Shown piece by piece: positions 1 through 64,000 of a stretch of DNA of 64,000 bases (the first letter of the stretch is position 1; every line of letters starts with the position of its first letter). Below the pieces are notes generated by a model. That model saw only the letters and a list, made by a program, of their open reading frames with translations, was not told the DNA's origin and searched no databases. Location of the stretch: positions 50,567 through 114,566 of the forward strand of contig CAYVDE010000001.1 of NCBI GenBank assembly GCA_964450535.1, in the 5' to 3' direction. This stretch comes from an uncultured Desulfobacterales bacterium. Its GTDB lineage: Bacteria > Desulfobacterota > DSM-4660 > Desulfatiglandales > HGW-15. Both the position numbers and the translations under genes were made by a program.

Positions 1-1
1 A

Positions 2-199
2 GTCGATGCGGCCTACACCATTTTTTCCTGGGATGATGTCAGCTTTTCCATCCAGAACACCTGTGATATAAAAAAGAGGGTGGTGGATGCCGATCTTCAG
101 GCGATACTGCTCGAGGCCATGAGACGGAAAGACGAAAACTCTGAATTGCATGAATCAGCCGGGGGCCCTTCGACTTTTGAGCCGCCCCGCCTTCAATGA
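2..199 (+). CDS. 3' end of an unidentified CDS entering from upstream of the window (65 codons, ends ...STFEPPRLQ*)
   Basis: Frame 2 is open from the window edge to TGA at 197-199. It is absent from the ORF track because it has no start. No recognisable motif. Confidence 0.3.
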   Translation, partial: VDAAYTIFSWDDVSFSIQNTCDIKKRVVDADLQAILLEAMRRKDENSELHESAGGPSTFEPPRLQ

Positions 200-330
200 A
201 AGGCGCTTAATACCCGAAACCACCGCCCCGGTGCAATCTCGTCCATGTTTTATTGAAGAATTTGATTCAGCGGGCTTTTTCTGTGAGCGCATGAACAGAC
301 CGGAGGCAATTACTCCGTAGGAGGGGCAAA

Positions 331-849
331 TTGCAATACACACTCGGACTGGCACAACTGGACAGCATGGAGGACGTGCTTCAATCGGACATCATGGGCC
401 TCGGGGTAACCTGTGTGGTCCTGATCGATATGTCCGGAAACATTATAGCTCATTCAGAAAACGGGAACATGAAGCATGACATCTATTCCCTTGCTGCACT
501 GGCCGCCGGTAACTTCGCTGCAGTCAGCGCTATGGCCAAGATCATCGGTGAGGGGGATTTTTCTTTGCTTTTCCACAGGGGAAAAAACGAGAGCATCCAT
601 TTTGGCAAGGTGATGAACAATTTCCTTCTGGTCACGATTTTCGGAAAAAGCGTCGCCCTTGGTGTTCTGCGCATGAAATTAGCGGAGGCGATCGGAAAAA
701 TAAATAAAATACTCAAAGAGACCACAACTGAGCAGGCACAACTGGACAGTGTCGAGGACGCCCTTCAATTCTGGGGACCGAAAGACCAAACGCCTGATCA
801 GATTCAACCCGACAGCGCTGAAGACGCCCTTCAATTTTGGTCGGCTTGA
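331..849 (+). CDS. Roadblock/LC7 (MglB-like) domain protein with a repeated QLDSxEDxLQ(FW) motif at both ends
   Basis: The core VVLIDMSGNIIAHSE...LAALAAGNFAA...LLVTIFGKSVALGVLR matches the Roadblock/LC7 pattern. TTG start, with AGGAGG at 319-324. Confidence 0.7.
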   Translation: MQYTLGLAQLDSMEDVLQSDIMGLGVTCVVLIDMSGNIIAHSENGNMKHDIYSLAALAAGNFAAVSAMAKIIGEGDFSLLFHRGKNESIHFGKVMNNFLLVTIFGKSVALGVLRMKLAEAIGKINKILKETTTEQAQLDSVEDALQFWGPKDQTPDQIQPDSAEDALQFWSA

Positions 850-1076
850 AGCGGAACCTCGACCGGGCCCCGTGCCGCGGGCATAGAAAGCAGGTATATT
901 TGAAGAGCACCGGCGAATCGGCTTTGCCGGGAGAACCGTCATCGACAAAGGACAACCGTGAAAACTCCGGTTACAGTCCAAAAAAACGGATGACTAAAAA
1001 ACGGGAGCATGTTATGCTCCTTAAAAATCCCCCCGCCCTCCCCCCGACTATTCATCCTGTATATTGAATACTGGAA

Positions 1077-1847
1077 ATGGACACTAAAGACATCTCATAT
1101 CCTGACATCAGCCTCAAGTACCGAAGGGGTGACCTCATAGTCAAAGAGGGCGATTATGGGATCTCCATCTACAAGGTAATAAAGGGGCACGTGCGAGTCG
1201 TTCAAGAGCAGGGGGAAACAGAGGTCGTCCTCGCCACCCTGGGGCCGGGTGAGATCTTCGGGGAGATGGCGTTGCTGAACAAGGCCACCGGGACCCGCTC
1301 GGCATCAGTCCGGGCCATGGATGAGGTGCAGCTGCAGGTGATTCACCCCGCAAGCCTGTCCAAGGAATACGCGGGGATGTCTCCCATCCTCCGCTATATA
1401 ACGAACCAGACCCTCAATCTCCTGCTCCAGCTGAACACCATGTACGTGCAACTGCTCAAGGAAAAGGCCCTGGACAAAGCACAGGCTCTCAAGGAGCCCG
1501 ACAACACCAAGAGAAACTACTATAGAAAGCGCCTTAATAGCTTCTGTATTTACAAACCGATTCACGGTGCCGGTAAAATCCGGCTTGACGGCCGTCTGAC
1601 TGACATAAGTGTTGGCGGCATCGGAATGGATGTGAGCGTAATGAATGCCTTGAACGTCTCACACGAGCCCGGAGACGAATTCGAGATCCAGACCACACTT
1701 CCAAACGGCAGGGATATCAATCTCGTGGGAAAAATCCTGACGGTCTCCAAAATGAGCAACGCCCCCAAGCGGCTTCAGCTCGGGGTCCAGTTCACCAAAC
1801 TCAACGGGGAGGACGCTAAGGCAGTCAAGTTTTTTATGATGTCCTAG
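1077..1847 (+). CDS. cyclic-nucleotide-binding domain + PilZ domain protein
   Basis: N-terminal cNMP fold (GEIFGEMALL...RSASVRA). C-terminal PilZ-like DISVGGIGMDV (D/NxSxxG). The upstream RxxxR motif looks degenerate (YRKRLN). Confidence 0.8.
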   Translation: MDTKDISYPDISLKYRRGDLIVKEGDYGISIYKVIKGHVRVVQEQGETEVVLATLGPGEIFGEMALLNKATGTRSASVRAMDEVQLQVIHPASLSKEYAGMSPILRYITNQTLNLLLQLNTMYVQLLKEKALDKAQALKEPDNTKRNYYRKRLNSFCIYKPIHGAGKIRLDGRLTDISVGGIGMDVSVMNALNVSHEPGDEFEIQTTLPNGRDINLVGKILTVSKMSNAPKRLQLGVQFTKLNGEDAKAVKFFMMS

Positions 1848-1946
1848 CAGCCGATTCTGCGGAAATGACCTCATTGTCCGGCGGGATTAAGATTGCGGAA
1901 GTAACCCCTTCCCCATACAAAACGGCGGGTCTCCCAGGAGGGCTAA

Positions 1947-2342
1947 ATGACCATTAACAGTCTTCTTTACGGTTACATGGTGGACGAGCAGGAACACCCC
2001 GACAAGAAGGTCATCATCGAGGAAGGCAGCATCGGGGACTGGATCTACGTTGTACTGGAAGGCCGGGTCAAAGTCAGGAAGAAGACATCCAGGGGTTTTG
2101 TGACCCTGGCCACCCTGGAGCAAGGGGCTGTATTCGGCGAAATACACCTCTTTCTGAAGCTGGACAGGGTCAGGAACGCGACGTATCAGGCGGACGGCCC
2201 TGTAAAGTTAGGCATACTGGACACCTCTCGCCTGGACCGGGAGTTCGAGCTTCTCTCGCCTCAGCTCAAGGCCCTTTTAAAGACCCTGGCCCGAAGGTTA
2301 TCAGAGACCATCGACAAGATCGGCCGTATGGCCTCCGCGTAG
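1947..2342 (+). CDS. stand-alone cyclic-nucleotide-binding domain protein
   Basis: IIEEGSIGDWIYVVLEGRVKV...GAVFGEIHLF fits the cNMP-binding beta-barrel. RBS AGGAGG upstream. Confidence 0.75.
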   Translation: MTINSLLYGYMVDEQEHPDKKVIIEEGSIGDWIYVVLEGRVKVRKKTSRGFVTLATLEQGAVFGEIHLFLKLDRVRNATYQADGPVKLGILDTSRLDREFELLSPQLKALLKTLARRLSETIDKIGRMASA

Positions 2343-2373
2343 TCTTTATGCACCTCACAGGGCGCAGAACCCA

Positions 2374-3579
2374 CTACGCCAATCCGTCCGCCCAAGCCAG
2401 TGAATCCAGAAAACACTTCGGCAAGCGGTCTTCAGCCAGCCCCAGCCTCCTGGAGCGTTCAGACACCTCCGCCCAGACACCTTTTTGGTAGCTCTCCGCC
2501 AGGCGGAGATATTCCCCCAGGGTCCCCTCCCCGTAAACGAGTCCCTTTTTTATCTCCCCGGAAAGGGGAAGTTTTTCCATGAGCGATTCCATGCTGTCAT
2601 CCATTATCGCGTCTATCAGGGAAAAAAGACCCAGCGTGAACAGCTCGGATCGGTCAGCCTTTGAGGGGCCGAGCTCGGCCAGGGCCTCACAGAATCGAGC
2701 CCTGACAACAGATTCCCTTATCAACTCGTCAGGCTTTCCCGAGGCCAGGCTGGCCATGGCAATGAGGGAAAGAAAGCGCCTGACACCCCTTTCCCCCATC
2801 ATCACTATAGCCTGCCTGATGGACGTAATCTCTGCTATAGGACGGAAATAGGCCGAATTTATGTAGCGAAGCAGTTTGTACGAGATCCCCACATCCCGCT
2901 CGATGATCCTTTCGAGCTTTTGAAACTCCATGTCACTGCGGTTCGCCTCTGCCATTATCTCCAGCAGATTCATCTGCGGGCTGGAGATGTCCCTTCCTTT
3001 CAGGATCTCGGGGCGACTGAAAAAATACCCCTGAAAGTAGCTGAACCCCATTTCCAGGGCCTGCTGGAACTCCTGGTAGGTCTCCACCTTCTCTGCAAGA
3101 AACTCGAGGCGGTATGCGGAGAGTTTTTTGAGAATCGGGGCCAGGGTGCTGAGCGGGGTGAGCGAAACATCGAACTTGACGATCCCGGCGAGTCCCATGA
3201 GTCGGGCCAGGTCCGGCCGGTACAGGAAGTCGTCCAGCGCGATGGTATAGCCTTTCTCAGCCATGTCGCGACAAGCCTCTATCAGCTCCTGGTCGGGCTC
3301 GATGTCCTCCAGGATCTCTATCACCAACTGCTCTTTGGGAAACATCATTGGGACGCGACGCACCAGCATGTCCCGTGTAAAGTTGACGAACGCAGTGCCG
3401 GTCCCGGTCACCTTGTCGATACCCATGGAAAAAAAGCCGGTGGACAGCACCCGTGATGTCGCCTCGGTCCCGTCGATCTCCGGAAAGACATTGGTCAGCC
3501 CGTCGCGAAAGAGGAGTTCATAACCCAGACGGGATTTATTTCTTCGAAAAATGGGCTGCCTCGCCACATATATGTCCAT
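2374..3579 (-). CDS. EAL-domain (c-di-GMP phosphodiesterase-like) + HDOD domain protein
   Basis: N-terminus QPIFRRN...GYELLFRDG plus LEILEDIEPD and the FLAEKVET/QGYFFSRP EAL signatures. C-terminal HDOD-like ISYKLLRYINSAYF...AIVMMGERGVRRF. Confidence 0.85.
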   Translation of the reverse strand: MDIYVARQPIFRRNKSRLGYELLFRDGLTNVFPEIDGTEATSRVLSTGFFSMGIDKVTGTGTAFVNFTRDMLVRRVPMMFPKEQLVIEILEDIEPDQELIEACRDMAEKGYTIALDDFLYRPDLARLMGLAGIVKFDVSLTPLSTLAPILKKLSAYRLEFLAEKVETYQEFQQALEMGFSYFQGYFFSRPEILKGRDISSPQMNLLEIMAEANRSDMEFQKLERIIERDVGISYKLLRYINSAYFRPIAEITSIRQAIVMMGERGVRRFLSLIAMASLASGKPDELIRESVVRARFCEALAELGPSKADRSELFTLGLFSLIDAIMDDSMESLMEKLPLSGEIKKGLVYGEGTLGEYLRLAESYQKGVWAEVSERSRRLGLAEDRLPKCFLDSLAWADGLA

Positions 3580-3764
3580 TCAACCGACTCCAACCGGGGG
3601 CACTCAAGTCCCCGGCTTCCATTCAGGCCCCATGGAAGTAGCACGACTCTTGTCCTGGACTTTGCAAGAACCATTCCCTAAAATGCTCCCATGCCAACAC
3701 GGCATCCGGTTTTCCCGAGGAGGCCCTTAAACCCGCAATCCCGTGAAGCGTTTGGTGGAAGCGC

Positions 3765-4850
3765 ATGCAGAACTCGAGTTCCGCTCAACCAGGGACGGAA
3801 GGTCTTGCCCCTTTTGTCGCTCAATTCCTCAAGGACCGTGGAGTTCCCCGGCCCTCGGAATTCGAAGCCGTTCCCATACAGCCTGACGGCTCGGAAAGAT
3901 CGTTTTTCAGGATCCGCCACGAAGATTGCGATCATACATTCATAGCCGTTCTGAATCCACCCACAAGCCCTTTCCTGAAGAGGGAAAACACCGCCTACCT
4001 GAAGATCGGCATTCACCTGCGGGCACGGGGTTTACCGATTCCGGAGATTTACCACTGGGACCTGGACGGCGGCCGGTTCCTGATAGAGGATATGGGAGAC
4101 CTTCGGTTGCAGGATGTACTGCGCTCCGGCGTTCCCTCTCAAGGCCTTGAAGAAGACGTCCTTAAGACCCTCTTTAACATGCAGTTTCAGGGGGCCGCAG
4201 GTTTCGATCAGGCCTGGTGCTGCCAGACCGCTCGCTACAACCGGGAATGCATGCGCCAATACGAGTCCGGTTACTTTCGGGACGCCTTTTTATCACGATA
4301 CCTGGGCCTTGACCTGAACCCGGATATGCTGGATCCATCTTTTGACCACCTGGCCTCGGTTGCCTCCGGGGCCCAATCCAGGTTCTTTCTCCACCGGGAC
4401 TTTCAGAGCCGCAACATACTGGTAACCAGCAGGGGACCGGCCTTTTTAGACTGGCAGGGAGGGCGCATCGGCCCTTTGGGATACGACCTGGCCTCGTTCC
4501 TGATAGACCCCTATACGGGCCTTTCCGAGTCCAAGCGTCAGAGGCTGTACAGGTTCTACCTGGAAATGCTCCGCGAGCATGACCCTTCACAGCTTCAATC
4601 CTTTGAGGATACGTATCCATACCTGGCCGTACAAAGAAACATGCAGATCTTAGGAGCGTTCGGCTTCCTGAGCCTGGTTCGGGGAAAACCTTTTTTCAGA
4701 TCCTTCATTCCGGCGGCGGGCCTTTCCCTGCTGGACCTCCTGACCGGCCTGAAAGACCACCGGCTTGACCCCATCACCGAAGTCATGGAGTCAACCCGCG
4801 AACGCTGGCTTAGGACTTGTGGAAAAGGAACTCAACACCTATTATCCTGA
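3765..4850 (+). CDS. aminoglycoside-phosphotransferase/choline-kinase-fold kinase (AmgK-like)
   Basis: Brenner motif FLHRDFQSRNILV, then FLDWQGGRIGPLGYDLASF. Sits 17 nt upstream of the AMP-ligase. Confidence 0.7.
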   Translation: MQNSSSAQPGTEGLAPFVAQFLKDRGVPRPSEFEAVPIQPDGSERSFFRIRHEDCDHTFIAVLNPPTSPFLKRENTAYLKIGIHLRARGLPIPEIYHWDLDGGRFLIEDMGDLRLQDVLRSGVPSQGLEEDVLKTLFNMQFQGAAGFDQAWCCQTARYNRECMRQYESGYFRDAFLSRYLGLDLNPDMLDPSFDHLASVASGAQSRFFLHRDFQSRNILVTSRGPAFLDWQGGRIGPLGYDLASFLIDPYTGLSESKRQRLYRFYLEMLREHDPSQLQSFEDTYPYLAVQRNMQILGAFGFLSLVRGKPFFRSFIPAAGLSLLDLLTGLKDHRLDPITEVMESTRERWLRTCGKGTQHLLS

Positions 4851-4867
4851 CAACCAAGGAGGACACC

Positions 4868-6457
4868 ATGTTCCGAGAGCACCATAATACCCTCGACATT
4901 CCCGACGCCCCGATCACCCGGCTTCTGGAAGATACTGCGGCCGGCCATCCTGATCATATCGCCGTTACTGTGGACGGCAGGGACATGACCTACGCCGAAC
5001 TGCTCGGGGCAAGCCGGGCCTTTGCTTTCGGTCTTCGAGCCCGGGGCGTCAATAATGGCGACAGGGTGGGCCTGATTCTCCCCAACCTCCCACAGTACGC
5101 CATTGCATTTTTCGGCATCCTTCAGGCCGGCGGAGTGGTAGTCAATCTAAGCGTCATGACGCCGGGCCAGTCCCTCAAGGGACTCCTTGCCCACTCCGGT
5201 GCCGAGATCGCCGTCACCGCCGACGTTTTCGCCCAACCACTCCTGGAAGCGGCGGAAGGAGACGGGCTTAGAAAGCTGATTCTCGTTTCGCTTTCAGGCC
5301 AAGACCCGCCCAAGAGAACAGGGGCCGATACGCTCGAATGCATCCCGTTCGAGGCCCTGTTTCAAAACCTTTCACCCGCGCCCCTCCCAACGGACATAAG
5401 AGGCCGTGACACAGCAGTCTTCCAGTACACCAGCGGCACCACGGGCCGTCCCAAAGCGGCGGTCCTGACTCACCGGAACCTCTTCGCCAACGTGCTCCAG
5501 ATAGACCGGGCCGTAAACGTTCCCGTGCCGGAAAACGGCGGCACAGTCTGCGTTATACCCTTCTTCCACGTGTTCGGCATGACTGTCTGTCTCCTTTCAA
5601 GCATTCACAAGGGATATAGAATGATTCTGGTTCCCAGGTTTGACTGGTCTTCCGTGCTCTCTCTCCTGGAAATCATCAAGACATACCGGCCCGTGTCCTT
5701 GCCCGCGGTGTCCTCCCTGTGGGCCGCGCTCGTTTCACACCCCGAGGCCGGAGACTATCCGCTCGACGCCGTAATAGTCCCCAGCGGGGGAGGCTCCCCC
5801 CTGCCTGCGTGGGTACAGGAGCGCTTCAAGGCCATGACCGGACGAAACATCATGGAGGCCTACGGGCTCTCAGAGGCGTCTTCCACCACCCACATCAATC
5901 CCCTTGACCGTGTGATCCCCGGAAGCATAGGCGTTCCGCTGCCCGGGACCGAGGCCCGCGTTGTCGACCTCGAGACCGGTGAGAGCCCTTGCCGCGAGGG
6001 AGAGATAGGGGAGTTGATCGTCCGCGGGCCCCAGGTCATGAAGGAATACTGGCTTGAACCTGAACTCACCGCCAAGGCGATTCGAAACGGATGGCTCTAC
6101 ACGGGCGATCTGGCCAGATCGGATCAGGAGGGGTATTTCTACGTGGTGGACAGAAAGGACGATCTCATAATTTCGAGCGGCTTCAACATCTATCCCACCG
6201 AGATCGAGGACCTGCTGATAAGCCATTCGGACATCAAGGCCGCGGCGGTGGTAGGTACGAAAGACAAGATCAGGGGACAGGTGGTGAAGGCCTTCGTAGT
6301 GCCTGAACCGGAAAAGAACCTGACGCGTGAGGATGTTCTTGCGTTCTGCCGGGCCAACCTGGCCGAGTTCAAGGTACCCAAGACTGTGGTTTTTACGGAA
6401 GATATCCCCCATGCACCCACGGGCAAGCCCATCAGGAGGGCGCTGAGGGGCGCTTAG
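4868..6457 (+). CDS. AMP-dependent acyl-CoA/acyl-ACP ligase (ApeH-like adenylating enzyme)
   Basis: AMP-binding motif FQYTSGTTGRPKAAVLTH, plus YTGDLA and PTGKPIRR. Start moved to ATG 4868, which has AAGGAGGA 5 nt upstream. Confidence 0.9.
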   Translation: MFREHHNTLDIPDAPITRLLEDTAAGHPDHIAVTVDGRDMTYAELLGASRAFAFGLRARGVNNGDRVGLILPNLPQYAIAFFGILQAGGVVVNLSVMTPGQSLKGLLAHSGAEIAVTADVFAQPLLEAAEGDGLRKLILVSLSGQDPPKRTGADTLECIPFEALFQNLSPAPLPTDIRGRDTAVFQYTSGTTGRPKAAVLTHRNLFANVLQIDRAVNVPVPENGGTVCVIPFFHVFGMTVCLLSSIHKGYRMILVPRFDWSSVLSLLEIIKTYRPVSLPAVSSLWAALVSHPEAGDYPLDAVIVPSGGGSPLPAWVQERFKAMTGRNIMEAYGLSEASSTTHINPLDRVIPGSIGVPLPGTEARVVDLETGESPCREGEIGELIVRGPQVMKEYWLEPELTAKAIRNGWLYTGDLARSDQEGYFYVVDRKDDLIISSGFNIYPTEIEDLLISHSDIKAAAVVGTKDKIRGQVVKAFVVPEPEKNLTREDVLAFCRANLAEFKVPKTVVFTEDIPHAPTGKPIRRALRGA

Positions 6458-6710
6458 CTGAATCACTCCTCTCGCGTATGTAATCGGCCAGGACGGCCAC
6501 GGATCGGAATGCCACACGACCCTCTTCGGCGTTGCGGATCTCTACACCGAAGTGCATCTTGACAAGAAGGACCAGTTCGATGGCGTCGAGGGAATCAAGA
6601 CCCAGGCCCTCCCCGAAAAGAGGGGCGTCGTCGGAGATGTCCTCCGGAGTGATTCCCTCGATGTTCATCTCTTCCGAAATGATACGCTTGATTCTCTCCC
6701 GTATGTCCAT
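6432..6710 (-). CDS. acyl carrier protein
   Basis: Phosphopantetheine site LGLDSLDAIELV. 92 aa. The 3' end overlaps the ligase 3' end by 26 nt (convergent). Confidence 0.85.
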   Translation of the reverse strand: MDIRERIKRIISEEMNIEGITPEDISDDAPLFGEGLGLDSLDAIELVLLVKMHFGVEIRNAEEGRVAFRSVAVLADYIRERSDSAKRPSAPS

Positions 6711-6770
6711 CGGCTTCTCCCTGCATCGTTTCTAAGCGTAATCTAAGATGAAGGCTTAATGTTTTTACAG

Positions 6771-7967
6771 CTATTTGGGGCGGGCCCTGCCCTCCCACGT
6801 GATCATAAAGGCCATGACAAAGACCACCCCGCCCACTGCAAGCCCCAGGATCGGCCCTACAAGCAAGGATCCGATGAGCCACTCGTAAATCCGCTCCAGT
6901 GCCTGGTACCCGAGGGTCTGAAGAGACACCTCCGTAAGGAAGCGGCCGTGCCTCATGAAGTACCCGGCCTCAATGCAGAGTGCCGGGACCAGGGGGGGCA
7001 TGCACAACTGGCTTGCCGCAACCGCCGCGATCCGGTTCAGGCGCATGAATCCCGCAGAAAAGAGGATGGCCACCGTGTGGAATCCGATGATGGGAAGGGC
7101 TCCCACAAAAACTCCCAGGGCGACCGCCGCGGCCAGCCTGCCGGGAGATGCGTCACCCTTCATCAGGACACGCAACGAACGGACGGGGTGCAGAATGGAC
7201 ACACCGGGTCCGCCATCTCCTGAGGCGCCGGGAAGCCTTGTGTGAGGCCGGGGAAGCATTGAACGCATGCTGAGTCTTGTGTTCAGCAGGGCCAGGCGGG
7301 TGTTATCCCGCAGCAGGCTGAAGTGGGAAACGTGCAGGTCTTTGGGGGGATAGACAACCGACACGTCGACATCTCGAACCTCCACCCCGGCCCATGCCGC
7401 CCTTACCAGCACCTCGATCTCAAATGCAAAACCCTTTTCCCGTAAAGGCAGGTGCATGAGGACGTCCAGGGGGTAGGCCCTGAAGCCGCTCTGGCTGTCT
7501 CCGATCTTGCGGCCGGTCTGGACGCGAAACCAGAAATTGGAAAACGCCCTTCCAAAACGCCTTGACAGAGGAGCGCCCGCGGCCTGAAAATCCCGCTTTC
7601 CCACCAGCAAGGCCTTCGGGTACTCCTCTATGGCAAGGAAAAAGCGGTCGATTTCAGCCGGATTGTGCTGACCGTCGGCGTCGAGGGTTATAATGTGGGT
7701 CACGCCCATTGAGTGCGCCTCTCGCGCCGCAGTGATAATAGCCTTCCCCTTTCCACGGTTTTTGTCGTGACGCACGACTCGAACCGGAAGTCCCACAAGG
7801 ACTCCGGCTCCTTGGTCCGTGCTCCCGTCATCCACCACAAGAACCCGGTCATGAGCCTTCAGGGCTCGCTCAACGACTTCCCGAAGGGTCGCCGAATGAT
7901 TGTAAACCGGGATTACGATCAGAATTTCCTTCATTGATGGCCGTGCCGTCCTTTCTGGTTGCCGCAT
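6771..7967 (-). CDS. family 2 glycosyltransferase fused to a polytopic membrane domain (DUF2062-like)
   Basis: VIPVYNH, VVDDGSTD and LDADGQH (DxD) in the N-terminal half. Hydrophobic C-terminal roughly 130 aa. An alternative start exists at 7934. Confidence 0.8.
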   Translation of the reverse strand: MRQPERTARPSMKEILIVIPVYNHSATLREVVERALKAHDRVLVVDDGSTDQGAGVLVGLPVRVVRHDKNRGKGKAIITAAREAHSMGVTHIITLDADGQHNPAEIDRFFLAIEEYPKALLVGKRDFQAAGAPLSRRFGRAFSNFWFRVQTGRKIGDSQSGFRAYPLDVLMHLPLREKGFAFEIEVLVRAAWAGVEVRDVDVSVVYPPKDLHVSHFSLLRDNTRLALLNTRLSMRSMLPRPHTRLPGASGDGGPGVSILHPVRSLRVLMKGDASPGRLAAAVALGVFVGALPIIGFHTVAILFSAGFMRLNRIAAVAASQLCMPPLVPALCIEAGYFMRHGRFLTEVSLQTLGYQALERIYEWLIGSLLVGPILGLAVGGVVFVMAFMITWEGRARPK

Positions 7968-8259
7968 CTATTCCCTACCCAAAAGGAAGAGGCTTTTCAA
8001 CTCTCTTGTACGAACCCCCCACCGCAAGATCGGTTGTCCCGAATTTCCCGCCCGCAAACCGTTCACTTCAATAAAGAACAAATTTGCCGTTGCTATACTC
8101 CTGAACAGCTGCCGGCTGTCGACATAACCGCGGCTCTCATACGGTTTGACGATGTTGCAATGAATAGGGTAAGATCTGCAACCCCGGATGACAATCAAAT
8201 GGTGATATGGTTTTCACCCGGTTTTGACGAGTCAATTACTTGGATCGCGGTTCCCGATT

Positions 8260-9129
8260 ATGAAGAGCTTCCTGGTGAATCTACTGCTCCGTACGAGCCG
8301 GCTGACAGGAGGTTGGTTTCTTCGAACAGTAGCCTACGTGATAACGGGGGGATACTTCCTGTTCAGGCCCAACCGGGTCCGGGCGGGCATGGGACTTTAC
8401 AGGGCCCTTTTCCCGGAGCGGGGTCGGGTCTTCCACCTTTACGCTGTGTGGCGGCAGTTTACGGATTTCACCGCCGCATACTGTGATCGCCTGGAACTGG
8501 AGCAGGGAAGAGAAATCCACAAGACTGAAGAGGGATGGTCCTTTCTCGAGGAAGCCGCCGAACAGGGGCGGGGGGGGATCCTGCTGGTGTCTCACTTCGG
8601 CAACCTGGAAATAGCGGCCAGGCTGCTGAGGCGTAAGGGCCTTCCGGCGCTCCTGTTAATGGGGGAAAGGGACCCCAGGCAGGTAGCCAGGCAACAGCGG
8701 GAGGCCATGAAAGAGGAGGGCCTGGACATCCTTCTCTCCTCTCCGGAAGGAGGGTCTCCCTTTGACGGGCTCGAAGCCCTTTATTACCTCAGGGACGGCG
8801 GATTCCTGGCAATGGCCGGTGATCTTGCCTGGCAGCCCAGGCCCAGGCTCGTGGAGGCCCCCTTCCTGGGAAAAACTATCCTGCTGCCGGAGGCCCCGCA
8901 TGCCCTCGCCCTGGTTACAGGGGTTCCTCTCTTCACGCTGTGGGTGTTTAGAAAAGAAAGGGCCTCCTATCATGTGGTGGTCTCAAAACCACGCTATGTG
9001 GAGGCCGCCTCTCGGAAAGAACGTGCGGAAGCGATTCGACGATCCGCTCTTCTATACGCCCAGGAGCTGGAAACGGCCTTGAAAAGCCACCCCTGGCAAT
9101 GGCATGTCTTTGAACCCGTATTAAAATAA
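8260..9129 (+). CDS. LpxL/HtrB-type lysophospholipid acyltransferase (ApeD-like)
   Basis: N-terminal TM segment and the acyltransferase motif LLVSHFGNLE. ATG 8260 chosen; the ORF also opens at TTG 8224. Confidence 0.7.
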   Translation: MKSFLVNLLLRTSRLTGGWFLRTVAYVITGGYFLFRPNRVRAGMGLYRALFPERGRVFHLYAVWRQFTDFTAAYCDRLELEQGREIHKTEEGWSFLEEAAEQGRGGILLVSHFGNLEIAARLLRRKGLPALLLMGERDPRQVARQQREAMKEEGLDILLSSPEGGSPFDGLEALYYLRDGGFLAMAGDLAWQPRPRLVEAPFLGKTILLPEAPHALALVTGVPLFTLWVFRKERASYHVVVSKPRYVEAASRKERAEAIRRSALLYAQELETALKSHPWQWHVFEPVLK

Positions 9130-9227
9130 TGTCCCCGGATACACCCGAGGTCCCAAGATCAGCCTCCCCAGGTCTTGCGCGCCATCGCGCCGTGGCCTTG
9201 GGGAACCCTTAATTCAGGAGGAAATCA

Positions 9228-11015
9228 GTGACCGCTACTATCAAGACCAATACGGCCAAAACGCCCGCACCTGGCGGCGGCCTTGGGGAAGGGATGGCCG
9301 AAGGCTGCCGGAGCGTGGTGATCTGGGCCGATGTCCTGGACCGGATCAATGTCTTTCCTGTGCCCGATGGAGATACCGGAAGGAACCTTGCCACAAGCCT
9401 GGCCCCTCTTCAGCATGACCTAACGGGTAAGGAAGAGCTGAAAACCCGCATCCTTGCATCCGCCCGCGGGAACTCGGGCAACATAGCGGCCCGGTTCTTC
9501 TGCGGCTTCCTGGAGGCCGAGAGCCCCCTGGGCCTTCCCGAGGCCTGTCGAAAAGGACGTGACCTGGCCTATGAGGCCTTAAAAAAACCTAAACAAGGCA
9601 CCATCCTCACCCTTTTCGACGCCCTGGTGGAGGCATTGGACAAGACCCCGCCGGGACAAAACGAGGCATGGGCATTAGGAGTGATCCGTCACCTCGAATC
9701 CGCGACCCTTGCCACACGGAACCAACTGCCCGAACTCAAGGCCGCAGGAGTGGTCGACGCAGGCGCCCTGGGCATGTTCCTCTTTTTCAGGACCTGTTTC
9801 CAGGTAATGACCGGTCGCGGCGATGACCCTGAAACCCTGCCGGCGCCGCTGAAGCCCTTTCTTCACACTGTCGAGATCTGGCGGGCTGATATGAGCGAGG
9901 GGTACTGCCTGGACGCCGTGATAAGATCCGCCGAACGGAACAAAGAGGCTGTCGAGGCCTTGTCTGACCTGGGGGACGACGCCATTGCCACGTCCCGCGG
10001 GGAAGTCCTCAAGGTCCACCTCCACACGAGGGATCGAGGGAGGGCGAGAGAGCAACTCGAGAAGATCGGAGAGGTCGTGGGCTGGGCCTCCGACGACCTG
10101 GCCTTGCAGACACGCCGGTTCGCCCGGCCCGCGATTCGCCAGGCCCTTCACATAGTCACGGACGCCGCCGGATCCATAGAGCGCCATCAGGCTTTGGGTC
10201 TTGGAATCACTCTGCTGGACAGCTACATTCTGATAGGTGATGAGAGCCTGCCTGAGACCTGCGTGGCCCCTGAGCATCTCATCTCGGCCATGCAGGCCGG
10301 GACCAAGGTGTCTACGTCCCAGGCCTCGACATGGGAACGGGGACGGGCCTATGCAAAGATCCTGGACCTGCATTCCCGAGCGCTCTACATGACCGTGGGC
10401 TCGTTTTACACGGGCAATCACGAGGCCGCAGTCGACTGGAAAGCCGACCATGACCCGGAGGACCGTCTCATTCTTCTGGATTCCGGGGTGGCCTCGGGCC
10501 ACCTGGGCCTTTCGGCCATGGCCGCGGCAAGGTTTTCCATGGTCGGAGGAGACCCGGAAGAGGTCGTGGGGTTCGCCCGCAAGGCCGTTGGCGCGTGCGG
10601 GGAGGTCCTGTTTTTGGACAAGCTCCAGTTCGTGGCGGCCGGCGGAAGGATGTCCAAGACAAGCGCCTTTTTCGGGGACATGCTCAACCTGAAGCCGGCG
10701 GTCAAGCCCACGCCGAAAGGGGCTGAGAAGGTGGCGGTCCTGAGGAACCGCAAGGACCAAATCGGCCTGGCCCTGAAGACCCTGGACAAAGGGCTCGCTC
10801 CAGGCAAAACGGCCGTCGTCATGGTGGAGCACACGAACAACCGTGAGTGGGTTGAATCCGAGTTGATCCCCATGATTAGAGGAAGATTTCCAGCGGCCTT
10901 TGTCTTTGCCCAGCAGATCTCGCTAACATCGGCCGCTCACATGGGACCCGGATCATGGGGAGTCGCTTTTCTGCAAGTGCCCGAACTTGAGCGAATGGAG
11001 CCCTTTTTCCCGTGA
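9228..11015 (+). CDS. DAK2 (FakA N-domain-like) fused to a DegV/FakB-like fatty-acid-binding domain
   Basis: DAK2: NVFPVPDGDTGRN and ARGNSGN. DegV: HIVTDAAGS, STSQAS, LDSGVASGHLG, AGGRMSKTSAFFGDMLNLKPAV, AAHMGPGSWGVAF. GTG start with RBS CAGGAGG. Confidence 0.75.
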   Translation: MTATIKTNTAKTPAPGGGLGEGMAEGCRSVVIWADVLDRINVFPVPDGDTGRNLATSLAPLQHDLTGKEELKTRILASARGNSGNIAARFFCGFLEAESPLGLPEACRKGRDLAYEALKKPKQGTILTLFDALVEALDKTPPGQNEAWALGVIRHLESATLATRNQLPELKAAGVVDAGALGMFLFFRTCFQVMTGRGDDPETLPAPLKPFLHTVEIWRADMSEGYCLDAVIRSAERNKEAVEALSDLGDDAIATSRGEVLKVHLHTRDRGRAREQLEKIGEVVGWASDDLALQTRRFARPAIRQALHIVTDAAGSIERHQALGLGITLLDSYILIGDESLPETCVAPEHLISAMQAGTKVSTSQASTWERGRAYAKILDLHSRALYMTVGSFYTGNHEAAVDWKADHDPEDRLILLDSGVASGHLGLSAMAAARFSMVGGDPEEVVGFARKAVGACGEVLFLDKLQFVAAGGRMSKTSAFFGDMLNLKPAVKPTPKGAEKVAVLRNRKDQIGLALKTLDKGLAPGKTAVVMVEHTNNREWVESELIPMIRGRFPAAFVFAQQISLTSAAHMGPGSWGVAFLQVPELERMEPFFP

Positions 11016-11767
11016 CGGACAAGACCATAAGGGCCCTCAAGGGACTGGGCATGGCCTTTATGTTCGGGACCTTCGGCCTGGGGATCTCAGTGTTCCTGTT
11101 CGGGGTGATTCCCGTGTCGTGGGTGTTGAACCGCGTTGCAGGGGAGAAACCCAGGGTGGAGAGGGCCGCACGTGTGGGGTTCGGGTGGTGGCTGGAATTC
11201 ATGGGCGTGCTGGGCCTGGTTCGGAGCGTTCCGTCCCGCGGTGTTGTCTTGCCCGGCCCTTGCGTTGTCGTGGCGAATCACCCCGGACTCTTCGACGTCC
11301 TGTTCCTGATAAGGGACATCCCGTCACTCTCGGTCCTGGTCAAGACCGGGCTGGCCAGGAAACTTCCTCTCGGCCCGGTGCTGAAGGCGCTCGAGTATGT
11401 GCTCGTACCGGATTATGACCACGTCAATCCACTGGACACAGCAGAGGAGACTCTCGAAAAAATCCAAAAGGGCCGTAAGGTGCTCCTGTTTCCGGAAGGC
11501 ACGCGTTCACCCTCCGGCTCGCTCCGGACCTTCCGGACCGGGGCCTTCAAGATCGCCCGCATGACCGGAGTCCCCATTCAGCCCGTGCTTGTTCGGAACA
11601 CCCCGCCCTTTATGCCCAAGGAAGAACCCTGGTACCTGCCTCCCCGGCGGACATCATTGCTGGAGTTGGAGTTCTGGGAACCCCTGCCTCCTCCGAAAAA
11701 GGGGGAGGAGCGGGACTTCGCCCGCCGCCTGGAGCAACGCTACCGGGAGGCGCTGGGGTCCGCCTGA
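11012..11767 (+). CDS. 1-acyl-sn-glycerol-3-phosphate acyltransferase family (PlsC-like)
   Basis: HX4D motif ANHPGLFD and FPEGTRS. The GTG start overlaps the upstream stop (GTGA). Confidence 0.85.
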   Translation: MTDKTIRALKGLGMAFMFGTFGLGISVFLFGVIPVSWVLNRVAGEKPRVERAARVGFGWWLEFMGVLGLVRSVPSRGVVLPGPCVVVANHPGLFDVLFLIRDIPSLSVLVKTGLARKLPLGPVLKALEYVLVPDYDHVNPLDTAEETLEKIQKGRKVLLFPEGTRSPSGSLRTFRTGAFKIARMTGVPIQPVLVRNTPPFMPKEEPWYLPPRRTSLLELEFWEPLPPPKKGEERDFARRLEQRYREALGSA

Positions 11768-13035
11768 GCCCCTGATGCCGTCTTTTTCCTGAACACCCTC
11801 TTCGCCCTGGGATTGTGACGCCGATAGGTCCCGTCCAGCATCTCCTTCTCGATCACTTTCATGAAGAGGTCCCCCATGCGGACCTCGTAAGGCCGTTCGG
11901 CGTAAAAGGTGTCCCAGGCATAATGAAACAGCTCTTCCAGTTTCTCCGGGCTCATGAGCCTGGGCTGGTACACCACTTTGTCGGCGGTGTAGTCAAGCCA
12001 GTTGTTGTTGAAAATGCGCCCTTCCTTCAACAGTTGCTCGCGGATCGGGGAGTGGGGAAACGGCGTCAGTATGGTGAACTCGGCCACGTCCAGGTCGATT
12101 TCAAAAAGGAAATCGATGAGACGCTTGAGGTAGTCTTCGTCGTGATAATCCAGACCCATCAGGATGGTCCCCTCCACTGAGATCCCGTGATCCTTGAGTC
12201 TTTGAATCCGCCGTCGCATGGCGTCGGTCATCTCGAAGATAGCCTGGTACACGTACCAGCAGCCCGCATCCGCGGCCAGCCTGAGTATCTCGTCATTGGA
12301 GAGCAGAGGATGCGACACCCACTTTTTCTTGAGGGGAATCATGGCTGTGAACAGCTCCCTGAGCCAGCGCTTGTCGTTGGCCAGGGAGTTGTCCACAATG
12401 AAGAGCCGGTTGTTGGGAATGGACTCCATCTCCTCGATGACCTTGTCAATGGGGCGGGGCCTGAACTTCCGGCCGCCCAGGAAAGCCACACAGCAAGGAT
12501 CGCAGTTGAACCTGCATCCCCTGGACGCGTGCACCAGGTCGAGCATCTGGACGCCCCGGTAGTTGTACAGGTCGCGGTCCAGGATATCCCGGCGGGCGGT
12601 CCCCACCAGCCGGATGTCGGGCATCTCCGCCGGGTAGTCATAGACCGGCTTCAGGCAGCCGGCGTCGAGGTCCTTCATTACCTCCTGAAACCGGCCTTCC
12701 ACCTCTCCCAGAAAGACGGAGTCGGCATGCAGGGCAACCTCCTCCGCGTGCAGCATGGTGGCGATCCCTCCGAAGATCACGGGGACCCCCATGGACCGGT
12801 ACGTGCCGGCCAGTTCGAACGCCCTCGGAAGCTGGCAGGTAAGCATCACGGAAAAGGCCGCCAGATCGAAAGAAGGGTCGAAAGTCATCTCCTCGAGATC
12901 CTCGTCCGTGAAGACGATTTCCACGTCATCGGGGACCTCCGCGGCGAATACCACGGGCCCGTGCGGGGGCAGGTGGAACTCCCTCTGCCTCTCGAGCTTC
13001 GGCCAACTTGGATATATCAGGTGCATCTTCTTCAT
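11740..13035 (-). CDS. B12-binding-domain radical SAM enzyme
   Basis: CX3CX2C cluster ASRGCRFNCDPCC, preceded by a B12-binding-like Rossmann region (VIFGGIATMLH). ATG 13035 overlaps the thioesterase stop (ATGA). Confidence 0.85.
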   Translation of the reverse strand: MKKMHLIYPSWPKLERQREFHLPPHGPVVFAAEVPDDVEIVFTDEDLEEMTFDPSFDLAAFSVMLTCQLPRAFELAGTYRSMGVPVIFGGIATMLHAEEVALHADSVFLGEVEGRFQEVMKDLDAGCLKPVYDYPAEMPDIRLVGTARRDILDRDLYNYRGVQMLDLVHASRGCRFNCDPCCVAFLGGRKFRPRPIDKVIEEMESIPNNRLFIVDNSLANDKRWLRELFTAMIPLKKKWVSHPLLSNDEILRLAADAGCWYVYQAIFEMTDAMRRRIQRLKDHGISVEGTILMGLDYHDEDYLKRLIDFLFEIDLDVAEFTILTPFPHSPIREQLLKEGRIFNNNWLDYTADKVVYQPRLMSPEKLEELFHYAWDTFYAERPYEVRMGDLFMKVIEKEMLDGTYRRHNPRAKRVFRKKTASGAQADPSASR

Positions 13036-13499
13036 GGTTTCATTAATTCCCCTTCCCTCCATCGCCTGAGAAAGTCCTCGAAAAACGGTGGAGGAAACAT
13101 GCACAGGTTGCGGTCCATGTCCAGCATCATCTGGACGGTGTATCCGGTGGTGGCCACCGCACCCTCTTGGTCACGGATGACGAAGGAATGGTTGATCCGC
13201 GCCGCCTCCGAGTAGTGAAGGGACGCCTCCACAACAACCTCCTCTTTGAGCTGAAGCGGTCTTTGGAAGTCCGTGTGCAGCCGCTTTATAGGCACTAAAA
13301 TGCCGTTATTGTAAAAATCCATGTACCCGATGCCGTGGCTCTCCCCCAGGGCGTCCCTGGCCTCCTCGAAATAACCGGCGTACCTGCCGTGCCACACAAT
13401 GCCTATGGAATCGACCTCTTCGAAACGCACCTTTCGACGAATCTCGGCACGAAGAGGCGGAGGGTCCCCCTCTCGCATGTGAAAGTATGGCTTCATCAT
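13032..13499 (-). CDS. 4HBT/YbgC-type hotdog thioesterase (ApeK-like)
   Basis: VRFEEVDSIGIVWHGRYAGYFEEAR. Start trimmed to MMKPYF at 13499, which overlaps the dehydratase stop (ATGA). Confidence 0.8.
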   Translation of the reverse strand: MMKPYFHMREGDPPPLRAEIRRKVRFEEVDSIGIVWHGRYAGYFEEARDALGESHGIGYMDFYNNGILVPIKRLHTDFQRPLQLKEEVVVEASLHYSEAARINHSFVIRDQEGAVATTGYTVQMMLDMDRNLCMFPPPFFEDFLRRWREGELMKP

Positions 13500-13885
13500 G
13501 GGTCGCCTTCCTCGATACCAGGGGTGAGAGTGAACGAAGACGCAGGTTCCCCTCGTGCGAACACCCGGGCCTCTATTCCCGTTCCCCCCTCCAACTCCTT
13601 CATCACACAACGGATCTCGACTTCATCGCCGGGCCCTATGGGAAGAGTGAACTTGGCTTTGTCCACCGAAACGGTCGCATCGCCCAAGCCTTGCCAGACC
13701 TCCCCGGCCACTTGCATGGCGGCCATTATCTGCACCACTGCGGGCAGAAGGGGCCGCCCGGGAAAGTGTCCCCTGAATCCGGCGAAGCCTTCATCAAAGC
13801 GATATCGTCCCACGGCCGCGCCTGTTTCGTCCAGAAAAGGCTTTGAAACAACGGCCGATCGAACGGCCTGTCTCAGCTTCTCCAT
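13496..13885 (-). CDS. FabZ-like hotdog dehydratase (ApeI-like)
   Basis: FRGHFPGRPLLPAVVQIMAAMQ resembles the FabZ active-site region. 129 aa. Confidence 0.7.
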   Translation of the reverse strand: MEKLRQAVRSAVVSKPFLDETGAAVGRYRFDEGFAGFRGHFPGRPLLPAVVQIMAAMQVAGEVWQGLGDATVSVDKAKFTLPIGPGDEVEIRCVMKELEGGTGIEARVFARGEPASSFTLTPGIEEGDP

Positions 13886-13889
13886 GAGT

Positions 13890-16283
13890 TCACTTCCCGA
13901 GCCCGCTCTGAAAGGCCGGAATCACCAGCAGGGCCGATGGCACGGCCGCGCCAATACCCAAAAGCACGGTGACTCCTATGGTGTGGAGGGCCGGGTGCCC
14001 GGCCAGGACCAGGGCGCCGAATGCGGCCAGGGTCGTCAGCCCGGACACCAGCACCGCCTTTTCCGTTCCAAGCCCGCCTTCTCCGTTCTTGTGCATAACC
14101 ATGAAGACACCATAGTCCACTCCGAGACCTATAATCAAGACCGCCGCCACCATGCTGAAAACATTCAGGGGAATTCCCAGCAAGGCCATTCCGCCCATGG
14201 CCGCTACAAGGCCTGTACACACCGGGACCAGGGCCGCGCCCATTCGAAACACGCTGCAAAGAAGGATCCCGAGCAGCACGAGGACCATAACGGCCGCGCC
14301 CAGGATGAATAAGAGAAAATCGCGTCCCAGGGCGAGGCTTATCATGTCCCCGAATACGGACGGTGAGATGACACCGATCCGGGGCATGTCGCGGAACACC
14401 TCGGTCAGCTGGGTTTTCAGGTCCGGAGAATCGGGTACCAGGCTTACGACTTTGACGCCCCCATCAGATTGCAGCACAAAGCCTTCCATGATCTCTTCCA
14501 GCCCCGCACCGGCCAGGTCCTCTGCTCCCACTTCATCCGCTCCAGAAACGATCCACTTAAAGAACGGGGCGAACGCGCCCTTTGAAAAACCCAGGTCCGC
14601 ACCCGCCTCCTGCAAGGCCGCCCGGATCTGCGAGACCCGGGGTTCCGACCAGAACGCGGCCCAGCGTCGCCGGTTTTCCTCTTGCTTCAAAGGGGAAGGC
14701 AGCAGAGGGGCCAGGCTCATTATATCGGAGGCCGGCACTACGGTCTTCAGCCTCTCATACACCAGGTCATTCACCGGAAGGGCCGAGTCAAGGTCCTCGC
14801 CCTCGGCTACAACGAGCGCCCTTCCCAGAAGCCCTCCCCAGTTCCGGGTCAAGCGGTCTTCCTGTTCCCTGATTTCCGCCGGGGCCTTGCTCATCTTGCG
14901 GAGGTCCCCTTCAAACTCCAGTCCGGCGGCCTGCCATCCCATAAAGACAAGGACCCCCGCCCAGACCCATACGATCCACCGGGGCCGGCGGCCAATAGGC
15001 ATGGAAGCCCGGGCCGTGTCTTTCCGGAGAGGACGGATCCCCTGGGGAAGCACGATCAATGAGATGATCAGGGCGCAGGCCATGCCGATCAGGGAAAACA
15101 CTCCAAGCTGCCGCTGAGCCGGAATGGTGCTGAGCAGGAGCACGCTGAAGGCCGCCATGCTGGTCAGCCCTGCGAAGAGGACCGGGACTCCTACCCGGCC
15201 CGTGATCTCCGCGGCCCGGCCCCTTCCTGCCCGGCGAAGGGCGAAGTAGACGTGGATCCCGAAATCGATTGAAATACCCAGCAGCACTGCCCCGAAACCG
15301 AGAGTGACGGCGGAAACAGGCTTATAAATCAGAGAGGTTCCAGCAACGGCCACAAGAAGCGTGGAAGCGGGGACCAGCAGGATGAAGAGCCCGTTCACGG
15401 ACCGGACGAAAACCAAAAACAGGAGGATCAGGGCGACCGAGGAGAGGGAAAGGACCAGGAACAGGTCCCTGCGCACAGTATCGGCATTTGCCACGCTATA
15501 CAGGTGCCCGCTGTAGAGGGAGGCCGTCATCTGAGGCGGAAGATCCCCGGCCAGTCTCCGGAAACCGTCAATCAGCGCCTTCCCTCCTTCCGGATCGGTC
15601 ATGGGCACCTCCGTCTCGGCGATGATAAGCGTGTTGCGGCCGTCCCTGCTGACAAAGTGCCCGTCCGTGATGCGGACATCCGGTATCGGGCTCACGGCCC
15701 GCATTTTCTCGAAGGCGATAAGTCTAAGTCCCAGGGGGTCCCGGCTCTCCATCATCCTGCCTCCCCATCCTTCAGGGGAGGCCAGGCCGCGCAGAATCCC
15801 CTCGAGCCTGGCCCTCACCCGATCCGGATCCAGTAACTCGAGCGCGCGCAACCGGTCTTTCTCCGTGAAAAGGCTGGGCAACGCGTCCATCAGAAAATCA
15901 GGCAGCCCTTCTCCCCCTTCCACCGGGGGACCGGTCATCACCCGGGTGAACAGGGGCGGCTTCATAGCACCTGCCAGGCTGTCCGCCGCCCTTACAAGGG
16001 CCCCGATCGGAACCTCCTGTTCGGCGCTCACCTGAATGAGGAGCTTGCCTGAAAGAGGCGACTCCTGAAGGAACCTGAAATGCCTTGCCGCCTCGGAGGG
16101 TTCCTCGGGGATCATGGAGCGAATGTCTTCATCGACCCTCATGGCCTGAAGAGCCGCCAGAGAAGCAATCCAGAGGAAGAGCACAAGGGCCGCCAAGATA
16201 CGGCGGCGCGTGGTGAAGAAAACGAAGAGGAAGGAGAAAAGGGAGGAGGTCTTGAGGTGTCGAGGTGTTGAGGTTCTAATCAC
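13890..16283 (-). CDS. MMPL/RND-superfamily predicted exporter (ApeM-like)
   Basis: About 800 aa with two blocks of multiple TM helices separated by large soluble loops. The start is uncertain: GTG 16283 is proposed, while the ORF opens at 16370 inside the LolA-like gene. Confidence 0.8.
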   Translation of the reverse strand: MIRTSTPRHLKTSSLFSFLFVFFTTRRRILAALVLFLWIASLAALQAMRVDEDIRSMIPEEPSEAARHFRFLQESPLSGKLLIQVSAEQEVPIGALVRAADSLAGAMKPPLFTRVMTGPPVEGGEGLPDFLMDALPSLFTEKDRLRALELLDPDRVRARLEGILRGLASPEGWGGRMMESRDPLGLRLIAFEKMRAVSPIPDVRITDGHFVSRDGRNTLIIAETEVPMTDPEGGKALIDGFRRLAGDLPPQMTASLYSGHLYSVANADTVRRDLFLVLSLSSVALILLFLVFVRSVNGLFILLVPASTLLVAVAGTSLIYKPVSAVTLGFGAVLLGISIDFGIHVYFALRRAGRGRAAEITGRVGVPVLFAGLTSMAAFSVLLLSTIPAQRQLGVFSLIGMACALIISLIVLPQGIRPLRKDTARASMPIGRRPRWIVWVWAGVLVFMGWQAAGLEFEGDLRKMSKAPAEIREQEDRLTRNWGGLLGRALVVAEGEDLDSALPVNDLVYERLKTVVPASDIMSLAPLLPSPLKQEENRRRWAAFWSEPRVSQIRAALQEAGADLGFSKGAFAPFFKWIVSGADEVGAEDLAGAGLEEIMEGFVLQSDGGVKVVSLVPDSPDLKTQLTEVFRDMPRIGVISPSVFGDMISLALGRDFLLFILGAAVMVLVLLGILLCSVFRMGAALVPVCTGLVAAMGGMALLGIPLNVFSMVAAVLIIGLGVDYGVFMVMHKNGEGGLGTEKAVLVSGLTTLAAFGALVLAGHPALHTIGVTVLLGIGAAVPSALLVIPAFQSGLGK
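16252..16275. repeat. 3 x TYGAGGTG octamer
   Basis: ttgaggtg tcgaggtg ttgaggtt, at the LolA-like/MMPL junction. Confidence 0.7.
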
Positions 16284-16926
16284 TTTGGACCCGGACGTTT
16301 GAAAAGGTGATGACCATGCGGTCCCCGTTCGTTTCGCGGATCTCGATCGATTCCAGGTGATCCAAATCACGGGAAAAAGTCACGAGCATACGGTCCAGGC
16401 GTTCAGCCGCGGCCTCGGACCTGGGTTCCAGTTCCAATCGGATTGGCGAGCGGCTCAGAACGGACATTTCGAACCTCTCACCAAGCCAGTCAAAGTCCGC
16501 CCGGACCCATGCCAGGAGCTGCTCCATGAAGTGCCTGATGCCCGTCTCGGCACCGGGCGGCGCTCCTTCTTTTGAATCACCCGAGCCCCGCCAGGTCCTG
16601 AGTCGATCCCCTTCCGCTGAAAAGCCGAACCGCTCCGGCGAGAGGACCTCCCAGTGAACAAAACCCGGGGCCTCGTAACGAAAGAGCCCGCTGGAACGAA
16701 GCGGTTCTTCCAGCATGCCCGTGTGGCTCTCCTGGATAAACTCGCTCTCAATGGCGACGATCCCGCTGAAGGCATCGGATATACGTCTCAGGACATCTTC
16801 ATCGGACCCTGACTCGATCCCTGCGGAAGCGAAACGATCTTGAACCCACAAGGGGCCGGTGGCAATCAAAACCAATGCGATAAGGAGGGCCGGACAGACT
16901 TTCATTTCGAGGACGCCCCTGGTCAT
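16276..16926 (-). CDS. LolA-like outer-membrane lipoprotein carrier protein (ApeL-like)
   Basis: Signal peptide MKVCPALLIALVLIA and a LolA-like FIQESHTGMLEEPLRSSGLFRYEAPGFVHWEV. ATG 16926 overlaps the upstream stop (ATGA). Confidence 0.65.
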   Translation of the reverse strand: MTRGVLEMKVCPALLIALVLIATGPLWVQDRFASAGIESGSDEDVLRRISDAFSGIVAIESEFIQESHTGMLEEPLRSSGLFRYEAPGFVHWEVLSPERFGFSAEGDRLRTWRGSGDSKEGAPPGAETGIRHFMEQLLAWVRADFDWLGERFEMSVLSRSPIRLELEPRSEAAAERLDRMLVTFSRDLDHLESIEIRETNGDRMVITFSNVRVQSD

Positions 16927-17384
16927 GACGGGCTCCAGACCTTTATTTCGGCCCATGCTATATCTCTCCCTGACCGTGCCACGGCCCCCTGTGCCACGGA
17001 AAAGTCTCCAAACGATTTCTCGGTTCCGACGGTCACGACCAGTCGATCCCCGGCAGAGGCGCTTCCAGCCGTCCTCCCCTTTTTGATTCCAACCAGGTAC
17101 CCGCCGCGCACCGGCCGGCCGTTTATGAGGTTTTCGTAGCCTTTTACGGCGGCATAGGCCTGGGCTATCATTTCGAAGAAGGCCGGCGGGTCCACTCTGC
17201 CCTTTTCCGTCAGGATAAACCCGTCCTCACCAACCACGGCCTCCACAACCCCGCGGCCCGCCACAGGATCGCACTTCATGAGCCGGTCCACCAGACGCAT
17301 GGGCGGCCTGTGGGGTATTATCCTGTCCGCCGAAATTGGAAGACAGCTTACCAGCCGCATTTCTCCCTCAACAGCTATAATCAC
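16923..17384 (-). CDS. FabA/FabZ-like hotdog dehydratase (ApeP-like)
   Basis: IIPHRPPMRLVDRL motif. 153 aa. The start overlaps the ACP stop (ATGA). Confidence 0.7.
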   Translation of the reverse strand: MIIAVEGEMRLVSCLPISADRIIPHRPPMRLVDRLMKCDPVAGRGVVEAVVGEDGFILTEKGRVDPPAFFEMIAQAYAAVKGYENLINGRPVRGGYLVGIKKGRTAGSASAGDRLVVTVGTEKSFGDFSVAQGAVARSGRDIAWAEIKVWSPS

Positions 17385-17641
17385 AACATCCCCAACTCCT
17401 TCGCTTTATTGATCACAAACCGGTGTATGTCTTCAAGTGTGCGGATCTTCCGTATCTCCTCTTCGTCCCTGATCTTTATCTTGAAGGCATGTTCAAGGGC
17501 GATCACCATGTCCACCATGTCCAGGCTGTCGAGGCCCAGGTCATCGAACAGCGTGGCCTCGGGCACCATATCCGCCCTATCCAGCTCGAATTCCTCAGCC
17601 AGAGACGCATCGACACGTTCGATGATCTCCTGCTCAGTCAT
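17381..17641 (-). CDS. acyl carrier protein
   Basis: LGLDSLDMVDMVIALE phosphopantetheine site. 86 aa. Confidence 0.9.
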   Translation of the reverse strand: MTEQEIIERVDASLAEEFELDRADMVPEATLFDDLGLDSLDMVDMVIALEHAFKIKIRDEEEIRKIRTLEDIHRFVINKAKELGML

Positions 17642-18869
17642 GCTCCATTCTCCGTAATACGATCGATGAGTTTACCCCGCCGAAAGCAAAGTTGTTTTTA
17701 ATGGCCCAGGTCGTATCCTGGTACTCCACGGTTGTTATATGCCGAATGCCCTCACACTCAGGGGCGACGTTTTCGAGATTCAGGGTCGGAGGAATGCATC
17801 CCCGGTTCATGAGCTCGATCAATGCCACAATCTCGAGCGCTCCGCTTGCGGCCATGGTGTGCCCCATGTGTCCCTTCAGGCTGCTCACCGCCGTTAGAGG
17901 GCCGAACACGCGGGAAACCGCGTCGCGCTCCGCCCGGTCTCCCTGGTCGGTGCCGGTGGCGTGGGCGTTGATATAGTCGATCCTGTCGGGAGTCACCCCG
18001 GCGTCTTCCAGTGCCTTGCGCATGCAGATCTCCATGAAATCCGCGCTGGGATTGACCATGTTGGTGGTGTCGGACACGCTGGAAAAACCCGCCACTTCGG
18101 CCAGTACCGGGACGCCGCGCCGCCTGGCCGAGTCCAGCGATTCCAGGATCACAATTCCGCAACCGTCAGCGCACACCACCCCGTCCCGGTCCCGGTCAAA
18201 GGGACGCGGCGTCCTTTCGGGGTGCAGGTTGAAAGCCCTGGATGATGCGTTCATGATATCGAAAGTCGCCGTGATCAGAGGGTGATACTCCTCGGCCCCG
18301 CCGCAGACCATGATCTCCTGCCGGCCGAAAGCGACCATCTCGGCCCCATAACCTATTGTCTGGCAACTGGTGGAGCACGCAGAGGACGCGGCAAGGACCC
18401 GCCCGGTAATTCCCAGGGCGTGGCTCACATTGGCCGCGCAGGAGTGATTCATGATCTTGAAAAAACCCGTGGAGCGCATCTTTTCCAGGCTGTTGAAGTT
18501 GAAAAAATCCGAATAGGACTGCTGCGTGCTTATGGTGCTGCCCACACTGGAACCGATCGCGACTCCCATGTCTCCGCCGGCGCATTGCTCTCTGTCCAGA
18601 CCTGCCTGAAGCAATGCTTCTTCGGTGGCAAGGGTGGCGTACACGGACATGGGGGACATGGTGCGCCGGTGTTTCCTGGGAATTACCTTCGGATCGATCC
18701 CTTCCACAGGGGCCGCAACGAGACTTCCCAGGCCCTCGTAATGCTCCAGCTCCGGCACGCGACGAACTCCGCTCTTTCCGCCGATAATTGATTCCGCCAG
18801 GGTCCCCACGCCCAACCCGAAAGGTGAAACGGCACCCATGCCGGTGATGGCCACCCGCCTTCTTTCCAC
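17634..18869 (-). CDS. beta-ketoacyl-ACP synthase (KAS I/II type)
   Basis: Catalytic Cys in AASSACSTS. Catalytic His residues in NAHATGT and GHMGHTMAASG. Confidence 0.9.
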   Translation of the reverse strand: MERRRVAITGMGAVSPFGLGVGTLAESIIGGKSGVRRVPELEHYEGLGSLVAAPVEGIDPKVIPRKHRRTMSPMSVYATLATEEALLQAGLDREQCAGGDMGVAIGSSVGSTISTQQSYSDFFNFNSLEKMRSTGFFKIMNHSCAANVSHALGITGRVLAASSACSTSCQTIGYGAEMVAFGRQEIMVCGGAEEYHPLITATFDIMNASSRAFNLHPERTPRPFDRDRDGVVCADGCGIVILESLDSARRRGVPVLAEVAGFSSVSDTTNMVNPSADFMEICMRKALEDAGVTPDRIDYINAHATGTDQGDRAERDAVSRVFGPLTAVSSLKGHMGHTMAASGALEIVALIELMNRGCIPPTLNLENVAPECEGIRHITTVEYQDTTWAIKNNFAFGGVNSSIVLRRMEHD

Positions 18870-18902
18870 GCGTATCTTTCCTCCAGGCCGAATTGCAGAA
18901 AA

Positions 18903-20138
18903 TCAGGATATCCTAGAGTCCTGGAATTCCAATATCAAGCAGGAATTCGTCCCTCCGAAACCGGCGGCGTTGCACAGTGCGATTCCGGGGGGTCTTTCCA
19001 GGGCCTCTCTCAGGATATTGAGACTACGGGAGCTGTTATCCGGCTCCTCGAAGTTGATGTTGGGAGCGATAAACCCCTGGCCGGCCATGATCGAGCAGTA
19101 TACCGCCTGGGAGGCCCCCGACATCCAGAGTTCGTGTCCGGTCATGGACTTTGTGGAAGAGACCGGCGGCGTGTGATCGCCGAAAAGGGCGTTGATGCTA
19201 TCCGCTTCGGCCCGGTCCCCCGCCGGAGTGGAGGTGGCGTGTGCGCAAATGTAGTCAATGTCGCGCGGGGTCAACCCTGCTGTCTTCAAGGCCCCCTTCA
19301 TGGCCCTTAAGATACCGTCCCCACCGGGGACCGATATGTGCTCCCCGTCCGAGGAAAAGGCATAGGCCCTTATCTCGCCCAGTACCCGGGCGCCCCGGCG
19401 AACGGCCAGGTCATAGCGCTCCAGGATCAGCGCGGCGGCCCCGCCGCTGGGGACCAGCCCGTCGCGGTTCCGGTCGAACGGCCGGCATGCGGCTTCTGGC
19501 TCATCCACCCTTAGGGAAAAGGCCCCCAGCCCGTCAAAACTGCACATGGATTCCCAGTTGATTTCCTGCGCCCCTCCGCATATGACGCGGTCCTGCTTCC
19601 CGAGGGCGATCAGGTCGGCAGCCTGCCCCACGGCGTGTCCGCCGCTGGCACAGGCCGCGCTTACGGTCCAGCAAGCTCCCCGGGTCTTGAGAATGGTATT
19701 GAGGTTGATGGTTATAGTGGATGTTATGCACTGAAAGGTGAGGCCGCTTCCTATGGACCCGGTGTCCCCGTAGCGAACGAGTCTCTCCACCTGTTCGACG
19801 TTTGCGGTGCAACTCGAATCGCAACCGAAGATCAGCCCTGTCTCGGGATTAGCTATGTCCTCGGGCGACAGCCCGGAGGCTTCCAGGGCGTCCAGTACCG
19901 CCGCATAGGCCTGCTGGGCGAAATCAGGCATGCTCTTGATCTGTTTCCTGGAAAGACGGGTAGAGGAGGGATCGAATCCCTTGACAGCTCCGGTGAGCGG
20001 GCTTCTAAAGCCCAGCTCCCTGCGCCGTTCGTCCACCACAATGCCGGATTCCCCGGCCCGCAACGCCGCACCGACACTGACCGGGTCGCACCCAAGGCAG
20101 GAAACTATCCCGACTCCCGTGATGGCTACACGATGCAT
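18903..20138 (-). CDS. beta-ketoacyl-ACP synthase (KAS I/II type), second copy
   Basis: Catalytic Cys in VSAACASGG. His residues in CAHATST and MTGHELWMSGA. It therefore does not look like a Cys-less CLF. Confidence 0.9.
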   Translation of the reverse strand: MHRVAITGVGIVSCLGCDPVSVGAALRAGESGIVVDERRRELGFRSPLTGAVKGFDPSSTRLSRKQIKSMPDFAQQAYAAVLDALEASGLSPEDIANPETGLIFGCDSSCTANVEQVERLVRYGDTGSIGSGLTFQCITSTITINLNTILKTRGACWTVSAACASGGHAVGQAADLIALGKQDRVICGGAQEINWESMCSFDGLGAFSLRVDEPEAACRPFDRNRDGLVPSGGAAALILERYDLAVRRGARVLGEIRAYAFSSDGEHISVPGGDGILRAMKGALKTAGLTPRDIDYICAHATSTPAGDRAEADSINALFGDHTPPVSSTKSMTGHELWMSGASQAVYCSIMAGQGFIAPNINFEEPDNSSRSLNILREALERPPGIALCNAAGFGGTNSCLILEFQDSRIS

Positions 20139-20182
20139 AAAGCGAAATTCCTTGAAACTTCGGGCAGTTCAATCATCAGCCT

Positions 20183-20950
20183 TCAACCCATGTACATCCC
20201 GCCGTTCACGGACAGGACCTGGCCGGTAATGTAGGAGGCCGCGTCCGAGCACAGGAACCTCACCGCCTCGGCCACCTCTTCGGGTTTGCCGAGCCTTCCT
20301 GCGGGAATCATGGGAAGAATGGTGTCCATGGGCAGGTCCCCGGTCATCCCTGTCTCAATGAATCCGGGGGCCACTGCATTAACCAGGATATTACGGCCGG
20401 CCACTTCCCGTGCCAGCGTCCTGGTGGCCCCGATGAGCCCGGCCTTGGCCGCTGAGTAGTTCACCTGACCGGGCAGGCCCATGAGCCCGGATGTGGATGT
20501 GATGTTTATGATCCGGCCTTCACGCCTGCCGAGCATGGGACGGAGGACAAGCTTGGTCACGTGGAAAAACCCGTCAAGGTTCACGGCCAGTACCTCTTTC
20601 CACTCCTCGTTACTCATCCAGACCATGAGGGAGTCCCGGGTCAGCCCCGCGTTGTTGACCAGGACAAAGGGAGTTTCCAGATCGAGAAGCGGGTCCAGTC
20701 GTTCATGAGCCTCATCAGGGTCAGTCACATCAAAAGGTACGAGGCGGCATACCTTGCCTGTTTCCCGAATCCTCCCGGCCGTCTGCCCCGCAGCCTCATG
20801 ATCCCGCCGGAAATTGAGCCATATGTCGAACCCGTCTCTTGCAAGGGCAAGGGCCACGGCGGCGCCGATACCCCTTCCCCCGCCGGTCACAAGGGCGATC
20901 CTGGGGCCGTCTCGCCGGCCTTTTTCAGCTTTCTTCCGAGTTCTACTCAC
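20183..20950 (-). CDS. fabG: 3-oxoacyl-ACP reductase (SDR, FabG-like; ApeQ-like)
   Basis: VTGGGRGIGAAVA Rossmann motif and YSAAKAGL (YxxxK). Confidence 0.9.
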   Translation of the reverse strand: MSRTRKKAEKGRRDGPRIALVTGGGRGIGAAVALALARDGFDIWLNFRRDHEAAGQTAGRIRETGKVCRLVPFDVTDPDEAHERLDPLLDLETPFVLVNNAGLTRDSLMVWMSNEEWKEVLAVNLDGFFHVTKLVLRPMLGRREGRIINITSTSGLMGLPGQVNYSAAKAGLIGATRTLAREVAGRNILVNAVAPGFIETGMTGDLPMDTILPMIPAGRLGKPEEVAEAVRFLCSDAASYITGQVLSVNGGMYMG

Positions 20951-20970
20951 TGGATGAACCTAAAAATGAT

Positions 20971-21049
20971 AGGTGTTGAGGTGTTAAGGTGTTAAGGTGT
21001 TACACCTACACTTACACACCTACACCACCTACACCTACACCTACACCCC
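20971..21049. repeat. (AGGTGTTR)x4 followed by opposite-orientation CCTACA-type repeats; imperfect long palindrome
   Basis: aggtgttg aggtgtta aggtgtta aggtgtta-cacctaca cttaca cacctaca ccacctaca cctaca cctaca. It fills the gap between the flavin reductase and fabG genes. Confidence 0.85.
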
Positions 21050-21050
21050 C

Positions 21051-21617
21051 TCACCCCCTCTTTCCGATGGAAAAGGCATGCCCCAGAAATTCCCCCAGCC
21101 CGTAGTACTCCCGGCTCTCCGGGGCGAATATCACCGGGCGTACCTTGCTTATATCAGGGATGCCGTCATCCCTGAGAACGCCCTCATCGGCCTTGACGTC
21201 CATGATCTCACCGACAAACTGCGTGTGGAGGCCGAGTTCCACGGTCTTGAACAGCCGGCACTCCAGCACCACCGGGCACTCGTCCACATATGGCGCGTTC
21301 ACCATATCACTTTGGACCGCTGTCAGGCCCACCGCTGCAAACTTGTCCTCCTCACGGCCCGAGGCCATGCCCAGGTAATCCAGCTTCTTGACAATGTCTT
21401 CGGAAGGGATGTTCAAGGTAAAGGCCTTGTGCTCCATTATATGCCCGTAGGTGTAAGTGGCTTTTCTGAGTGAAACGCTCACGCAAGGCGGCTTTGAACA
21501 GCAGATACCGGCCCAGGCGGCGGTCATGGCGTTAGGTTTCATGATCTTGTCATATGTTCCAACTATAAGGGCCGGAGCAGGATAAATAAGGGTTTTTTGG
21601 CCTATTGATTTTTTCAT
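21051..21617 (-). CDS. flavin reductase-like (flavoredoxin-type) FMN-binding protein
   Basis: LIYPAPALIVGTYD...NAMTAAWAG...FTLNIP pattern. Start trimmed to MKKSIG (ATG 21617), which has an AAAGGAAA RBS. Confidence 0.8.
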   Translation of the reverse strand: MKKSIGQKTLIYPAPALIVGTYDKIMKPNAMTAAWAGICCSKPPCVSVSLRKATYTYGHIMEHKAFTLNIPSEDIVKKLDYLGMASGREEDKFAAVGLTAVQSDMVNAPYVDECPVVLECRLFKTVELGLHTQFVGEIMDVKADEGVLRDDGIPDISKVRPVIFAPESREYYGLGEFLGHAFSIGKRG

Positions 21618-21630
21618 TTTGATTTCCTTT

Positions 21631-22479
21631 TTAACTTTTTTCAGTCCTTTTACCAGCAAATCCGGGGTCAGCCGAGCAGAGGATCTCTTCATCCGGCACC
21701 ACGCCCAGGTGTCCGGCAACGGCCCGCAGATCATCTTCCGTCAACCAGGCATTCGGACCGCCGGCAGCGGCCGCCTTGAGGTAAATTTCCGATGCCTTTT
21801 CAACAGCCTCGATGAGGCCTACGGCCTCGTCCAGGGATCGGCCCGCGGCAACCACACCATGAAAAGGCCACACCATCAGCCGCCGCTTTTGAAATCCGCG
21901 GGCCGTGGCCGCGGAAAGGGCCGCGGAACCGGGAAGACACCAGGGAGGGACCTCTATGCCCTCCGGAAAAAGTGCGATGCACTCAGAATGCATGGACCAC
22001 AAAAGCCTTGTCAGGGAAACAGTATCCGGGGTGATGGTGGAGGTCAAGGCAATGACGTTCGGGGCATGCACATGCACCACCGCGGATGCCCCGAACCGGG
22101 CCCCGGCCTCTTGAACGGCCATATGCGATTGAATCTCCGAAGAGGGAGACCCTTCGGGTTCAAACCCCCACAGGACCCGGTACCTCGTCCCATCGCGGTC
22201 GAGCCGGATCACACCGCACCCCTCCCATGGCCGTTCACGAAGGCGCCGGAACAGGCTACCCCTCGCGCTCATGAGAAAGGCCGCATCTCCGAGTTCAGGG
22301 GCGTTCCAGCCCGAGTCAAACCACCCGGAGCCTTCCCTCACATTCTTGACCCCTTTGACCAGCTCAGGGTCTATTCGGACACTCAGGTTGCCGGCACCGT
22401 TCTCGGCCCACCCGTTAAGCCACATATCCCTGGCGCAGCGGACCGTGTCACTGAGGAGCGAATCAAAGGATGCAGGCAT
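21631..22479 (-). CDS. class II aldolase/adducin family protein (RhaD-like)
   Basis: MWLNGWAENGAGNLSVR resembles the RhaD N-terminus. A metal-binding His cluster VVHVHAPN is present. Confidence 0.75.
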   Translation of the reverse strand: MPASFDSLLSDTVRCARDMWLNGWAENGAGNLSVRIDPELVKGVKNVREGSGWFDSGWNAPELGDAAFLMSARGSLFRRLRERPWEGCGVIRLDRDGTRYRVLWGFEPEGSPSSEIQSHMAVQEAGARFGASAVVHVHAPNVIALTSTITPDTVSLTRLLWSMHSECIALFPEGIEVPPWCLPGSAALSAATARGFQKRRLMVWPFHGVVAAGRSLDEAVGLIEAVEKASEIYLKAAAAGGPNAWLTEDDLRAVAGHLGVVPDEEILCSADPGFAGKRTEKS

Positions 22480-22500
22480 TTCAAATACCCCCTAGGGCTT

Positions 22501-22533
22501 TGTAGGTGTAGATGGTGTAGGTGTAGGTGTAGG
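22501..22533. repeat. (TGTAGG)n tandem hexamer, 5 units with one variant
   Basis: tgtagg tgtaga tgg tgtagg tgtagg tgtagg. CTCAACACCTACA lies 50 nt downstream. Confidence 0.85.
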
Positions 22534-22591
22534 GGTCGTGCCCGCACTTCGTTGGGCCTACGTGCTTTTTCTTTGTTTTTTCACTCAACAC

Positions 22592-23266
22592 CTACATCTC
22601 TTCTTCTTTCTTCAAAGCCAGGTCATAAAACCGGTAGAACATTATGGTCAGGGTGGATGAGAGGACCATGAACACCATAGAGCTGAACATGCGGGCGGCG
22701 AGTCCCTGCATGGAAAAGACCGAGAGCACGTAGCTGAAAATAATGTCCGTACCGACCAGCAGGAACGTGAGTATGATTGTGTAGGAAATAATCTCCGCGG
22801 TGAACCCCCTGACACGCTTGTTGCTCCTGAGAAGTGCCTGTACGGGGTTCATCTTCTCGAGCACGACCCCGAACTCGGCGAGTGACAGCCTGGCAAAGAA
22901 AATCAGCCCGGGGATGATCAAGGCCAGAAGCCCGGTGAAGACAATCATTGTACTGATTATGTAAACGGCCAAAAGGTCAATCCAGAAACGAAATCCCGTT
23001 GAAAGGCATTCCCAGAATGAACGCTCTTCTCCTGCCGCAAGCCCTGAAATGAGCCAGATAAGCCCACCGGTGTACAAGGGACGGAACAGGAAATTGATCC
23101 CAAAGGGAAGCCAGAATATCAGGCCGGGAGCCTCTGTTTCCATGACCCTTGAGGCGACCATTGTCTCCAGAAGGATTATCGGAAAGGTAACCGGGACGAG
23201 AAACCACACTATTTCACGAAAAAAGGCCTTGAAAAAAGCAAGGGTCTCGAAAAGTCTCTTGAGCAT
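22592..23266 (-). CDS. multi-pass integral membrane protein of unknown function
   Basis: Five or six hydrophobic helices and clean codon usage. No catalytic motif recognised. Confidence 0.5.
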   Translation of the reverse strand: MLKRLFETLAFFKAFFREIVWFLVPVTFPIILLETMVASRVMETEAPGLIFWLPFGINFLFRPLYTGGLIWLISGLAAGEERSFWECLSTGFRFWIDLLAVYIISTMIVFTGLLALIIPGLIFFARLSLAEFGVVLEKMNPVQALLRSNKRVRGFTAEIISYTIILTFLLVGTDIIFSYVLSVFSMQGLAARMFSSMVFMVLSSTLTIMFYRFYDLALKKEEEM

Positions 23267-23466
23267 GAATCAGCACCGTTTCATCAGGTCTTGGCATATT
23301 TACTGAGAATAGACCCCGGCCGTCCGGGTGTCAAACCCAACTCATGATGGCCTCGTAAAAAGCCCCTCGGGCGTCATTCCGGCGAGAAATACACTCGACA
23401 TCGCCCTTCCCCGCGACTATGATTCTGAGATCATCTCCGGGTGGAAACGAGAGAAGGAGGAGGACC

Positions 23467-23883
23467 ATGGAAGACTGCATCTTCTGCAAAATCGCCCAGG
23501 GCCAACTGCCGTGCCACAAGGTTTATGAAGATGAAAGGGTCATCGCCTTTGAGGACATCAGCCCGGTCTCCGAAGGTCATACCCTCATAATACCAAAACG
23601 GCACGCCGAAAACCTCTTTGAAATCACCGGCGAGGAGCTTACTGCGGTGCACCTGGCCGGCCGGAAGATCGCCGAGGCCATTAAAAAGGCCCTTGCCCCA
23701 GCCGGCATCGCGGTGCTCCAATTAAACGGCCGTGGTGTCAACCAGGTCGTGATGCACTATCACCTTCACCTGATTCCGAGGGCCGCCGGCGGCCCTGCCT
23801 TGCCGGTCAGCCACTGGGATGCGGTGGAGGGGGATCCGGAGGCACTCGCAAGGACCGCCGCGAAGATTGCAGCAGCCCTGTAA
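23467..23883 (+). CDS. HIT (histidine triad) family nucleotide hydrolase
   Basis: CIFCKI N-terminus and the histidine triad HYHLHLIP. ATG 23467 has GAAGGAGGAGG upstream. Confidence 0.9.
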   Translation: MEDCIFCKIAQGQLPCHKVYEDERVIAFEDISPVSEGHTLIIPKRHAENLFEITGEELTAVHLAGRKIAEAIKKALAPAGIAVLQLNGRGVNQVVMHYHLHLIPRAAGGPALPVSHWDAVEGDPEALARTAAKIAAAL

Positions 23884-23944
23884 GCGCGCCGCGTGAAGGG
23901 CAATGCCGGCCACAATCGCGTTCAAGCCGGTTTAGGGGTTAAGG

Positions 23945-24469
23945 CTATTGGACGAGTTCCACGTTCCAGTACAGGTAGTCCCGCCAGGCGGACGGGATCT
24001 GCCTGACGCCTATGGTAATGCGCACGGCGGGGACCCAGGCCGGACGGGACGGCTTCCGAACAAGGCGCATGCCCGCCTCTTCGGGCGTCTTTCCTCCCTT
24101 TTTCCGGTTGCAGGTAACGCAGCACGTAACAATGTTCTTCCATTCGGTCCTGCCCCCGCGCGATCGAGGAAGGACGTGGTCGTAGGTGAGTTCTTCAGTG
24201 GGAAACCGGCGGCCGCAGTACTGGCAGCGGTGCCGGTCCCGGGCGTATATGTTCTGGCGGGAAAAGCGTACCGGACTCTTCGGCCGCTTGACCAGCCGGA
24301 GGAGGCGAACCACCGAGGGGAGTCGGATGGTGACACTGACTGAACGGATATCCCGCCCGTACTCCTCTATCACCTCCACTTTTCCGAGGCAAAGCAGGGT
24401 GATGGCCTTCCTCCAGTCAATGACCTTTAGGGGCTCATAACTCAGATTTAGGAGTAGGACCTGTTCCAT
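23945..24469 (-). CDS. HNH endonuclease
   Basis: CQYCG...YDHVLPRSRGG...NIVTCCVTCNRKK (HNH/zinc-finger pattern). Confidence 0.85.
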   Translation of the reverse strand: MEQVLLLNLSYEPLKVIDWRKAITLLCLGKVEVIEEYGRDIRSVSVTIRLPSVVRLLRLVKRPKSPVRFSRQNIYARDRHRCQYCGRRFPTEELTYDHVLPRSRGGRTEWKNIVTCCVTCNRKKGGKTPEEAGMRLVRKPSRPAWVPAVRITIGVRQIPSAWRDYLYWNVELVQ

Positions 24470-24593
24470 GGTCTGGTCTCTGCGTTTACCGGATCAGCGT
24501 TTGCCCGTAAATCCGTTATGGAAAGGGTTCATCCGCGCGGGCACGCGCTCTTTTTCATAAACAAAAGCGCACGAAAAGACAAGAGAGAAAAGA

Positions 24594-25466
24594 ATGCCTT
24601 TCGCAGGACTCATATTGGGAAGCGCCGCAGCATACCTGTCACTTTCCCTGGCCATGACTTACGGAGTGCACCGGTTTCCCAGAAGGCCCGTGCGGGAATT
24701 GCCGGACTGGGGTCTCGTAACGGACACGCGCATACCGGCCGCCGACGGCGGCTCTTTAGAGGTCTGGCGCGTGGAGCCCGAGGGGGCTCAAAAAGGGGTC
24801 GTCCTCTTGGCCCACGGTTGGAGCAGAAACCGCGACCGCATGGTGGGACGTGCCCGGCTGTTCGGAAAACTGGGATACACGACCCTTATTCACAGCGCCC
24901 GCGACCACGGTGAATCCACACCATACCGTTTCATGAACGCATTTCGTTTTGCCGAAGACATTGAATCGGTCATGGACTGGGCAGGGGGACCTCTTCACCT
25001 GTATGGTCACTCGGCGGGCGCGGCTGGGGCCATCATAGCGGCCCACAGACGACCGGGCATGGTCCGCCTGCTCTTCCTGGAAGGCTGCTACGCCCGCACC
25101 CGCAAGGCCCTTGTCAGTCTTTACGGACACCACATTCCGGTCCTGGGAAAGGCGTTCGCACCGACAGTGGTGGCCTGGATGAACCTTTTTTACAGGGGCC
25201 GAATGGACTGGGTGGACCCGGTCCGGCTGGCCCCTGACCTGGACATACCTGTCCTTCTGATCCACGGGGAAAGGGACGAGGCCTTTCCGCTGGACTATGC
25301 CCGGGAACTCAGGGACGCGTTTCCCGCAGGCCGGGCCGAGTTGTTTGTCGGTCGCGGCTCGAACCACAGTGGCTCCAGCTTGACCCCGGAGTATCCGGAG
25401 GCGATTCGGACGTTTCTGGAGAGGAATGAACAGGCATTAACCCGACACCTGACACCCGACACCTGA
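24594..25466 (+). CDS. alpha/beta-fold hydrolase
   Basis: N-terminal TM segment, nucleophile elbow YGHSAGA, and IHGERDE near the C-terminus. The last 7 codons are encoded by a GACACCY tandem repeat. Confidence 0.75.
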   Translation: MPFAGLILGSAAAYLSLSLAMTYGVHRFPRRPVRELPDWGLVTDTRIPAADGGSLEVWRVEPEGAQKGVVLLAHGWSRNRDRMVGRARLFGKLGYTTLIHSARDHGESTPYRFMNAFRFAEDIESVMDWAGGPLHLYGHSAGAAGAIIAAHRRPGMVRLLFLEGCYARTRKALVSLYGHHIPVLGKAFAPTVVAWMNLFYRGRMDWVDPVRLAPDLDIPVLLIHGERDEAFPLDYARELRDAFPAGRAELFVGRGSNHSGSSLTPEYPEAIRTFLERNEQALTRHLTPDT

Positions 25467-25484
25467 CACCTGACACCCGACACC
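25444..25484. repeat. (GACACCY)x6 tandem heptamer
   Basis: gacacct gacaccc gacacct gacacct gacaccc gacacc. It spans the hydrolase stop codon. Confidence 0.85.
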
Positions 25485-25502
25485 ATTCCAAGGGAGTTTA
25501 AC

Positions 25503-26081
25503 ATGAAAGTACTGGGTATCTACGGAAGCCCCCGAAAAGGGGGAAACACCGATCAGCTCATGGACCAGGTCCTGGAAGGGGCCCGGTCTGCGGGGGGGGA
25601 GATTGACACCGTTTACGCGCGCAAGCTGAAGATGTCCGGGTGCCTGGAGTGCGGGGGTTGCGACGACACGGGCGCGTGCGTTGTCCAGGACGACATGCAG
25701 GACGTGTATCCGCGCATTGAGGAGGCCCGGATCATCTTCCTGGCATCCCCGATCTTTTTCTACGGTCTCACCGCCCAGGCCAAGGCCCTGGTGGACAGGG
25801 CCCAGGCCCTCTGGTCAAAGCGAAAGCTCAACAAGCCCTTTGAGGAGTGGAAGAATTACGAGAGCGGCAGGGGATATCTAATCGCCGCAGGGGCCACGCG
25901 GGGCAAGAACCTTTTCCAGTGCGTCCAGCTCCAGGCCAGGTATTTCTACGACGCCCTGGATATGTCCTACGAGGGAGGCGTCTTCTTTCGCAGGCTTGAA
26001 GACAAAAACGCGGTCCGGGAAAACCCCGAGACACTGAAGGAGGCCTTTGAACTCGGGCTCAGCGCGATGAGGTCAGAGTAG
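25503..26081 (+). CDS. iron-sulfur flavoprotein / NADPH-dependent FMN reductase family
   Basis: MKVLGIYGSPRKGGNT flavodoxin-like start and the compact Cys cluster CLECGGCDDTGAC. Confidence 0.8.
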   Translation: MKVLGIYGSPRKGGNTDQLMDQVLEGARSAGGEIDTVYARKLKMSGCLECGGCDDTGACVVQDDMQDVYPRIEEARIIFLASPIFFYGLTAQAKALVDRAQALWSKRKLNKPFEEWKNYESGRGYLIAAGATRGKNLFQCVQLQARYFYDALDMSYEGGVFFRRLEDKNAVRENPETLKEAFELGLSAMRSE

Positions 26082-26988
26082 CCGCGGCACGGCCCATGGC
26101 CCTCAGATTTGACCGGATCTTCTCGAGACCCGGGCGGGAGAGGGCCGTACGGCCGAAACGGTCCACAAAGGCCTGCTCATCCATTCGGAAGAACTCACGT
26201 GCGGAGGGCAGCGCCACACGGGTTGATTCGTCTTCAGGGTTCAGCGGACACGCCTCCTGGCAGCGGTCACACCCCAGGAAACAGTCCCCCATCTTCTCCG
26301 CCGTCTTTTCGTCCACCTTTCCCTTCCACTCTATGGTCAGGTAAGACAGGCACTTCGAGGCGTCCAACAGGTATGGGGCTTCCAGCGCTCCTGTGGGGCA
26401 GGCGTCCACGCATCGTGTGCAGTCCCCGCAAAGGCTCTCTACGAGGCCTGCGCGCGGAAACGAAATGTCCGCCGTGGTCAGGATCTCCGCCAGAAAAACA
26501 CCGGAACCGACTCCCGGGACGATGAGCATGTTGTTCTTTCCGATGAACCCCAGACCTGCCGCAAAAGCAATGTCCCGCTCCAAAACAGGTGCTGAATCCA
26601 CGCAGGTCCGCGAACGGCTGCCGGGAAAGGCCCGCTGAATCCACTTGCCCAGTTCACCGCAAAGGCGCTTGAGTTCCAGGTGGTAGTCCTCAACATCGGG
26701 CCGGGCGTAGCGTGAGACGGCGAGGCCTTCGGGGGTGGCGGGCTTTTGCCATGAATAGGGCAGTGCAAGGCTTATTATGGTCCTGCAATCCGAAAGGAGA
26801 AGCCCGGGATCCTCGCGCACATCCAGGTTCCTCTCCAGCCAGGCCATGTCCCCGTGCCTGCCTTCCTGCAACCATTTCAGAAAGGCCTCCATGTTGTGAG
26901 GGCGAGCCGGGCGCGAAAACCCCACCGCCGCGAAACCAAGCGAATAGGCCTTTTCAGTGAATTCGGAGAGCAAAGGCGGTTGCTCCAT
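26059..26988 (-). CDS. queG: tRNA epoxyqueuosine(34) reductase
   Basis: GFAAVGF N-terminus and two ferredoxin-type clusters (CGDCTRCVDACPTGA, CDRCQEACP). Confidence 0.85.
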   Translation of the reverse strand: MEQPPLLSEFTEKAYSLGFAAVGFSRPARPHNMEAFLKWLQEGRHGDMAWLERNLDVREDPGLLLSDCRTIISLALPYSWQKPATPEGLAVSRYARPDVEDYHLELKRLCGELGKWIQRAFPGSRSRTCVDSAPVLERDIAFAAGLGFIGKNNMLIVPGVGSGVFLAEILTTADISFPRAGLVESLCGDCTRCVDACPTGALEAPYLLDASKCLSYLTIEWKGKVDEKTAEKMGDCFLGCDRCQEACPLNPEDESTRVALPSAREFFRMDEQAFVDRFGRTALSRPGLEKIRSNLRAMGRAAATLTSSR

Positions 26989-26995
26989 TTTACTG

Positions 26996-27045
26996 TGTAG
27001 GTGTAGGTGTAGGTGTAGGTGTAGGTGTAGGTGACCTCAACACCT
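26996..27045. repeat. (TGTAGG)x6 perfect tandem hexamer followed by CTCAACACCT
   Basis: Read directly. It fills the queG-map intergenic gap. Confidence 0.9.
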
Positions 27046-27925
27046 ATCCATCTATTTCATAAGGCGTAAGACTCTCAACCCCATCCTCAGTCACCAGCAG
27101 GGTCTGCTCGAACTGGGCCGAAAGCGACCCGTCGTCCGTCACGGCGGTCCAGTTGTCATCGAGCACGTGGAGCTCCTTGTCCCCGAGGTTGATCATGGGC
27201 TCCACCGTGAAGACCATTCCCGGGACCAGGAGGATTCCACGCCCCTTTCGGCCGTAGTGGGGAACTTGCGGGGGTTCATGGAAGTCGAACCCGACCCCGT
27301 GCCCCACAAACTCCCGGACCACCGAACATCCCCGGCCCTCCGCCAGGGACTGGATGGCCCACCCGATATCCCCTACTCTGCTGCCGGGCCGGACCACGGC
27401 AATCCCGGCCTCCAGGCACTCCCGGGCCACGCGTACGACCTTTTCGGCGTCCGGTCCGGGGGTCCCCACAAAAAAAGTCTTGCTTGTGTCCGCATAGTAA
27501 CCGTTCAGGATGGGAGTAACATCCACGTTGACTATATCGCCCTCCTGAAGGATGCGTTCCCCTGGGATCCCGTGACATATGACTTCGTTTACTGAAACGC
27601 ACACGCTCTTGGGATATCCCCGGTAGTTGAGAGGTGCTGGCACGGCCCCTTTCTGGACGGTGAAGTCGTGGACCAGGGTGTTGATCTCATCCGTACTCAT
27701 CCCCGGGTGAATGTGCCTTTCAACCAGATCGAGGGTATCAACCGCTATTCGGCCCGCTTCCCGCAGCGCCTCGATATCCTTCTCCTTCTTGAGACGGATA
27801 CCGTACTCCCGCCTGTAGGTCTCCTCGTAATCCTGAGCGGCGGGTGGAAACTTGCCCAGGCAGCACTTCTTGTACTTCTTGCCGCTCCCGCAGGGACAAG
27901 GATCGTTTCGGCCGGGCTTGTTCAT
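27044..27925 (-). CDS. map: type I methionine aminopeptidase with N-terminal SEC-C zinc motif
   Basis: SEC-C CPCGSGKKYKKCC. MetAP core: VCHGIP, DIVNVD, FVGHGVG. Confidence 0.9.
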   Translation of the reverse strand: MNKPGRNDPCPCGSGKKYKKCCLGKFPPAAQDYEETYRREYGIRLKKEKDIEALREAGRIAVDTLDLVERHIHPGMSTDEINTLVHDFTVQKGAVPAPLNYRGYPKSVCVSVNEVICHGIPGERILQEGDIVNVDVTPILNGYYADTSKTFFVGTPGPDAEKVVRVARECLEAGIAVVRPGSRVGDIGWAIQSLAEGRGCSVVREFVGHGVGFDFHEPPQVPHYGRKGRGILLVPGMVFTVEPMINLGDKELHVLDDNWTAVTDDGSLSAQFEQTLLVTEDGVESLTPYEIDG

Positions 27926-27995
27926 ATCTCCCTCAAAGAACGGGGTCAGGTGTTAAATTCAAAATTCCGCCAAGAAAAGGCCTGACGCCATTGTG

Positions 27996-28160
27996 TCAGA
28001 TCAGGTCGCACCGAATTCGCGCCAGCGTCTCCTCGATCTCATCATCGATGTCTTCACGCCTCAGACGCCGAAGTCGTCCGCAAGACCTGCAGACCAGAAA
28101 TACGCCGCCTCACTTTCGAACCAGTCGAAATTCGCCCTTATTACAGGTATCACACATCAT
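27996..28160 (-). CDS. 54-codon zinc-ribbon ORF with an in-frame TGA (candidate selenoprotein, readthrough product or pseudogene)
   Basis: Hand translation gives MMCDTCNKGEFRLVRK-TGA-GGVFLVCRSCGRLRRLRREDIDDEIEETLARIRCDLI*. CxxC...CxxC straddles the TGA at 28110-28112. The ATG overlaps the ampG stop (ATGA). Too short to appear in the ORF track. Confidence 0.35.
28076..28094 (-). promoter_or_regulatory. SECIS-like mRNA hairpin 15 nt downstream of the in-frame UGA
   Basis: The mRNA reads GUCUGC-AGGUCUU-GCGGAC: a 6-bp stem including one G.U pair, with a loop containing GGUC. Confidence 0.3.
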
Positions 28161-29482
28161 ATCGGTTGATCATCCCCTTTTTGAGGCCTTTCTTGAGCTT
28201 GTGAGGCCACATCCAGTTCCTCGTTGGTGCTGCTCCATGGAGCAATTCTAAACAACAGCAGCATACCGGGTAAGGCGGCCAGTGCGCAAGTGATGTAAAA
28301 GCCGCTCCAGCCGAGGCCTTTGGCCATGAAGCCGGTTATGGAGGCCGCAACCGTGCTGGGAACCGCCATAAGACTTGTCAGTAAGGCGTACTGGGTTGCG
28401 GTGAAGCGCTTGTTGGTCTGAATAGCCATGTATGTGGCGTACGCGGCCTGGCCCATGCCGGTCGAGAAGAACTCGAATCCTACGATGGCCGAGAGAAGCA
28501 CGTGCCGATACATCTCCCAGAATACAGTGCCGTGGTCGACCCAGACGAGCACCGCGAAGAAGGCCGTTGACAATCCCTGAAAGACCCCGAAGACCCACAA
28601 TGACTTGGCAATGCCCAGGCGGACCATGGCGGCCCCCCCGAGCAGGACTCCTCCGAAGAGGCATGCCATGCCGATTCCCTTAACAATGACGAAATACTCG
28701 GTCTTGGTGAACCCCTGCATGAGGATGAACGGGATGTTCAAGGCCCCGGCCATGTTGTCGCCGATCTTGTACAGGAGTATAAAGAGCAGGATCAACAGGG
28801 CGTCGCGCCTCTTGAAAAACTCCAGAAAAGGCTCCACCACGGACTCCCGCAGGGAAGCCGGGTACGGCGTGTCAACCCGTGGTTCGGGGACCAGCAGCAC
28901 GGTCAGGATACCCCCCACCATCATCAAGGAAAGCAGGACGTGAATGGTGGACCAGGATATGTCGGCATCCGCCGCCATAAAGGCGACTCCGACCGAGACA
29001 TACATACCCAGCCGCCATGCGTTCATCCACACGCCGGTACCGAAACCGAGTTCCTCGGTGCTCAGGTATTCTCTCCTGAACGCATCAAGTGCAATGTCCT
29101 GGCTGGCGCCGAAAAAGGCCACGCAAAGGGCGACCACGGCGATCCACTCGAGTGAGCGGGTCGGGTCGAACTGTCCCAGCAGGGAAATGGTGCCCATCAG
29201 CCCAACCTGGGCCATCAGGATCCATCCCCTGCGTCTCCCGAGAAAAGGGGGGACGAACCGGTCCATAACCGGGGACCAGATGAATTTCAGGGTGTAGGGC
29301 ATGGTCACGGCGGAAAACAACCCGATCGTCGTGAGGTCGATGCTGGCGTCCGTCATCCACGCCTTGAGGACGTCCTTGACGATATAGAAGGGAAAGCCGG
29401 AGGCAATGCCGAATGCGAACATGACGAGCATTCGCCACGAAAACATCACCCTCAGCGTGTGAACAAAACCTTTCCCAGCCAT
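28157..29482 (-). CDS. ampG: AmpG-family MFS muropeptide permease
   Basis: 12 or more TM helices and the AmpG-like loop motif FLGRRRGWIL. Confidence 0.8.
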   Translation of the reverse strand: MAGKGFVHTLRVMFSWRMLVMFAFGIASGFPFYIVKDVLKAWMTDASIDLTTIGLFSAVTMPYTLKFIWSPVMDRFVPPFLGRRRGWILMAQVGLMGTISLLGQFDPTRSLEWIAVVALCVAFFGASQDIALDAFRREYLSTEELGFGTGVWMNAWRLGMYVSVGVAFMAADADISWSTIHVLLSLMMVGGILTVLLVPEPRVDTPYPASLRESVVEPFLEFFKRRDALLILLFILLYKIGDNMAGALNIPFILMQGFTKTEYFVIVKGIGMACLFGGVLLGGAAMVRLGIAKSLWVFGVFQGLSTAFFAVLVWVDHGTVFWEMYRHVLLSAIVGFEFFSTGMGQAAYATYMAIQTNKRFTATQYALLTSLMAVPSTVAASITGFMAKGLGWSGFYITCALAALPGMLLLFRIAPWSSTNEELDVASQAQERPQKGDDQPI

Positions 29483-29533
29483 AACCGAAGCGCCTTCCAG
29501 GCGGCCGGAGCCCCCTGCCGAATTTGCCCGCCC

Positions 29534-30241
29534 TTAATCGCCTTCATTAACCGCGAGAAAGGTGCCCGGGTCCATGCGGATGCCCGCCAGGGGGGACCCG
29601 TAGGTCTCGTGGTCCTTGAGAAGATTCAGGTGGATGCCGCCGCTATCGGGCAGCATTTGGAGGATTATGTCGAAGAGGTCGTCGATTTCACCCAGTGGAC
29701 CGGGGATACCGCGCTCGTTCATCTCGGGCATGTGGCGGTGACTGACTGCGGAGAACCAGACATCGGTGTTGAAATCCCCGGCCAGTAACTTAAAGGCCTC
29801 CAGGACCTCCCTTCCCGACCTGGAAAAGTCCAGTCCGTCCACAATGAGGGTGTCCGGCCTGAACCCGGCGTGCTTCGCCAGGTTGTCCAGGTTCTCCCTG
29901 AGGCGTTCTATACGGAAGCTGCGGTTTACATAGGCCAGTATCATCCGGTTCTGCTCCATGAGCGCACGGAGCTCGCTTTCGTCTTCTATGTCCAGGGCCT
30001 TTACCAGGTCGTAGAAGATGACGTTATAGTAGGACGTGACCTTTTCAGGCACGTCCACAAGGGAGATGTGGGCCAGCTTTTTCCGTCGAAACAAACGATC
30101 AAAGGCAATGTGAATAAGGCACGCGGTCTTACCCACGCCCGCCCGTGCCGTGAGAACACCCAGGTTGCCCCGGCCCAGGCCTTTTTTGGATGAGTAATCA
30201 AGAATCCGCAACGGACTGGTTCTGGAAAAATCTACAATCAT
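29534..30241 (-). CDS. single-domain RecA-superfamily (KaiC/DnaB-C-like) ATPase
   Basis: Walker [12 protein letters not shown] and Walker [10 protein letters not shown]. The ATG overlaps the EF-G stop (ATGA). Confidence 0.6.
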
Positions 30242-32322
30242 TTCCTGCCTCCCTTCCCGTTTTCGGCCGCCTTACGCTTGAGTTCCTCGGCAATGGATTC
30301 CGGCACCCTGGCGTATTTGGAAAATTCCATTGTGAACTCCGCCTTTCCCTGGGTCAGTGAACGGAGAACCGTTGCATAGCCGAACATCTCCGCCAGGGGC
30401 ACCTCCGCATCCACGGTGGTGAACACGCCGTCTTCGGTTGCACTCGTGATCACGCCGCGGCGCTGGTTGATGGACCCCAGAACCCCGCCCTGGTACTCGG
30501 AGGGACACTCCACCGAGACCTTCATGACAGGCTCCAGTATGATGGGCGCCGCCTTGGGATAGGCCTGACGAAAAGCGCCCACCGCAGCAGTGGAAAAGGC
30601 CTTTTCAGATGAGTCCACCGGGTGGTCCTGGCCGTCATTGAGCACAACCCGCATGCCGAGTACGGGCATGCCCAGCATGGGCCCCTTGGCGAGACAGCCC
30701 CTGAAACCGCTGTCCACCGAGGGGATGTACTCCGTGGGGACGGCTCCACCTTTTACCTGGTTGACGAATTCGTATTCACCCTCTTCCGACGGCTCCATGT
30801 AGCCGGCCACGCGCCCGTACTGCCCCGCGCCGCCGGTCTGTTTCTTGTGCGTGTAGTTGAACTCCGCGCGCCGGGATATGGCCTCCCTGTATGCCACCTG
30901 GGGCACTCCGGATTCCACTTCCGCGCCGAATTCCCGGCGCATGCGCTCCAGGTAGATCTCCAGGTGAAGCTCACCCATGCCGGAGATCAGGGTCTCGCCG
31001 GTCTCCCCGTCCACATATGTCCGAAAGGTAGGGTCTTCCCGAATGAACCTGCCCAGGGCCTTGGCGATGCGGTCCTCGGACTTGGCGTCCCGGGCCTTGA
31101 CCGTGAGCGATATGACCGGGTCGGGTACGTATATGGAGGTCATGGAGCAGTTCAGGCGGCCGTCCGTAAAGGTGTCCCCGCTGAAGCAGTCCACCCCGAA
31201 AAGCGCCACGATGTCGCCCGCCGTTGCCTGGGTGATCTCCTCCATCTTGTCCGCGTGCATGCGAACCAGCCGGCCCACTTTGACCTTTTTCCGGTCACGC
31301 GTGTTTACCAGGTCGGCCCCCTTGGAAAGGCTCCCCTGGTATATCCTCAGGTAGGTGAGCTGGCCGTAAGGGCTCACCTCCAGTTTGAACGCCAGGGCCG
31401 CGAGCGGTGCCTCCGGGTCAGGCAGTAGAGGAAACTGTGTCCCTTCACCATCCAGGTCCATGGCCGTGTTTTCCACGTCCAGAGGTGAGGGCAGATAGGC
31501 GGCCACGCCGTCCAGCAGGGGCTGGACACCCTTGTTCTTGTATGCGGAGCCCACAAAGACCGGAGTCAATTCCCTGCTGAGGGTCCCCTTTCGAACGGCG
31601 TCAATGACCAGATCCTCTGTGACCCGCTCCTCCAGTATCGCCTCTGTTAGATCGTCCGAGAACATGGACGCGGCATCCAGGAGCCGCTCACGGGCGGCCT
31701 CGGCCTCGGCTTTTGTTTCGGGCGGGATTTCCACCTCCTGAATATCATCTCCGTACTCGCCCTTGAACAGGATCGCCTTCATCTTCACCAGGTCGATGAC
31801 GCCTTCGAATTCGGCTTCGAGGCCGAGGGGAATCTGCATCAGCATGGCGTTGTGACCGAGCTTTTCCCGGAGCTGGCGGGTAACCCGGAAAGGGTCGGCC
31901 CCGGACCGGTCGCACTTGTTGATGAATGCGACGCGGGGCACGCGATACCGCTTCATCTGCCGGTCCACTGTGATGGACTGGGACTGGACCCCGCCGACAG
32001 CACACAGGACCAGGATGGAACCGTCCAGCACCCGCAGGGCGCGCTCCACCTCGATGGTGAAATCCACGTGGCCCGGCGTGTCGATGACGTTTATCCGGTG
32101 GCCCTTCCACTCGCAGTGGGTGGCCGCAGAGGAGATGGTTATACCCCTCTCCTTTTCGAGCTCCATGGAATCCATGGTAGCGCCTACGCCGTCCTTGCCC
32201 CGGACCTCGTGGACCGCGTGAATCCGCTTGGTGTAAAACAGGATCCGCTCGGTGAGCGTGGTCTTGCCCGAGTCGATGTGTGCGCTTATACCGATGTTTC
32301 TCAGATCTTGTATATCACTCAT
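30238..32322 (-). CDS. fusA: elongation factor G paralog
   Basis: G1 [10 protein letters not shown]3 DTPGHVDF, G4 NKCDR. Full five-domain length (694 aa). Confidence 0.9.
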
Positions 32323-32388
32323 AATAGCTGTTACGCCGTTTAGTTGATAATGGTTAAGGTGTATTCACAGACACGGACACGCCCTTTT

Positions 32389-32421
32389 CACGAACCACGA
32401 ACCACGAATCACGAATCACGG
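32389..32421. repeat. (CACGAAY)x4.5 tandem heptamer
   Basis: cacgaac cacgaac cacgaat cacgaat cacgg, 67-99 nt upstream of the EF-G ATG. Confidence 0.85.
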
Positions 32422-32430
32422 CCTTTCTCT

Positions 32431-32470
32431 CCAAAACAAAAAGAGGGGCCATCAAAAGACCCCCCTTTTC
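32431..32470 (-). terminator. rho-independent terminator of the beta-oxidation operon
   Basis: On the minus strand: AAAAGGGGGG ... CCCCUCUUUU stem followed by UGUUUU, about 50 nt after the ACAD stop. Confidence 0.55.
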
Positions 32471-32520
32471 CTAGCACAATATGCTCCCCGAAGGAAGGGA
32501 ACCGGAAATATATGTACGTG

Positions 32521-34320
32521 TTACATTTTTGTCAAGGTGTATCTGGCAGCGGGAATGGCGTTTTCCGCGATCTGCCGCCTGAGCGCCACCGTATTGACCG
32601 GCGTATACTTGGCCAGCTTCTTGATCCCCATGAGCTGGGTTCGAAGCTCCTCCCCCTCGGATATGGCCGCGAGAATCTGCTTGGCCCACACATCGATCTT
32701 GGGGAGGATATCGTTGATGTATACGCGGGTGGCCGCAATGTGAAGGGCGGCCTTTTCCTCGCCTTCGCGGGCCGCCTTTTTCCTGGCACGCAAAAGTGCG
32801 CTCTCCATGGCAAAGATCTCGATGATCATATCCGCGATGTAGGCGATGATCTCCTGCTCTTTTGCCAGTTTCTGCATGTACTTCTGGGCGGCTGCCCCCG
32901 CTGCGAGGAGAGCGATCTTCTTGGCGTTTTGCACCATCTTCTCTTCCGCATCCAGCAGGGCCTCTTCTTCGCCCATTCCCATTGAGGGCCTCATGGCCAG
33001 AAGATCGCCCATCACCTTCTGCACGGCTTCCAGAAGCGGAAGTTCCCCCTTCATGGCCGCCTTCATGATAGTGTCCACTATGATCATCCGGTTGATCTCA
33101 TTGGTCCCTTCCCATATGCGGTTGATGCGGGAATCCCGGTAGGCGCCCTCTGCGGGGTACTCCTGGATGTAGCCGTACCCGCCGTAGATCTGGACGCACT
33201 CATCCACCACGTAGTCCAGCATCTCGGAACCGTACACCTTGTTGATGGAACACTCGAGCGCGTACTTGCGAAGGGCCTCGCCGGTCTCCTTGCCGGCCTC
33301 GGCCTGGGTGGGATCGATTCCTTCCAGTGTGAGATCCAGGAGGCCCGCCGTCCTGTAGACCATACTCTCGGTAACGTAAATCCGAATGACTATCTCAGCG
33401 ATCTTGGCCCGGATCAGGTTGAAATCCGAAATGGGCCGGCCGAACTGCACTCGTCCTTTTGCGTACTTTATGGTCTCGGTCAGCATAATCTTTGCAGACC
33501 CTACGGTGAAAGCGGCCAGCTTGTAGCGGCCCACGTTGAGCGTGTTCAAGGCCACCACGTGCCCGCGCCCAACCTCGCCCAGGACATTTTCCACCGGGAC
33601 CTTCACGTCCTGAAAGATGACGGCGCGGGTGGAACTGCCGTGCACGCCCATCTTCTTTTCTTCCTCGTCCACCGAGACCCCGTCCCAGGACCGTTCCACT
33701 ATGAAGCTGGTAAACTTGTCGCCGTCCGCCTGCGCGTATGTAAGGAAAAGGTCGGCGAACCCGGCGTTAGTGATAAACTGCTTCTGGCCGTTGAGGACGT
33801 AATACTTGCCGTCCTCGGACAAAGTGGCCGTGGTCTCCGCGCCCAGGGCGTCGGACCCGTGGCCCGGTTCGGTCAGGGCATAGGCCCCCACCCACTCGGC
33901 GCTCGCCAGCTTGGGGAGGTACTTTTTCTTCTGCTCCGGCGTCCCGAACAGGACCACGGGCAGGCTGCCGATGCCTGTCTGGACCGCCAGGGTCACGGCG
34001 AAACCACTGATACCCTGGCTCATGTGCTCCGTGATAAGGGTCCCGCTCACCTTGTCCAGCTCGGATCCCTCATACACCTCGGGCATGTCGGCCCCAAGGA
34101 ATCCCAGTTCGCCCGCTTTCTTGAGCAGCTCGCGGAGAAGCTCCGGGTTGCATTCGGCGAGTTCCTCTCTCTGCGGCACAAGCTCTCCCTGGCCGAACTC
34201 CACGGCGCTCTTGCCGATCATTATCTGTTCCTTATCAAAATCCTCGGGCGTGAACACCTCTTCGGGCGACGCGTCCACGAGCAGGAACTCCCCACCCTTG
34301 AAAAGCTTCATTTCACCCAT
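32521..34320 (-). CDS. long-form acyl-CoA dehydrogenase
   Basis: ACAD signatures YALTEPGHGSD and IWEGTNEINRMII, plus an extended C-terminal domain. RBS AAGGAGG. Confidence 0.9.
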   Translation of the reverse strand: MGEMKLFKGGEFLLVDASPEEVFTPEDFDKEQIMIGKSAVEFGQGELVPQREELAECNPELLRELLKKAGELGFLGADMPEVYEGSELDKVSGTLITEHMSQGISGFAVTLAVQTGIGSLPVVLFGTPEQKKKYLPKLASAEWVGAYALTEPGHGSDALGAETTATLSEDGKYYVLNGQKQFITNAGFADLFLTYAQADGDKFTSFIVERSWDGVSVDEEEKKMGVHGSSTRAVIFQDVKVPVENVLGEVGRGHVVALNTLNVGRYKLAAFTVGSAKIMLTETIKYAKGRVQFGRPISDFNLIRAKIAEIVIRIYVTESMVYRTAGLLDLTLEGIDPTQAEAGKETGEALRKYALECSINKVYGSEMLDYVVDECVQIYGGYGYIQEYPAEGAYRDSRINRIWEGTNEINRMIIVDTIMKAAMKGELPLLEAVQKVMGDLLAMRPSMGMGEEEALLDAEEKMVQNAKKIALLAAGAAAQKYMQKLAKEQEIIAYIADMIIEIFAMESALLRARKKAAREGEEKAALHIAATRVYINDILPKIDVWAKQILAAISEGEELRTQLMGIKKLAKYTPVNTVALRRQIAENAIPAARYTLTKM

Positions 34321-34350
34321 TTCGTCCTCCTTGTATCATTGCTGTTAAGC

Positions 34351-35535
34351 TCAATATTCCTCCACCTCAAAGATGGCGGCGGCGCCCATGCCGAATCCGA
34401 TGCACATGGATACGAGGCCCCACCTGGCCTTGCGCTCGTGCATCTCGTAGACGAGCTGGGTGGTCAGCTTGGACCCGGTGCAGCCCAGGGGATGTCCCAG
34501 GGCTATGGCCCCGCCGTTCACGTTTGTTATCTCTTCATTGATGCCCAGCTCGCGTATGCAGTAGATGGCCTGGGCCGCAAAGGCCTCGTTGAGTTCGATG
34601 AGGTCCATCTGCTCGAGGTCCATGCCGGCGACCTTCAGGACCTTTGGAATGGCCACGGCCGGCCCGACACCCATGTACTCGGGCGGGCATCCTTCGACCA
34701 CATGAGTCCTGAACGTGGCCATGGGCTTGAGTCCCAGCTCCTTGGCCTTCTCCTTGCTCATGAGGACCACGCCCGCTGCGGCGTCGCTGGTCTGCGAGGA
34801 GTTGCCGGCGGTAACGCTGCCCGTGGGCTTGAACGCGGGTTTGAGCCCGCCGATGCTCTCCTTTGTGGTGCCCGGCCGGACGCCCTCGTCCGTGTCAAAG
34901 ACGAACTCCTCGAACTCGAACCGGCCGTTTTTCAGCTTCTTCTGCTTCTTCACGGTTATGGGCACGATCTGTTCCTTGAACTTGCCCGCCTTGACGGCCG
35001 CTTCCGCCTTCTGCTGGCTCAGCGCCCCGAACTCGTCCTGCTCGTCGCGTGTGATGCCGTACTTCTCGGCCACGTTCTCGGCCGTAAGCCCCATGCCGGT
35101 GAAGGCCCCGGGCCGTTCATCCACAAGTGCCGGGTTCGGGTACATCATGCTCCCGCCCATGGGGATCTGGCTCATGCTCTCCACGCCTCCCGCAATGACC
35201 ACGTCCGAATACCCGCACATGATCTTCTCGGCGCCGATGGCGATGGACTGGAGCCCGGACGAGCAGAAGCGGTTTACTGTCATGCCCGGGACCCGGTCCG
35301 GCCAACCCATGGACATGACCAGGACGCGGCCCAGGTTGAGGCCCTGTGTGGCCTCGGGAAAAGTGCATCCTATGATCACGTCATCGATCAAGTTGGGGTC
35401 GAGGTCTCCCGCTCTCTTGACCAGTTCTCCCAGCACGGTGCATCCCATGTGCTCCGGGCGGGTGTCCTTGAGTATTCCGCGAGGGGCCTTTCCGACCGCC
35501 GTTCGGCAGGCGGCGACGATCACGGCTTCTCTCAT
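34351..35535 (-). CDS. acetyl-CoA C-acyltransferase (thiolase)
   Basis: Active-site Cys in [24 protein letters not shown], and C-terminal SMCIGFGMG. Confidence 0.9.
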
Positions 35536-35611
35536 GGCGTTTCCTCCTTGCAGTTACTGCTCTCAGTTATCAGGGGCCGGGTTCCTCCCCTGTTCTTTAC
35601 TCATCCGTCAT

Positions 35612-38044
35612 CTAATTCCTAAGCGGCTTTCCGGTCTGCAGCATGTGCTGTATCCGCATCTGGGTCTTGGGTTCCCCGCAGAGACTCAGGAAGGCCTCCC
35701 GCTCGAGATCCAGCAGGTACTGCTCGCTCACCACGGTGTCGGCCAGGACCTCGCCCCCGCAGAGGACGTAACCCACCCTGGTGGAAACTGTTACGTCGTG
35801 ATCCGTGATAAAGCCCGACTCGTGCATCGTCCACAGGCCCAGCTTGATCATGGCGAAGTTGTTCGCGCCCGCAACCCGTATCTCGTCACGGTACATGGGA
35901 GGCTGGTACCCCTCCATGTTCATGGCGATCACGGTCTTTTTGGCGTCTTCTATCTGATAGTCCCGATTCACGGTCATCTTGTCGGTCGGCCTCAGATAAC
36001 CCACCTTCACGGCCTCGGGCCCTGAAGTGGCCACCTTGGCCATGGCAATGGTCTCAAAGGCCCTGGCAATGTAAGGCATGAGTTCGATCTGCTTGGGATA
36101 CAGCCCGCCCCGCGGCACCTCGAAGAGGTGCTCCGTGTTGCGCAGGTAGAGCTCCTTGGTGCCTCCGCCGGCCGGAATGAGGCCCACGCCCACCTCAACG
36201 AGGCCCATGTAGGTCTCGGCGGCGAAGCGCACGCGGTCGGAGGCAAGGCAGATCTCGCAGCCTCCGCCCAAGGCCATGCCGGCCGGGGCCGCCACAACGG
36301 GCTTGTCAAGGTACTTGAGCTTCATGAAGGCGTCCTGAAAGGTCTTGATCATCCAGTCCAGGTCGTCCCACTCCTCTTCCTGGGCCGTGAAAAGGACCAT
36401 GGGCAGATTGGCCCCGGCTGAGAAGTTGGTCCCGTGGTTGGCGATGACAAGGCCGTCGAAATCCTTGGACACGATATCGGCCGCCTTGTAGACCATGGTG
36501 ACGATGTCGTCTCCCATGGCGTTCATCTTGGTGTGGAACTCCAGGCAAGCGACGCCGTCGCCCAGGTCCACAAGAGTGGCGCCCTTGTTGCCGGTCACGG
36601 TCATGTCCCGGTCCTTGAGTGCCGGGAGCAGAATGACGCCCGCCTTTACGGGGACTTCTTTGTAGGTCTTGCCGGCCGGGTCGTAATACAGGGACTTGCC
36701 CGCATCCATCTTGTAAAAGGACTCGTTGCCCTGATCCAGCATTTCCTGGACCCAGCCAGGTATCTCATAACCGGCCTTTTTCATCTTCTTGACGGACGCT
36801 GCAACGCCCAGGGCGTCCCATGCCTCGAACGGACCCATCTTCCAGGCAAAGCCCCACTTCATGGCGTTGTCCACGTTCACGATGTCGTCGGCGATCTCGG
36901 GAATGCGGTTCGCCGAGTAGATGAGCGTCTCGGCCGTCTGGCGGAAAGTGAACTCGCCCGCCTTGTCGTCAGCGTAGAAAAGGGCCTTTATTTTGGCGCC
37001 CGTGCCGGACATGGTCTGTGCCGCTTCAAGGGAAGCGAACTTGACCTTCTCCTGAGGAGTGAACTCCAAAGTCTCCGTGTCGATAGAAAGGATAATCTTC
37101 TTACCCTTCTCGTCCTTTCCCTTCTTGTAAAAACCCTGCTTGGTCTTCTCGCCCAAAAGCTTCTTTTCGAGCATTTTCTTCAAAAGCTCAGGGGGCTTAA
37201 ACGTGTCCCGCTTCTCGTCGTCCGGCGCGCCCTCATAGACGTTTTCCGCCACGTGAAGGAGCGTATCCAGCCCCACCAGGTCGGCGGTTCTGAACGAGGC
37301 GCTCTTGGGGTGCCCTATGACCGGGCCGGTCAGTTTGTCCACGGCCTCTATGGAAAGCCCCAGATCCAGCATGGAACGTATCACATGAAGCATGCTGAAT
37401 ACGCCGATCCTGTTTGCTATGAAGTTGGGGGTGTCCTTTGCCCAGACAACCCCCTTGCCCACCACTTTTTCACAGATCTCGTCCAGCGCCTCGAGCACCT
37501 CGGGCAGGGTGTCCTCGCACGGCACGATCTCCAAAAGCTTCATATACCTGGGAGGGTTGAAAAAATGGGTGATGGCGAAGTGCTTGCGAAAGGCCTCCGA
37601 CCTCCCCTCGCTCATCGCCTTGGCCGATATGCCGGAAGTGTTGGAGGTGACAATGGTGCCGGGACTCAGCACGCCTTCGATCTTTTCAAAGACCTTTTTC
37701 TTGATGTCGAGCCTCTCAACCACCACCTCGATAATCCAGTCCACCTCCCGAAGGCGCTCCAGATCGTCCTCGAGGTTCCCGATCTCCACCCGCTTGGCGT
37801 ACTCAGAGATGTAAAAGGACGCCGGCCGGCTCTTGAGAGCTGTCTCCAAGCCCTGACGGGCAAGTTTGTTTCTAAACTCTTTGCTCTCTTCCGTGAGCCC
37901 TTTCTTGCGGTCCTCGTCGGTCAGTTCAGGAGGGACGATGTCCAGGAGCAGGGTCTCAATGCCCACGTTCGCGAGCTGGGCGGCGATGGTCGCTCCCATG
38001 ACGCCGGCCCCTATGACCCCGGCCCGTTTGATCTTGCTGCTCAT
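35612..38044 (-). CDS. bifunctional 3-hydroxyacyl-CoA dehydrogenase / enoyl-CoA hydratase (FadB/FadJ-like, HAD domain first)
   Basis: AGVIGAGVMGATIAAQLA Rossmann motif at the N-terminus. Crotonase-like ALGGGCEICLASD in the C-terminal third. Start trimmed to MSSKIK (ATG 38044, RBS GGAGG). Confidence 0.9.
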   Translation of the reverse strand: MSSKIKRAGVIGAGVMGATIAAQLANVGIETLLLDIVPPELTDEDRKKGLTEESKEFRNKLARQGLETALKSRPASFYISEYAKRVEIGNLEDDLERLREVDWIIEVVVERLDIKKKVFEKIEGVLSPGTIVTSNTSGISAKAMSEGRSEAFRKHFAITHFFNPPRYMKLLEIVPCEDTLPEVLEALDEICEKVVGKGVVWAKDTPNFIANRIGVFSMLHVIRSMLDLGLSIEAVDKLTGPVIGHPKSASFRTADLVGLDTLLHVAENVYEGAPDDEKRDTFKPPELLKKMLEKKLLGEKTKQGFYKKGKDEKGKKIILSIDTETLEFTPQEKVKFASLEAAQTMSGTGAKIKALFYADDKAGEFTFRQTAETLIYSANRIPEIADDIVNVDNAMKWGFAWKMGPFEAWDALGVAASVKKMKKAGYEIPGWVQEMLDQGNESFYKMDAGKSLYYDPAGKTYKEVPVKAGVILLPALKDRDMTVTGNKGATLVDLGDGVACLEFHTKMNAMGDDIVTMVYKAADIVSKDFDGLVIANHGTNFSAGANLPMVLFTAQEEEWDDLDWMIKTFQDAFMKLKYLDKPVVAAPAGMALGGGCEICLASDRVRFAAETYMGLVEVGVGLIPAGGGTKELYLRNTEHLFEVPRGGLYPKQIELMPYIARAFETIAMAKVATSGPEAVKVGYLRPTDKMTVNRDYQIEDAKKTVIAMNMEGYQPPMYRDEIRVAGANNFAMIKLGLWTMHESGFITDHDVTVSTRVGYVLCGGEVLADTVVSEQYLLDLEREAFLSLCGEPKTQMRIQHMLQTGKPLRN

Positions 38045-38127
38045 AAGGAGACCTCCTTCTCGTTGATCAATGATCCTTGCCTTGCTCCCCGGTCCATTCA
38101 AAGCGCCTCTGTACCCGCCGGCTGAAA

Positions 38128-38145
38128 TGAATGAACATTCATTCA
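38128..38145. promoter_or_regulatory. perfect 8-2-8 palindrome TGAATGAA-CA-TTCATTCA, candidate operator upstream of the beta-oxidation genes
   Basis: Read directly from the sequence. It lies 84-101 nt upstream of the fadB-like ATG. Confidence 0.4.
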
Positions 38146-38207
38146 CAAAAATCTAACACACGCCGTTTTCCCAAGTCAACTGTTTTTAGGAAAAGGGGGA
38201 AAGGGCC

Positions 38208-38237
38208 GTGATTCGTGACTCGTGATTCGTGGCTCGT
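38208..38237. repeat. (GTGAYTC)x4 tandem heptamer (reverse complement of the CACGAAT family)
   Basis: gtgattc gtgactc gtgattc gtggctc, between the SDR and fadB-like genes. Confidence 0.85.
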
Positions 38238-38297
38238 AAAAAAACGGTAGCTCCATGGTTTTAGGGTTTCCCTCAACACATCACCTCAACAGCTAAT

Positions 38298-39062
38298 TTA
38301 AACCATCGCCCCCCCATCCACAGTAACCACCTCCCCGGTGATGTACTCGGCCCATGATGAGCAAAGAAACAGGACGGCTCCCACCACGTCCCCGGTCTCA
38401 GCTATGCGTCCCATGGGGATTGTGGCGGTGAGATCCGCCAGCAGGGAATCATTCCCCCAGAACGGCTTGCTGAACCCAGTACGTATCATTCCCGGGGCCA
38501 CGGCGTTCACGCTGATCCGCTCGGAGGCGAGCTCTTTTGCCAGCACCCGAGTCAGCATTTCCAGCCCTGCCTTGGCCACGCAGTAAACCCCCATGCCCGG
38601 AGACGCCCTGCGAGCTGCGATGGACGAGATATTCACAATCCGTCCCCCGCCCTGCCCCTTCATCAGGGGAACCGCCCTGCGTGAGGCAAGGAAGGCGCTC
38701 TTGAGGTTGCCCTCCAGGATCTTGTCCCAGAGGCCCTCGTCCAGGTCGGCCACAGAAGGGGTAGGCAGGTTCATGCCCACGTTGTTGATGAGAATGTCCA
38801 GCCGGCCGAAGTTCTCCTTGATATCCTCGAAAAGGGCGTCCACCTGCTCGGACTTTCCCATGTGGGCCTGCCGCGCATAGGCCTTAAGTCCTTTGTCCTC
38901 CAGTTCCTGAACAGCCGCGTCCAGGTTTTCCTGCTTTCGGCCGCAGATTTCGACCTGCGCGCCTTTTTCTGCCAGTGCCGCGGCAATGGACAGCCCGAGA
39001 CCGCGGCTGCCGCCGGTTACAAGGGCTGTTTTTCCGGTGAAATCGATAGATCGCGTTTCCAT
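38298..39062 (-). CDS. SDR-family oxidoreductase
   Basis: VTGGSRGLGLSIA and YCVAKAGL (YxxxK). Confidence 0.85.
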   Translation of the reverse strand: METRSIDFTGKTALVTGGSRGLGLSIAAALAEKGAQVEICGRKQENLDAAVQELEDKGLKAYARQAHMGKSEQVDALFEDIKENFGRLDILINNVGMNLPTPSVADLDEGLWDKILEGNLKSAFLASRRAVPLMKGQGGGRIVNISSIAARRASPGMGVYCVAKAGLEMLTRVLAKELASERISVNAVAPGMIRTGFSKPFWGNDSLLADLTATIPMGRIAETGDVVGAVLFLCSSWAEYITGEVVTVDGGAMV

Positions 39063-39198
39063 GACACCTCCCAGAATAAGAAAATCTTCGCTTAAGCCTT
39101 TCTTAATGTTCCGGCGGCCAATGTATCATGAAACCTGTTTCGCTTCAAAGCCGGTGAACCCCAAGCCTACCATTAATCCGCCCCTAACTCCTCTATTT

Positions 39199-39224
39199 AT
39201 TCGTGTGATTCGTGTGATTCGTAG
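39199..39224. repeat. (ATTCGTGTG)x2.9 tandem nonamer
   Basis: attcgtgtg attcgtgtg attcgtag, upstream of the SDR gene. Confidence 0.8.
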
Positions 39225-39462
39225 TTTGTATATATTCTTTTCAATTCTTCGTGCCCCTCACGGCCTCCGTTGTAAAATAACTCATACAAGGATGAACCAG
39301 GGATTCCGCTTGCACGAAGAGGCCGAAATTGTTTATGCTTTTTTTCTCAGGCATCCCGGCACGATTTTCCTGTTCCGGTTTCTCTTAAAGGCTCCATAAC
39401 CTTTGGCCTGAGAAGCATGCCTTTTTAAGACCCCGAACGCCCTTTTCCCGGAGGCAATTACA

Positions 39463-40800
39463 ATGCGATTCGTGATCATCGGAGGCGACGCCGCAGGCAT
39501 GAGCGCGGCGAGCCGCGCCCGGCGAAACCAAAAGGACCTGGAAATCGTGGTCCTTGAACAAACCATGGACGTATCATACAGCGCCTGTGGCATGCCCTAC
39601 AACCTGGCCGACCCTGAACGGCGCATGGATGACCTGGTGGTTCGTGAGGCCACGGTCTTTCGTGAAAAGCAGGGAATCGACCTCCGGATGGGGCACAGGA
39701 TGGATGCCATTGACCGTGAATCCCGGGCGGTCAGCGGCCGGACCTCTGACGGTCAACCCTTTGAGGTGGCCTATGACAAACTCCTGATAGCCACCGGCGC
39801 ATCACCCCTTATTCCGGATATCGAAGGGACCGACCTTCCCGGCGTGATGGCCCTCAAGTCGCTTGATGACGGCCGCCGGATCAAGCAATACATTTCCGAG
39901 CATAAAGTGCGGAGCGCGGTCGTCATAGGAATGGGCTATATAGGTATGGAAATGGCCGAGGCCTTTTTCGAACGGGGCGTCCGGGTGGAGATGGTGAAAC
40001 CCAGGCCCCGGGTCCTGCGCTGGATGCCCGAGGCCCTCTCGGTAAAGATCGTGGAGGAGCTGGAAAGGCATCTTGTGCGCATCCACACGGGTGAGGAGGT
40101 TCTTGCCATTGGAAAAAGTGACGCCGGGCTTCAAGTGGTATGCTCCAATAAGAGTTTTGAGGCCGACCTCGTCCTTTTCGCCATAGGGGTCCGCCCCAAC
40201 AGCAGGCCCGCGGAAAAGGCCGGCCTGGAGCTGGGGCCCGGCGACTCCATAGCCGTGGACCGGGCCCTTCGAACCTCGGACCCGGACATCTACGCCGCCG
40301 GCGACTGCGCCGACGCCTTTCACGTGGTAACCGGAGAACGCACATGGATCCCCCTCGCGCTTCGTGCCAACAGGGGCGGCAGGGCCGTGGGCGACCACGT
40401 CACCGGCCGTGAGGTGTCTGTGGACGGTGTGGCAGGCACCGCCGTCTTCAAGGTATTCGACCTCCAGGTGGCCCGGACCGGCCTCTCAGTAAACGAGGCG
40501 CAAAAGGCGGGCTTCGATCCGGTGGAAGCGGTCATCTTCGCCCGAAGCCGTGCCCATGCCCACCCCGGGGCCTCTCAGATCGGGGTGCAGATGGTCGGGG
40601 ACCGGACCTCCGGCCGGCTCCTGGGGGTCCAGATGGTAGGGAAAGAAGGGGTCGCCCATCGCATCGACGCTCCGGCCGTGGCCCTTCACGCCGGCATGAC
40701 CGTGGAGCAGTTCCACGAGTGCGACCTGGCTTACGCCCCGCCCTTCGGCGGCACCTGGGACCCCATGCATATCGCGGCACAGCAGGTCATGAAAAAGTAG
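39463..40800 (+). CDS. pyridine nucleotide-disulfide oxidoreductase (CoA-disulfide reductase / NADH oxidase family)
   Basis: FAD motif IIGGDAAGMSAA and the single redox Cys in SYSACGMPY. Confidence 0.8.
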   Translation: MRFVIIGGDAAGMSAASRARRNQKDLEIVVLEQTMDVSYSACGMPYNLADPERRMDDLVVREATVFREKQGIDLRMGHRMDAIDRESRAVSGRTSDGQPFEVAYDKLLIATGASPLIPDIEGTDLPGVMALKSLDDGRRIKQYISEHKVRSAVVIGMGYIGMEMAEAFFERGVRVEMVKPRPRVLRWMPEALSVKIVEELERHLVRIHTGEEVLAIGKSDAGLQVVCSNKSFEADLVLFAIGVRPNSRPAEKAGLELGPGDSIAVDRALRTSDPDIYAAGDCADAFHVVTGERTWIPLALRANRGGRAVGDHVTGREVSVDGVAGTAVFKVFDLQVARTGLSVNEAQKAGFDPVEAVIFARSRAHAHPGASQIGVQMVGDRTSGRLLGVQMVGKEGVAHRIDAPAVALHAGMTVEQFHECDLAYAPPFGGTWDPMHIAAQQVMKK

Positions 40801-40835
40801 GTTAGCTCTCCAGTGGCGGGATAAGCGGATTTTAT

Positions 40836-41744
40836 ATGGAGCAGATCCTAAAAGATCTCATTCGCCTGACCGGTGAGGTGTCGCGGGGCAGTTACGACAA
40901 CGCCCGCGAGATATTTGAGCTCACCAAAGAAGACAGCTATCCCGGACTCGTATCTGAACTGGCCGAATCCTTCGGCATGATGCTGGTCCAGATCGAGGCC
41001 AGGGAATACCGCCTCGAGCAGATGATTGAAGACCTCAACCGGAAAAACATCGAACTGGCAGAGACCCTCAGCAAGGTCGAGCTCCTTGAAAACATCAAGA
41101 CCCACCTGGGCAAGTTCGTGCCCGAATCGGTCAGGCGTTTGATCGAATCAAAGCCCGACTCCCCGGACCTAAAGAAGAAAAGTGCGGACGTGTCGGTCCT
41201 CTTCCTTGATGTGGCCGGTTACACCCGCATGAGCGAGACCGTGGCCCCCGACAAGATGAACACGCTCATCGAGACCTACTTCTCGAGCTTCCTGGACCAC
41301 ATCCACCAGAACAAGGGCGACATCAACGAGACCGCCGGTGACGGGCTCATGATCATTTTCCAGGACCCGGATCGCCGGCGACACGCCCTTAACGCCCTGA
41401 ATACAGCCCTGGCCGTCCAAGAACGGACCGCCATCATCAACCGCGATCTTCAAGGCCGTTTCGAGCCGGTAGTGGTAAACATAGGGATTAACTCGGGAGC
41501 TGCCTCCGTGGGCTCGACCTGCTTCGAGGGCATAACGGGGACACGGTGGACCTACACGGCCTCGGGACCCGTGACCAATCTGGCCGCGCGCATAGGGGCC
41601 CTGGCCCGCGACGGGGAGATACTCATAGGCGAGGAGACGGCCCGCAGGGTGGAAAACGGCTTTTTCCTGGAATCAACAGGCTTACACATGCTCAAGAACG
41701 TAAAAGACCAGGTGGAGATCTTCCGGGTCCTATTAGACACATAA
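40836..41744 (+). CDS. class III adenylate/guanylate cyclase with N-terminal coiled-coil
   Basis: VSVLFLDVAGYTRMSE and ETAGDGLMIIF catalytic signatures. Confidence 0.8.
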   Translation: MEQILKDLIRLTGEVSRGSYDNAREIFELTKEDSYPGLVSELAESFGMMLVQIEAREYRLEQMIEDLNRKNIELAETLSKVELLENIKTHLGKFVPESVRRLIESKPDSPDLKKKSADVSVLFLDVAGYTRMSETVAPDKMNTLIETYFSSFLDHIHQNKGDINETAGDGLMIIFQDPDRRRHALNALNTALAVQERTAIINRDLQGRFEPVVVNIGINSGAASVGSTCFEGITGTRWTYTASGPVTNLAARIGALARDGEILIGEETARRVENGFFLESTGLHMLKNVKDQVEIFRVLLDT

Positions 41745-41833
41745 ACACCCTTTTTGTTTTTGTTGTCTGGCTCCAACACCTCAACTGCCCAACAGCGCCC
41801 GCCCTGGGGGCGTGTTTTGCTAACCAAACGCCC

Positions 41834-41862
41834 GGCCTGGAATTTTTCTTGAATTCCAGGCC
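41834..41862 (+). terminator. 11-bp perfect hairpin GGCCTGGAATT-N7-AATTCCAGGCC after the cyclase gene
   Basis: Read from the sequence. The tail TCTTGTCT is only moderately U-rich. Confidence 0.4.
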
Positions 41863-41944
41863 TCTTGTCTATAGGCTTCACGCATGATTTCAACCGTTCA
41901 TTTTTTCTGCGCTCTCTGCGCCTTGGCGGGAGGCAAAAGGTTTC

Positions 41945-42274
41945 ATGGAATTGACCAACAGGAAAGAGGGTAACGCCCTTGTCATTTCGGTAAAAGGTCG
42001 AATGGACGCCGTGACCTCGCCTGAGTTCGAGAAGTCGGTGGAGACGCTGATGGGAGATGGAGAGTCGGTTTTCGTGATCGACCTGGCGGATCTCGACTAC
42101 ATCAGCAGCGCGGGTCTTCGAAGCATCCTCGCCCTGGCCAAGAAGCTCAAGACCGGCGGCGGCTCACTCCATCTGGCCGCGCTTCAAGCCGCGGTGAAGG
42201 AAGTCTTCGACATATCGGGGTTCAGCTCCATCATCCCCATCTCCGAATCCGTCGAAGCCGCCATCAGCGCCTGA
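41945..42274 (+). CDS. STAS-domain anti-sigma-factor antagonist (SpoIIAA/RsbV-like)
   Basis: 109 aa with the conserved phosphorylatable-Ser context DLDYISSAGLR. Confidence 0.85.
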   Translation: MELTNRKEGNALVISVKGRMDAVTSPEFEKSVETLMGDGESVFVIDLADLDYISSAGLRSILALAKKLKTGGGSLHLAALQAAVKEVFDISGFSSIIPISESVEAAISA

Positions 42275-42278
42275 CATC

Positions 42279-42725
42279 ATGCCTGAAATCCGACGCCCGG
42301 CAAAGCTCGAGAATCTTCAAGACCTCATGGCCTTTATTTCCGATTGCGCCGAGGCCGGAGGTTTTCCTCCCAAGCGAATCAGCGAGATTCAACTGGCCGC
42401 TGAGGAGGCCCTGGTCAACATCTTCAACTACGCATACCCAGAAAACCGTGACGGCGAGGTGCGAATCCAGTGCGGCCCCGGTGAGAAAGACCGCCTTGAA
42501 ATAGAGTTCCGGGACAGGGGGATTCCATACTCCTTTGAAGACCTGGGGCATCCGGACGTGTCCGCTCCCGTGACGGACAGGCAGATCGGCGGCCTGGGGA
42601 TCCTCCTTATCCGGAAAATGGTGGACGACGTCCGATTCCGAAGGGAAGACGACGAAAACATTCTCACCTTCATCCTTAAACCTCGCGACCGGGACGATGA
42701 ACCGGGTCCGCGGCAACATTCCTGA
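42279..42725 (+). CDS. RsbW/SpoIIAB-like serine kinase (HATPase_c)
   Basis: N-box EEALVNIFNYA and G-box IGGLGILLIRKMVD. Confidence 0.8.
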   Translation: MPEIRRPAKLENLQDLMAFISDCAEAGGFPPKRISEIQLAAEEALVNIFNYAYPENRDGEVRIQCGPGEKDRLEIEFRDRGIPYSFEDLGHPDVSAPVTDRQIGGLGILLIRKMVDDVRFRREDDENILTFILKPRDRDDEPGPRQHS

Positions 42726-43767
42726 CGCCATGCGCCTTGTAAACGGACCAGCATGCTCGGCCCACCATCGTGCAGCCTGCCGCCTCCTTCTCCTCGGCTT
42801 CGCACTTGTACTACTGATTATACCGTCCCCTGCGCATAGCGGGGAAGGGCAGCACCTCAAGCCGGCCGTCTTTCTGCCTCAATGGGTCCCGCAGGCCCAG
42901 TTCGCCGGCTACTATGTAGCCCTGGACCGCGGCATCTACCAAAAGCACGGCATCGATTTGAAGATCCTCACAGGCGGGCCCGACAGGCCTGCGGACGACT
43001 ACCTCAAGGAGCACAAGGTCGATTTCGCCACACTCTGGTTATCAACGACCATCCCCATGCGCGCCGAAGGCATCCCGATCATCAACCTGGCACAGATAAT
43101 GCAGCATTCCGCACTCATGCTCGTCGCCAAAAAATCGAGCGGTGTCATCGAACCCCGGGACATGCAGGGAAAAAAGGTGGGGCTATGGGGCCCCGTGTTC
43201 CAGATTCAGCCCCGGGCCTTTTTCAGAAAATACGGCATTGACGTGGAGGTAATCAGGCAATCATTTTCCGTCAACCTCTTCCTCCGGGACGGCGTGGATG
43301 TGGCCTCGGCCATGTGGTACAACGAGTATCACACTATTCTGAACTCCGGGCTGAACCAGGAAGAACTCAGCACGTTCTTCTTTCATGAACACGGGCTCAA
43401 TTTCCCGGAGGACGGGATTTACACCCTGGAAGAGACCCGGAACCGTGATCCGGAGCTGTGCAAGGCCTTTGTCAGGGCCTCCATCGAAGGCTGGCAGTAC
43501 GCCTTCAGCCATCCTGAAAAGGCCCTGGACATCGTCATGAGCAACCTCAAGGCCGCGCGCATACCGGCTACGCGCGTCCACCAGCGGTGGATGCTCAAAC
43601 GTATGCGCGACCTTATTCAACCGGAAGGATCAAAGGTGCCCATGGGCACGCTCAACAGGGAAGACTTCCTGCGGGTCGCCGACGGCCTTCTGGAAAACGG
43701 CATGATGGAAACGATCCCCGAATTCGACGACTTTTACCAGAACTGCACAGGCCATGCTGAAGAATAG
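42697..43767 (+). CDS. periplasmic NMT1/SsuA-type substrate-binding protein
   Basis: Signal-like LLLLGFALVLLIIPSPAHS and WVPQAQFAGYYVALDRGIYQKHGIDL. Alternative ATG at 42730. It overlaps both neighbouring genes. Confidence 0.7.
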   Translation: MNRVRGNIPDAMRLVNGPACSAHHRAACRLLLLGFALVLLIIPSPAHSGEGQHLKPAVFLPQWVPQAQFAGYYVALDRGIYQKHGIDLKILTGGPDRPADDYLKEHKVDFATLWLSTTIPMRAEGIPIINLAQIMQHSALMLVAKKSSGVIEPRDMQGKKVGLWGPVFQIQPRAFFRKYGIDVEVIRQSFSVNLFLRDGVDVASAMWYNEYHTILNSGLNQEELSTFFFHEHGLNFPEDGIYTLEETRNRDPELCKAFVRASIEGWQYAFSHPEKALDIVMSNLKAARIPATRVHQRWMLKRMRDLIQPEGSKVPMGTLNREDFLRVADGLLENGMMETIPEFDDFYQNCTGHAEE

Positions 43768-45670
43768 AGGACTAGCCTTCAGGCTCACACTGCTGATCCT
43801 CGCGAGCATTTCACTGATCTTCGCCGGGGTCTTCGCCTACAACTACGCATACTCCAAGCGGATAATCACACGAAACATAGAGGCCAACGCACTCAACCTG
43901 GCTCACGCCACGGTGAACCGGATGGACAAGGTCTTCGCCTCCGTGCAAAAGACCCCCCAAAACCTCGCATGCTTCATGGAAGCCTCCTTCCTGATGGGAG
44001 GCCAGCTGATCGAACTTCTAAGGAAAATAGCGGCCGAGAACACCGAGATCTATGGTTCTGCCATTGCCTTCGCCCCTTATGAGTACAACCGGAACACCGA
44101 GCATTTCGCGCCTTACGTGTTCAAGAGCGGCGGCTCCATAGAGTTCACCTACATCCCGTATGACTACCTTTACTGGGACTGGTACCAAATCCCCAAGGAG
44201 CTGTCCCACCCGGTCTGGAGCGAACCCTATTTTGATGAGGGAGCCGGCAACATAGTCATGTCCACCTTCTCGGTCCCTTTCTACAAGGAGAGGCTTAACA
44301 AGCGCGTGTTTTCGGGGGTGGTGACCGCCGACATATCGCTCTCATGGCTTCAGCGGATAGTGTCTTCGATCAAGATCGCCGAGACCGGTTACGGTTTTCT
44401 CATCTCCAGGAACGGGACCTATATCACGCACCCCATGGAACGGCTGGTCATGAACGAGTCCATCTTCAGTGTGGCCGAAGCCCGTGAAGACCCGCGACTC
44501 CGGGAACTGGGACGCGCCATGATTCGGGGCGAATCAGGCTTTGTTCAGTTTACAAACGTCTTTGACAAGCAGTGCTGGCTCGCTTACGCCCCTCTTCCCT
44601 CCAACGGGTGGTCCCTGGGGGTCCTGTTCCCGCAGGAAGAGCTCATGCAGGATATAGCGCATCTCAACCAAACCGTTCTCATCCTGAGCTTAGTGGGGTT
44701 TCTCTTCCTCTTTTTGGTCATCGTGCTCATAGCACGCTCCATAACGCGCCCCTTGAGAAGCCTCTCGGAAGCGGCCCAGGAAATCGCGACCGGCAACCTG
44801 GACGTGAGCCTGCCCGAGATCAGCGGGGGAGACGAGGTGGCCCGGCTGACCGGCTCCTTCGATCACATGAAGACCTCGCTCAAGCAATACATCCAGGAAC
44901 TGACAGAGACCACGGCCGCCAAGGAGCGCATCGAGAGCGAACTCAAGATCGCCCATGACATACAGATGGGGATCCTCCACAAGATTTTTCCGCCGTTTCC
45001 GGACAGGCACGAGTTCGACATCTACGCCACGCTTATACCGGCCAAGGAGGTGGGCGGGGACCTCTACGACTTCTTCTTCATGGACGAGGACCATCTCTGC
45101 TTCACAGTGGGCGACGTTTCGGGAAAGGGCGTGCCCGCATCCCTGTTCATGGCCATCACCAACACCCTCATCAAGACCAAGGCGACACGTGGACTGACCC
45201 CTGATGCGGTGCTTACCCGCGTTAACGAGGACCTGGCCATGGACAACCCGTCCATGATGTTCGTCACCCTGTTCCTGGGAATTCTGAACATCCGCACGGG
45301 CGAGTTGTCTTATGCCAACGGAGGCCATAACCCGCCGTATATCATCCACGCGGGCGGGGATGTCGAGCCCGTGGAAATGACCGGCGACGTGGCCCTGGGC
45401 GTGGTTGAAAACTTCGTCTATCGCTCCAGGACGGTTTTCCTCGAAAAAGGAGACACCTTGTTTCTTTATACCGACGGTGTGACCGAGGCCATGGACCTGA
45501 ATGACGAGCTTTACGGGGAGGAGCGCATGGTCCGCGAGCTCGACCGGCTCAGGGAAGCACCCATCAAGGAGCTCATAGAAGGCATCATGCAGTCCATCCG
45601 GGAATATTCGTATGGAGCCCCCCAGACTGACGACATCACTATGATGCGGCTGATATATAAAGGGGATTAA
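43754..45670 (+). CDS. Cache-HAMP-PP2C (SpoIIE/RsbU-type) membrane phosphatase
   Basis: TM helix, about 270-aa periplasmic Cache-like domain, second TM helix, HAMP (ITRPLRSLSEAAQEIATGNLD), then PP2C (GGDLYDFF, GDVSGKGVPA, LYTDGVTEA, DDITMM). Confidence 0.85.
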   Translation: MLKNRGLAFRLTLLILASISLIFAGVFAYNYAYSKRIITRNIEANALNLAHATVNRMDKVFASVQKTPQNLACFMEASFLMGGQLIELLRKIAAENTEIYGSAIAFAPYEYNRNTEHFAPYVFKSGGSIEFTYIPYDYLYWDWYQIPKELSHPVWSEPYFDEGAGNIVMSTFSVPFYKERLNKRVFSGVVTADISLSWLQRIVSSIKIAETGYGFLISRNGTYITHPMERLVMNESIFSVAEAREDPRLRELGRAMIRGESGFVQFTNVFDKQCWLAYAPLPSNGWSLGVLFPQEELMQDIAHLNQTVLILSLVGFLFLFLVIVLIARSITRPLRSLSEAAQEIATGNLDVSLPEISGGDEVARLTGSFDHMKTSLKQYIQELTETTAAKERIESELKIAHDIQMGILHKIFPPFPDRHEFDIYATLIPAKEVGGDLYDFFFMDEDHLCFTVGDVSGKGVPASLFMAITNTLIKTKATRGLTPDAVLTRVNEDLAMDNPSMMFVTLFLGILNIRTGELSYANGGHNPPYIIHAGGDVEPVEMTGDVALGVVENFVYRSRTVFLEKGDTLFLYTDGVTEAMDLNDELYGEERMVRELDRLREAPIKELIEGIMQSIREYSYGAPQTDDITMMRLIYKGD

Positions 45671-45702
45671 GCTGCGGCCCAAAGGGCCGCTTTGGAGAAA
45701 CT

Positions 45703-47334
45703 ATGAACAAGAAGACCCGCACCTCCCATCCACAATCGTCCCCACCCACTCCTTCAGTTGCGGTCGTGGGAAGCGGCTACTGGGGAAAGAACCTGGTCAG
45801 GAACTTCCACGGAATCGGCGCCCTGAAACTCATCTGCGACCGTAGCGAGGCCGTGCTCTCCGGGTTCCGCGACCAGTACCCGGACATTGAGACCTGCCTC
45901 GCGCTGAACGACGTCCTGTCCAGAGATGACATCAAGGCTGTGGCCGTGGCCACACCGGCAGAGACCCACTTCACCGTGTCCAGGGAGGCCCTGTTTGCAG
46001 GAAAGCACGTGTTCACGGAAAAGCCTCTGGCCCTCCGTGTAACCGATGCCGCGGCCCTCGTGGACCTGGCCCAAGACAGGGGCCTCACCCTCATGGTGGG
46101 ACACCTGCTCCAGTACCATCCGGTCTTCCAGCGGCTCAAGGAACTCGCGGACGCTGGGGAACTCGGCCGGATCAACTACATTTACTCCAACCGCCTGAAC
46201 CTCGGAAAGATACGCCGGGAGGAAAACATCCTATGGTCATTCGCCCCGCACGACATCTCCATGATCCTTACCCTGGCGGGGGAAGAGCCGGAGACAGTGC
46301 TTGCCACCGGAGGTTACTACCTCCACCAGCGGATCGCGGACGTCACAACCACGCACCTGGCCTTTTCGTCAGGCCTAAGGGCCCAGGTCTTCGTGTCCTG
46401 GCTCCACCCGTTCAAAGAGCAGAAGCTGGTAGTGGTGGGCGACAAAAAGATGGCGGTCTTTGACGACACTCAACCCTGGGAGGAAAAGCTCCTCCTCTAT
46501 GCCCACCAGATCCAGTGGCAGGACCACCTCCCCGTCCCCACAAAGGCGGAGCCTGAACGCCCGGACATCCCTCAGGACGAGCCCCTGCGCCTCGAGTGCC
46601 TGCACTTCCTCAACGCCTTCAAAGACGGCAGCACCCCGTTCACTGACGGCCGGGAGGGCGTCCGCGTGCTCAAGGTCCTGAACGCCGCCCAGGAATCCCT
46701 TGACAACGGAGGCAGGGCCGTTCCCATCGGCAGCGGTGAGGCCGTCGCCGGGCCTGAAGCGACAACCGATAAGCCCTACTTTGTCCACGAGACAGCGGTG
46801 GTGGACGAAGAGTGCGAGATAGGCGCCGGCACCAGAATATGGCACTTTACCCACGTCCTTTCACGGTCCCGTATCGGTGAGAATTGCAACATAGGCCAAA
46901 ACGTGATGATCGGGCCGGACGTCACCCTGGGCAAGGGATGCAAGCTCCAGAACAACGTGAGCGTTTATCCCGGCGTGACTCTAGAGGACTACGTTTTCTG
47001 CGGTCCCAGCATGGTCTTCACCAATGTCTACAACCCCAGGGCCGGACTCAGGAAGATGGACCAGGCCCGGTCAACCCTTGTGAGGAAAGGCGCCACCATC
47101 GGGGCCAACGCCACCATAGTCTGCGGCAACACCCTGGGCCGCTATTGCTTTGTGGGCGCCGGCGCGGTGGTGAACCGTAACGTGCAGGACTACGCCCTTG
47201 TGGTGGGTAACCCGGCACGGCGCATAGGCTGGGTGTGCGAGTGCGGGGAACGCCTCCCGGACGACCTCGTTTGCCTAACCTGCTCCAAGGCCTACCTGCC
47301 CGAAGGAGACGGCATTACAAGAATTGGGGGCTGA
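45703..47334 (+). CDS. fusion of Gfo/Idh/MocA oxidoreductase (WbpB-like) and left-handed-beta-helix N-acetyltransferase (WbpD-like)
   Basis: VAVVGSGYWGKN Rossmann motif at the N-terminus. Hexapeptide repeats (IGENCNIGQNVMIGPDVTLGKGCKLQNNVSV) in the C-terminal 190 aa. Confidence 0.8.
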   Translation: MNKKTRTSHPQSSPPTPSVAVVGSGYWGKNLVRNFHGIGALKLICDRSEAVLSGFRDQYPDIETCLALNDVLSRDDIKAVAVATPAETHFTVSREALFAGKHVFTEKPLALRVTDAAALVDLAQDRGLTLMVGHLLQYHPVFQRLKELADAGELGRINYIYSNRLNLGKIRREENILWSFAPHDISMILTLAGEEPETVLATGGYYLHQRIADVTTTHLAFSSGLRAQVFVSWLHPFKEQKLVVVGDKKMAVFDDTQPWEEKLLLYAHQIQWQDHLPVPTKAEPERPDIPQDEPLRLECLHFLNAFKDGSTPFTDGREGVRVLKVLNAAQESLDNGGRAVPIGSGEAVAGPEATTDKPYFVHETAVVDEECEIGAGTRIWHFTHVLSRSRIGENCNIGQNVMIGPDVTLGKGCKLQNNVSVYPGVTLEDYVFCGPSMVFTNVYNPRAGLRKMDQARSTLVRKGATIGANATIVCGNTLGRYCFVGAGAVVNRNVQDYALVVGNPARRIGWVCECGERLPDDLVCLTCSKAYLPEGDGITRIGG

Positions 47335-47360
47335 AAAACTAACAGAGAAAGGAATCAATC

Positions 47361-48491
47361 ATGCAGTTCATAGATCTCAAAGCGCAGCAGACCCGCATTC
47401 GCGAGGCCATTGAATCCAACATCCGCGGCGTGCTCGACCACGGCAGCTATATCATGGGCCCTGAGATCCGCAAGCTTGAAGAGCGCCTTGCCGCCTATAC
47501 GGGCGTGAGGCACGCCGTCGGCTGTTCGTCGGGCACCGACGCCCTGATTCTGGCCCTCATGGCGCTTGATATCGGCCCGGGCGACGCGGTATTCACCGCG
47601 CCCTTCACCTTTGTGGCAACGGCCGAAGTGATAAGCCTGCTTGGAGCGACCCCTGTGTTCGTGGACATCGACCGGTCCACCTACAACATCGACCCGTCCG
47701 CGCTCGATAAGGCTGTCACGGCCTTCAAGGACAACCGCGAAAATCGCCTTTTCACACCGAGGGCCGTCATCCCGGTGGACCTCTTCGGCCTGCCCGCGGA
47801 CTACGACGCGATCAACGAAATCGCCCGCAAGCACGATCTCATGGTCGTCGAAGACGCTGCCCAGTCTTTCGGCGGGGAGTACAAGGGGCGCAAGGCATGC
47901 AGCCTGGGCCGCATAGGCTGCACGTCTTTTTTCCCGGCCAAGCCCCTCGGCGCGTACGGCGACGGGGGCATGATCTTCACCGACGACGACAGGATCAACG
48001 AGACCCTGCGTTCCATCCTGGTCCACGGCCAGGGCAGGGATAAGTACGAAAACGTGCGCATCGGCATGAACGGCCGCCTTGATACCATTCAGGCCGCGGT
48101 TCTTTTGGCCAAGTTCGACATCTTTGCCGAGGAGATCGAGCTCCGGCAGGAGGTGGCGGCCCAATACAATGAGCGCCTCGCAAAGGCAGCCCCGGACCTG
48201 GTCCTGCCCTCAATTCCTCAGGGCTATGTCTCGGCCTGGGCCCAGTATTCGGTACTGGCCCGGGATTCAGAGCATAGGGCCGATATTCAGGCGACCCTCA
48301 AGGAAGCGGGCATACCCACGGCCATATACTACCCCAAGCCCCTCCACCTACAGGGTGCGTTCGCAGGCCTGGGATACAAAGAGGGGGACTTCCCGATCAG
48401 CGAGGACTGCTCCAAACGCATATTCAGCCTGCCCATGCACCCGTACTTGAAGGCGGCGGACCAGGACCGGATAGCAGCAACCATTTCCTGA
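47361..48491 (+). CDS. DegT/DnrJ/EryC1-family PLP aminotransferase (WbpE-like)
   Basis: GCSSGTDAL and the PLP-lysine context SFFPAKPLGAYGDGG. Confidence 0.9.
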   Translation: MQFIDLKAQQTRIREAIESNIRGVLDHGSYIMGPEIRKLEERLAAYTGVRHAVGCSSGTDALILALMALDIGPGDAVFTAPFTFVATAEVISLLGATPVFVDIDRSTYNIDPSALDKAVTAFKDNRENRLFTPRAVIPVDLFGLPADYDAINEIARKHDLMVVEDAAQSFGGEYKGRKACSLGRIGCTSFFPAKPLGAYGDGGMIFTDDDRINETLRSILVHGQGRDKYENVRIGMNGRLDTIQAAVLLAKFDIFAEEIELRQEVAAQYNERLAKAAPDLVLPSIPQGYVSAWAQYSVLARDSEHRADIQATLKEAGIPTAIYYPKPLHLQGAFAGLGYKEGDFPISEDCSKRIFSLPMHPYLKAADQDRIAATIS

Positions 48492-48495
48492 AAAC

Positions 48496-49593
48496 ATGGA
48501 GGAACTCTTGGATAAACGGATCCTTCACGTGGTGGGGGCCCGGCCCAACTTCATGAAGGCGGCGCCGGTCCACGCGGCCCTGTCAGAAAAAGAAGGGGTC
48601 TCCCAGTTCCTGGTGCACACGGGCCAGCACTACGATGAGATCATGAGCGAGGTCTTCTTCAAGGAGCTGGACCTCCCCGAACCGGACCTCAACCTTGAAG
48701 TGGGCTCGTCCTCTCACGCGATTCAGACCGCCGAGGTCATGATCCTCTTCGAGCAGGTGGTCCTCAAGCAGGGGCCGGATCTCGTGGTGGTTTACGGGGA
48801 TGTGAACTCCACCCTGGCCGCGGCCCTGGCCTGCGCAAAGCTCGGGATCTCCGTGGCCCATGTGGAAGCCGGGCTGAGGTCCTTTGACAAGACCATGCCT
48901 GAGGAGATCAACCGGGTCCTCACGGACCACATCTCGGACCTCCTGTTCACCCCCTGTGTGGACGGCAATGAGAACCTGGCTCGCGAAGGCGTGGACCGGG
49001 ACAAGGTCCATCTGGTGGGAAACGTGATGATAGACACCCTGATGAGGCTCTTTCCCAGGGCCCTGGAGCGCTGGGACCAAGGGCTTTCCGAGCAGTGGGG
49101 CCAAGGGGACTACGCACTGGTCACCCTTCACCGGCCTTCCAACGTCGACGACCCCGACCGGCTTGGGCGGCTCATGAGCGCCCTGGACGAACTCTGCAGG
49201 GAAGTCCGCGTAGTGTTCCCCATCCATCCCCGCACGCGCAGCCGGCTCCAGGACCTCTCATTCGAGCCGGGCGGCAAGGACCTTCACCTGATCGAACCCT
49301 TGGGCTACCTTGACTTCCTGGCGCTCCAGCGCCACGCGTCGGTGGTGATAACCGACTCGGGCGGTGTTCAGGCGGAAACCACCTTTATGGGAGTGCCCTG
49401 CGTAACGGCCCGGTCCAACACCGAGTGGCCGGTCACCACGGACATGGGCACGAACACCCTGGTGGGCGGGGACACGGACGCGCTCAAAAAAGCGGTCCGG
49501 GACGCCCTGCAAGGCCCGCCCGAACTCAAAGCCATCCCGCCCCTCTGGGACGGGCACGCCGGCGAACGCATCGCCTCCCGCCTCTGCGCTTGA
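48496..49593 (+). CDS. wecB: UDP-N-acetylglucosamine 2-epimerase (non-hydrolysing; WecB/WbpI-like)
   Basis: VGARPNFMK, HVEAGLRSFD and DSGGVQAE motifs. Confidence 0.9.
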   Translation: MEELLDKRILHVVGARPNFMKAAPVHAALSEKEGVSQFLVHTGQHYDEIMSEVFFKELDLPEPDLNLEVGSSSHAIQTAEVMILFEQVVLKQGPDLVVVYGDVNSTLAAALACAKLGISVAHVEAGLRSFDKTMPEEINRVLTDHISDLLFTPCVDGNENLAREGVDRDKVHLVGNVMIDTLMRLFPRALERWDQGLSEQWGQGDYALVTLHRPSNVDDPDRLGRLMSALDELCREVRVVFPIHPRTRSRLQDLSFEPGGKDLHLIEPLGYLDFLALQRHASVVITDSGGVQAETTFMGVPCVTARSNTEWPVTTDMGTNTLVGGDTDALKKAVRDALQGPPELKAIPPLWDGHAGERIASRLCA

Positions 49594-49605
49594 CAAAAGC
49601 TTGTC

Positions 49606-49634
49606 TTGAGCGTGTGCCGTATCTGAAGTATAGT
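49606..49634 (+). promoter_or_regulatory. sigma70-like promoter for the TA pair (TTGAGC-17-TATAGT)
   Basis: Hexamers and the 17-nt spacer were read directly. It lies 67 nt upstream of the mntA ATG. Confidence 0.45.
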
Positions 49635-49700
49635 GAATTGGAATTCGGGGACACCCCAAATGCAACCGTCCCCTAAACGCAACAATGAAAGGTTCGGCCC

Positions 49701-50084
49701 ATGGACCTAGCCGCTGCGGGAAACTACCTTCAGACCAGGGAAGACGTAGCCTTCGCCTACCTGTTTGGAAGCATGGCCTCGGAAAAGCCCACACCCTTGA
49801 GCGACGTGGACATTGCCGTCTATCTCAACGAGGGGGATTTTTCACGAAAACGCCTCGAACTCATCGGGGACCTGAGCGATATTCTGGGCACGGACCGTAT
49901 CGACCTCGTGATACTGAACACGGCTCCACCCGGCCTCAGGGCCAGGGTGGTGAGGGCAAGGACTGTGCTTGCGGATCGTCAACCCTCGGCGCGTAACGCT
50001 TTTGAGTCCAGAACACTTAGGGTTTACATGGATTTTTCCAAGCTCGAAGACCGCATTTTAACCCGAAGGTACCTTCATGGTTGA
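49701..50084 (+). CDS. mntA: MntA-type nucleotidyltransferase antitoxin
   Basis: LFGSMASEK...LSDVDIAV (GSx10-ish DxD minimal NTase). Confidence 0.75.
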   Translation: MDLAAAGNYLQTREDVAFAYLFGSMASEKPTPLSDVDIAVYLNEGDFSRKRLELIGDLSDILGTDRIDLVILNTAPPGLRARVVRARTVLADRQPSARNAFESRTLRVYMDFSKLEDRILTRRYLHG

Positions 50085-50502
50085 CAAGACTCTCATCCTC
50101 AGAAGACTTGCCGATCTGGATGAATACCTGGAGCAGATTAGCGAGTACATGGATATCACTGCTGAATCCTATACAAAAGACTGGAAAACACAAAGGATCG
50201 TCGAACGGACACTTCAGATGATGATTGAAACATGCCTGGATATCAGCGGCCACATCATCTCAGACAAGGGATTCAGCGTACCACAAACGTACGCCGACAC
50301 ATTCCGCATCCTGGTAAAAAAACATATCCTTGATCAGTCGCACCTGAACGCCTTCGAAAAAATGGCGCAGTTTCGAAATATCGTAGTTCATGATTACGAA
50401 AAAATTGACCCCAAAATAGTGGTAGGAATACTGAGAAGGAATCTTGGCGATTTCGCGAGCTTCAAGGAATCCATAATCCGATACCTAAAAACCGAAAAGT
50501 GA
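50077..50502 (+). CDS. hepT: HepT-type (DUF86) RNase toxin
   Basis: Rx4HxY motif FRNIVVHDY. Overlaps mntA by 8 nt. Confidence 0.8.
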   Translation: MVDKTLILRRLADLDEYLEQISEYMDITAESYTKDWKTQRIVERTLQMMIETCLDISGHIISDKGFSVPQTYADTFRILVKKHILDQSHLNAFEKMAQFRNIVVHDYEKIDPKIVVGILRRNLGDFASFKESIIRYLKTEK

Positions 50503-50516
50503 TGCACCAGGAAACT

Positions 50517-52934
50517 ATGAAACCCCTGAAACGAACTTACATGGGAGCCGGCCTGCTGGTTTTTCTCGGCCTGGCGCTTGTCATGGCTTGTTCCGAAGGA
50601 GAAGACCGGACAGCCAAGGCGGAGGAGTATTACCAAACGGGATTGCAGGCCTTGGAGCAGGACAAGCCCAAAGAGGCCCTGATCCACTTCAAGAACGCGG
50701 TCCAACAGGACCCGTTCCACGCCGAGGCCCACCTGGAGTTGGCCCTGCTCTATCTGAAAGACAACCAGCCGCGAATGGCGTTGCAGGAATTGCGCACGGC
50801 CGTGGAGATCGACCGGCAATTCGTGAAGGCCAAGCGCATCCTCGCGACCCTTTATTATGCCGGGGGTGCTTTTTCCGATGCAGTGCCCCTCTGCGAAGGG
50901 CTGATCGAGCAGGGAGAGGGCACCCCGGATGTCTTCCTGATCCTGGGCAATTCATTAGTAAGGCTGGACCGGATTACAGACGCCATAGACATCCTGACCA
51001 CTGCGGAAGAACTCTTTCCGGACAACCCGGACATCAAGGTCAGCCTTGCCGGTGCCTTTTTCAGGGCGGAACGGATCCATAAGGCCCGGGAGTACATGGA
51101 GGCCGCGGCCGCGGCTTCACCCGAGAACCTGTCCCTGCAACTCCTGCTGGCCGGGTTCTACCAGAGAATCCGCATGGACGAACAGGTGGAACAGGTCCTG
51201 AATCGGCTTATGAAGGAATTCCCGGACCAGATCGCCGTCCACCTGGCTTCGGCCCGGTTTCTCTTCCAAAGAGGCCGTTTTCAAGAGGCCGAGGACACCC
51301 TGACAAACGTGAAGGAACAGGGACTCACTCATCCGGACCTTTTTCAGCTTCAAGGCCTGCTGGCCCACAGGAGAGGCGAAACCCAGGAGGCGCTTTCGCG
51401 TTTTCAGGAGGCCGTGGATCAATACCCCGAGGACCAGCGAAGCCTGATGCTGCTCGCAGACTACCATGTGTTTCTGAAAGACTTTGAAAAAGCCCGGGAA
51501 ACCTACGAAAAAATCGCCGCCCAATGGCCCGGCCTGAGCCCTGTCAAGGCCAAGATAGGAGAGTTGCTCCTGGCTGAGCGGCGACTCGGCGAGGCGGAAA
51601 AGCATGTCGAGGAACTCCTTCAGGAGGACCCGGAGTATGCCAGGGGCTATGTGCTCAAAGGCCTTCTGGATATGGAGAAAGGCTTCGCACGCAAGGCACG
51701 GGAAGAATTCTCCAGGGCCATCGACCTGGATCCCAGGTCCATGGAAGGTCAATTCTACTATGGCCTGACCTTTCTGGAGGAGCAGGACTATAAAGTATCA
51801 CTCTCTGTGATGCTTAAGGCCCTTGAGGAGAATCCGGATTCCGTGAGGGTCCGCTTCACCATGGCCTACATCTATTACAAGACCGGCGAGCTTTCCTCGG
51901 CGTTGGAAGAGCTGAACAGGATTCTGGCCGCCGTACCCAACGATGTCAAGGCCAGGGAACTTCGGGCCACGGTTTTTGTGGACAAGAAAGACTGGGGCCG
52001 TGCTGCAAAGGACTTTGAAGCCGTGCTGGTCCAAAAGCCGGATGCCTGGCCCATCAGGTTCCAATTGGCCCGGGTTTACCTGGCGGCCGGGGACCTTGAT
52101 CAGGCCCTGAAGGGTTTCGAGCAAACCCTTGATAGTCATACTGATCCGTTCCTGCCGATTGAGGGCATGGTGCAGGTACACCTCAGGAAAAAGAACTTTG
52201 ACCAGGCCCTGGCCCTGTGCGACGGCCAGCTGGAAAGGCAACCCGGGGACCTTCGTTTGTCATTACTCAAGGCCGGAGTTCTAGCGGCCAAGGGGGACGA
52301 GGAAGCGGCAAAGGGTCTTCTTACGAAGGTCAGGGCGGAGCACCCTGCCTCGGACAGGCCGCTCCTTTTGTTGGCCCGAATGGCCCTGGACCAAAATGAC
52401 ACGGCCGATGCCAAGGAGCTTTACAGGGAGGCTATCGACTTGAACCTGGAGGGTGTCGAAGCATATATGGGGCTCGCGCGCATCTACATAGCCGCACAAG
52501 AGTTCGATGAGGCCGTGGACACCTACGAGCGAATGCTGGAGGAGACGGGCGGCCATGGACCCGCGGAAAACGATCTGGCCTATTTGTATGCGACCCTGAA
52601 CCGAAACCTGGACCGTGCATTGGAGCTGGCTCGAGGTGCCCGGGAAAAGCTCCCAGGCCACCCGGAAGTGTCAGATACCCTCGGCTGGGTCCATCTTCAG
52701 CGGGGCTCCTTGCCGCTGGCAGAACAGCACTTGAGCGAAGCCATCGCCGCAGATCCTGAGAATCCCCTGTATCACTTTCACCTGGGAGTGGCCCTTGCCC
52801 GCCAGGAACGCCGGGACGAAGCCATGGAGGCCTTGAACCGGGCGATGAGCTTGAACCTTCAGGAGCCGGAACGGACCCGAGCGAGCGAGCTCAAGGAACA
52901 GATCCGGGAAAAGCAGCGGCTCTTCGCGCAATAG
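50517..52934 (+). CDS. prsT: large TPR-repeat lipoprotein (PEP-CTERM system PrsT-like)
   Basis: Lipobox LALVMAC and about 20 TPR-like repeats over about 800 aa. The locus context includes a PEP-CTERM cargo gene. The ORF opens at 50499, overlapping the hepT stop. Confidence 0.7.
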   Translation: MKPLKRTYMGAGLLVFLGLALVMACSEGEDRTAKAEEYYQTGLQALEQDKPKEALIHFKNAVQQDPFHAEAHLELALLYLKDNQPRMALQELRTAVEIDRQFVKAKRILATLYYAGGAFSDAVPLCEGLIEQGEGTPDVFLILGNSLVRLDRITDAIDILTTAEELFPDNPDIKVSLAGAFFRAERIHKAREYMEAAAAASPENLSLQLLLAGFYQRIRMDEQVEQVLNRLMKEFPDQIAVHLASARFLFQRGRFQEAEDTLTNVKEQGLTHPDLFQLQGLLAHRRGETQEALSRFQEAVDQYPEDQRSLMLLADYHVFLKDFEKARETYEKIAAQWPGLSPVKAKIGELLLAERRLGEAEKHVEELLQEDPEYARGYVLKGLLDMEKGFARKAREEFSRAIDLDPRSMEGQFYYGLTFLEEQDYKVSLSVMLKALEENPDSVRVRFTMAYIYYKTGELSSALEELNRILAAVPNDVKARELRATVFVDKKDWGRAAKDFEAVLVQKPDAWPIRFQLARVYLAAGDLDQALKGFEQTLDSHTDPFLPIEGMVQVHLRKKNFDQALALCDGQLERQPGDLRLSLLKAGVLAAKGDEEAAKGLLTKVRAEHPASDRPLLLLARMALDQNDTADAKELYREAIDLNLEGVEAYMGLARIYIAAQEFDEAVDTYERMLEETGGHGPAENDLAYLYATLNRNLDRALELARGAREKLPGHPEVSDTLGWVHLQRGSLPLAEQHLSEAIAADPENPLYHFHLGVALARQERRDEAMEALNRAMSLNLQEPERTRASELKEQIREKQRLFAQ

Positions 52935-53094
52935 CGGAGGCGCTTTTGCGCTCAAGGCCCCGGTATTCACATTTTTCTTTTGACACCCCCTTGCTTACAT
53001 TTTACTATTCCTGGAATTGAGGCATTCAATGTCCGGGAACAGGCTTGTCAATGGAATGCCCGTAATCAGGCTCGGCCTTAACAAGGAGCGACCC

Positions 53095-54228
53095 ATGCGG
53101 TACTTGATCCCCTTGATAGTCCTGTTGTGCACGGCTATAGGCTGTACTTCCCAGGTGCCCAAGCCCGCCACCTATCCCATGACATTTCAGCAGAAGATGC
53201 AGGCGGCCCACCACTGGGATCTCCTGGCACAAGACGTGGCCGAGCAGGTCTGGATGTGCTGCAGTGAGAGGGAAGGCTGTGAAATGGGTCACGGCCGCCC
53301 CATCTACGTTGAACCAAAACCGGGTGTCTTCGGCAAAGCATTTCGAAATCTGCTCATAGCCCATCTGGTACAGCCCAAGGTCGATGGTGTGCCGCAGTGG
53401 ACCGGATGTCTGGTGGCGGAAGAGAAAACCGAGGACAGCCTGGTCCTCCGGTACGACGTGCAGTTGATCAAACACCGGGCCAACCGGTTCAACCGGCCCA
53501 TGCCCGGCACGTTCACCGTTTTGGGCACCGGCATTTCCGTGCTGCGAAACCCCTCGTCGGGCACACTCAAGGCCCTGGGCATAGGGGCCGGAGTCCTCAC
53601 GGACCTCTGGATCGGATCTGCTGCCACCCTGCCCCATCACGAGGTAATCGTCACCACATCCATAGTGAAGGACAACCAGTACCTTTTCAGTAAGACGGAC
53701 CTTTACTACATCAACGACCCGGACTTCATGCATTACCCCACCCAGGAAACCCCAGGGGTTCTCTTCATGGTCAAAGACAACATTTGTGCGCCGGCGGATG
53801 CCTTTGCCGCAGTCAGGGATGATGACGTAGACGAGGTAGAGGAGAGAGTCGTTATCGAGAGGGTTGTGGAGGAAAAGCCCGTGCCCGGCCCCATCGTATA
53901 TTTCGAGCTCGACCGGACCGAGGTTGCATCACCTTACCAGGAGGAACTCAGGGCCTTTGCAGGCGCCATGCAGCGGCACCCGGACTATGACATCCTGGTG
54001 GTCGGTCACGCCGACACCCGCGGGACAGTGGCTTACAATGAAACACTTTCCCTCAACCGGGCCCGGGCGGTAAGGACTGTTCTCGAGTCCTATGGAATCG
54101 AGAGGCACCGCATTCACATTTACGGAAGCGGAGAGATTACGACGGTCGACCAGGACGGCAGGCACCTTCAAAGGAGCGTGAACAGAAGGACTATGGTCAA
54201 GGTCCAGGCACGGGGAGCAACGCTGTAG
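53095..54228 (+). CDS. OmpA-family lipoprotein with unknown N-terminal domain
   Basis: Lipobox LLCTAIGCTS and C-terminal OmpA domain VVGHADTRGTVAYNETLSLNRA. RBS AAGGAG. Confidence 0.8.
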   Translation: MRYLIPLIVLLCTAIGCTSQVPKPATYPMTFQQKMQAAHHWDLLAQDVAEQVWMCCSEREGCEMGHGRPIYVEPKPGVFGKAFRNLLIAHLVQPKVDGVPQWTGCLVAEEKTEDSLVLRYDVQLIKHRANRFNRPMPGTFTVLGTGISVLRNPSSGTLKALGIGAGVLTDLWIGSAATLPHHEVIVTTSIVKDNQYLFSKTDLYYINDPDFMHYPTQETPGVLFMVKDNICAPADAFAAVRDDDVDEVEERVVIERVVEEKPVPGPIVYFELDRTEVASPYQEELRAFAGAMQRHPDYDILVVGHADTRGTVAYNETLSLNRARAVRTVLESYGIERHRIHIYGSGEITTVDQDGRHLQRSVNRRTMVKVQARGATL

Positions 54229-54274
54229 TAAAGAGGCGTTCAGGCATCACACGATTTCTCAATAGGGGATTGCA

Positions 54275-54820
54275 ATGAAAAGGTGGTCATGGGCCTGTTT
54301 CTTCCTTTTGGCATTCATGGGCTGCGCAGGCGGATACGATGGTGTTTACAGCCCTAAGCAGAACTGCATGGATCTGATGAAGGGCGATCTCTGTAAAACG
54401 GCGTATGTAATCACCGATACTCTCATTAATAACGCCCAGACCCCTCTGAGCCTGGAGCAAATTATTCTGGTTTCCTGCTTCGTGGACGTGAACAACGTGG
54501 AAAGGACCTCCAGCTTCGGCAGAATGCTGGCGGAGCAAATGGCTTCACGACTTGCCCAGAACGGATACATGGTAGTGGAGATGAAGCTGAGGACTTCCCT
54601 CTACATCAAGGAGCGGGAGGGCGAATTCCTTCTCTCCCGGAGGCTCAAGGACATCCAAAAGGCCCATGATGCCCAGGCGGTGGTGGTGGGCACGTACATG
54701 GTTTCTCCCAAGGACCTTTATCTATCGGCCCGGATTGTTCGCGCCCAGGACGCCAAGATCATTTCCTCCTGCGATGCGAAGATCCCTCTGACTGAAGATC
54801 TCAAGGCCACCCTTTGGTAA
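54275..54820 (+). CDS. small lipoprotein, FlgO/LpoB-like fold suspected
   Basis: Lipobox LLAFMGCAG. The pattern ILVSCFVDVNN...SSFGRMLAEQMASRLAQNGY resembles FlgO-family proteins, judged from memory only. Confidence 0.45.
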   Translation: MKRWSWACFFLLAFMGCAGGYDGVYSPKQNCMDLMKGDLCKTAYVITDTLINNAQTPLSLEQIILVSCFVDVNNVERTSSFGRMLAEQMASRLAQNGYMVVEMKLRTSLYIKEREGEFLLSRRLKDIQKAHDAQAVVVGTYMVSPKDLYLSARIVRAQDAKIISSCDAKIPLTEDLKATLW

Positions 54821-54890
54821 GCAGACCCTTTGTATACTCTACCTCGACCCCCCCACATGAATTGTCATTGTAGATCAGGATAGCAGGCCC

Positions 54891-56381
54891 ATGGAAAACC
54901 AAACCACGGACATCAGCCCGGAATGCCCTTCCCGACTGCTGGATCTGATGCTGGACGTGGTGCTGGAAGTCATGCGTGCGGAATGCGGCTCCATCATGCT
55001 TCTGGACGACAAAGGGGAGGAGCTGACCGTCCGCACCGCCCGCGGCCTGCGCAGGGAGATCATACGGAAAGCGCGAACCCGCCTCGGCTGCGGAGTGGCG
55101 GGCAAGGTTGCCCAAAGCGGTAGTTCCGTCCTGCTCCAGGGAAACAGGGGCGATCTCAAGCTCGATATCCGCGCCGAGGACCTGGTGAACCCTGAGATCC
55201 ACACCTCCTATGTGATGCCCATCAGGCTGAACGAGAGATCCATCGGCACTGTCAACGTCAATGCCAACCAGCCGGACCATGAGATTCGAGCGGAAAAAGA
55301 GGCCCTGGTTCAGGGAATCGTCTACCGCTTCATGGAATACCTTGGTCAGGCCGAGATCCCCCCTGCCCCATCCGAGCCCCCGTCCCAGCTTTACATGATG
55401 AACGTCTTCCGAGAGTACAGCATGCTGCGCCAGGTGCGCTCGGTGTTCGATTTCCTCTTCGAGCTGGTGGCCGGTCTTCTTGGGACTCCGAGAAAAGGGC
55501 TCTTCCTCATGAAAGACCAGGAAGGCGGTTTCTTTGATCTGGTCATGGGCTACGGCATCGAGACGGAAAACTACCATGGAATTTACGAGGCACTCATTCC
55601 ACGTATCAAGGAAGCGCCTCTTCCGCCTGAGAGCGGCATTCAGATCATCCACCGCAGTCTCCTTTGCAAGGAGCCCATCCCGTTCTGCCCTGAGACCTTC
55701 TATGTCCTGATCCCAATCTCATGGGGCGGCCGGCTTCAGGGTCTCCTTCTAATCATGACCCATGAAGAGGTCGCTGTGGAGGCATCTACCCAGGAGTTGC
55801 TGGAGTCGATCTGCAGGTCCGCAGGCAAGATCATCGAGGAGTCGGGCACGGACCGCAAGTTCCAGGACCTTTCCCAGACGGACAGCCTGACAGGCACTTA
55901 CAACTACGGACTGTGGTGGAAACGGGTCAACGAAGAGATGTACCGGATACAGAGGGCTCAGGAGGGTAGCCTGTCGGTGATCGTACTGGACATCGACCGG
56001 CTGGAAAGGTTCAACCGATCCCACGGCTACCTGGCCGGAGACCACCTGCTCAGGGTGATGGCGGATAGGATCAAGGATACCCTTCGTACGAGTGATATCG
56101 TGGGCAGGATCGGCGGAGACGAGTTCGGCATCGCCCTTCCAGGCGCCGGCATTGACCAGGCAGAAGGGGTTGCGCAAAGGATACTGCAGGTAGCCAAAGG
56201 AATTCCTGCGGAAATGAACATCGAGCCGGCCCATCCTTTAACCTTCAGTGGAGGCGTATCCTGTTTCCCCGGCGATGCTGATACACCTGAACGCCTCGTC
56301 GAACAGGCCAAGACCGCCCTGGTCTCATCGAAGATACTGGGAGGTGATCGAATAAAGCGTTTCCAGCCCGGCGGGCAATAA
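54891..56381 (+). CDS. GAF-domain diguanylate cyclase (GGDEF)
   Basis: GAF-like AECGSIMLLDDKGEELTVRTARG. GGDEF active site RIGGDEFGIALPG. Confidence 0.85.
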   Translation: MENQTTDISPECPSRLLDLMLDVVLEVMRAECGSIMLLDDKGEELTVRTARGLRREIIRKARTRLGCGVAGKVAQSGSSVLLQGNRGDLKLDIRAEDLVNPEIHTSYVMPIRLNERSIGTVNVNANQPDHEIRAEKEALVQGIVYRFMEYLGQAEIPPAPSEPPSQLYMMNVFREYSMLRQVRSVFDFLFELVAGLLGTPRKGLFLMKDQEGGFFDLVMGYGIETENYHGIYEALIPRIKEAPLPPESGIQIIHRSLLCKEPIPFCPETFYVLIPISWGGRLQGLLLIMTHEEVAVEASTQELLESICRSAGKIIEESGTDRKFQDLSQTDSLTGTYNYGLWWKRVNEEMYRIQRAQEGSLSVIVLDIDRLERFNRSHGYLAGDHLLRVMADRIKDTLRTSDIVGRIGGDEFGIALPGAGIDQAEGVAQRILQVAKGIPAEMNIEPAHPLTFSGGVSCFPGDADTPERLVEQAKTALVSSKILGGDRIKRFQPGGQ

Positions 56382-57770
56382 ATGCCTATGCTTTCCCTGC
56401 GAACCACATCGGGTACACTCTCCCTCCTGCTGGTGGACGTTCTGGCATCTTACGTTCCCCTGGCACTGGTATTACCTCATCTGCAAGGCGCCCCCGAATG
56501 GATGATACTCTCCTCGCTTAAGGGAAACCTTCTGATCTTCTCCTTTGTAGCCGTGATAATCGGGTTCATGGCCCTAAACCGCCTCTACTCCTTTTTTGCT
56601 TACAATTGCAGGCCCACCGAGCTGCTGGGCGGGTTCCTGCCGGCCTTCTTTCTCTCCATCTTGACCGTTTCCTTCTTGTGTCAGATGACCGGTTTCTCTC
56701 TGTGGATCCGATGGCACTTGCTCCCTCCCGTGGGACACACCTTTCTTGTCTTGTTCATCATCCGTTACTTCGTGTTTTACGGTATGGAGAAAAACCGCGA
56801 GAGGATCCTGATTCTAGGGGCCACTGAACAGGCCCGCCAGGTGATTGAAAAGGCAAAGGAGAAGGGATACCGTGGATACGAGATCGTGGGCCTGGCCTCC
56901 AGCCGGGAATTCAAGGCCGGAGAGGCTTTCCACGGGCGGCCTGTACTGGGGAACCTGGAACGGCTTCGGGAAATCATAGAGACACACGCCATTGACAGCA
57001 TCGTGGTCACTTTGCGGGATCGGCGTGGACAGCTTCCCGTTCATGAGCTTCTCAGCCTGAAGCTGTCCGAAGTCCGCATCTACGAGGGTCATGAGTTCTA
57101 CGAGAAGGTTATGCGAAAGATGATGATCGACGAGTTCTTCAAACCCAGCGCCATCGTCTTTGAAAAAGGCTTTGTCCTCAACCCCGTTCACAAGTCCGTC
57201 AAGCGGATACAGGGGCTTTTAGTGTCGTTTGTTCTGCTTGTCATATTCTCGCCCCTGCTCTTGCTGATTGCTCTCTTGATCAAGATCGACTCCCCGGGCC
57301 CCGTGCTCTATCGCCAGGATCGCGTAGGCCTCAAAGGCCGTGTGTTTCAACTCCTCAAGTTTCGATCCATGGTTCAAAACGCTGAGACACAGGAGCAGCC
57401 GGTGTTCACCCAGGAGAACGATCCCCGTGTGACACGCATAGGGCGCATGCTCCGCAAGCTGCGGCTGGACGAGGTCCCCCAGTTCATCAACATCTTCAAG
57501 GGAGACATGGACCTGGTGGGTCCGAGACCGGAACGCCCGTTTTTCACAGAGCAGCTTCAGGAGCGCATCCCTTACTATGGACTCCGGCACAGCATCCGCC
57601 CCGGCCTCACCGGCTGGGCCCAGATAATGCACCCTTACGGCGACACCCTGGCGCATGGGGAGGAAAAGCTCAAGTACGACCTCTACTATCTCAAGCACTA
57701 CTCCTGGTATATGGACTCGGTCATCATCTTTCTGACAATAAAGGAGGTCCTTTACGCAAAGGGCCGCTGA
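56382..57770 (+). CDS. polyprenyl-phosphate glycosyl-1-phosphate transferase (EpsB/WbaP-like initiating sugar transferase)
   Basis: Four or five N-terminal TM helices. C-terminal bacterial sugar-transferase domain: PGPVLYRQDRVGLKGRVFQLLKFRSM and DEVPQFINIFKGDMDLVGPRPERP. Confidence 0.85.
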   Translation: MPMLSLRTTSGTLSLLLVDVLASYVPLALVLPHLQGAPEWMILSSLKGNLLIFSFVAVIIGFMALNRLYSFFAYNCRPTELLGGFLPAFFLSILTVSFLCQMTGFSLWIRWHLLPPVGHTFLVLFIIRYFVFYGMEKNRERILILGATEQARQVIEKAKEKGYRGYEIVGLASSREFKAGEAFHGRPVLGNLERLREIIETHAIDSIVVTLRDRRGQLPVHELLSLKLSEVRIYEGHEFYEKVMRKMMIDEFFKPSAIVFEKGFVLNPVHKSVKRIQGLLVSFVLLVIFSPLLLLIALLIKIDSPGPVLYRQDRVGLKGRVFQLLKFRSMVQNAETQEQPVFTQENDPRVTRIGRMLRKLRLDEVPQFINIFKGDMDLVGPRPERPFFTEQLQERIPYYGLRHSIRPGLTGWAQIMHPYGDTLAHGEEKLKYDLYYLKHYSWYMDSVIIFLTIKEVLYAKGR

Positions 57771-57864
57771 TCCCCGCCTCCTTTTTCAGGGAGAAGTCAA
57801 TGCCGGGGAGGTGGAGTGCACGTGTTACCATATGAAGCGATAGGATAAACGATAAACAAAAACA

Positions 57865-57892
57865 TTGACAATTGAGAAGGTTAGCTTACAAT
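57865..57892 (+). promoter_or_regulatory. near-consensus sigma70 promoter (TTGACA-16-TACAAT) in an AT-rich gap
   Basis: Read directly. It lies 73 nt upstream of the parA-like ATG and is preceded by a GATAAAC GATAAAC direct repeat. Confidence 0.5.
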
Positions 57893-57964
57893 CGAAAAAA
57901 TTTGACTCGTATCAATACAAGTTTTTTAAAACCCGGCACCCTTCCATGCCTCAGGTAATTCCCC

Positions 57965-58774
57965 ATGACGGGACTCGTCATCTCTGTGGTCAACAACAAA
58001 GGAGGCGTGGGCAAGACGACGCTTTCCTGCAATCTGGGCGCCGCGCTCAGCCGGCTGAAGCAGCGTGTCCTGGTTGTGGACCTGGACTCCCAGTGCAACA
58101 CGAGCGGCATCCTTCTTCCCGGGGACATGGACGTGCAAAACTCCATATATGAACTCCTCAACCCCGATGCCGAGGAAGCGGTGCCGGTGGAAAGATGTGT
58201 TTATCCCTCCAAATACAAGGGACTGCAATGCCTGCCCAATGTGGAGGAGACCTCAGGACTGGAAATGGACCTGATCGCGCATTTCCCCGAGAGCCTGAAG
58301 TTTCTGCGAAACAAGCTCAGGGAATTCGCAAAAGAACACTTTGACTTCACCCTCATAGACAATCCCCCTAACATGGGGACATTTGTGGCGAACTCCCTTT
58401 ATGCCAGCGATCTGGTAATCGTTCCCATCGATGCTGGTTCTTCCTACAGCATCGACGGCCTCAGAAAGGCCCTGGAGCTGATCTCCAGCGTTCAGAAATC
58501 CGGCAACGCCGACCTTAAATTCCTCCGGTTGCTGCTGAACCGGGTGGACCTTCGCAGAAGCATCAGCAGGATCCTTCTTCACGACGTCACGCAGCGTTTT
58601 GGCCAAGACGAGCTGTTTGAGACGATCATCCCTTTCAGCAGCATGTTCCAGGAAGCCGAGTATGTTAAGAAGACTATTTTTGCCTATTACCCCACATCAA
58701 GAGCTGCCCAGTCTTATCGTAAACTGGCCAAAGAAATGCTTTCTTTGTGTGAATCCGAGTTTGGGGAAGAGTAA
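57965..58774 (+). CDS. ParA/MinD-family ATPase
   Basis: Deviant Walker A NNKGGVGKTT and LVVDLDSQ. Confidence 0.8.
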   Translation: MTGLVISVVNNKGGVGKTTLSCNLGAALSRLKQRVLVVDLDSQCNTSGILLPGDMDVQNSIYELLNPDAEEAVPVERCVYPSKYKGLQCLPNVEETSGLEMDLIAHFPESLKFLRNKLREFAKEHFDFTLIDNPPNMGTFVANSLYASDLVIVPIDAGSSYSIDGLRKALELISSVQKSGNADLKFLRLLLNRVDLRRSISRILLHDVTQRFGQDELFETIIPFSSMFQEAEYVKKTIFAYYPTSRAAQSYRKLAKEMLSLCESEFGEE

Positions 58775-58811
58775 GGAATATAGTTGAATTCAAAGAAGAC
58801 AAAGATTATCA

Positions 58812-59792
58812 TTGCCTATTCAAGTCGTAGAATCCATGTACGTCGACTCACGCTGCAAAAGCCTGTTACCGGCTCTCTTAGGCCCGCAGCCTGACACTCG
58901 AAACCCGAAACCGGCAGTTGCCATGAGAGACCCTCGGCGAAAAGGCTTGGCGGACCGCATTCTAGAGTCGGGAAACGGCGTCCAATCCAGCCTGGATGAG
59001 GCCTCCCGGCTCCTCAAGAATGATGTGGCCAAGGCAGGCCCCAGGAACCAGCCCGCTCCGCCGCCGCCTGAAGCAGGGGTTGTCCCAGGACCTCCGCCGG
59101 GCAAACCCGAGAGCCCGCCCCCCGCCACGAACGGACTTATCAAGCGAGCCTATAACTACGCGGAGGTCCACCGGCTAAGGGAAAAGATAGTGTCAGCACT
59201 CAGGGAACGGGGGCAGAAAACCGTACTGGCCACAGGGCCCCATGACAATTCCGGCACATCCACAATCATGGCCCTTCTGGCATACAACGCCGCGTTCTAC
59301 ACCGGCATGAACATCCTCCTGGCGGACCTGAACATGCGCAATCCCAGCCTTCATAAGCATTTCGGAAAGCACATGGACAATGGGTTCAGGGAAACCGCTA
59401 CCGGCCTCGTCAAATGGCAGGACACCTTAAAGGAGACCGACCTGCCCAGGCTCAAGCTCATCACCGCGGGCGAATATGACGGTGAGCTGTTTCCCTTTAT
59501 CAACCGCCCGTTCCTGGAGCAATGGCTCAACGAGCTTAAAGAGACATTTGACATCCTGTTCCTGGATACCTCTCCGGTCCTCCTGGAAAACCGGAACAAC
59601 GTGGACCCGGTGCTACTGAGCCTGATCGGCGACATGACTCTCTTAGTGGTCCAGGACAAAAAAACACGAAAAGCCGATCTCAGAGAAGCGGCAAGGTCCA
59701 TAACAGAGGGCGGAGGAAGGATAGAAGGCGTTGTCTACAACCAGCAATTCCAGGGGATCCTCCTGCCGTTGAAACGAGGCGCTAAAGGGTAA
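58812..59792 (+). CDS. BY-kinase-like (CapB/Wzc C-domain-like) protein with degenerate Walker A and a Pro-rich N-terminus
   Basis: LATGPHDNSGTSTIMALLAYNAA...ILLADLNMRNPSLHKHFG aligns to the BY-kinase P-loop region but lacks the GK[ST] lysine. There is no C-terminal Tyr cluster. TTG 58812 or ATG 58836 as start. Confidence 0.55.
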   Translation: MPIQVVESMYVDSRCKSLLPALLGPQPDTRNPKPAVAMRDPRRKGLADRILESGNGVQSSLDEASRLLKNDVAKAGPRNQPAPPPPEAGVVPGPPPGKPESPPPATNGLIKRAYNYAEVHRLREKIVSALRERGQKTVLATGPHDNSGTSTIMALLAYNAAFYTGMNILLADLNMRNPSLHKHFGKHMDNGFRETATGLVKWQDTLKETDLPRLKLITAGEYDGELFPFINRPFLEQWLNELKETFDILFLDTSPVLLENRNNVDPVLLSLIGDMTLLVVQDKKTRKADLREAARSITEGGGRIEGVVYNQQFQGILLPLKRGAKG

Positions 59793-60853
59793 TGGAAGAA
59801 AAACAATCCCAATTGGACATCACTCTCTACCTGGCCAAGTACCTGACCCCGGTCTTGGAGCGGAAGTGGGTTGTGTTGACGTGCATTGTACTGGCGCTGA
59901 TAGCCGCCTCATTGCTCAGCTTCCTGATCCCGCCTCAATACACCAGTAAGGCCTCAGTCCTGGTGGAGCAACCTCGAACCATTATTTCCATGGCCCGGGG
60001 CGGCGAAGAGGGTGTGACCCCCCCAAGACCTCGAGAAGGGTACGTTTATTCCGAGGCGGAAAAACTAAGGAGTTCCCTGTTCGCAGCGGAAGTCCTCAAG
60101 ACCCTTCCTGAAAGGGTCAGAAACGACCTGCGTTATTCGGTGGATTTAGGTCCCGTGCTCAAGGCCCGTATCAAAAGGCTCCTCGGCCTCGGCAGAAACG
60201 CCGAGGCCAGGGTTTTTCAGGGTTCTCAACTGCTGTATCAGATGACAAGGCGCGTGGATGTACAGGTAAAGCCAGGGCCCTCAATTATCGAGGTTTCCGC
60301 CCTGTCCCTGGACAAGGACGTTGCCCCTGTTATCGTTAATCGATATATCGATGTCTGGCTGGCGGAAAATCTGCAGGAAAACCAGAGAGAGGTCAGGGCC
60401 CAGCGGGCATTTGTCTTTGAAGAGAGAAACAAGGCCTTTCAGGGATTCAAAGACGCGGAACAGGCCCTGACTGAGTTCAGGACCAAACACGAACTCCCGG
60501 CGGACATAGAGGTCTTGAGGGACGCCCGGCTCCAGCTGGAGTTAAACGAATTGAAGAGAAATCTATCCGAGGCAAAGGACCGCTTTGAGCGCATGGAGCA
60601 GAGGTACCTCGAATCCCGGGTCAAGGAGGCCGGTGTGGTGGGAAACATCAAGGTCCTGGATGCACCTTCCTCTGTGTTACCCATTGTCAAGCCACTGATC
60701 AGGCGGATTTTTTTTATCGGCGCGCTTTTCGGTCTGGCTCTGGGTGTGGGATTAGCCCTCCTGCCCGAATTCATTCGGTCCCCGATACGTCATGAGAACG
60801 ACATAACATCTGCGGTGGGCTATCCGGTCCTCGGACACATACCAAAACTGTGA
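59792..60853 (+). CDS. Wzz-type polysaccharide chain-length determinant
   Basis: N-terminal TM (VVLTCIVLALIAASLL), a long coiled-coil periplasmic region and a C-terminal TM (FFIGALFGLALGVGLALLPEF). Confidence 0.7.
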   Translation: MEEKQSQLDITLYLAKYLTPVLERKWVVLTCIVLALIAASLLSFLIPPQYTSKASVLVEQPRTIISMARGGEEGVTPPRPREGYVYSEAEKLRSSLFAAEVLKTLPERVRNDLRYSVDLGPVLKARIKRLLGLGRNAEARVFQGSQLLYQMTRRVDVQVKPGPSIIEVSALSLDKDVAPVIVNRYIDVWLAENLQENQREVRAQRAFVFEERNKAFQGFKDAEQALTEFRTKHELPADIEVLRDARLQLELNELKRNLSEAKDRFERMEQRYLESRVKEAGVVGNIKVLDAPSSVLPIVKPLIRRIFFIGALFGLALGVGLALLPEFIRSPIRHENDITSAVGYPVLGHIPKL

Positions 60854-60884
60854 CTTTGCATGATGCCGTCATTTTGAGGGGTGT

Positions 60885-61637
60885 ATGAAGGGAATTACTA
60901 AACTAGGCCTTACTTGGCTTCTCCTGTGCTCACTTACCGTGCTTTTATGTGCCTGCGGGTCTACCCCCTCCACCCTGTCCTCACGAGCCTCCAGGGTACG
61001 TCTCATATCCGCTGTTCAGGCCCATGAAGTTGAAAACCGGTGTGTGTTTCTGGGCAATGTCACGGGCTCTTCCAGGGGCGCCCTGGGAGGGTTGAGGGGC
61101 TTTGTCTGGAAGGAAAGCTGGTGGAACTACAACAGCCACACACTGAACGAGCTTCTGGACAACGCGGCGGAACTCGGAGCAACCCATGTCTTTGTTAACC
61201 TGGGAAACAGCCTGGAATTGAGAGGTGAGGCCTACCGCTGCGCCTATTGCCGGCTGCCGGACGGCAACCCGGATCACGGATACTGCCGAACGCCCACAGG
61301 AGAACCGGATGTGAATCTCTGCGTGGACACCGAAGGCAACGAGATCGGCACGCCTTACTGCGACGGGGCCGAAGGAGATACCCCCATGGAGTGCAGGATC
61401 AATGGGGGAAAATGGGTGCCGGCCATTTCCCAGGCAAGGTGTGAGGCCGAAGGGCACATGTGGATACCCAAGGCCGAGGACCAAACCGCATGCGAGGCCC
61501 GAGGTGGAATATGGATTCCCGAGGCCACTGACAGGATCTCCTGCGAGGCCAAGGGAGGTGACTGGGTCATAGACAAGGAGATCCTCCGCCTGGCCCCGTC
61601 AGCCGCAGCAGGCAAGGATGAAGAGGAAGAGCCGTAA
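60885..61637 (+). CDS. lipoprotein: DUF4156-like N-domain plus four tandem 17-aa Cys/Trp repeats
   Basis: Lipobox VLLCACGS, CVFLGNVTGSS...AAELGATHVFVN, then 4 copies of CEAxGGxW[IV]P. Confidence 0.55.
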   Translation: MKGITKLGLTWLLLCSLTVLLCACGSTPSTLSSRASRVRLISAVQAHEVENRCVFLGNVTGSSRGALGGLRGFVWKESWWNYNSHTLNELLDNAAELGATHVFVNLGNSLELRGEAYRCAYCRLPDGNPDHGYCRTPTGEPDVNLCVDTEGNEIGTPYCDGAEGDTPMECRINGGKWVPAISQARCEAEGHMWIPKAEDQTACEARGGIWIPEATDRISCEAKGGDWVIDKEILRLAPSAAAGKDEEEEP

Positions 61638-61650
61638 TACAGGAGTCAAG

Positions 61651-62271
61651 ATGCAAAGCATTCTCAGGATTGCCGTTTGTCTCGGTTTTCTGTGCGCCGT
61701 ACTTGCAGTGCCTGCAGGCTGCGGGGGTAAGGGGCACAAGATTTATTATGAGCCCTCCTACAAGGACCGATTCTACACGCCCGAAAAAATCCATATTCGA
61801 CCGGGCCTCATTCAGAAGCCCGAGTTCGAGATATGCAAGCAGGTAACCGTCCTCAATGTCCAGCCCAGCCAGGAACAGGTGCTCATCGGGGCCTACACCC
61901 ACAAGTGGTACGCCAACCTTCATCGATGGACCGACACGGCGGTGGGGGTTACCAAGCAGGAGTTGAGAACCCGCGAAGTAGCCGTGACAAAAAGGGCCCC
62001 CAAAGTCCTTAAGCTTGCCGTGACCAAGGCTGAACTCTTTTGGGAATTCTGGAAGGTGGGATGCAAACTGGACCTGCAAGTGGTCACAGGCGACGGTTAT
62101 GTAATCAACTTTGACGCGTCCAGCAAATCCACGGACCTGTATGACGCCTGTGACAGCGCCATGACCAGGGCGGTTGCCGACATGTTCGACCATGATGCAG
62201 TGCGCGACTACCTGACCTGTCCCGATCCCGCTGATTCCGATTGCATACCGCCTCCTCCCCCATGCCAATGA
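61651..62271 (+). CDS. lipoprotein of unknown function
   Basis: Lipobox AVPAGCGG and RBS AGGAG at 61641. C-terminal CIPPPPPCQ. Confidence 0.5.
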   Translation: MQSILRIAVCLGFLCAVLAVPAGCGGKGHKIYYEPSYKDRFYTPEKIHIRPGLIQKPEFEICKQVTVLNVQPSQEQVLIGAYTHKWYANLHRWTDTAVGVTKQELRTREVAVTKRAPKVLKLAVTKAELFWEFWKVGCKLDLQVVTGDGYVINFDASSKSTDLYDACDSAMTRAVADMFDHDAVRDYLTCPDPADSDCIPPPPPCQ

Positions 62272-62305
62272 TTCAGGTACGAAACCGGTTGCCCATTGAA
62301 TACGG

Positions 62306-62346
62306 CGAAAAAAGGGCAAGGTCCAAGGACCTTGCCCTTTTTTTAT
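62306..62346. terminator. bidirectional rho-independent terminator
   Basis: AAAAAAGGGCAAGGTCC/GGACCTTGCCCTTTTTTT: a perfect GC-rich stem flanked by an A-run and a T-run, between convergent genes. Confidence 0.8.
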
Positions 62347-62381
62347 GACAGTTTTTCTTGCTTCCAGAAAGCCCGCTACGA

Positions 62382-62984
62382 TCAGGTTTTCGCGTTCAGC
62401 CTCCTGTAACGTATAAGCCCGGCTCCGGCAATACCTATGCCAAGCAACAGCACAGTCGCCGGTTCCGGTACCGGTCCAGGTAAATCGCGCCCCGCGTTTC
62501 TGAGCACTCCATCTGCTAAGGCAGGAAACAAACGTGGTTCTCCCCAACTGGTAAACCATAACCAGGTACTACTACCACCAACAGGAATAGGTGGCATCCA
62601 TCCAAACCAAAGAAAATCTCCCGCAGTCCAACCTGCAGTCGGGGTGGTTTCACCAGGACCTGCAGGATCCCAACCAAAGTCCATTAAACGATTATAGGTT
62701 GTAAGTCTTAGATTCTGAAGAGCCCCAATACCACCGCCTAAGTTGTCCTGGATGTTATTTACCTGAAACCTATACTGAAATAGATTAAAAATTGGACTTG
62801 CGACATCTGTTTCCCGCCAGAGCTGGAAACTAATATCAAAAGTCCAACCTGCGCCATCATCAAAGCTATAAATACCATCAAATGTGGAGCCAATAGGATT
62901 AAAAGCTCCAAAAGCACCCCCCTTAAGACCAATTAATACAAAAATAACGAGACCAAAAACAAATAGATTTTTTATTCTTTTCAT
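62382..62984 (-). CDS. PEP-CTERM sorting-domain protein (exosortase cargo)
   Basis: N-terminal signal peptide. C-terminal VPEP motif, then a TM helix and a basic tail: PVPEPATVLLLGIGIAGAGLIRYRR. Confidence 0.85.
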   Translation of the reverse strand: MKRIKNLFVFGLVIFVLIGLKGGAFGAFNPIGSTFDGIYSFDDGAGWTFDISFQLWRETDVASPIFNLFQYRFQVNNIQDNLGGGIGALQNLRLTTYNRLMDFGWDPAGPGETTPTAGWTAGDFLWFGWMPPIPVGGSSTWLWFTSWGEPRLFPALADGVLRNAGRDLPGPVPEPATVLLLGIGIAGAGLIRYRRLNAKT

Positions 62985-63141
62985 CGTTTACCTTCGCTTT
63001 CAGGGGGGGCATGACACAAATCACAAAAACCCTGAAAAAACCTAATCGCAATATCTCAAACAATCAATCAGACGAATTGGAAGTCAACGCCGTTAGGCGA
63101 TTGTCATATCCTAAAAGCAAGGTCAATTCATCATTCTTTAG

Positions 63142-63170
63142 ATTTTGCGGGAGAATAGAATGCTTGTCAA
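63142..63170 (-). promoter_or_regulatory. candidate sigma70 promoter for the PEP-CTERM cargo gene (TTGACA-17-CAAAAT on the minus strand)
   Basis: Read on the reverse complement. The -10 hexamer is weak. It is abutted by the 2x13-nt direct repeat. Confidence 0.3.
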
Positions 63171-63196
63171 TCAAAATCGTTCCTCAAAATCGTTCC
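63171..63196. repeat. perfect tandem direct repeat, 2 x TCAAAATCGTTCC
   Basis: Read directly. It sits immediately upstream of the candidate -35 on the minus strand. Confidence 0.8.
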
Positions 63197-63221
63197 CTGA
63201 TATTAAACGGCCTGAACCGAC

Positions 63222-64000
63222 TCAACGCGCCCACTCAAAAGGCCGCCTCCATGAAAGTGTGAGCATGACGCGATTGTTATCATACTCGTCTATGGGGTCA
63301 TCGCTTTCGCGTTTTCGGTACTGGTACTCCAGACCCAGGGCATACCAGCGATGGAAATCCCACCTTAGCCCGGCTCTCCCCCTATAGACCCTGTCGTCCC
63401 GAATTGCACGCTCCCTATCGTTCTCGCGAAATGAAAGCCCTGAATAGAACCTGAGTTCGTCAGTTAACCTGTGGCTGAAGCCCACTCCGACTGTCCAATA
63501 ACGGGTAAATCCCCATCGACGCTCATCCAGATAACCTTCATCCCATCCTCTTTCCACACGCACGCTCAAGTCGCCTCTTTGGAGGGTCTTCTCCAGTTGA
63601 GCGCCATACAGAAGGCCGCTCTGATCATCACCTGCCGAGTCTGCCTGCTGAAACGCCCCTGCATGGGTCTCGAGCCGCAGGGTCTCGGAGAAGTCATGGT
63701 CAAGGCCCACCGTACCTTGGTGAACCACATAGTCCTCTTCGGGATCGTTCGAATCTCTGATTCTCAAAGCGTAGTGAATGGATCCCTGGGTGCGCTGAGA
63801 AAGGCGGTGGAGGTAACCCAGGCGAATATTGTGTGCATCGATAGGTTCGTCGCGGCCCCCTATTTGATTGTCCTGGAAATCATACCTGGTGAAGGTATAA
63901 CCCGCATCCATTCCGTGTTTATTATCAAACCAGTATGTCACCTGTCCAAAAGGTCCATGCCAAGTCCTTTTACTAGAGGGGTATCGCAGGAAGTTGTGAC
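63222..64000 (-). CDS. outer-membrane beta-barrel protein (PEP-CTERM-locus-associated type suspected), 5' end beyond the window
   Basis: Alternating Y/R/D/G beta-strand pattern (RAGLRWDFHRWYALGLEYQYRKRES). The frame stays open to position 64000. Confidence 0.5.
   Translation of the reverse strand, partial: HNFLRYPSSKRTWHGPFGQVTYWFDNKHGMDAGYTFTRYDFQDNQIGGRDEPIDAHNIRLGYLHRLSQRTQGSIHYALRIRDSNDPEEDYVVHQGTVGLDHDFSETLRLETHAGAFQQADSAGDDQSGLLYGAQLEKTLQRGDLSVRVERGWDEGYLDERRWGFTRYWTVGVGFSHRLTDELRFYSGLSFRENDRERAIRDDRVYRGRAGLRWDFHRWYALGLEYQYRKRESDDPIDEYDNNRVMLTLSWRRPFEWAR

What the first reader, a model, noticed from the sequence alone, without database searches (positions are those of the whole stretch)
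27996..28160. Unannotated zinc-ribbon mini-ORF with in-frame UGA and a SECIS-like hairpin: candidate small selenoprotein
Seen: my hand translation of the minus strand gives MMCDTCNKGEFRLVRK-UGA-GGVFLVCRSCGRLRRLRREDIDDEIEETLARIRCDLI*. The two CxxC knuckles of one zinc ribbon lie on either side of the UGA, in the same frame. The ATG overlaps the ampG stop (ATGA). Fifteen nt after the UGA the mRNA can fold as GUCUGC-AGGUCUU-GCGGAC. Established (from memory): the bacterial SECIS is a hairpin shortly after the UGA. The E. coli fdhF apical region reads GCAGGUCUGC, with GGUC in the loop. Sec usage is common in deltaproteobacterial anaerobes. Inference: the UGA is Sec or a programmed readthrough codon. 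Otherwise it is a recent nonsense mutation in a small conserved gene.
Basis: partly seen in the sequence, partly recalled or inferred. Interest (0 to 1): 0.65.

Follow-up and report, generated by a model that had tools for sequence, protein, structure and literature searches.

The report
Small zinc-ribbon selenoprotein gene, known family
The 54-codon gene with an internal UGA is real and almost certainly encodes a small selenocysteine-containing zinc-ribbon protein, but it belongs to a family predicted in 2007 and already catalogued by NCBI, so it is a correct but ordinary find.

Summary
Minus strand 28160..27996 reads MMCDTCNKGEFRLVRK-UGA-GGVFLVCRSCGRL...IRCDLI-stop. Its ATG overlaps the ampG stop (ATGA), and a GUCUGCA-GGUCU-UGCGGAC hairpin starts 15 nt after the UGA.

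The read-through product matches NCBIfam NF041197, 'dual CXXC motif small (seleno)protein', over its full length (E 1.4e-9). This is 'OS_HP3' of Zhang & Gladyshev 2007, with Sec motif RxU; the window has R-K-U. Cys at codon 17 scores 6-8 bits higher than Ala, Trp or X, so the UGA sits on the model's Sec/Cys column.

I recovered 13 relatives from metagenomes and NCBI assemblies, 56-63% identical. All 13 have TGA at the same codon. Past the UGA the frame is under purifying selection (pS 0.67, pN 0.19).

The hairpin is conserved: 91% of cells pair, against 41-56% in slid controls, with compensatory changes and frozen synonymous sites. It meets the published bacterial SECIS rules and shares UGCAGGUCU with the E. 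coli fdhF SECIS.

Three things are not shown. No selA/B/C/D lies in the window, no Cys-form homologue was found, and the function is unknown. The predicted fold is a zinc ribbon plus a C-terminal helix.

Verdict: a new member of a known kind, of low to moderate interest.

The parts
27996..28160 (-). Mini-gene of 54 sense codons plus stop: MMCDTCNKGEFRLVRK-U-GGVFLVCRSCGRLRRLRREDIDDEIEETLARIRCDLI
   Evidence: Read directly. NF041197 hit at E 1.4e-9 covers residues 3-53 against profile positions 1-52 of 53. Thirteen homologues have the same architecture.
28110..28112 (-). In-frame UGA, codon 17: predicted selenocysteine within the motif R-K-U
   Evidence: TGA in 14 of 14 family sequences. The HMM score is 37.9 bits with Cys here, against 30.0-31.7 with X, Ala or Trp. 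The family Sec motif is listed as 'RxU' in PMC13188914.
28063..28107 (-). SECIS-like extended hairpin: lower stem, internal loop and upper stem-loop, starting 3 nt after the UGA
   Evidence: RNAalifold consensus. In 14 sequences 91.4% of cells pair, against 41-56% in slid controls; covariation score 0.296 against at most 0.116; 0 of 500 shuffles reach it. The window copy folds at -17.0 kcal/mol, z -2.17.
28076..28094 (-). Upper stem-loop GUCUGCA-GGUCU-UGCGGAC. The apical loop is at 28083..28087, 22 nt after the UGA
   Evidence: Folds at -10.0 kcal/mol, z -3.1. It shares UGCAGGUCU with the E. coli fdhF SECIS. Codons are frozen here: Cys TGC 11/11, Arg AGG 10/10, Gly GGA 11/11. pS is 0.29 here against 0.67-0.80 elsewhere in the gene.
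28143..28154 (-). First Cys knuckle, C3-D-T-C6
   Evidence: Read directly. Most relatives have C-x-C-G at this place.
28080..28091 (-). Second Cys knuckle, C24-R-S-C27. The same bases form the upper SECIS stem-loop
   Evidence: C24 and C27 are invariant in the alignment. The AF2 model puts them at the end of strand 20-24.
28008..28010 (-). Invariant C-terminal Cys51, in the motif (I/M)xCD(R/L)(L/I) at the end of the predicted helix
   Evidence: Invariant column C51 and D52. Predicted helix spans residues 40-51.
28157..29482 (-). ampG (AmpG-family muropeptide MFS transporter). Its stop overlaps the mini-gene start (ATGA)
   Evidence: TIGR00901 at 413 bits, cutoff 350. AmpG-like MFS genes also adjoin the mini-gene in L011, L013, L017, L020 and L022.
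27044..27925 (-). map (type I methionine aminopeptidase with an N-terminal SEC-C zinc motif), 70 nt downstream
   Evidence: TIGR00500 at 316 bits. Orthologues 69-75% identical adjoin the mini-gene in L003, L004, L011, L013, L020, L021 and L022.
27981..28000 (-). Terminator-like hairpin plus T-rich tail, overlapping the mini-gene stop
   Evidence: One site found in 800 nt, against 0.9 expected from shuffles. This is weak and only positional.

Best explanation
This is an intact, translated gene for a 54-residue selenoprotein. It belongs to the family 'dual CXXC motif small (seleno)protein' (NCBIfam NF041197, also known as OS_HP3).

Proposed mechanism of translation:
- Ribosomes start at the ATG that overlaps the ampG stop. 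I infer that translation is coupled to ampG.
- At codon 17 the UGA is decoded as selenocysteine by SelB with Sec-tRNA(Sec).
- SelB is recruited by the hairpin that begins 3 nt after the UGA. Its apical GGUCU loop lies 22 nt downstream and resembles the SelB-binding minihelix of E. coli fdhF.

Proposed product:
- The predicted fold is a three-stranded zinc ribbon. The two knuckles (C3/C6 and C24/C27) presumably bind one metal ion.
- Sec17 sits exposed in the turn of the beta-hairpin between the knuckles.
- An acidic C-terminal helix follows and ends in an invariant Cys51.
- My inference, not shown: Sec17 is the reactive centre of a small redox or metal/metalloid-handling protein, possibly with Cys51 as partner.

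What is shown: gene reality, UGA conservation, coding constraint past the UGA, hairpin conservation, and the family match.
What is inferred: actual Sec insertion, metal binding, and the biochemical role.
For: 1. Family match. NF041197 hits at E 1.4e-9 and 37.9 bits over the full length. Swapping codon 17 from Cys to Ala, X or Trp costs 6-8 bits. The family is listed as a selenoprotein with motif RxU (PMC13188914) and was first predicted as OS_HP3 with a SECIS figure (PMC1976440).

2. UGA conservation. Thirteen homologues were recovered: L003, L004, L008, L010, L011, L013, L014, L015, L017, L018, L020, L021, L022. They are 56-63% identical to the window protein. All have TGA at the same codon, although my search pattern also allowed TGY for Cys.

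3. Coding constraint past the UGA. Mean pS is 0.67 and pN 0.19. For the C-terminal 19 codons the values are 0.80 and 0.20.

4. The hairpin.
- The RNAalifold consensus has 19 pairs.
- 91.4% of cells pair, against 41-56% in slid controls, and 0 of 500 shuffles reach the covariation score.
- Compensatory changes occur at columns 15/53 (GC, CG, UG), 24/44 and 25/43 (GC, GU, AU).
- Synonymous sites in the upper stem-loop are frozen, while all 13 invariant-residue columns outside it use at least 2 codons.

5. bSECIS rules quoted. All four are met: loop of 3-9 nt (here 5), upper stem of 4-16 bp (here 7), G in the first two loop positions (GG), and spacing of 16-37 nt (here 22). The MFE limit of -7.5 kcal/mol is also met (-10.0 and -17.0).

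6. Similarity to fdhF. The apical sequence UGCAGGUCU is identical to the E. coli fdhF SECIS.

7. Fold. The AF2 model has pLDDT 80, with strands at 11-15, 20-24 and 30-32 and a helix at 40-51. Foldseek returns only zinc-ribbon proteins.
Against: - No selA, selB, selD or tRNA-Sec lies in the 64 kb window. Sec competence of this organism is therefore unproven.
- No Cys-containing homologue was found, so the classical Sec/Cys-pair criterion is not met directly.
- The HMM score of 37.9 bits is just under the curated cutoff of 40. Clear relatives score 35.3-44.6.
- No Rfam family hit the region, at gathering score or up to E 10.
- The hairpin overlies the conserved residues VCRSCG. Part of its conservation is therefore confounded with protein constraint.
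- I found no experimental evidence for Sec in this family in the papers I read.
Confidence: 0.87

Rival explanations
1. The UGA is read through without selenium. A near-cognate tRNA would insert Trp, Cys or Arg, or the hairpin would simply slow termination, giving a full-length non-Sec protein.
For: Translation past the UGA is well supported, but nothing here shows which residue is inserted. No Sec machinery is visible in the window.
Against: A codon kept as TGA in 14 of 14 diverged sequences, never replaced by a sense codon, is hard to explain if an ordinary residue were wanted. The hairpin meets the SECIS rules and carries the fdhF-type GGUC loop at the expected distance. A curated HMM and reviews treat the family as a selenoprotein.
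Confidence: 0.06
2. The gene is a pseudogene that was inactivated by a recent nonsense mutation.
For: An in-frame stop interrupts an otherwise intact small ORF. Gene callers do not call it.
Against: The same TGA is present in all 13 homologues, which come from different samples and gene neighbourhoods. The dN/dS ratio downstream of the stop is about 0.1-0.2. The window copy is full-length with every invariant residue present.
Confidence: 0.01
3. Translation stops at the UGA and yields a 16-residue peptide. The conserved downstream sequence would then be an RNA element, such as a regulatory hairpin for map or ampG, and not coding sequence.
For: The hairpin is conserved and shows covariation. 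The mini-gene sits between ampG and map in an apparent operon.
Against: The 19 codons beyond the hairpin show a protein-type pattern, with pS 0.80 and pN 0.20. The second CxxC, an amphipathic helix and an invariant Cys-Asp are all conserved in this one frame. The HMM aligns across the whole 53 positions.
Confidence: 0.03
4. The ORF and its CxxC pairs are a chance pattern in an intergenic spacer.
For: The ORF is short and overlaps mechanical ORFs on the opposite strand.
Against: The family HMM hits at E 1.4e-9. tblastn of relatives back to the window gives E 1e-15 to 1e-16 at this site only. Thirteen homologues exist, and good ribosome-binding sites can be read upstream of several of them.
Confidence: 0.005

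Closest known systems
NCBIfam NF041197 'dual CXXC motif small (seleno)protein', which is 'hypothetical protein OS_HP3' of Zhang & Gladyshev 2007 (PMC1976440) and is listed in PMC13188914 and PMC9312934
   Same: The length is about 53 residues, with Cys knuckles on either side of the Sec. The Sec motif is RxU (here R-K-U). A SECIS-like hairpin lies immediately downstream. The HMM aligns over the full length at E 1.4e-9.
   Different: The score of 37.9 bits is just under the curated cutoff of 40. The window copy has a true CxxC first knuckle, as the model does, whereas most metagenomic relatives I recovered have C-x-C-G. I could not retrieve the published example sequences (WP_425411677.1, SMF39960.1, AASZ01001720) for a direct comparison.
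E. coli fdhF SECIS, the SelB-binding apical minihelix
   Same: The apical sequence UGCAGGUCU is identical, with GGUC in the loop and an A-U closing pair. The hairpin starts just after the UGA within the coding sequence.
   Different: The GGUC begins 22 nt after the UGA here and 18 nt after it in fdhF. The loop is 5 nt (GGUCU or GGUCC) instead of 4. No bulged U is evident in the upper stem. SelB binding has not been tested.
Zinc-ribbon domains: eIF2-beta/aIF2-beta C-terminal ribbon, TFIIB/Brf1, Rpb9/TFIIS, and the small zinc-finger protein ZifS (8yoz)
   Same: Two Cys knuckles bracket a beta-hairpin, followed by a third strand (AF2 model). All top Foldseek and HMM matches are zinc ribbons.
   Different: No match is significant (Foldseek E at least 0.13; PDB HMM E at least 0.13). 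None of these proteins has Sec or Cys in the hairpin turn, and none has the acidic helix ending in Cys-Asp.

Membership tests
NF041197 dual CXXC motif small (seleno)protein (OS_HP3) | Significant full-length match to the family HMM | tested here: met
   E 1.4e-9; residues 3-53 align to profile positions 1-52 of 53.
NF041197 dual CXXC motif small (seleno)protein (OS_HP3) | Score at or above NCBI's curated cutoff of 40 bits | tested here: inconclusive
   The window scores 37.9 bits with Cys standing in for Sec. Seven clear relatives with the same UGA score 35.3-44.6, so the cutoff splits the clade. This is an operational threshold and not a biological feature.
NF041197 dual CXXC motif small (seleno)protein (OS_HP3) | UGA aligned to the family's Sec/Cys column, with motif RxU | tested here: met
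   The window has R15-K16-U17. Cys at position 17 scores 37.9 bits, against Ala 31.1, X 30.0 and Trp 31.7. The RxU motif is given in PMC13188914.
NF041197 dual CXXC motif small (seleno)protein (OS_HP3) | Two Cys knuckles flanking the Sec in a protein of about 53 residues | tested here: met
   C3xxC6 and C24xxC27 in a 54-residue protein. C24 and C27 are invariant in the alignment.
Bacterial SelB/SECIS-dependent selenoprotein | In-frame UGA conserved in homologues, with coding constraint continuing past it | tested here: met
   TGA in 14 of 14 sequences. Downstream pS is 0.67 and pN 0.19.
Bacterial SelB/SECIS-dependent selenoprotein | Downstream hairpin meeting the bSECIS model: loop 3-9 nt, stem 4-16 bp, G in loop position 1 or 2, 16-37 nt from the UGA, MFE at most -7.5 kcal/mol | tested here: met
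   The rules are quoted. Here the loop is GGUCU (5 nt), the stem is 7 bp, the spacing is 22 nt, and the MFE is -10.0 or -17.0 kcal/mol. The hairpin is conserved with covariation.
Bacterial SelB/SECIS-dependent selenoprotein | Cys-containing homologues aligning Cys with the UGA (Sec/Cys pair) | tested here: not met
   No Cys form appeared among the 14 sequences, although the DNA pattern allowed TGY. None appeared in 1.84 billion representative proteins or in the 5.8-billion-protein search. The 2007 paper also found 0 Cys homologues. This is a supporting criterion, not an obligatory one.
Bacterial SelB/SECIS-dependent selenoprotein | selA, selB, selC (tRNA-Sec) and selD present in the same genome | not testable with these tools
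   None lies in the 64 kb window. The only other contigs holding this organism's exact AmpG protein are 3.7-4.4 kb long.
Bacterial SelB/SECIS-dependent selenoprotein | Selenium physically incorporated at the UGA | not testable with these tools
   This needs 75Se labelling or mass spectrometry.
Zinc ribbon fold | Two Cys knuckles on a three-stranded sheet that bind one metal ion | tested here: inconclusive
   The AF2 model (pLDDT 80) has strands at 11-15, 20-24 and 30-32. Only zinc ribbons appear among the fold hits, but none is significant. Metal binding is untested.

The most novel reading that the evidence does not exclude
This clade may be an obligate-Sec zinc ribbon, with no Cys form found anywhere I searched. 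It may work together with its recurrent neighbours.

- An AmpG-family MFS permease adjoins the mini-gene in both gene orders. In the window the two genes overlap (ATGA, ampG first). Elsewhere the mini-gene lies 15-100 nt upstream of the MFS gene.
- A SEC-C-motif methionine aminopeptidase and QueG also recur next to it.

On this reading the Sec hairpin tip would be a selenium-dependent redox or metal switch, or a small subunit of the transporter, and not a free-standing oxidoreductase.
Probability: 0.1. Interest if true: 0.5.

Novelty: new member of a known kind. Interest (0 to 1): 0.27.

Why it matters
The practical value is in annotation.
- Standard gene callers miss this gene, or call only a 33-residue fragment starting at an internal Met.
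- The window copy also falls 2 bits below NCBI's cutoff, so automated pipelines will probably keep missing it.

The biological value is modest.
- It adds a well-supported member and 13 relatives to a selenoprotein family that is still uncharacterised experimentally.
- It shows that this clade is Sec-only in the data I searched.
- It defines a conserved, fdhF-like SECIS whose bases also encode the second zinc knuckle.
- It points to a recurrent neighbourhood (AmpG-like MFS, SEC-C Map, QueG) that could guide functional tests.

It does not open a new category.

Tried and rejected
- Rfam. The whole window at gathering score, and the locus at E up to 10, gave no SECIS or other relevant family. Only two chance snoRNA matches appeared.
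- tRNA scan of the window found nothing.
- Word-indexed protein search with the single 54-residue sequence found nothing.
- Two genome-contig scans, one with the single protein and one with a 2-sequence alignment, gave pattern matches but no tblastn-confirmed relative. I therefore obtained no organism names, and the taxon of the window stays unknown.
It accepted X at position 17 and returned only 2 hits.
- Folding a loosely cut 76-nt stretch gave z +0.74. This looked like a negative result until the hairpin was delimited from the alignment. The genuine fdhF SECIS also scores z -0.07, so shuffle z-scores do not discriminate here.
- I scanned every intergenic gap of the window for other TGA-interrupted ORFs and found nothing convincing besides this gene.
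- Pfam/NCBIfam scans of about 45 window genes looking for selA, selB or selD found none.
- PDB sequence and fold searches for a specific structural relative gave only generic, non-significant zinc ribbons.
- Literature searches for the SRA runs and for ZifS gave nothing useful.
- I considered and rejected three readings, each for the reasons given under rival explanations: a chance ORF, a pseudogene, and a 16-residue peptide plus a regulatory RNA.

Full report
**1. The observation**

Reading the minus strand from 28160 gives ATG ATG TGT GAT ACC TGT ... CGA AAG TGA GGC GGC GTA TTT CTG GTC TGC AGG TCT TGC GGA ... CTG ATC TGA. The translation is MMCDTCNKGEFRLVRK-stop-GGVFLVCRSCGRLRRLRREDIDDEIEETLARIRCDLI-stop.

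- The internal TGA is at 28112..28110 (codon 17). The terminal TGA is at 27998..27996.
- The upstream gene (29482..28157, minus) is a true AmpG-family muropeptide permease (TIGR00901, 413 bits against a cutoff of 350). It ends ...ATA TGA, so the mini-ORF ATG overlaps its stop as ATGA.
- Seventy nt downstream begins a type I methionine aminopeptidase with an N-terminal SEC-C motif (27925..27044), followed by queG.
- Fifteen nt after the UGA the RNA folds as GUCUGCA-GGUCU-UGCGGAC.

**2. What it is**

Pfam gives only sub-threshold zinc-ribbon-type hits. NCBIfam gives a specific match: NF041197 'CxxC_Se_CxxC, dual CXXC motif small (seleno)protein'. The E-value is 1.4e-9 at 37.9 bits, with residues 3-53 aligned to profile positions 1-52 of 53.

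I tested whether the UGA lies on the model's Sec/Cys column by changing residue 17. Cys scores 37.9 bits, Ala 31.1, X 30.0 and Trp 31.7. The model column therefore clearly prefers Cys, the residue I substituted for Sec.

The literature places this family as a known predicted selenoprotein.
[quoted passage not shown] The window has R-K-U.
- The family goes back to Zhang & Gladyshev 2007 (PMC1976440). That paper reports two TGA-containing genes in the Olavius delta-1 and delta-4 symbionts, no Cys homologues, and a SECIS drawn in its Fig. 5E.

**3. Homologues**

Protein databases hardly contain the family, because gene callers stop at the UGA.
- The exhaustive HMMER search of 1.84 billion representatives, with X at position 17, returned only two hits. 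One is a 237-residue protein with three Sec-less zinc-ribbon repeats. The other is a 33-residue fragment.
- Reading upstream of that fragment on its contig (L003) shows MKCKCGSRFNLVRK-TGA-SGVFMVCRSCG....
- I then scanned metagenome contigs with a degenerate DNA pattern encoding h-h-R-x-(TGA or TGY)-x-G-x-F-h-h-C-x-x-C-G. It returned 16 loci. Nine are clear family members, and all nine have TGA. The seven loci with TGY are unrelated chance matches.
- A profile search of the 5.8-billion-protein collection returned only further 33-residue fragment calls and one 95-residue variant. The contigs of three of these fragments (L020, L021, L022, from NCBI assemblies) again show TGA at the same codon.

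In total 14 of 14 sequences carry the UGA, and the relatives are 56-63% identical to the window protein. The invariant residues are L13, R15, U17, G19, V20, F21, C24, C27, G28, L33, D37, I38, E41, E43, L46, C51 and D52.

**4. Translation continues past the UGA**

Nei-Gojobori counts on the 37 codons after the UGA give a mean pS of 0.67 and pN of 0.19. For the last 19 codons, which lie outside the hairpin, the values are 0.80 and 0.20. This is the signature of a protein-coding frame. It excludes a recent nonsense mutation, and it also excludes the idea of a 16-residue peptide followed by a non-coding RNA.

**5. The hairpin**

RNAalifold on 11 sequences predicts a 19-pair hairpin: a lower stem, an internal loop, and an upper stem with apical GGUCY. 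I then counted pairs for that structure on 14 sequences.

- In the 14-sequence alignment 91.4% of cells form standard pairs, against 41-56% when the 3' partner is slid by 1-3 columns.
- The covariation score is 0.296, against at most 0.116 in the slid controls. None of 500 shuffles reaches it.
- Pairs 15/53 (GC, CG, UG), 24/44 and 25/43 (GC, GU, AU) change on both sides.
- The upper stem-loop is encoded by V-C-R-S-C-G, so I examined synonymous sites. Cys+7 is TGC in 11 of 11 sequences, Arg+8 is AGG in 10 of 10, and Gly+11 is GGA in 11 of 11. The variation that does occur (GUC/GUU, UGC/UGU, UCC/UCU) keeps the pairing. All 13 invariant-residue columns outside the stem-loop use two to four codons.
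- pS in these six codons is 0.29, against 0.67-0.80 elsewhere.

The window copy meets each published bSECIS constraint: a 5-nt loop, a 7-bp upper stem, GG at the start of the loop, and 22 nt from UGA to loop. The MFE is -10.0 kcal/mol for the 23-nt stem-loop (z -3.1) and -17.0 for the 45-nt hairpin (z -2.2).

The window shares UGCAGGUCU with it. The GGUC begins 22 nt after the UGA here, against 18 nt in fdhF.

**6. The protein**

AlphaFold2 was run on the window sequence plus the six fragment calls. It gives pLDDT 80, with strands at 11-15, 20-24 and 30-32 and a helix at 40-51. This is a zinc ribbon followed by a helix, with U17 in the turn between the first two strands.

Foldseek against the PDB returns only zinc ribbons (ZifS 8yoz, aIF2-beta, TFIIB/Brf1, Rpb9/TFIIS). 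None is significant, with E at least 0.13. A PDB profile search is similarly weak.

The function is therefore unknown. The best inference is a small redox or metal-handling protein with an exposed selenol, possibly partnered by the invariant C-terminal Cys51.

**7. Genomic context**

- A SEC-C Map orthologue (69-75% identical) adjoins the mini-gene in the window and in L003, L004, L011, L013, L020, L021 and L022. QueG lies next to it wherever the contig extends that far; L003 ends within map.
- An AmpG-like MFS gene follows the mini-gene directly in L011, L013, L017, L020 and L022. It matches TIGR00901 at 218-231 bits where tested (L011, L017, L020), which is below the cutoff, and is 25-30% identical to the window AmpG. 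In the window a bona fide ampG precedes the mini-gene and overlaps it.
- Other members (L008/L014/L015 and L010/L018) sit in different neighbourhoods.
- The linkage may reflect shared ancestry or function. I treat it as a lead only.

**8. What is not shown**

- The window contains no selA, selB, selD or tRNA-Sec, and I could not reach the rest of the genome. AmpG's exact sequence occurs only on two short Logan contigs, and both genome-contig scans found nothing.
- No Cys form was found.
- Rfam has no hit.
- The HMM score is 2 bits under the curated cutoff, although relatives straddle it at 35.3-44.6 bits.
- I found no experimental work on this family.

**9. Verdict**

The gene is a new member of a known, computationally predicted selenoprotein family. 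It is not a new kind of element. Interest is low to moderate. The value lies in correcting annotation, in a clean comparative case for the SECIS, and in the context lead.

Noticed in passing
L017:64-223 (+): One relative has the conserved Sec-TGA, hairpin and C-terminus, but its N-terminus lacks the first Cys knuckle. It also carries an in-frame TAG nine codons before the TGA (atg caa cgt TAG ggt aaa ttc...). The cause could be decay of the N-terminus, a different start codon, or a Pyl-decoding host. The contig starts 60 nt upstream, so this cannot be resolved.
   Followed up: partly
window 28157-29482 and 27044-27925; L011, L013, L017, L020, L021, L022, L003, L004: The mini-gene has a recurrent neighbourhood. 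A SEC-C-motif methionine aminopeptidase plus queG lies on one side and an AmpG-family or AmpG-like MFS permease on the other. Two different gene orders occur: ampG>mini>map in the window, and map<|>mini>MFS elsewhere.
   Followed up: partly
L003, L004, L008, L010, L011, L013-L015, L018, L020-L022: Most relatives have C-x-C-G as the first knuckle. The window, and apparently the NCBIfam model, have CxxC, and the window protein has two extra residues there.
   Followed up: no
P0002-P0007 (33 aa each); L003, L020, L021, L022: Public gene calls for this family are systematically truncated. When residue +5 after the Sec is Met, callers start there and emit a 33-residue 'protein' M(V/I)CRSCG.... Otherwise nothing is called, as on L002, which is identical to the window.
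   Followed up: yes
P0001 (237 aa, from the representatives search): This protein has three tandem copies of a related zinc ribbon (CKxCGGxLxKKK..G(D)(L/I)FLVCE(D/E)CGKKYKL) separated by Pro/Glu/Ala-rich linkers. By my hand alignment of the first repeat, Ala occupies the position of the Sec. It is the only full-length, non-Sec relative found (E 1.6e-7).
   Followed up: no
P0008 (95 aa): This fragment call diverges after ...EIERMLA into an unrelated 60-residue tail and loses the invariant C-terminal Cys-Asp. It may be a frameshifted or fused variant.
   Followed up: no
window 27981-28000 (-): A terminator-like hairpin (CTGAC...GTCAG followed by CCTTTTCTTG) overlaps the mini-gene stop codon, 55 nt before map. 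It is the only such site in 800 nt, but this is no more than shuffles give.
   Followed up: partly
window 29534-30241 (-); L004:3552-4247 (-): A 235-residue protein lies between the EF-G paralogue and ampG. It has no Pfam hit on record and no significant NCBIfam family; its best hits are faint KaiC/DnaB-type P-loop matches (E about 0.01). It is conserved at 57% identity in the same position in L004.
   Followed up: no
window 45703-61637 (+) and 32521-38146 (-): The window also carries a large exopolysaccharide / PEP-CTERM-type cluster: a sugar transferase (TIGR03013/TIGR03025), chain-length determinant, tyrosine kinase, WecB, an aminotransferase and a TPR protein. It also carries a fatty-acid beta-oxidation block with acyl-CoA dehydrogenase, thiolase and a 3-hydroxyacyl-CoA dehydrogenase/enoyl-CoA hydratase fusion.
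   Followed up: no
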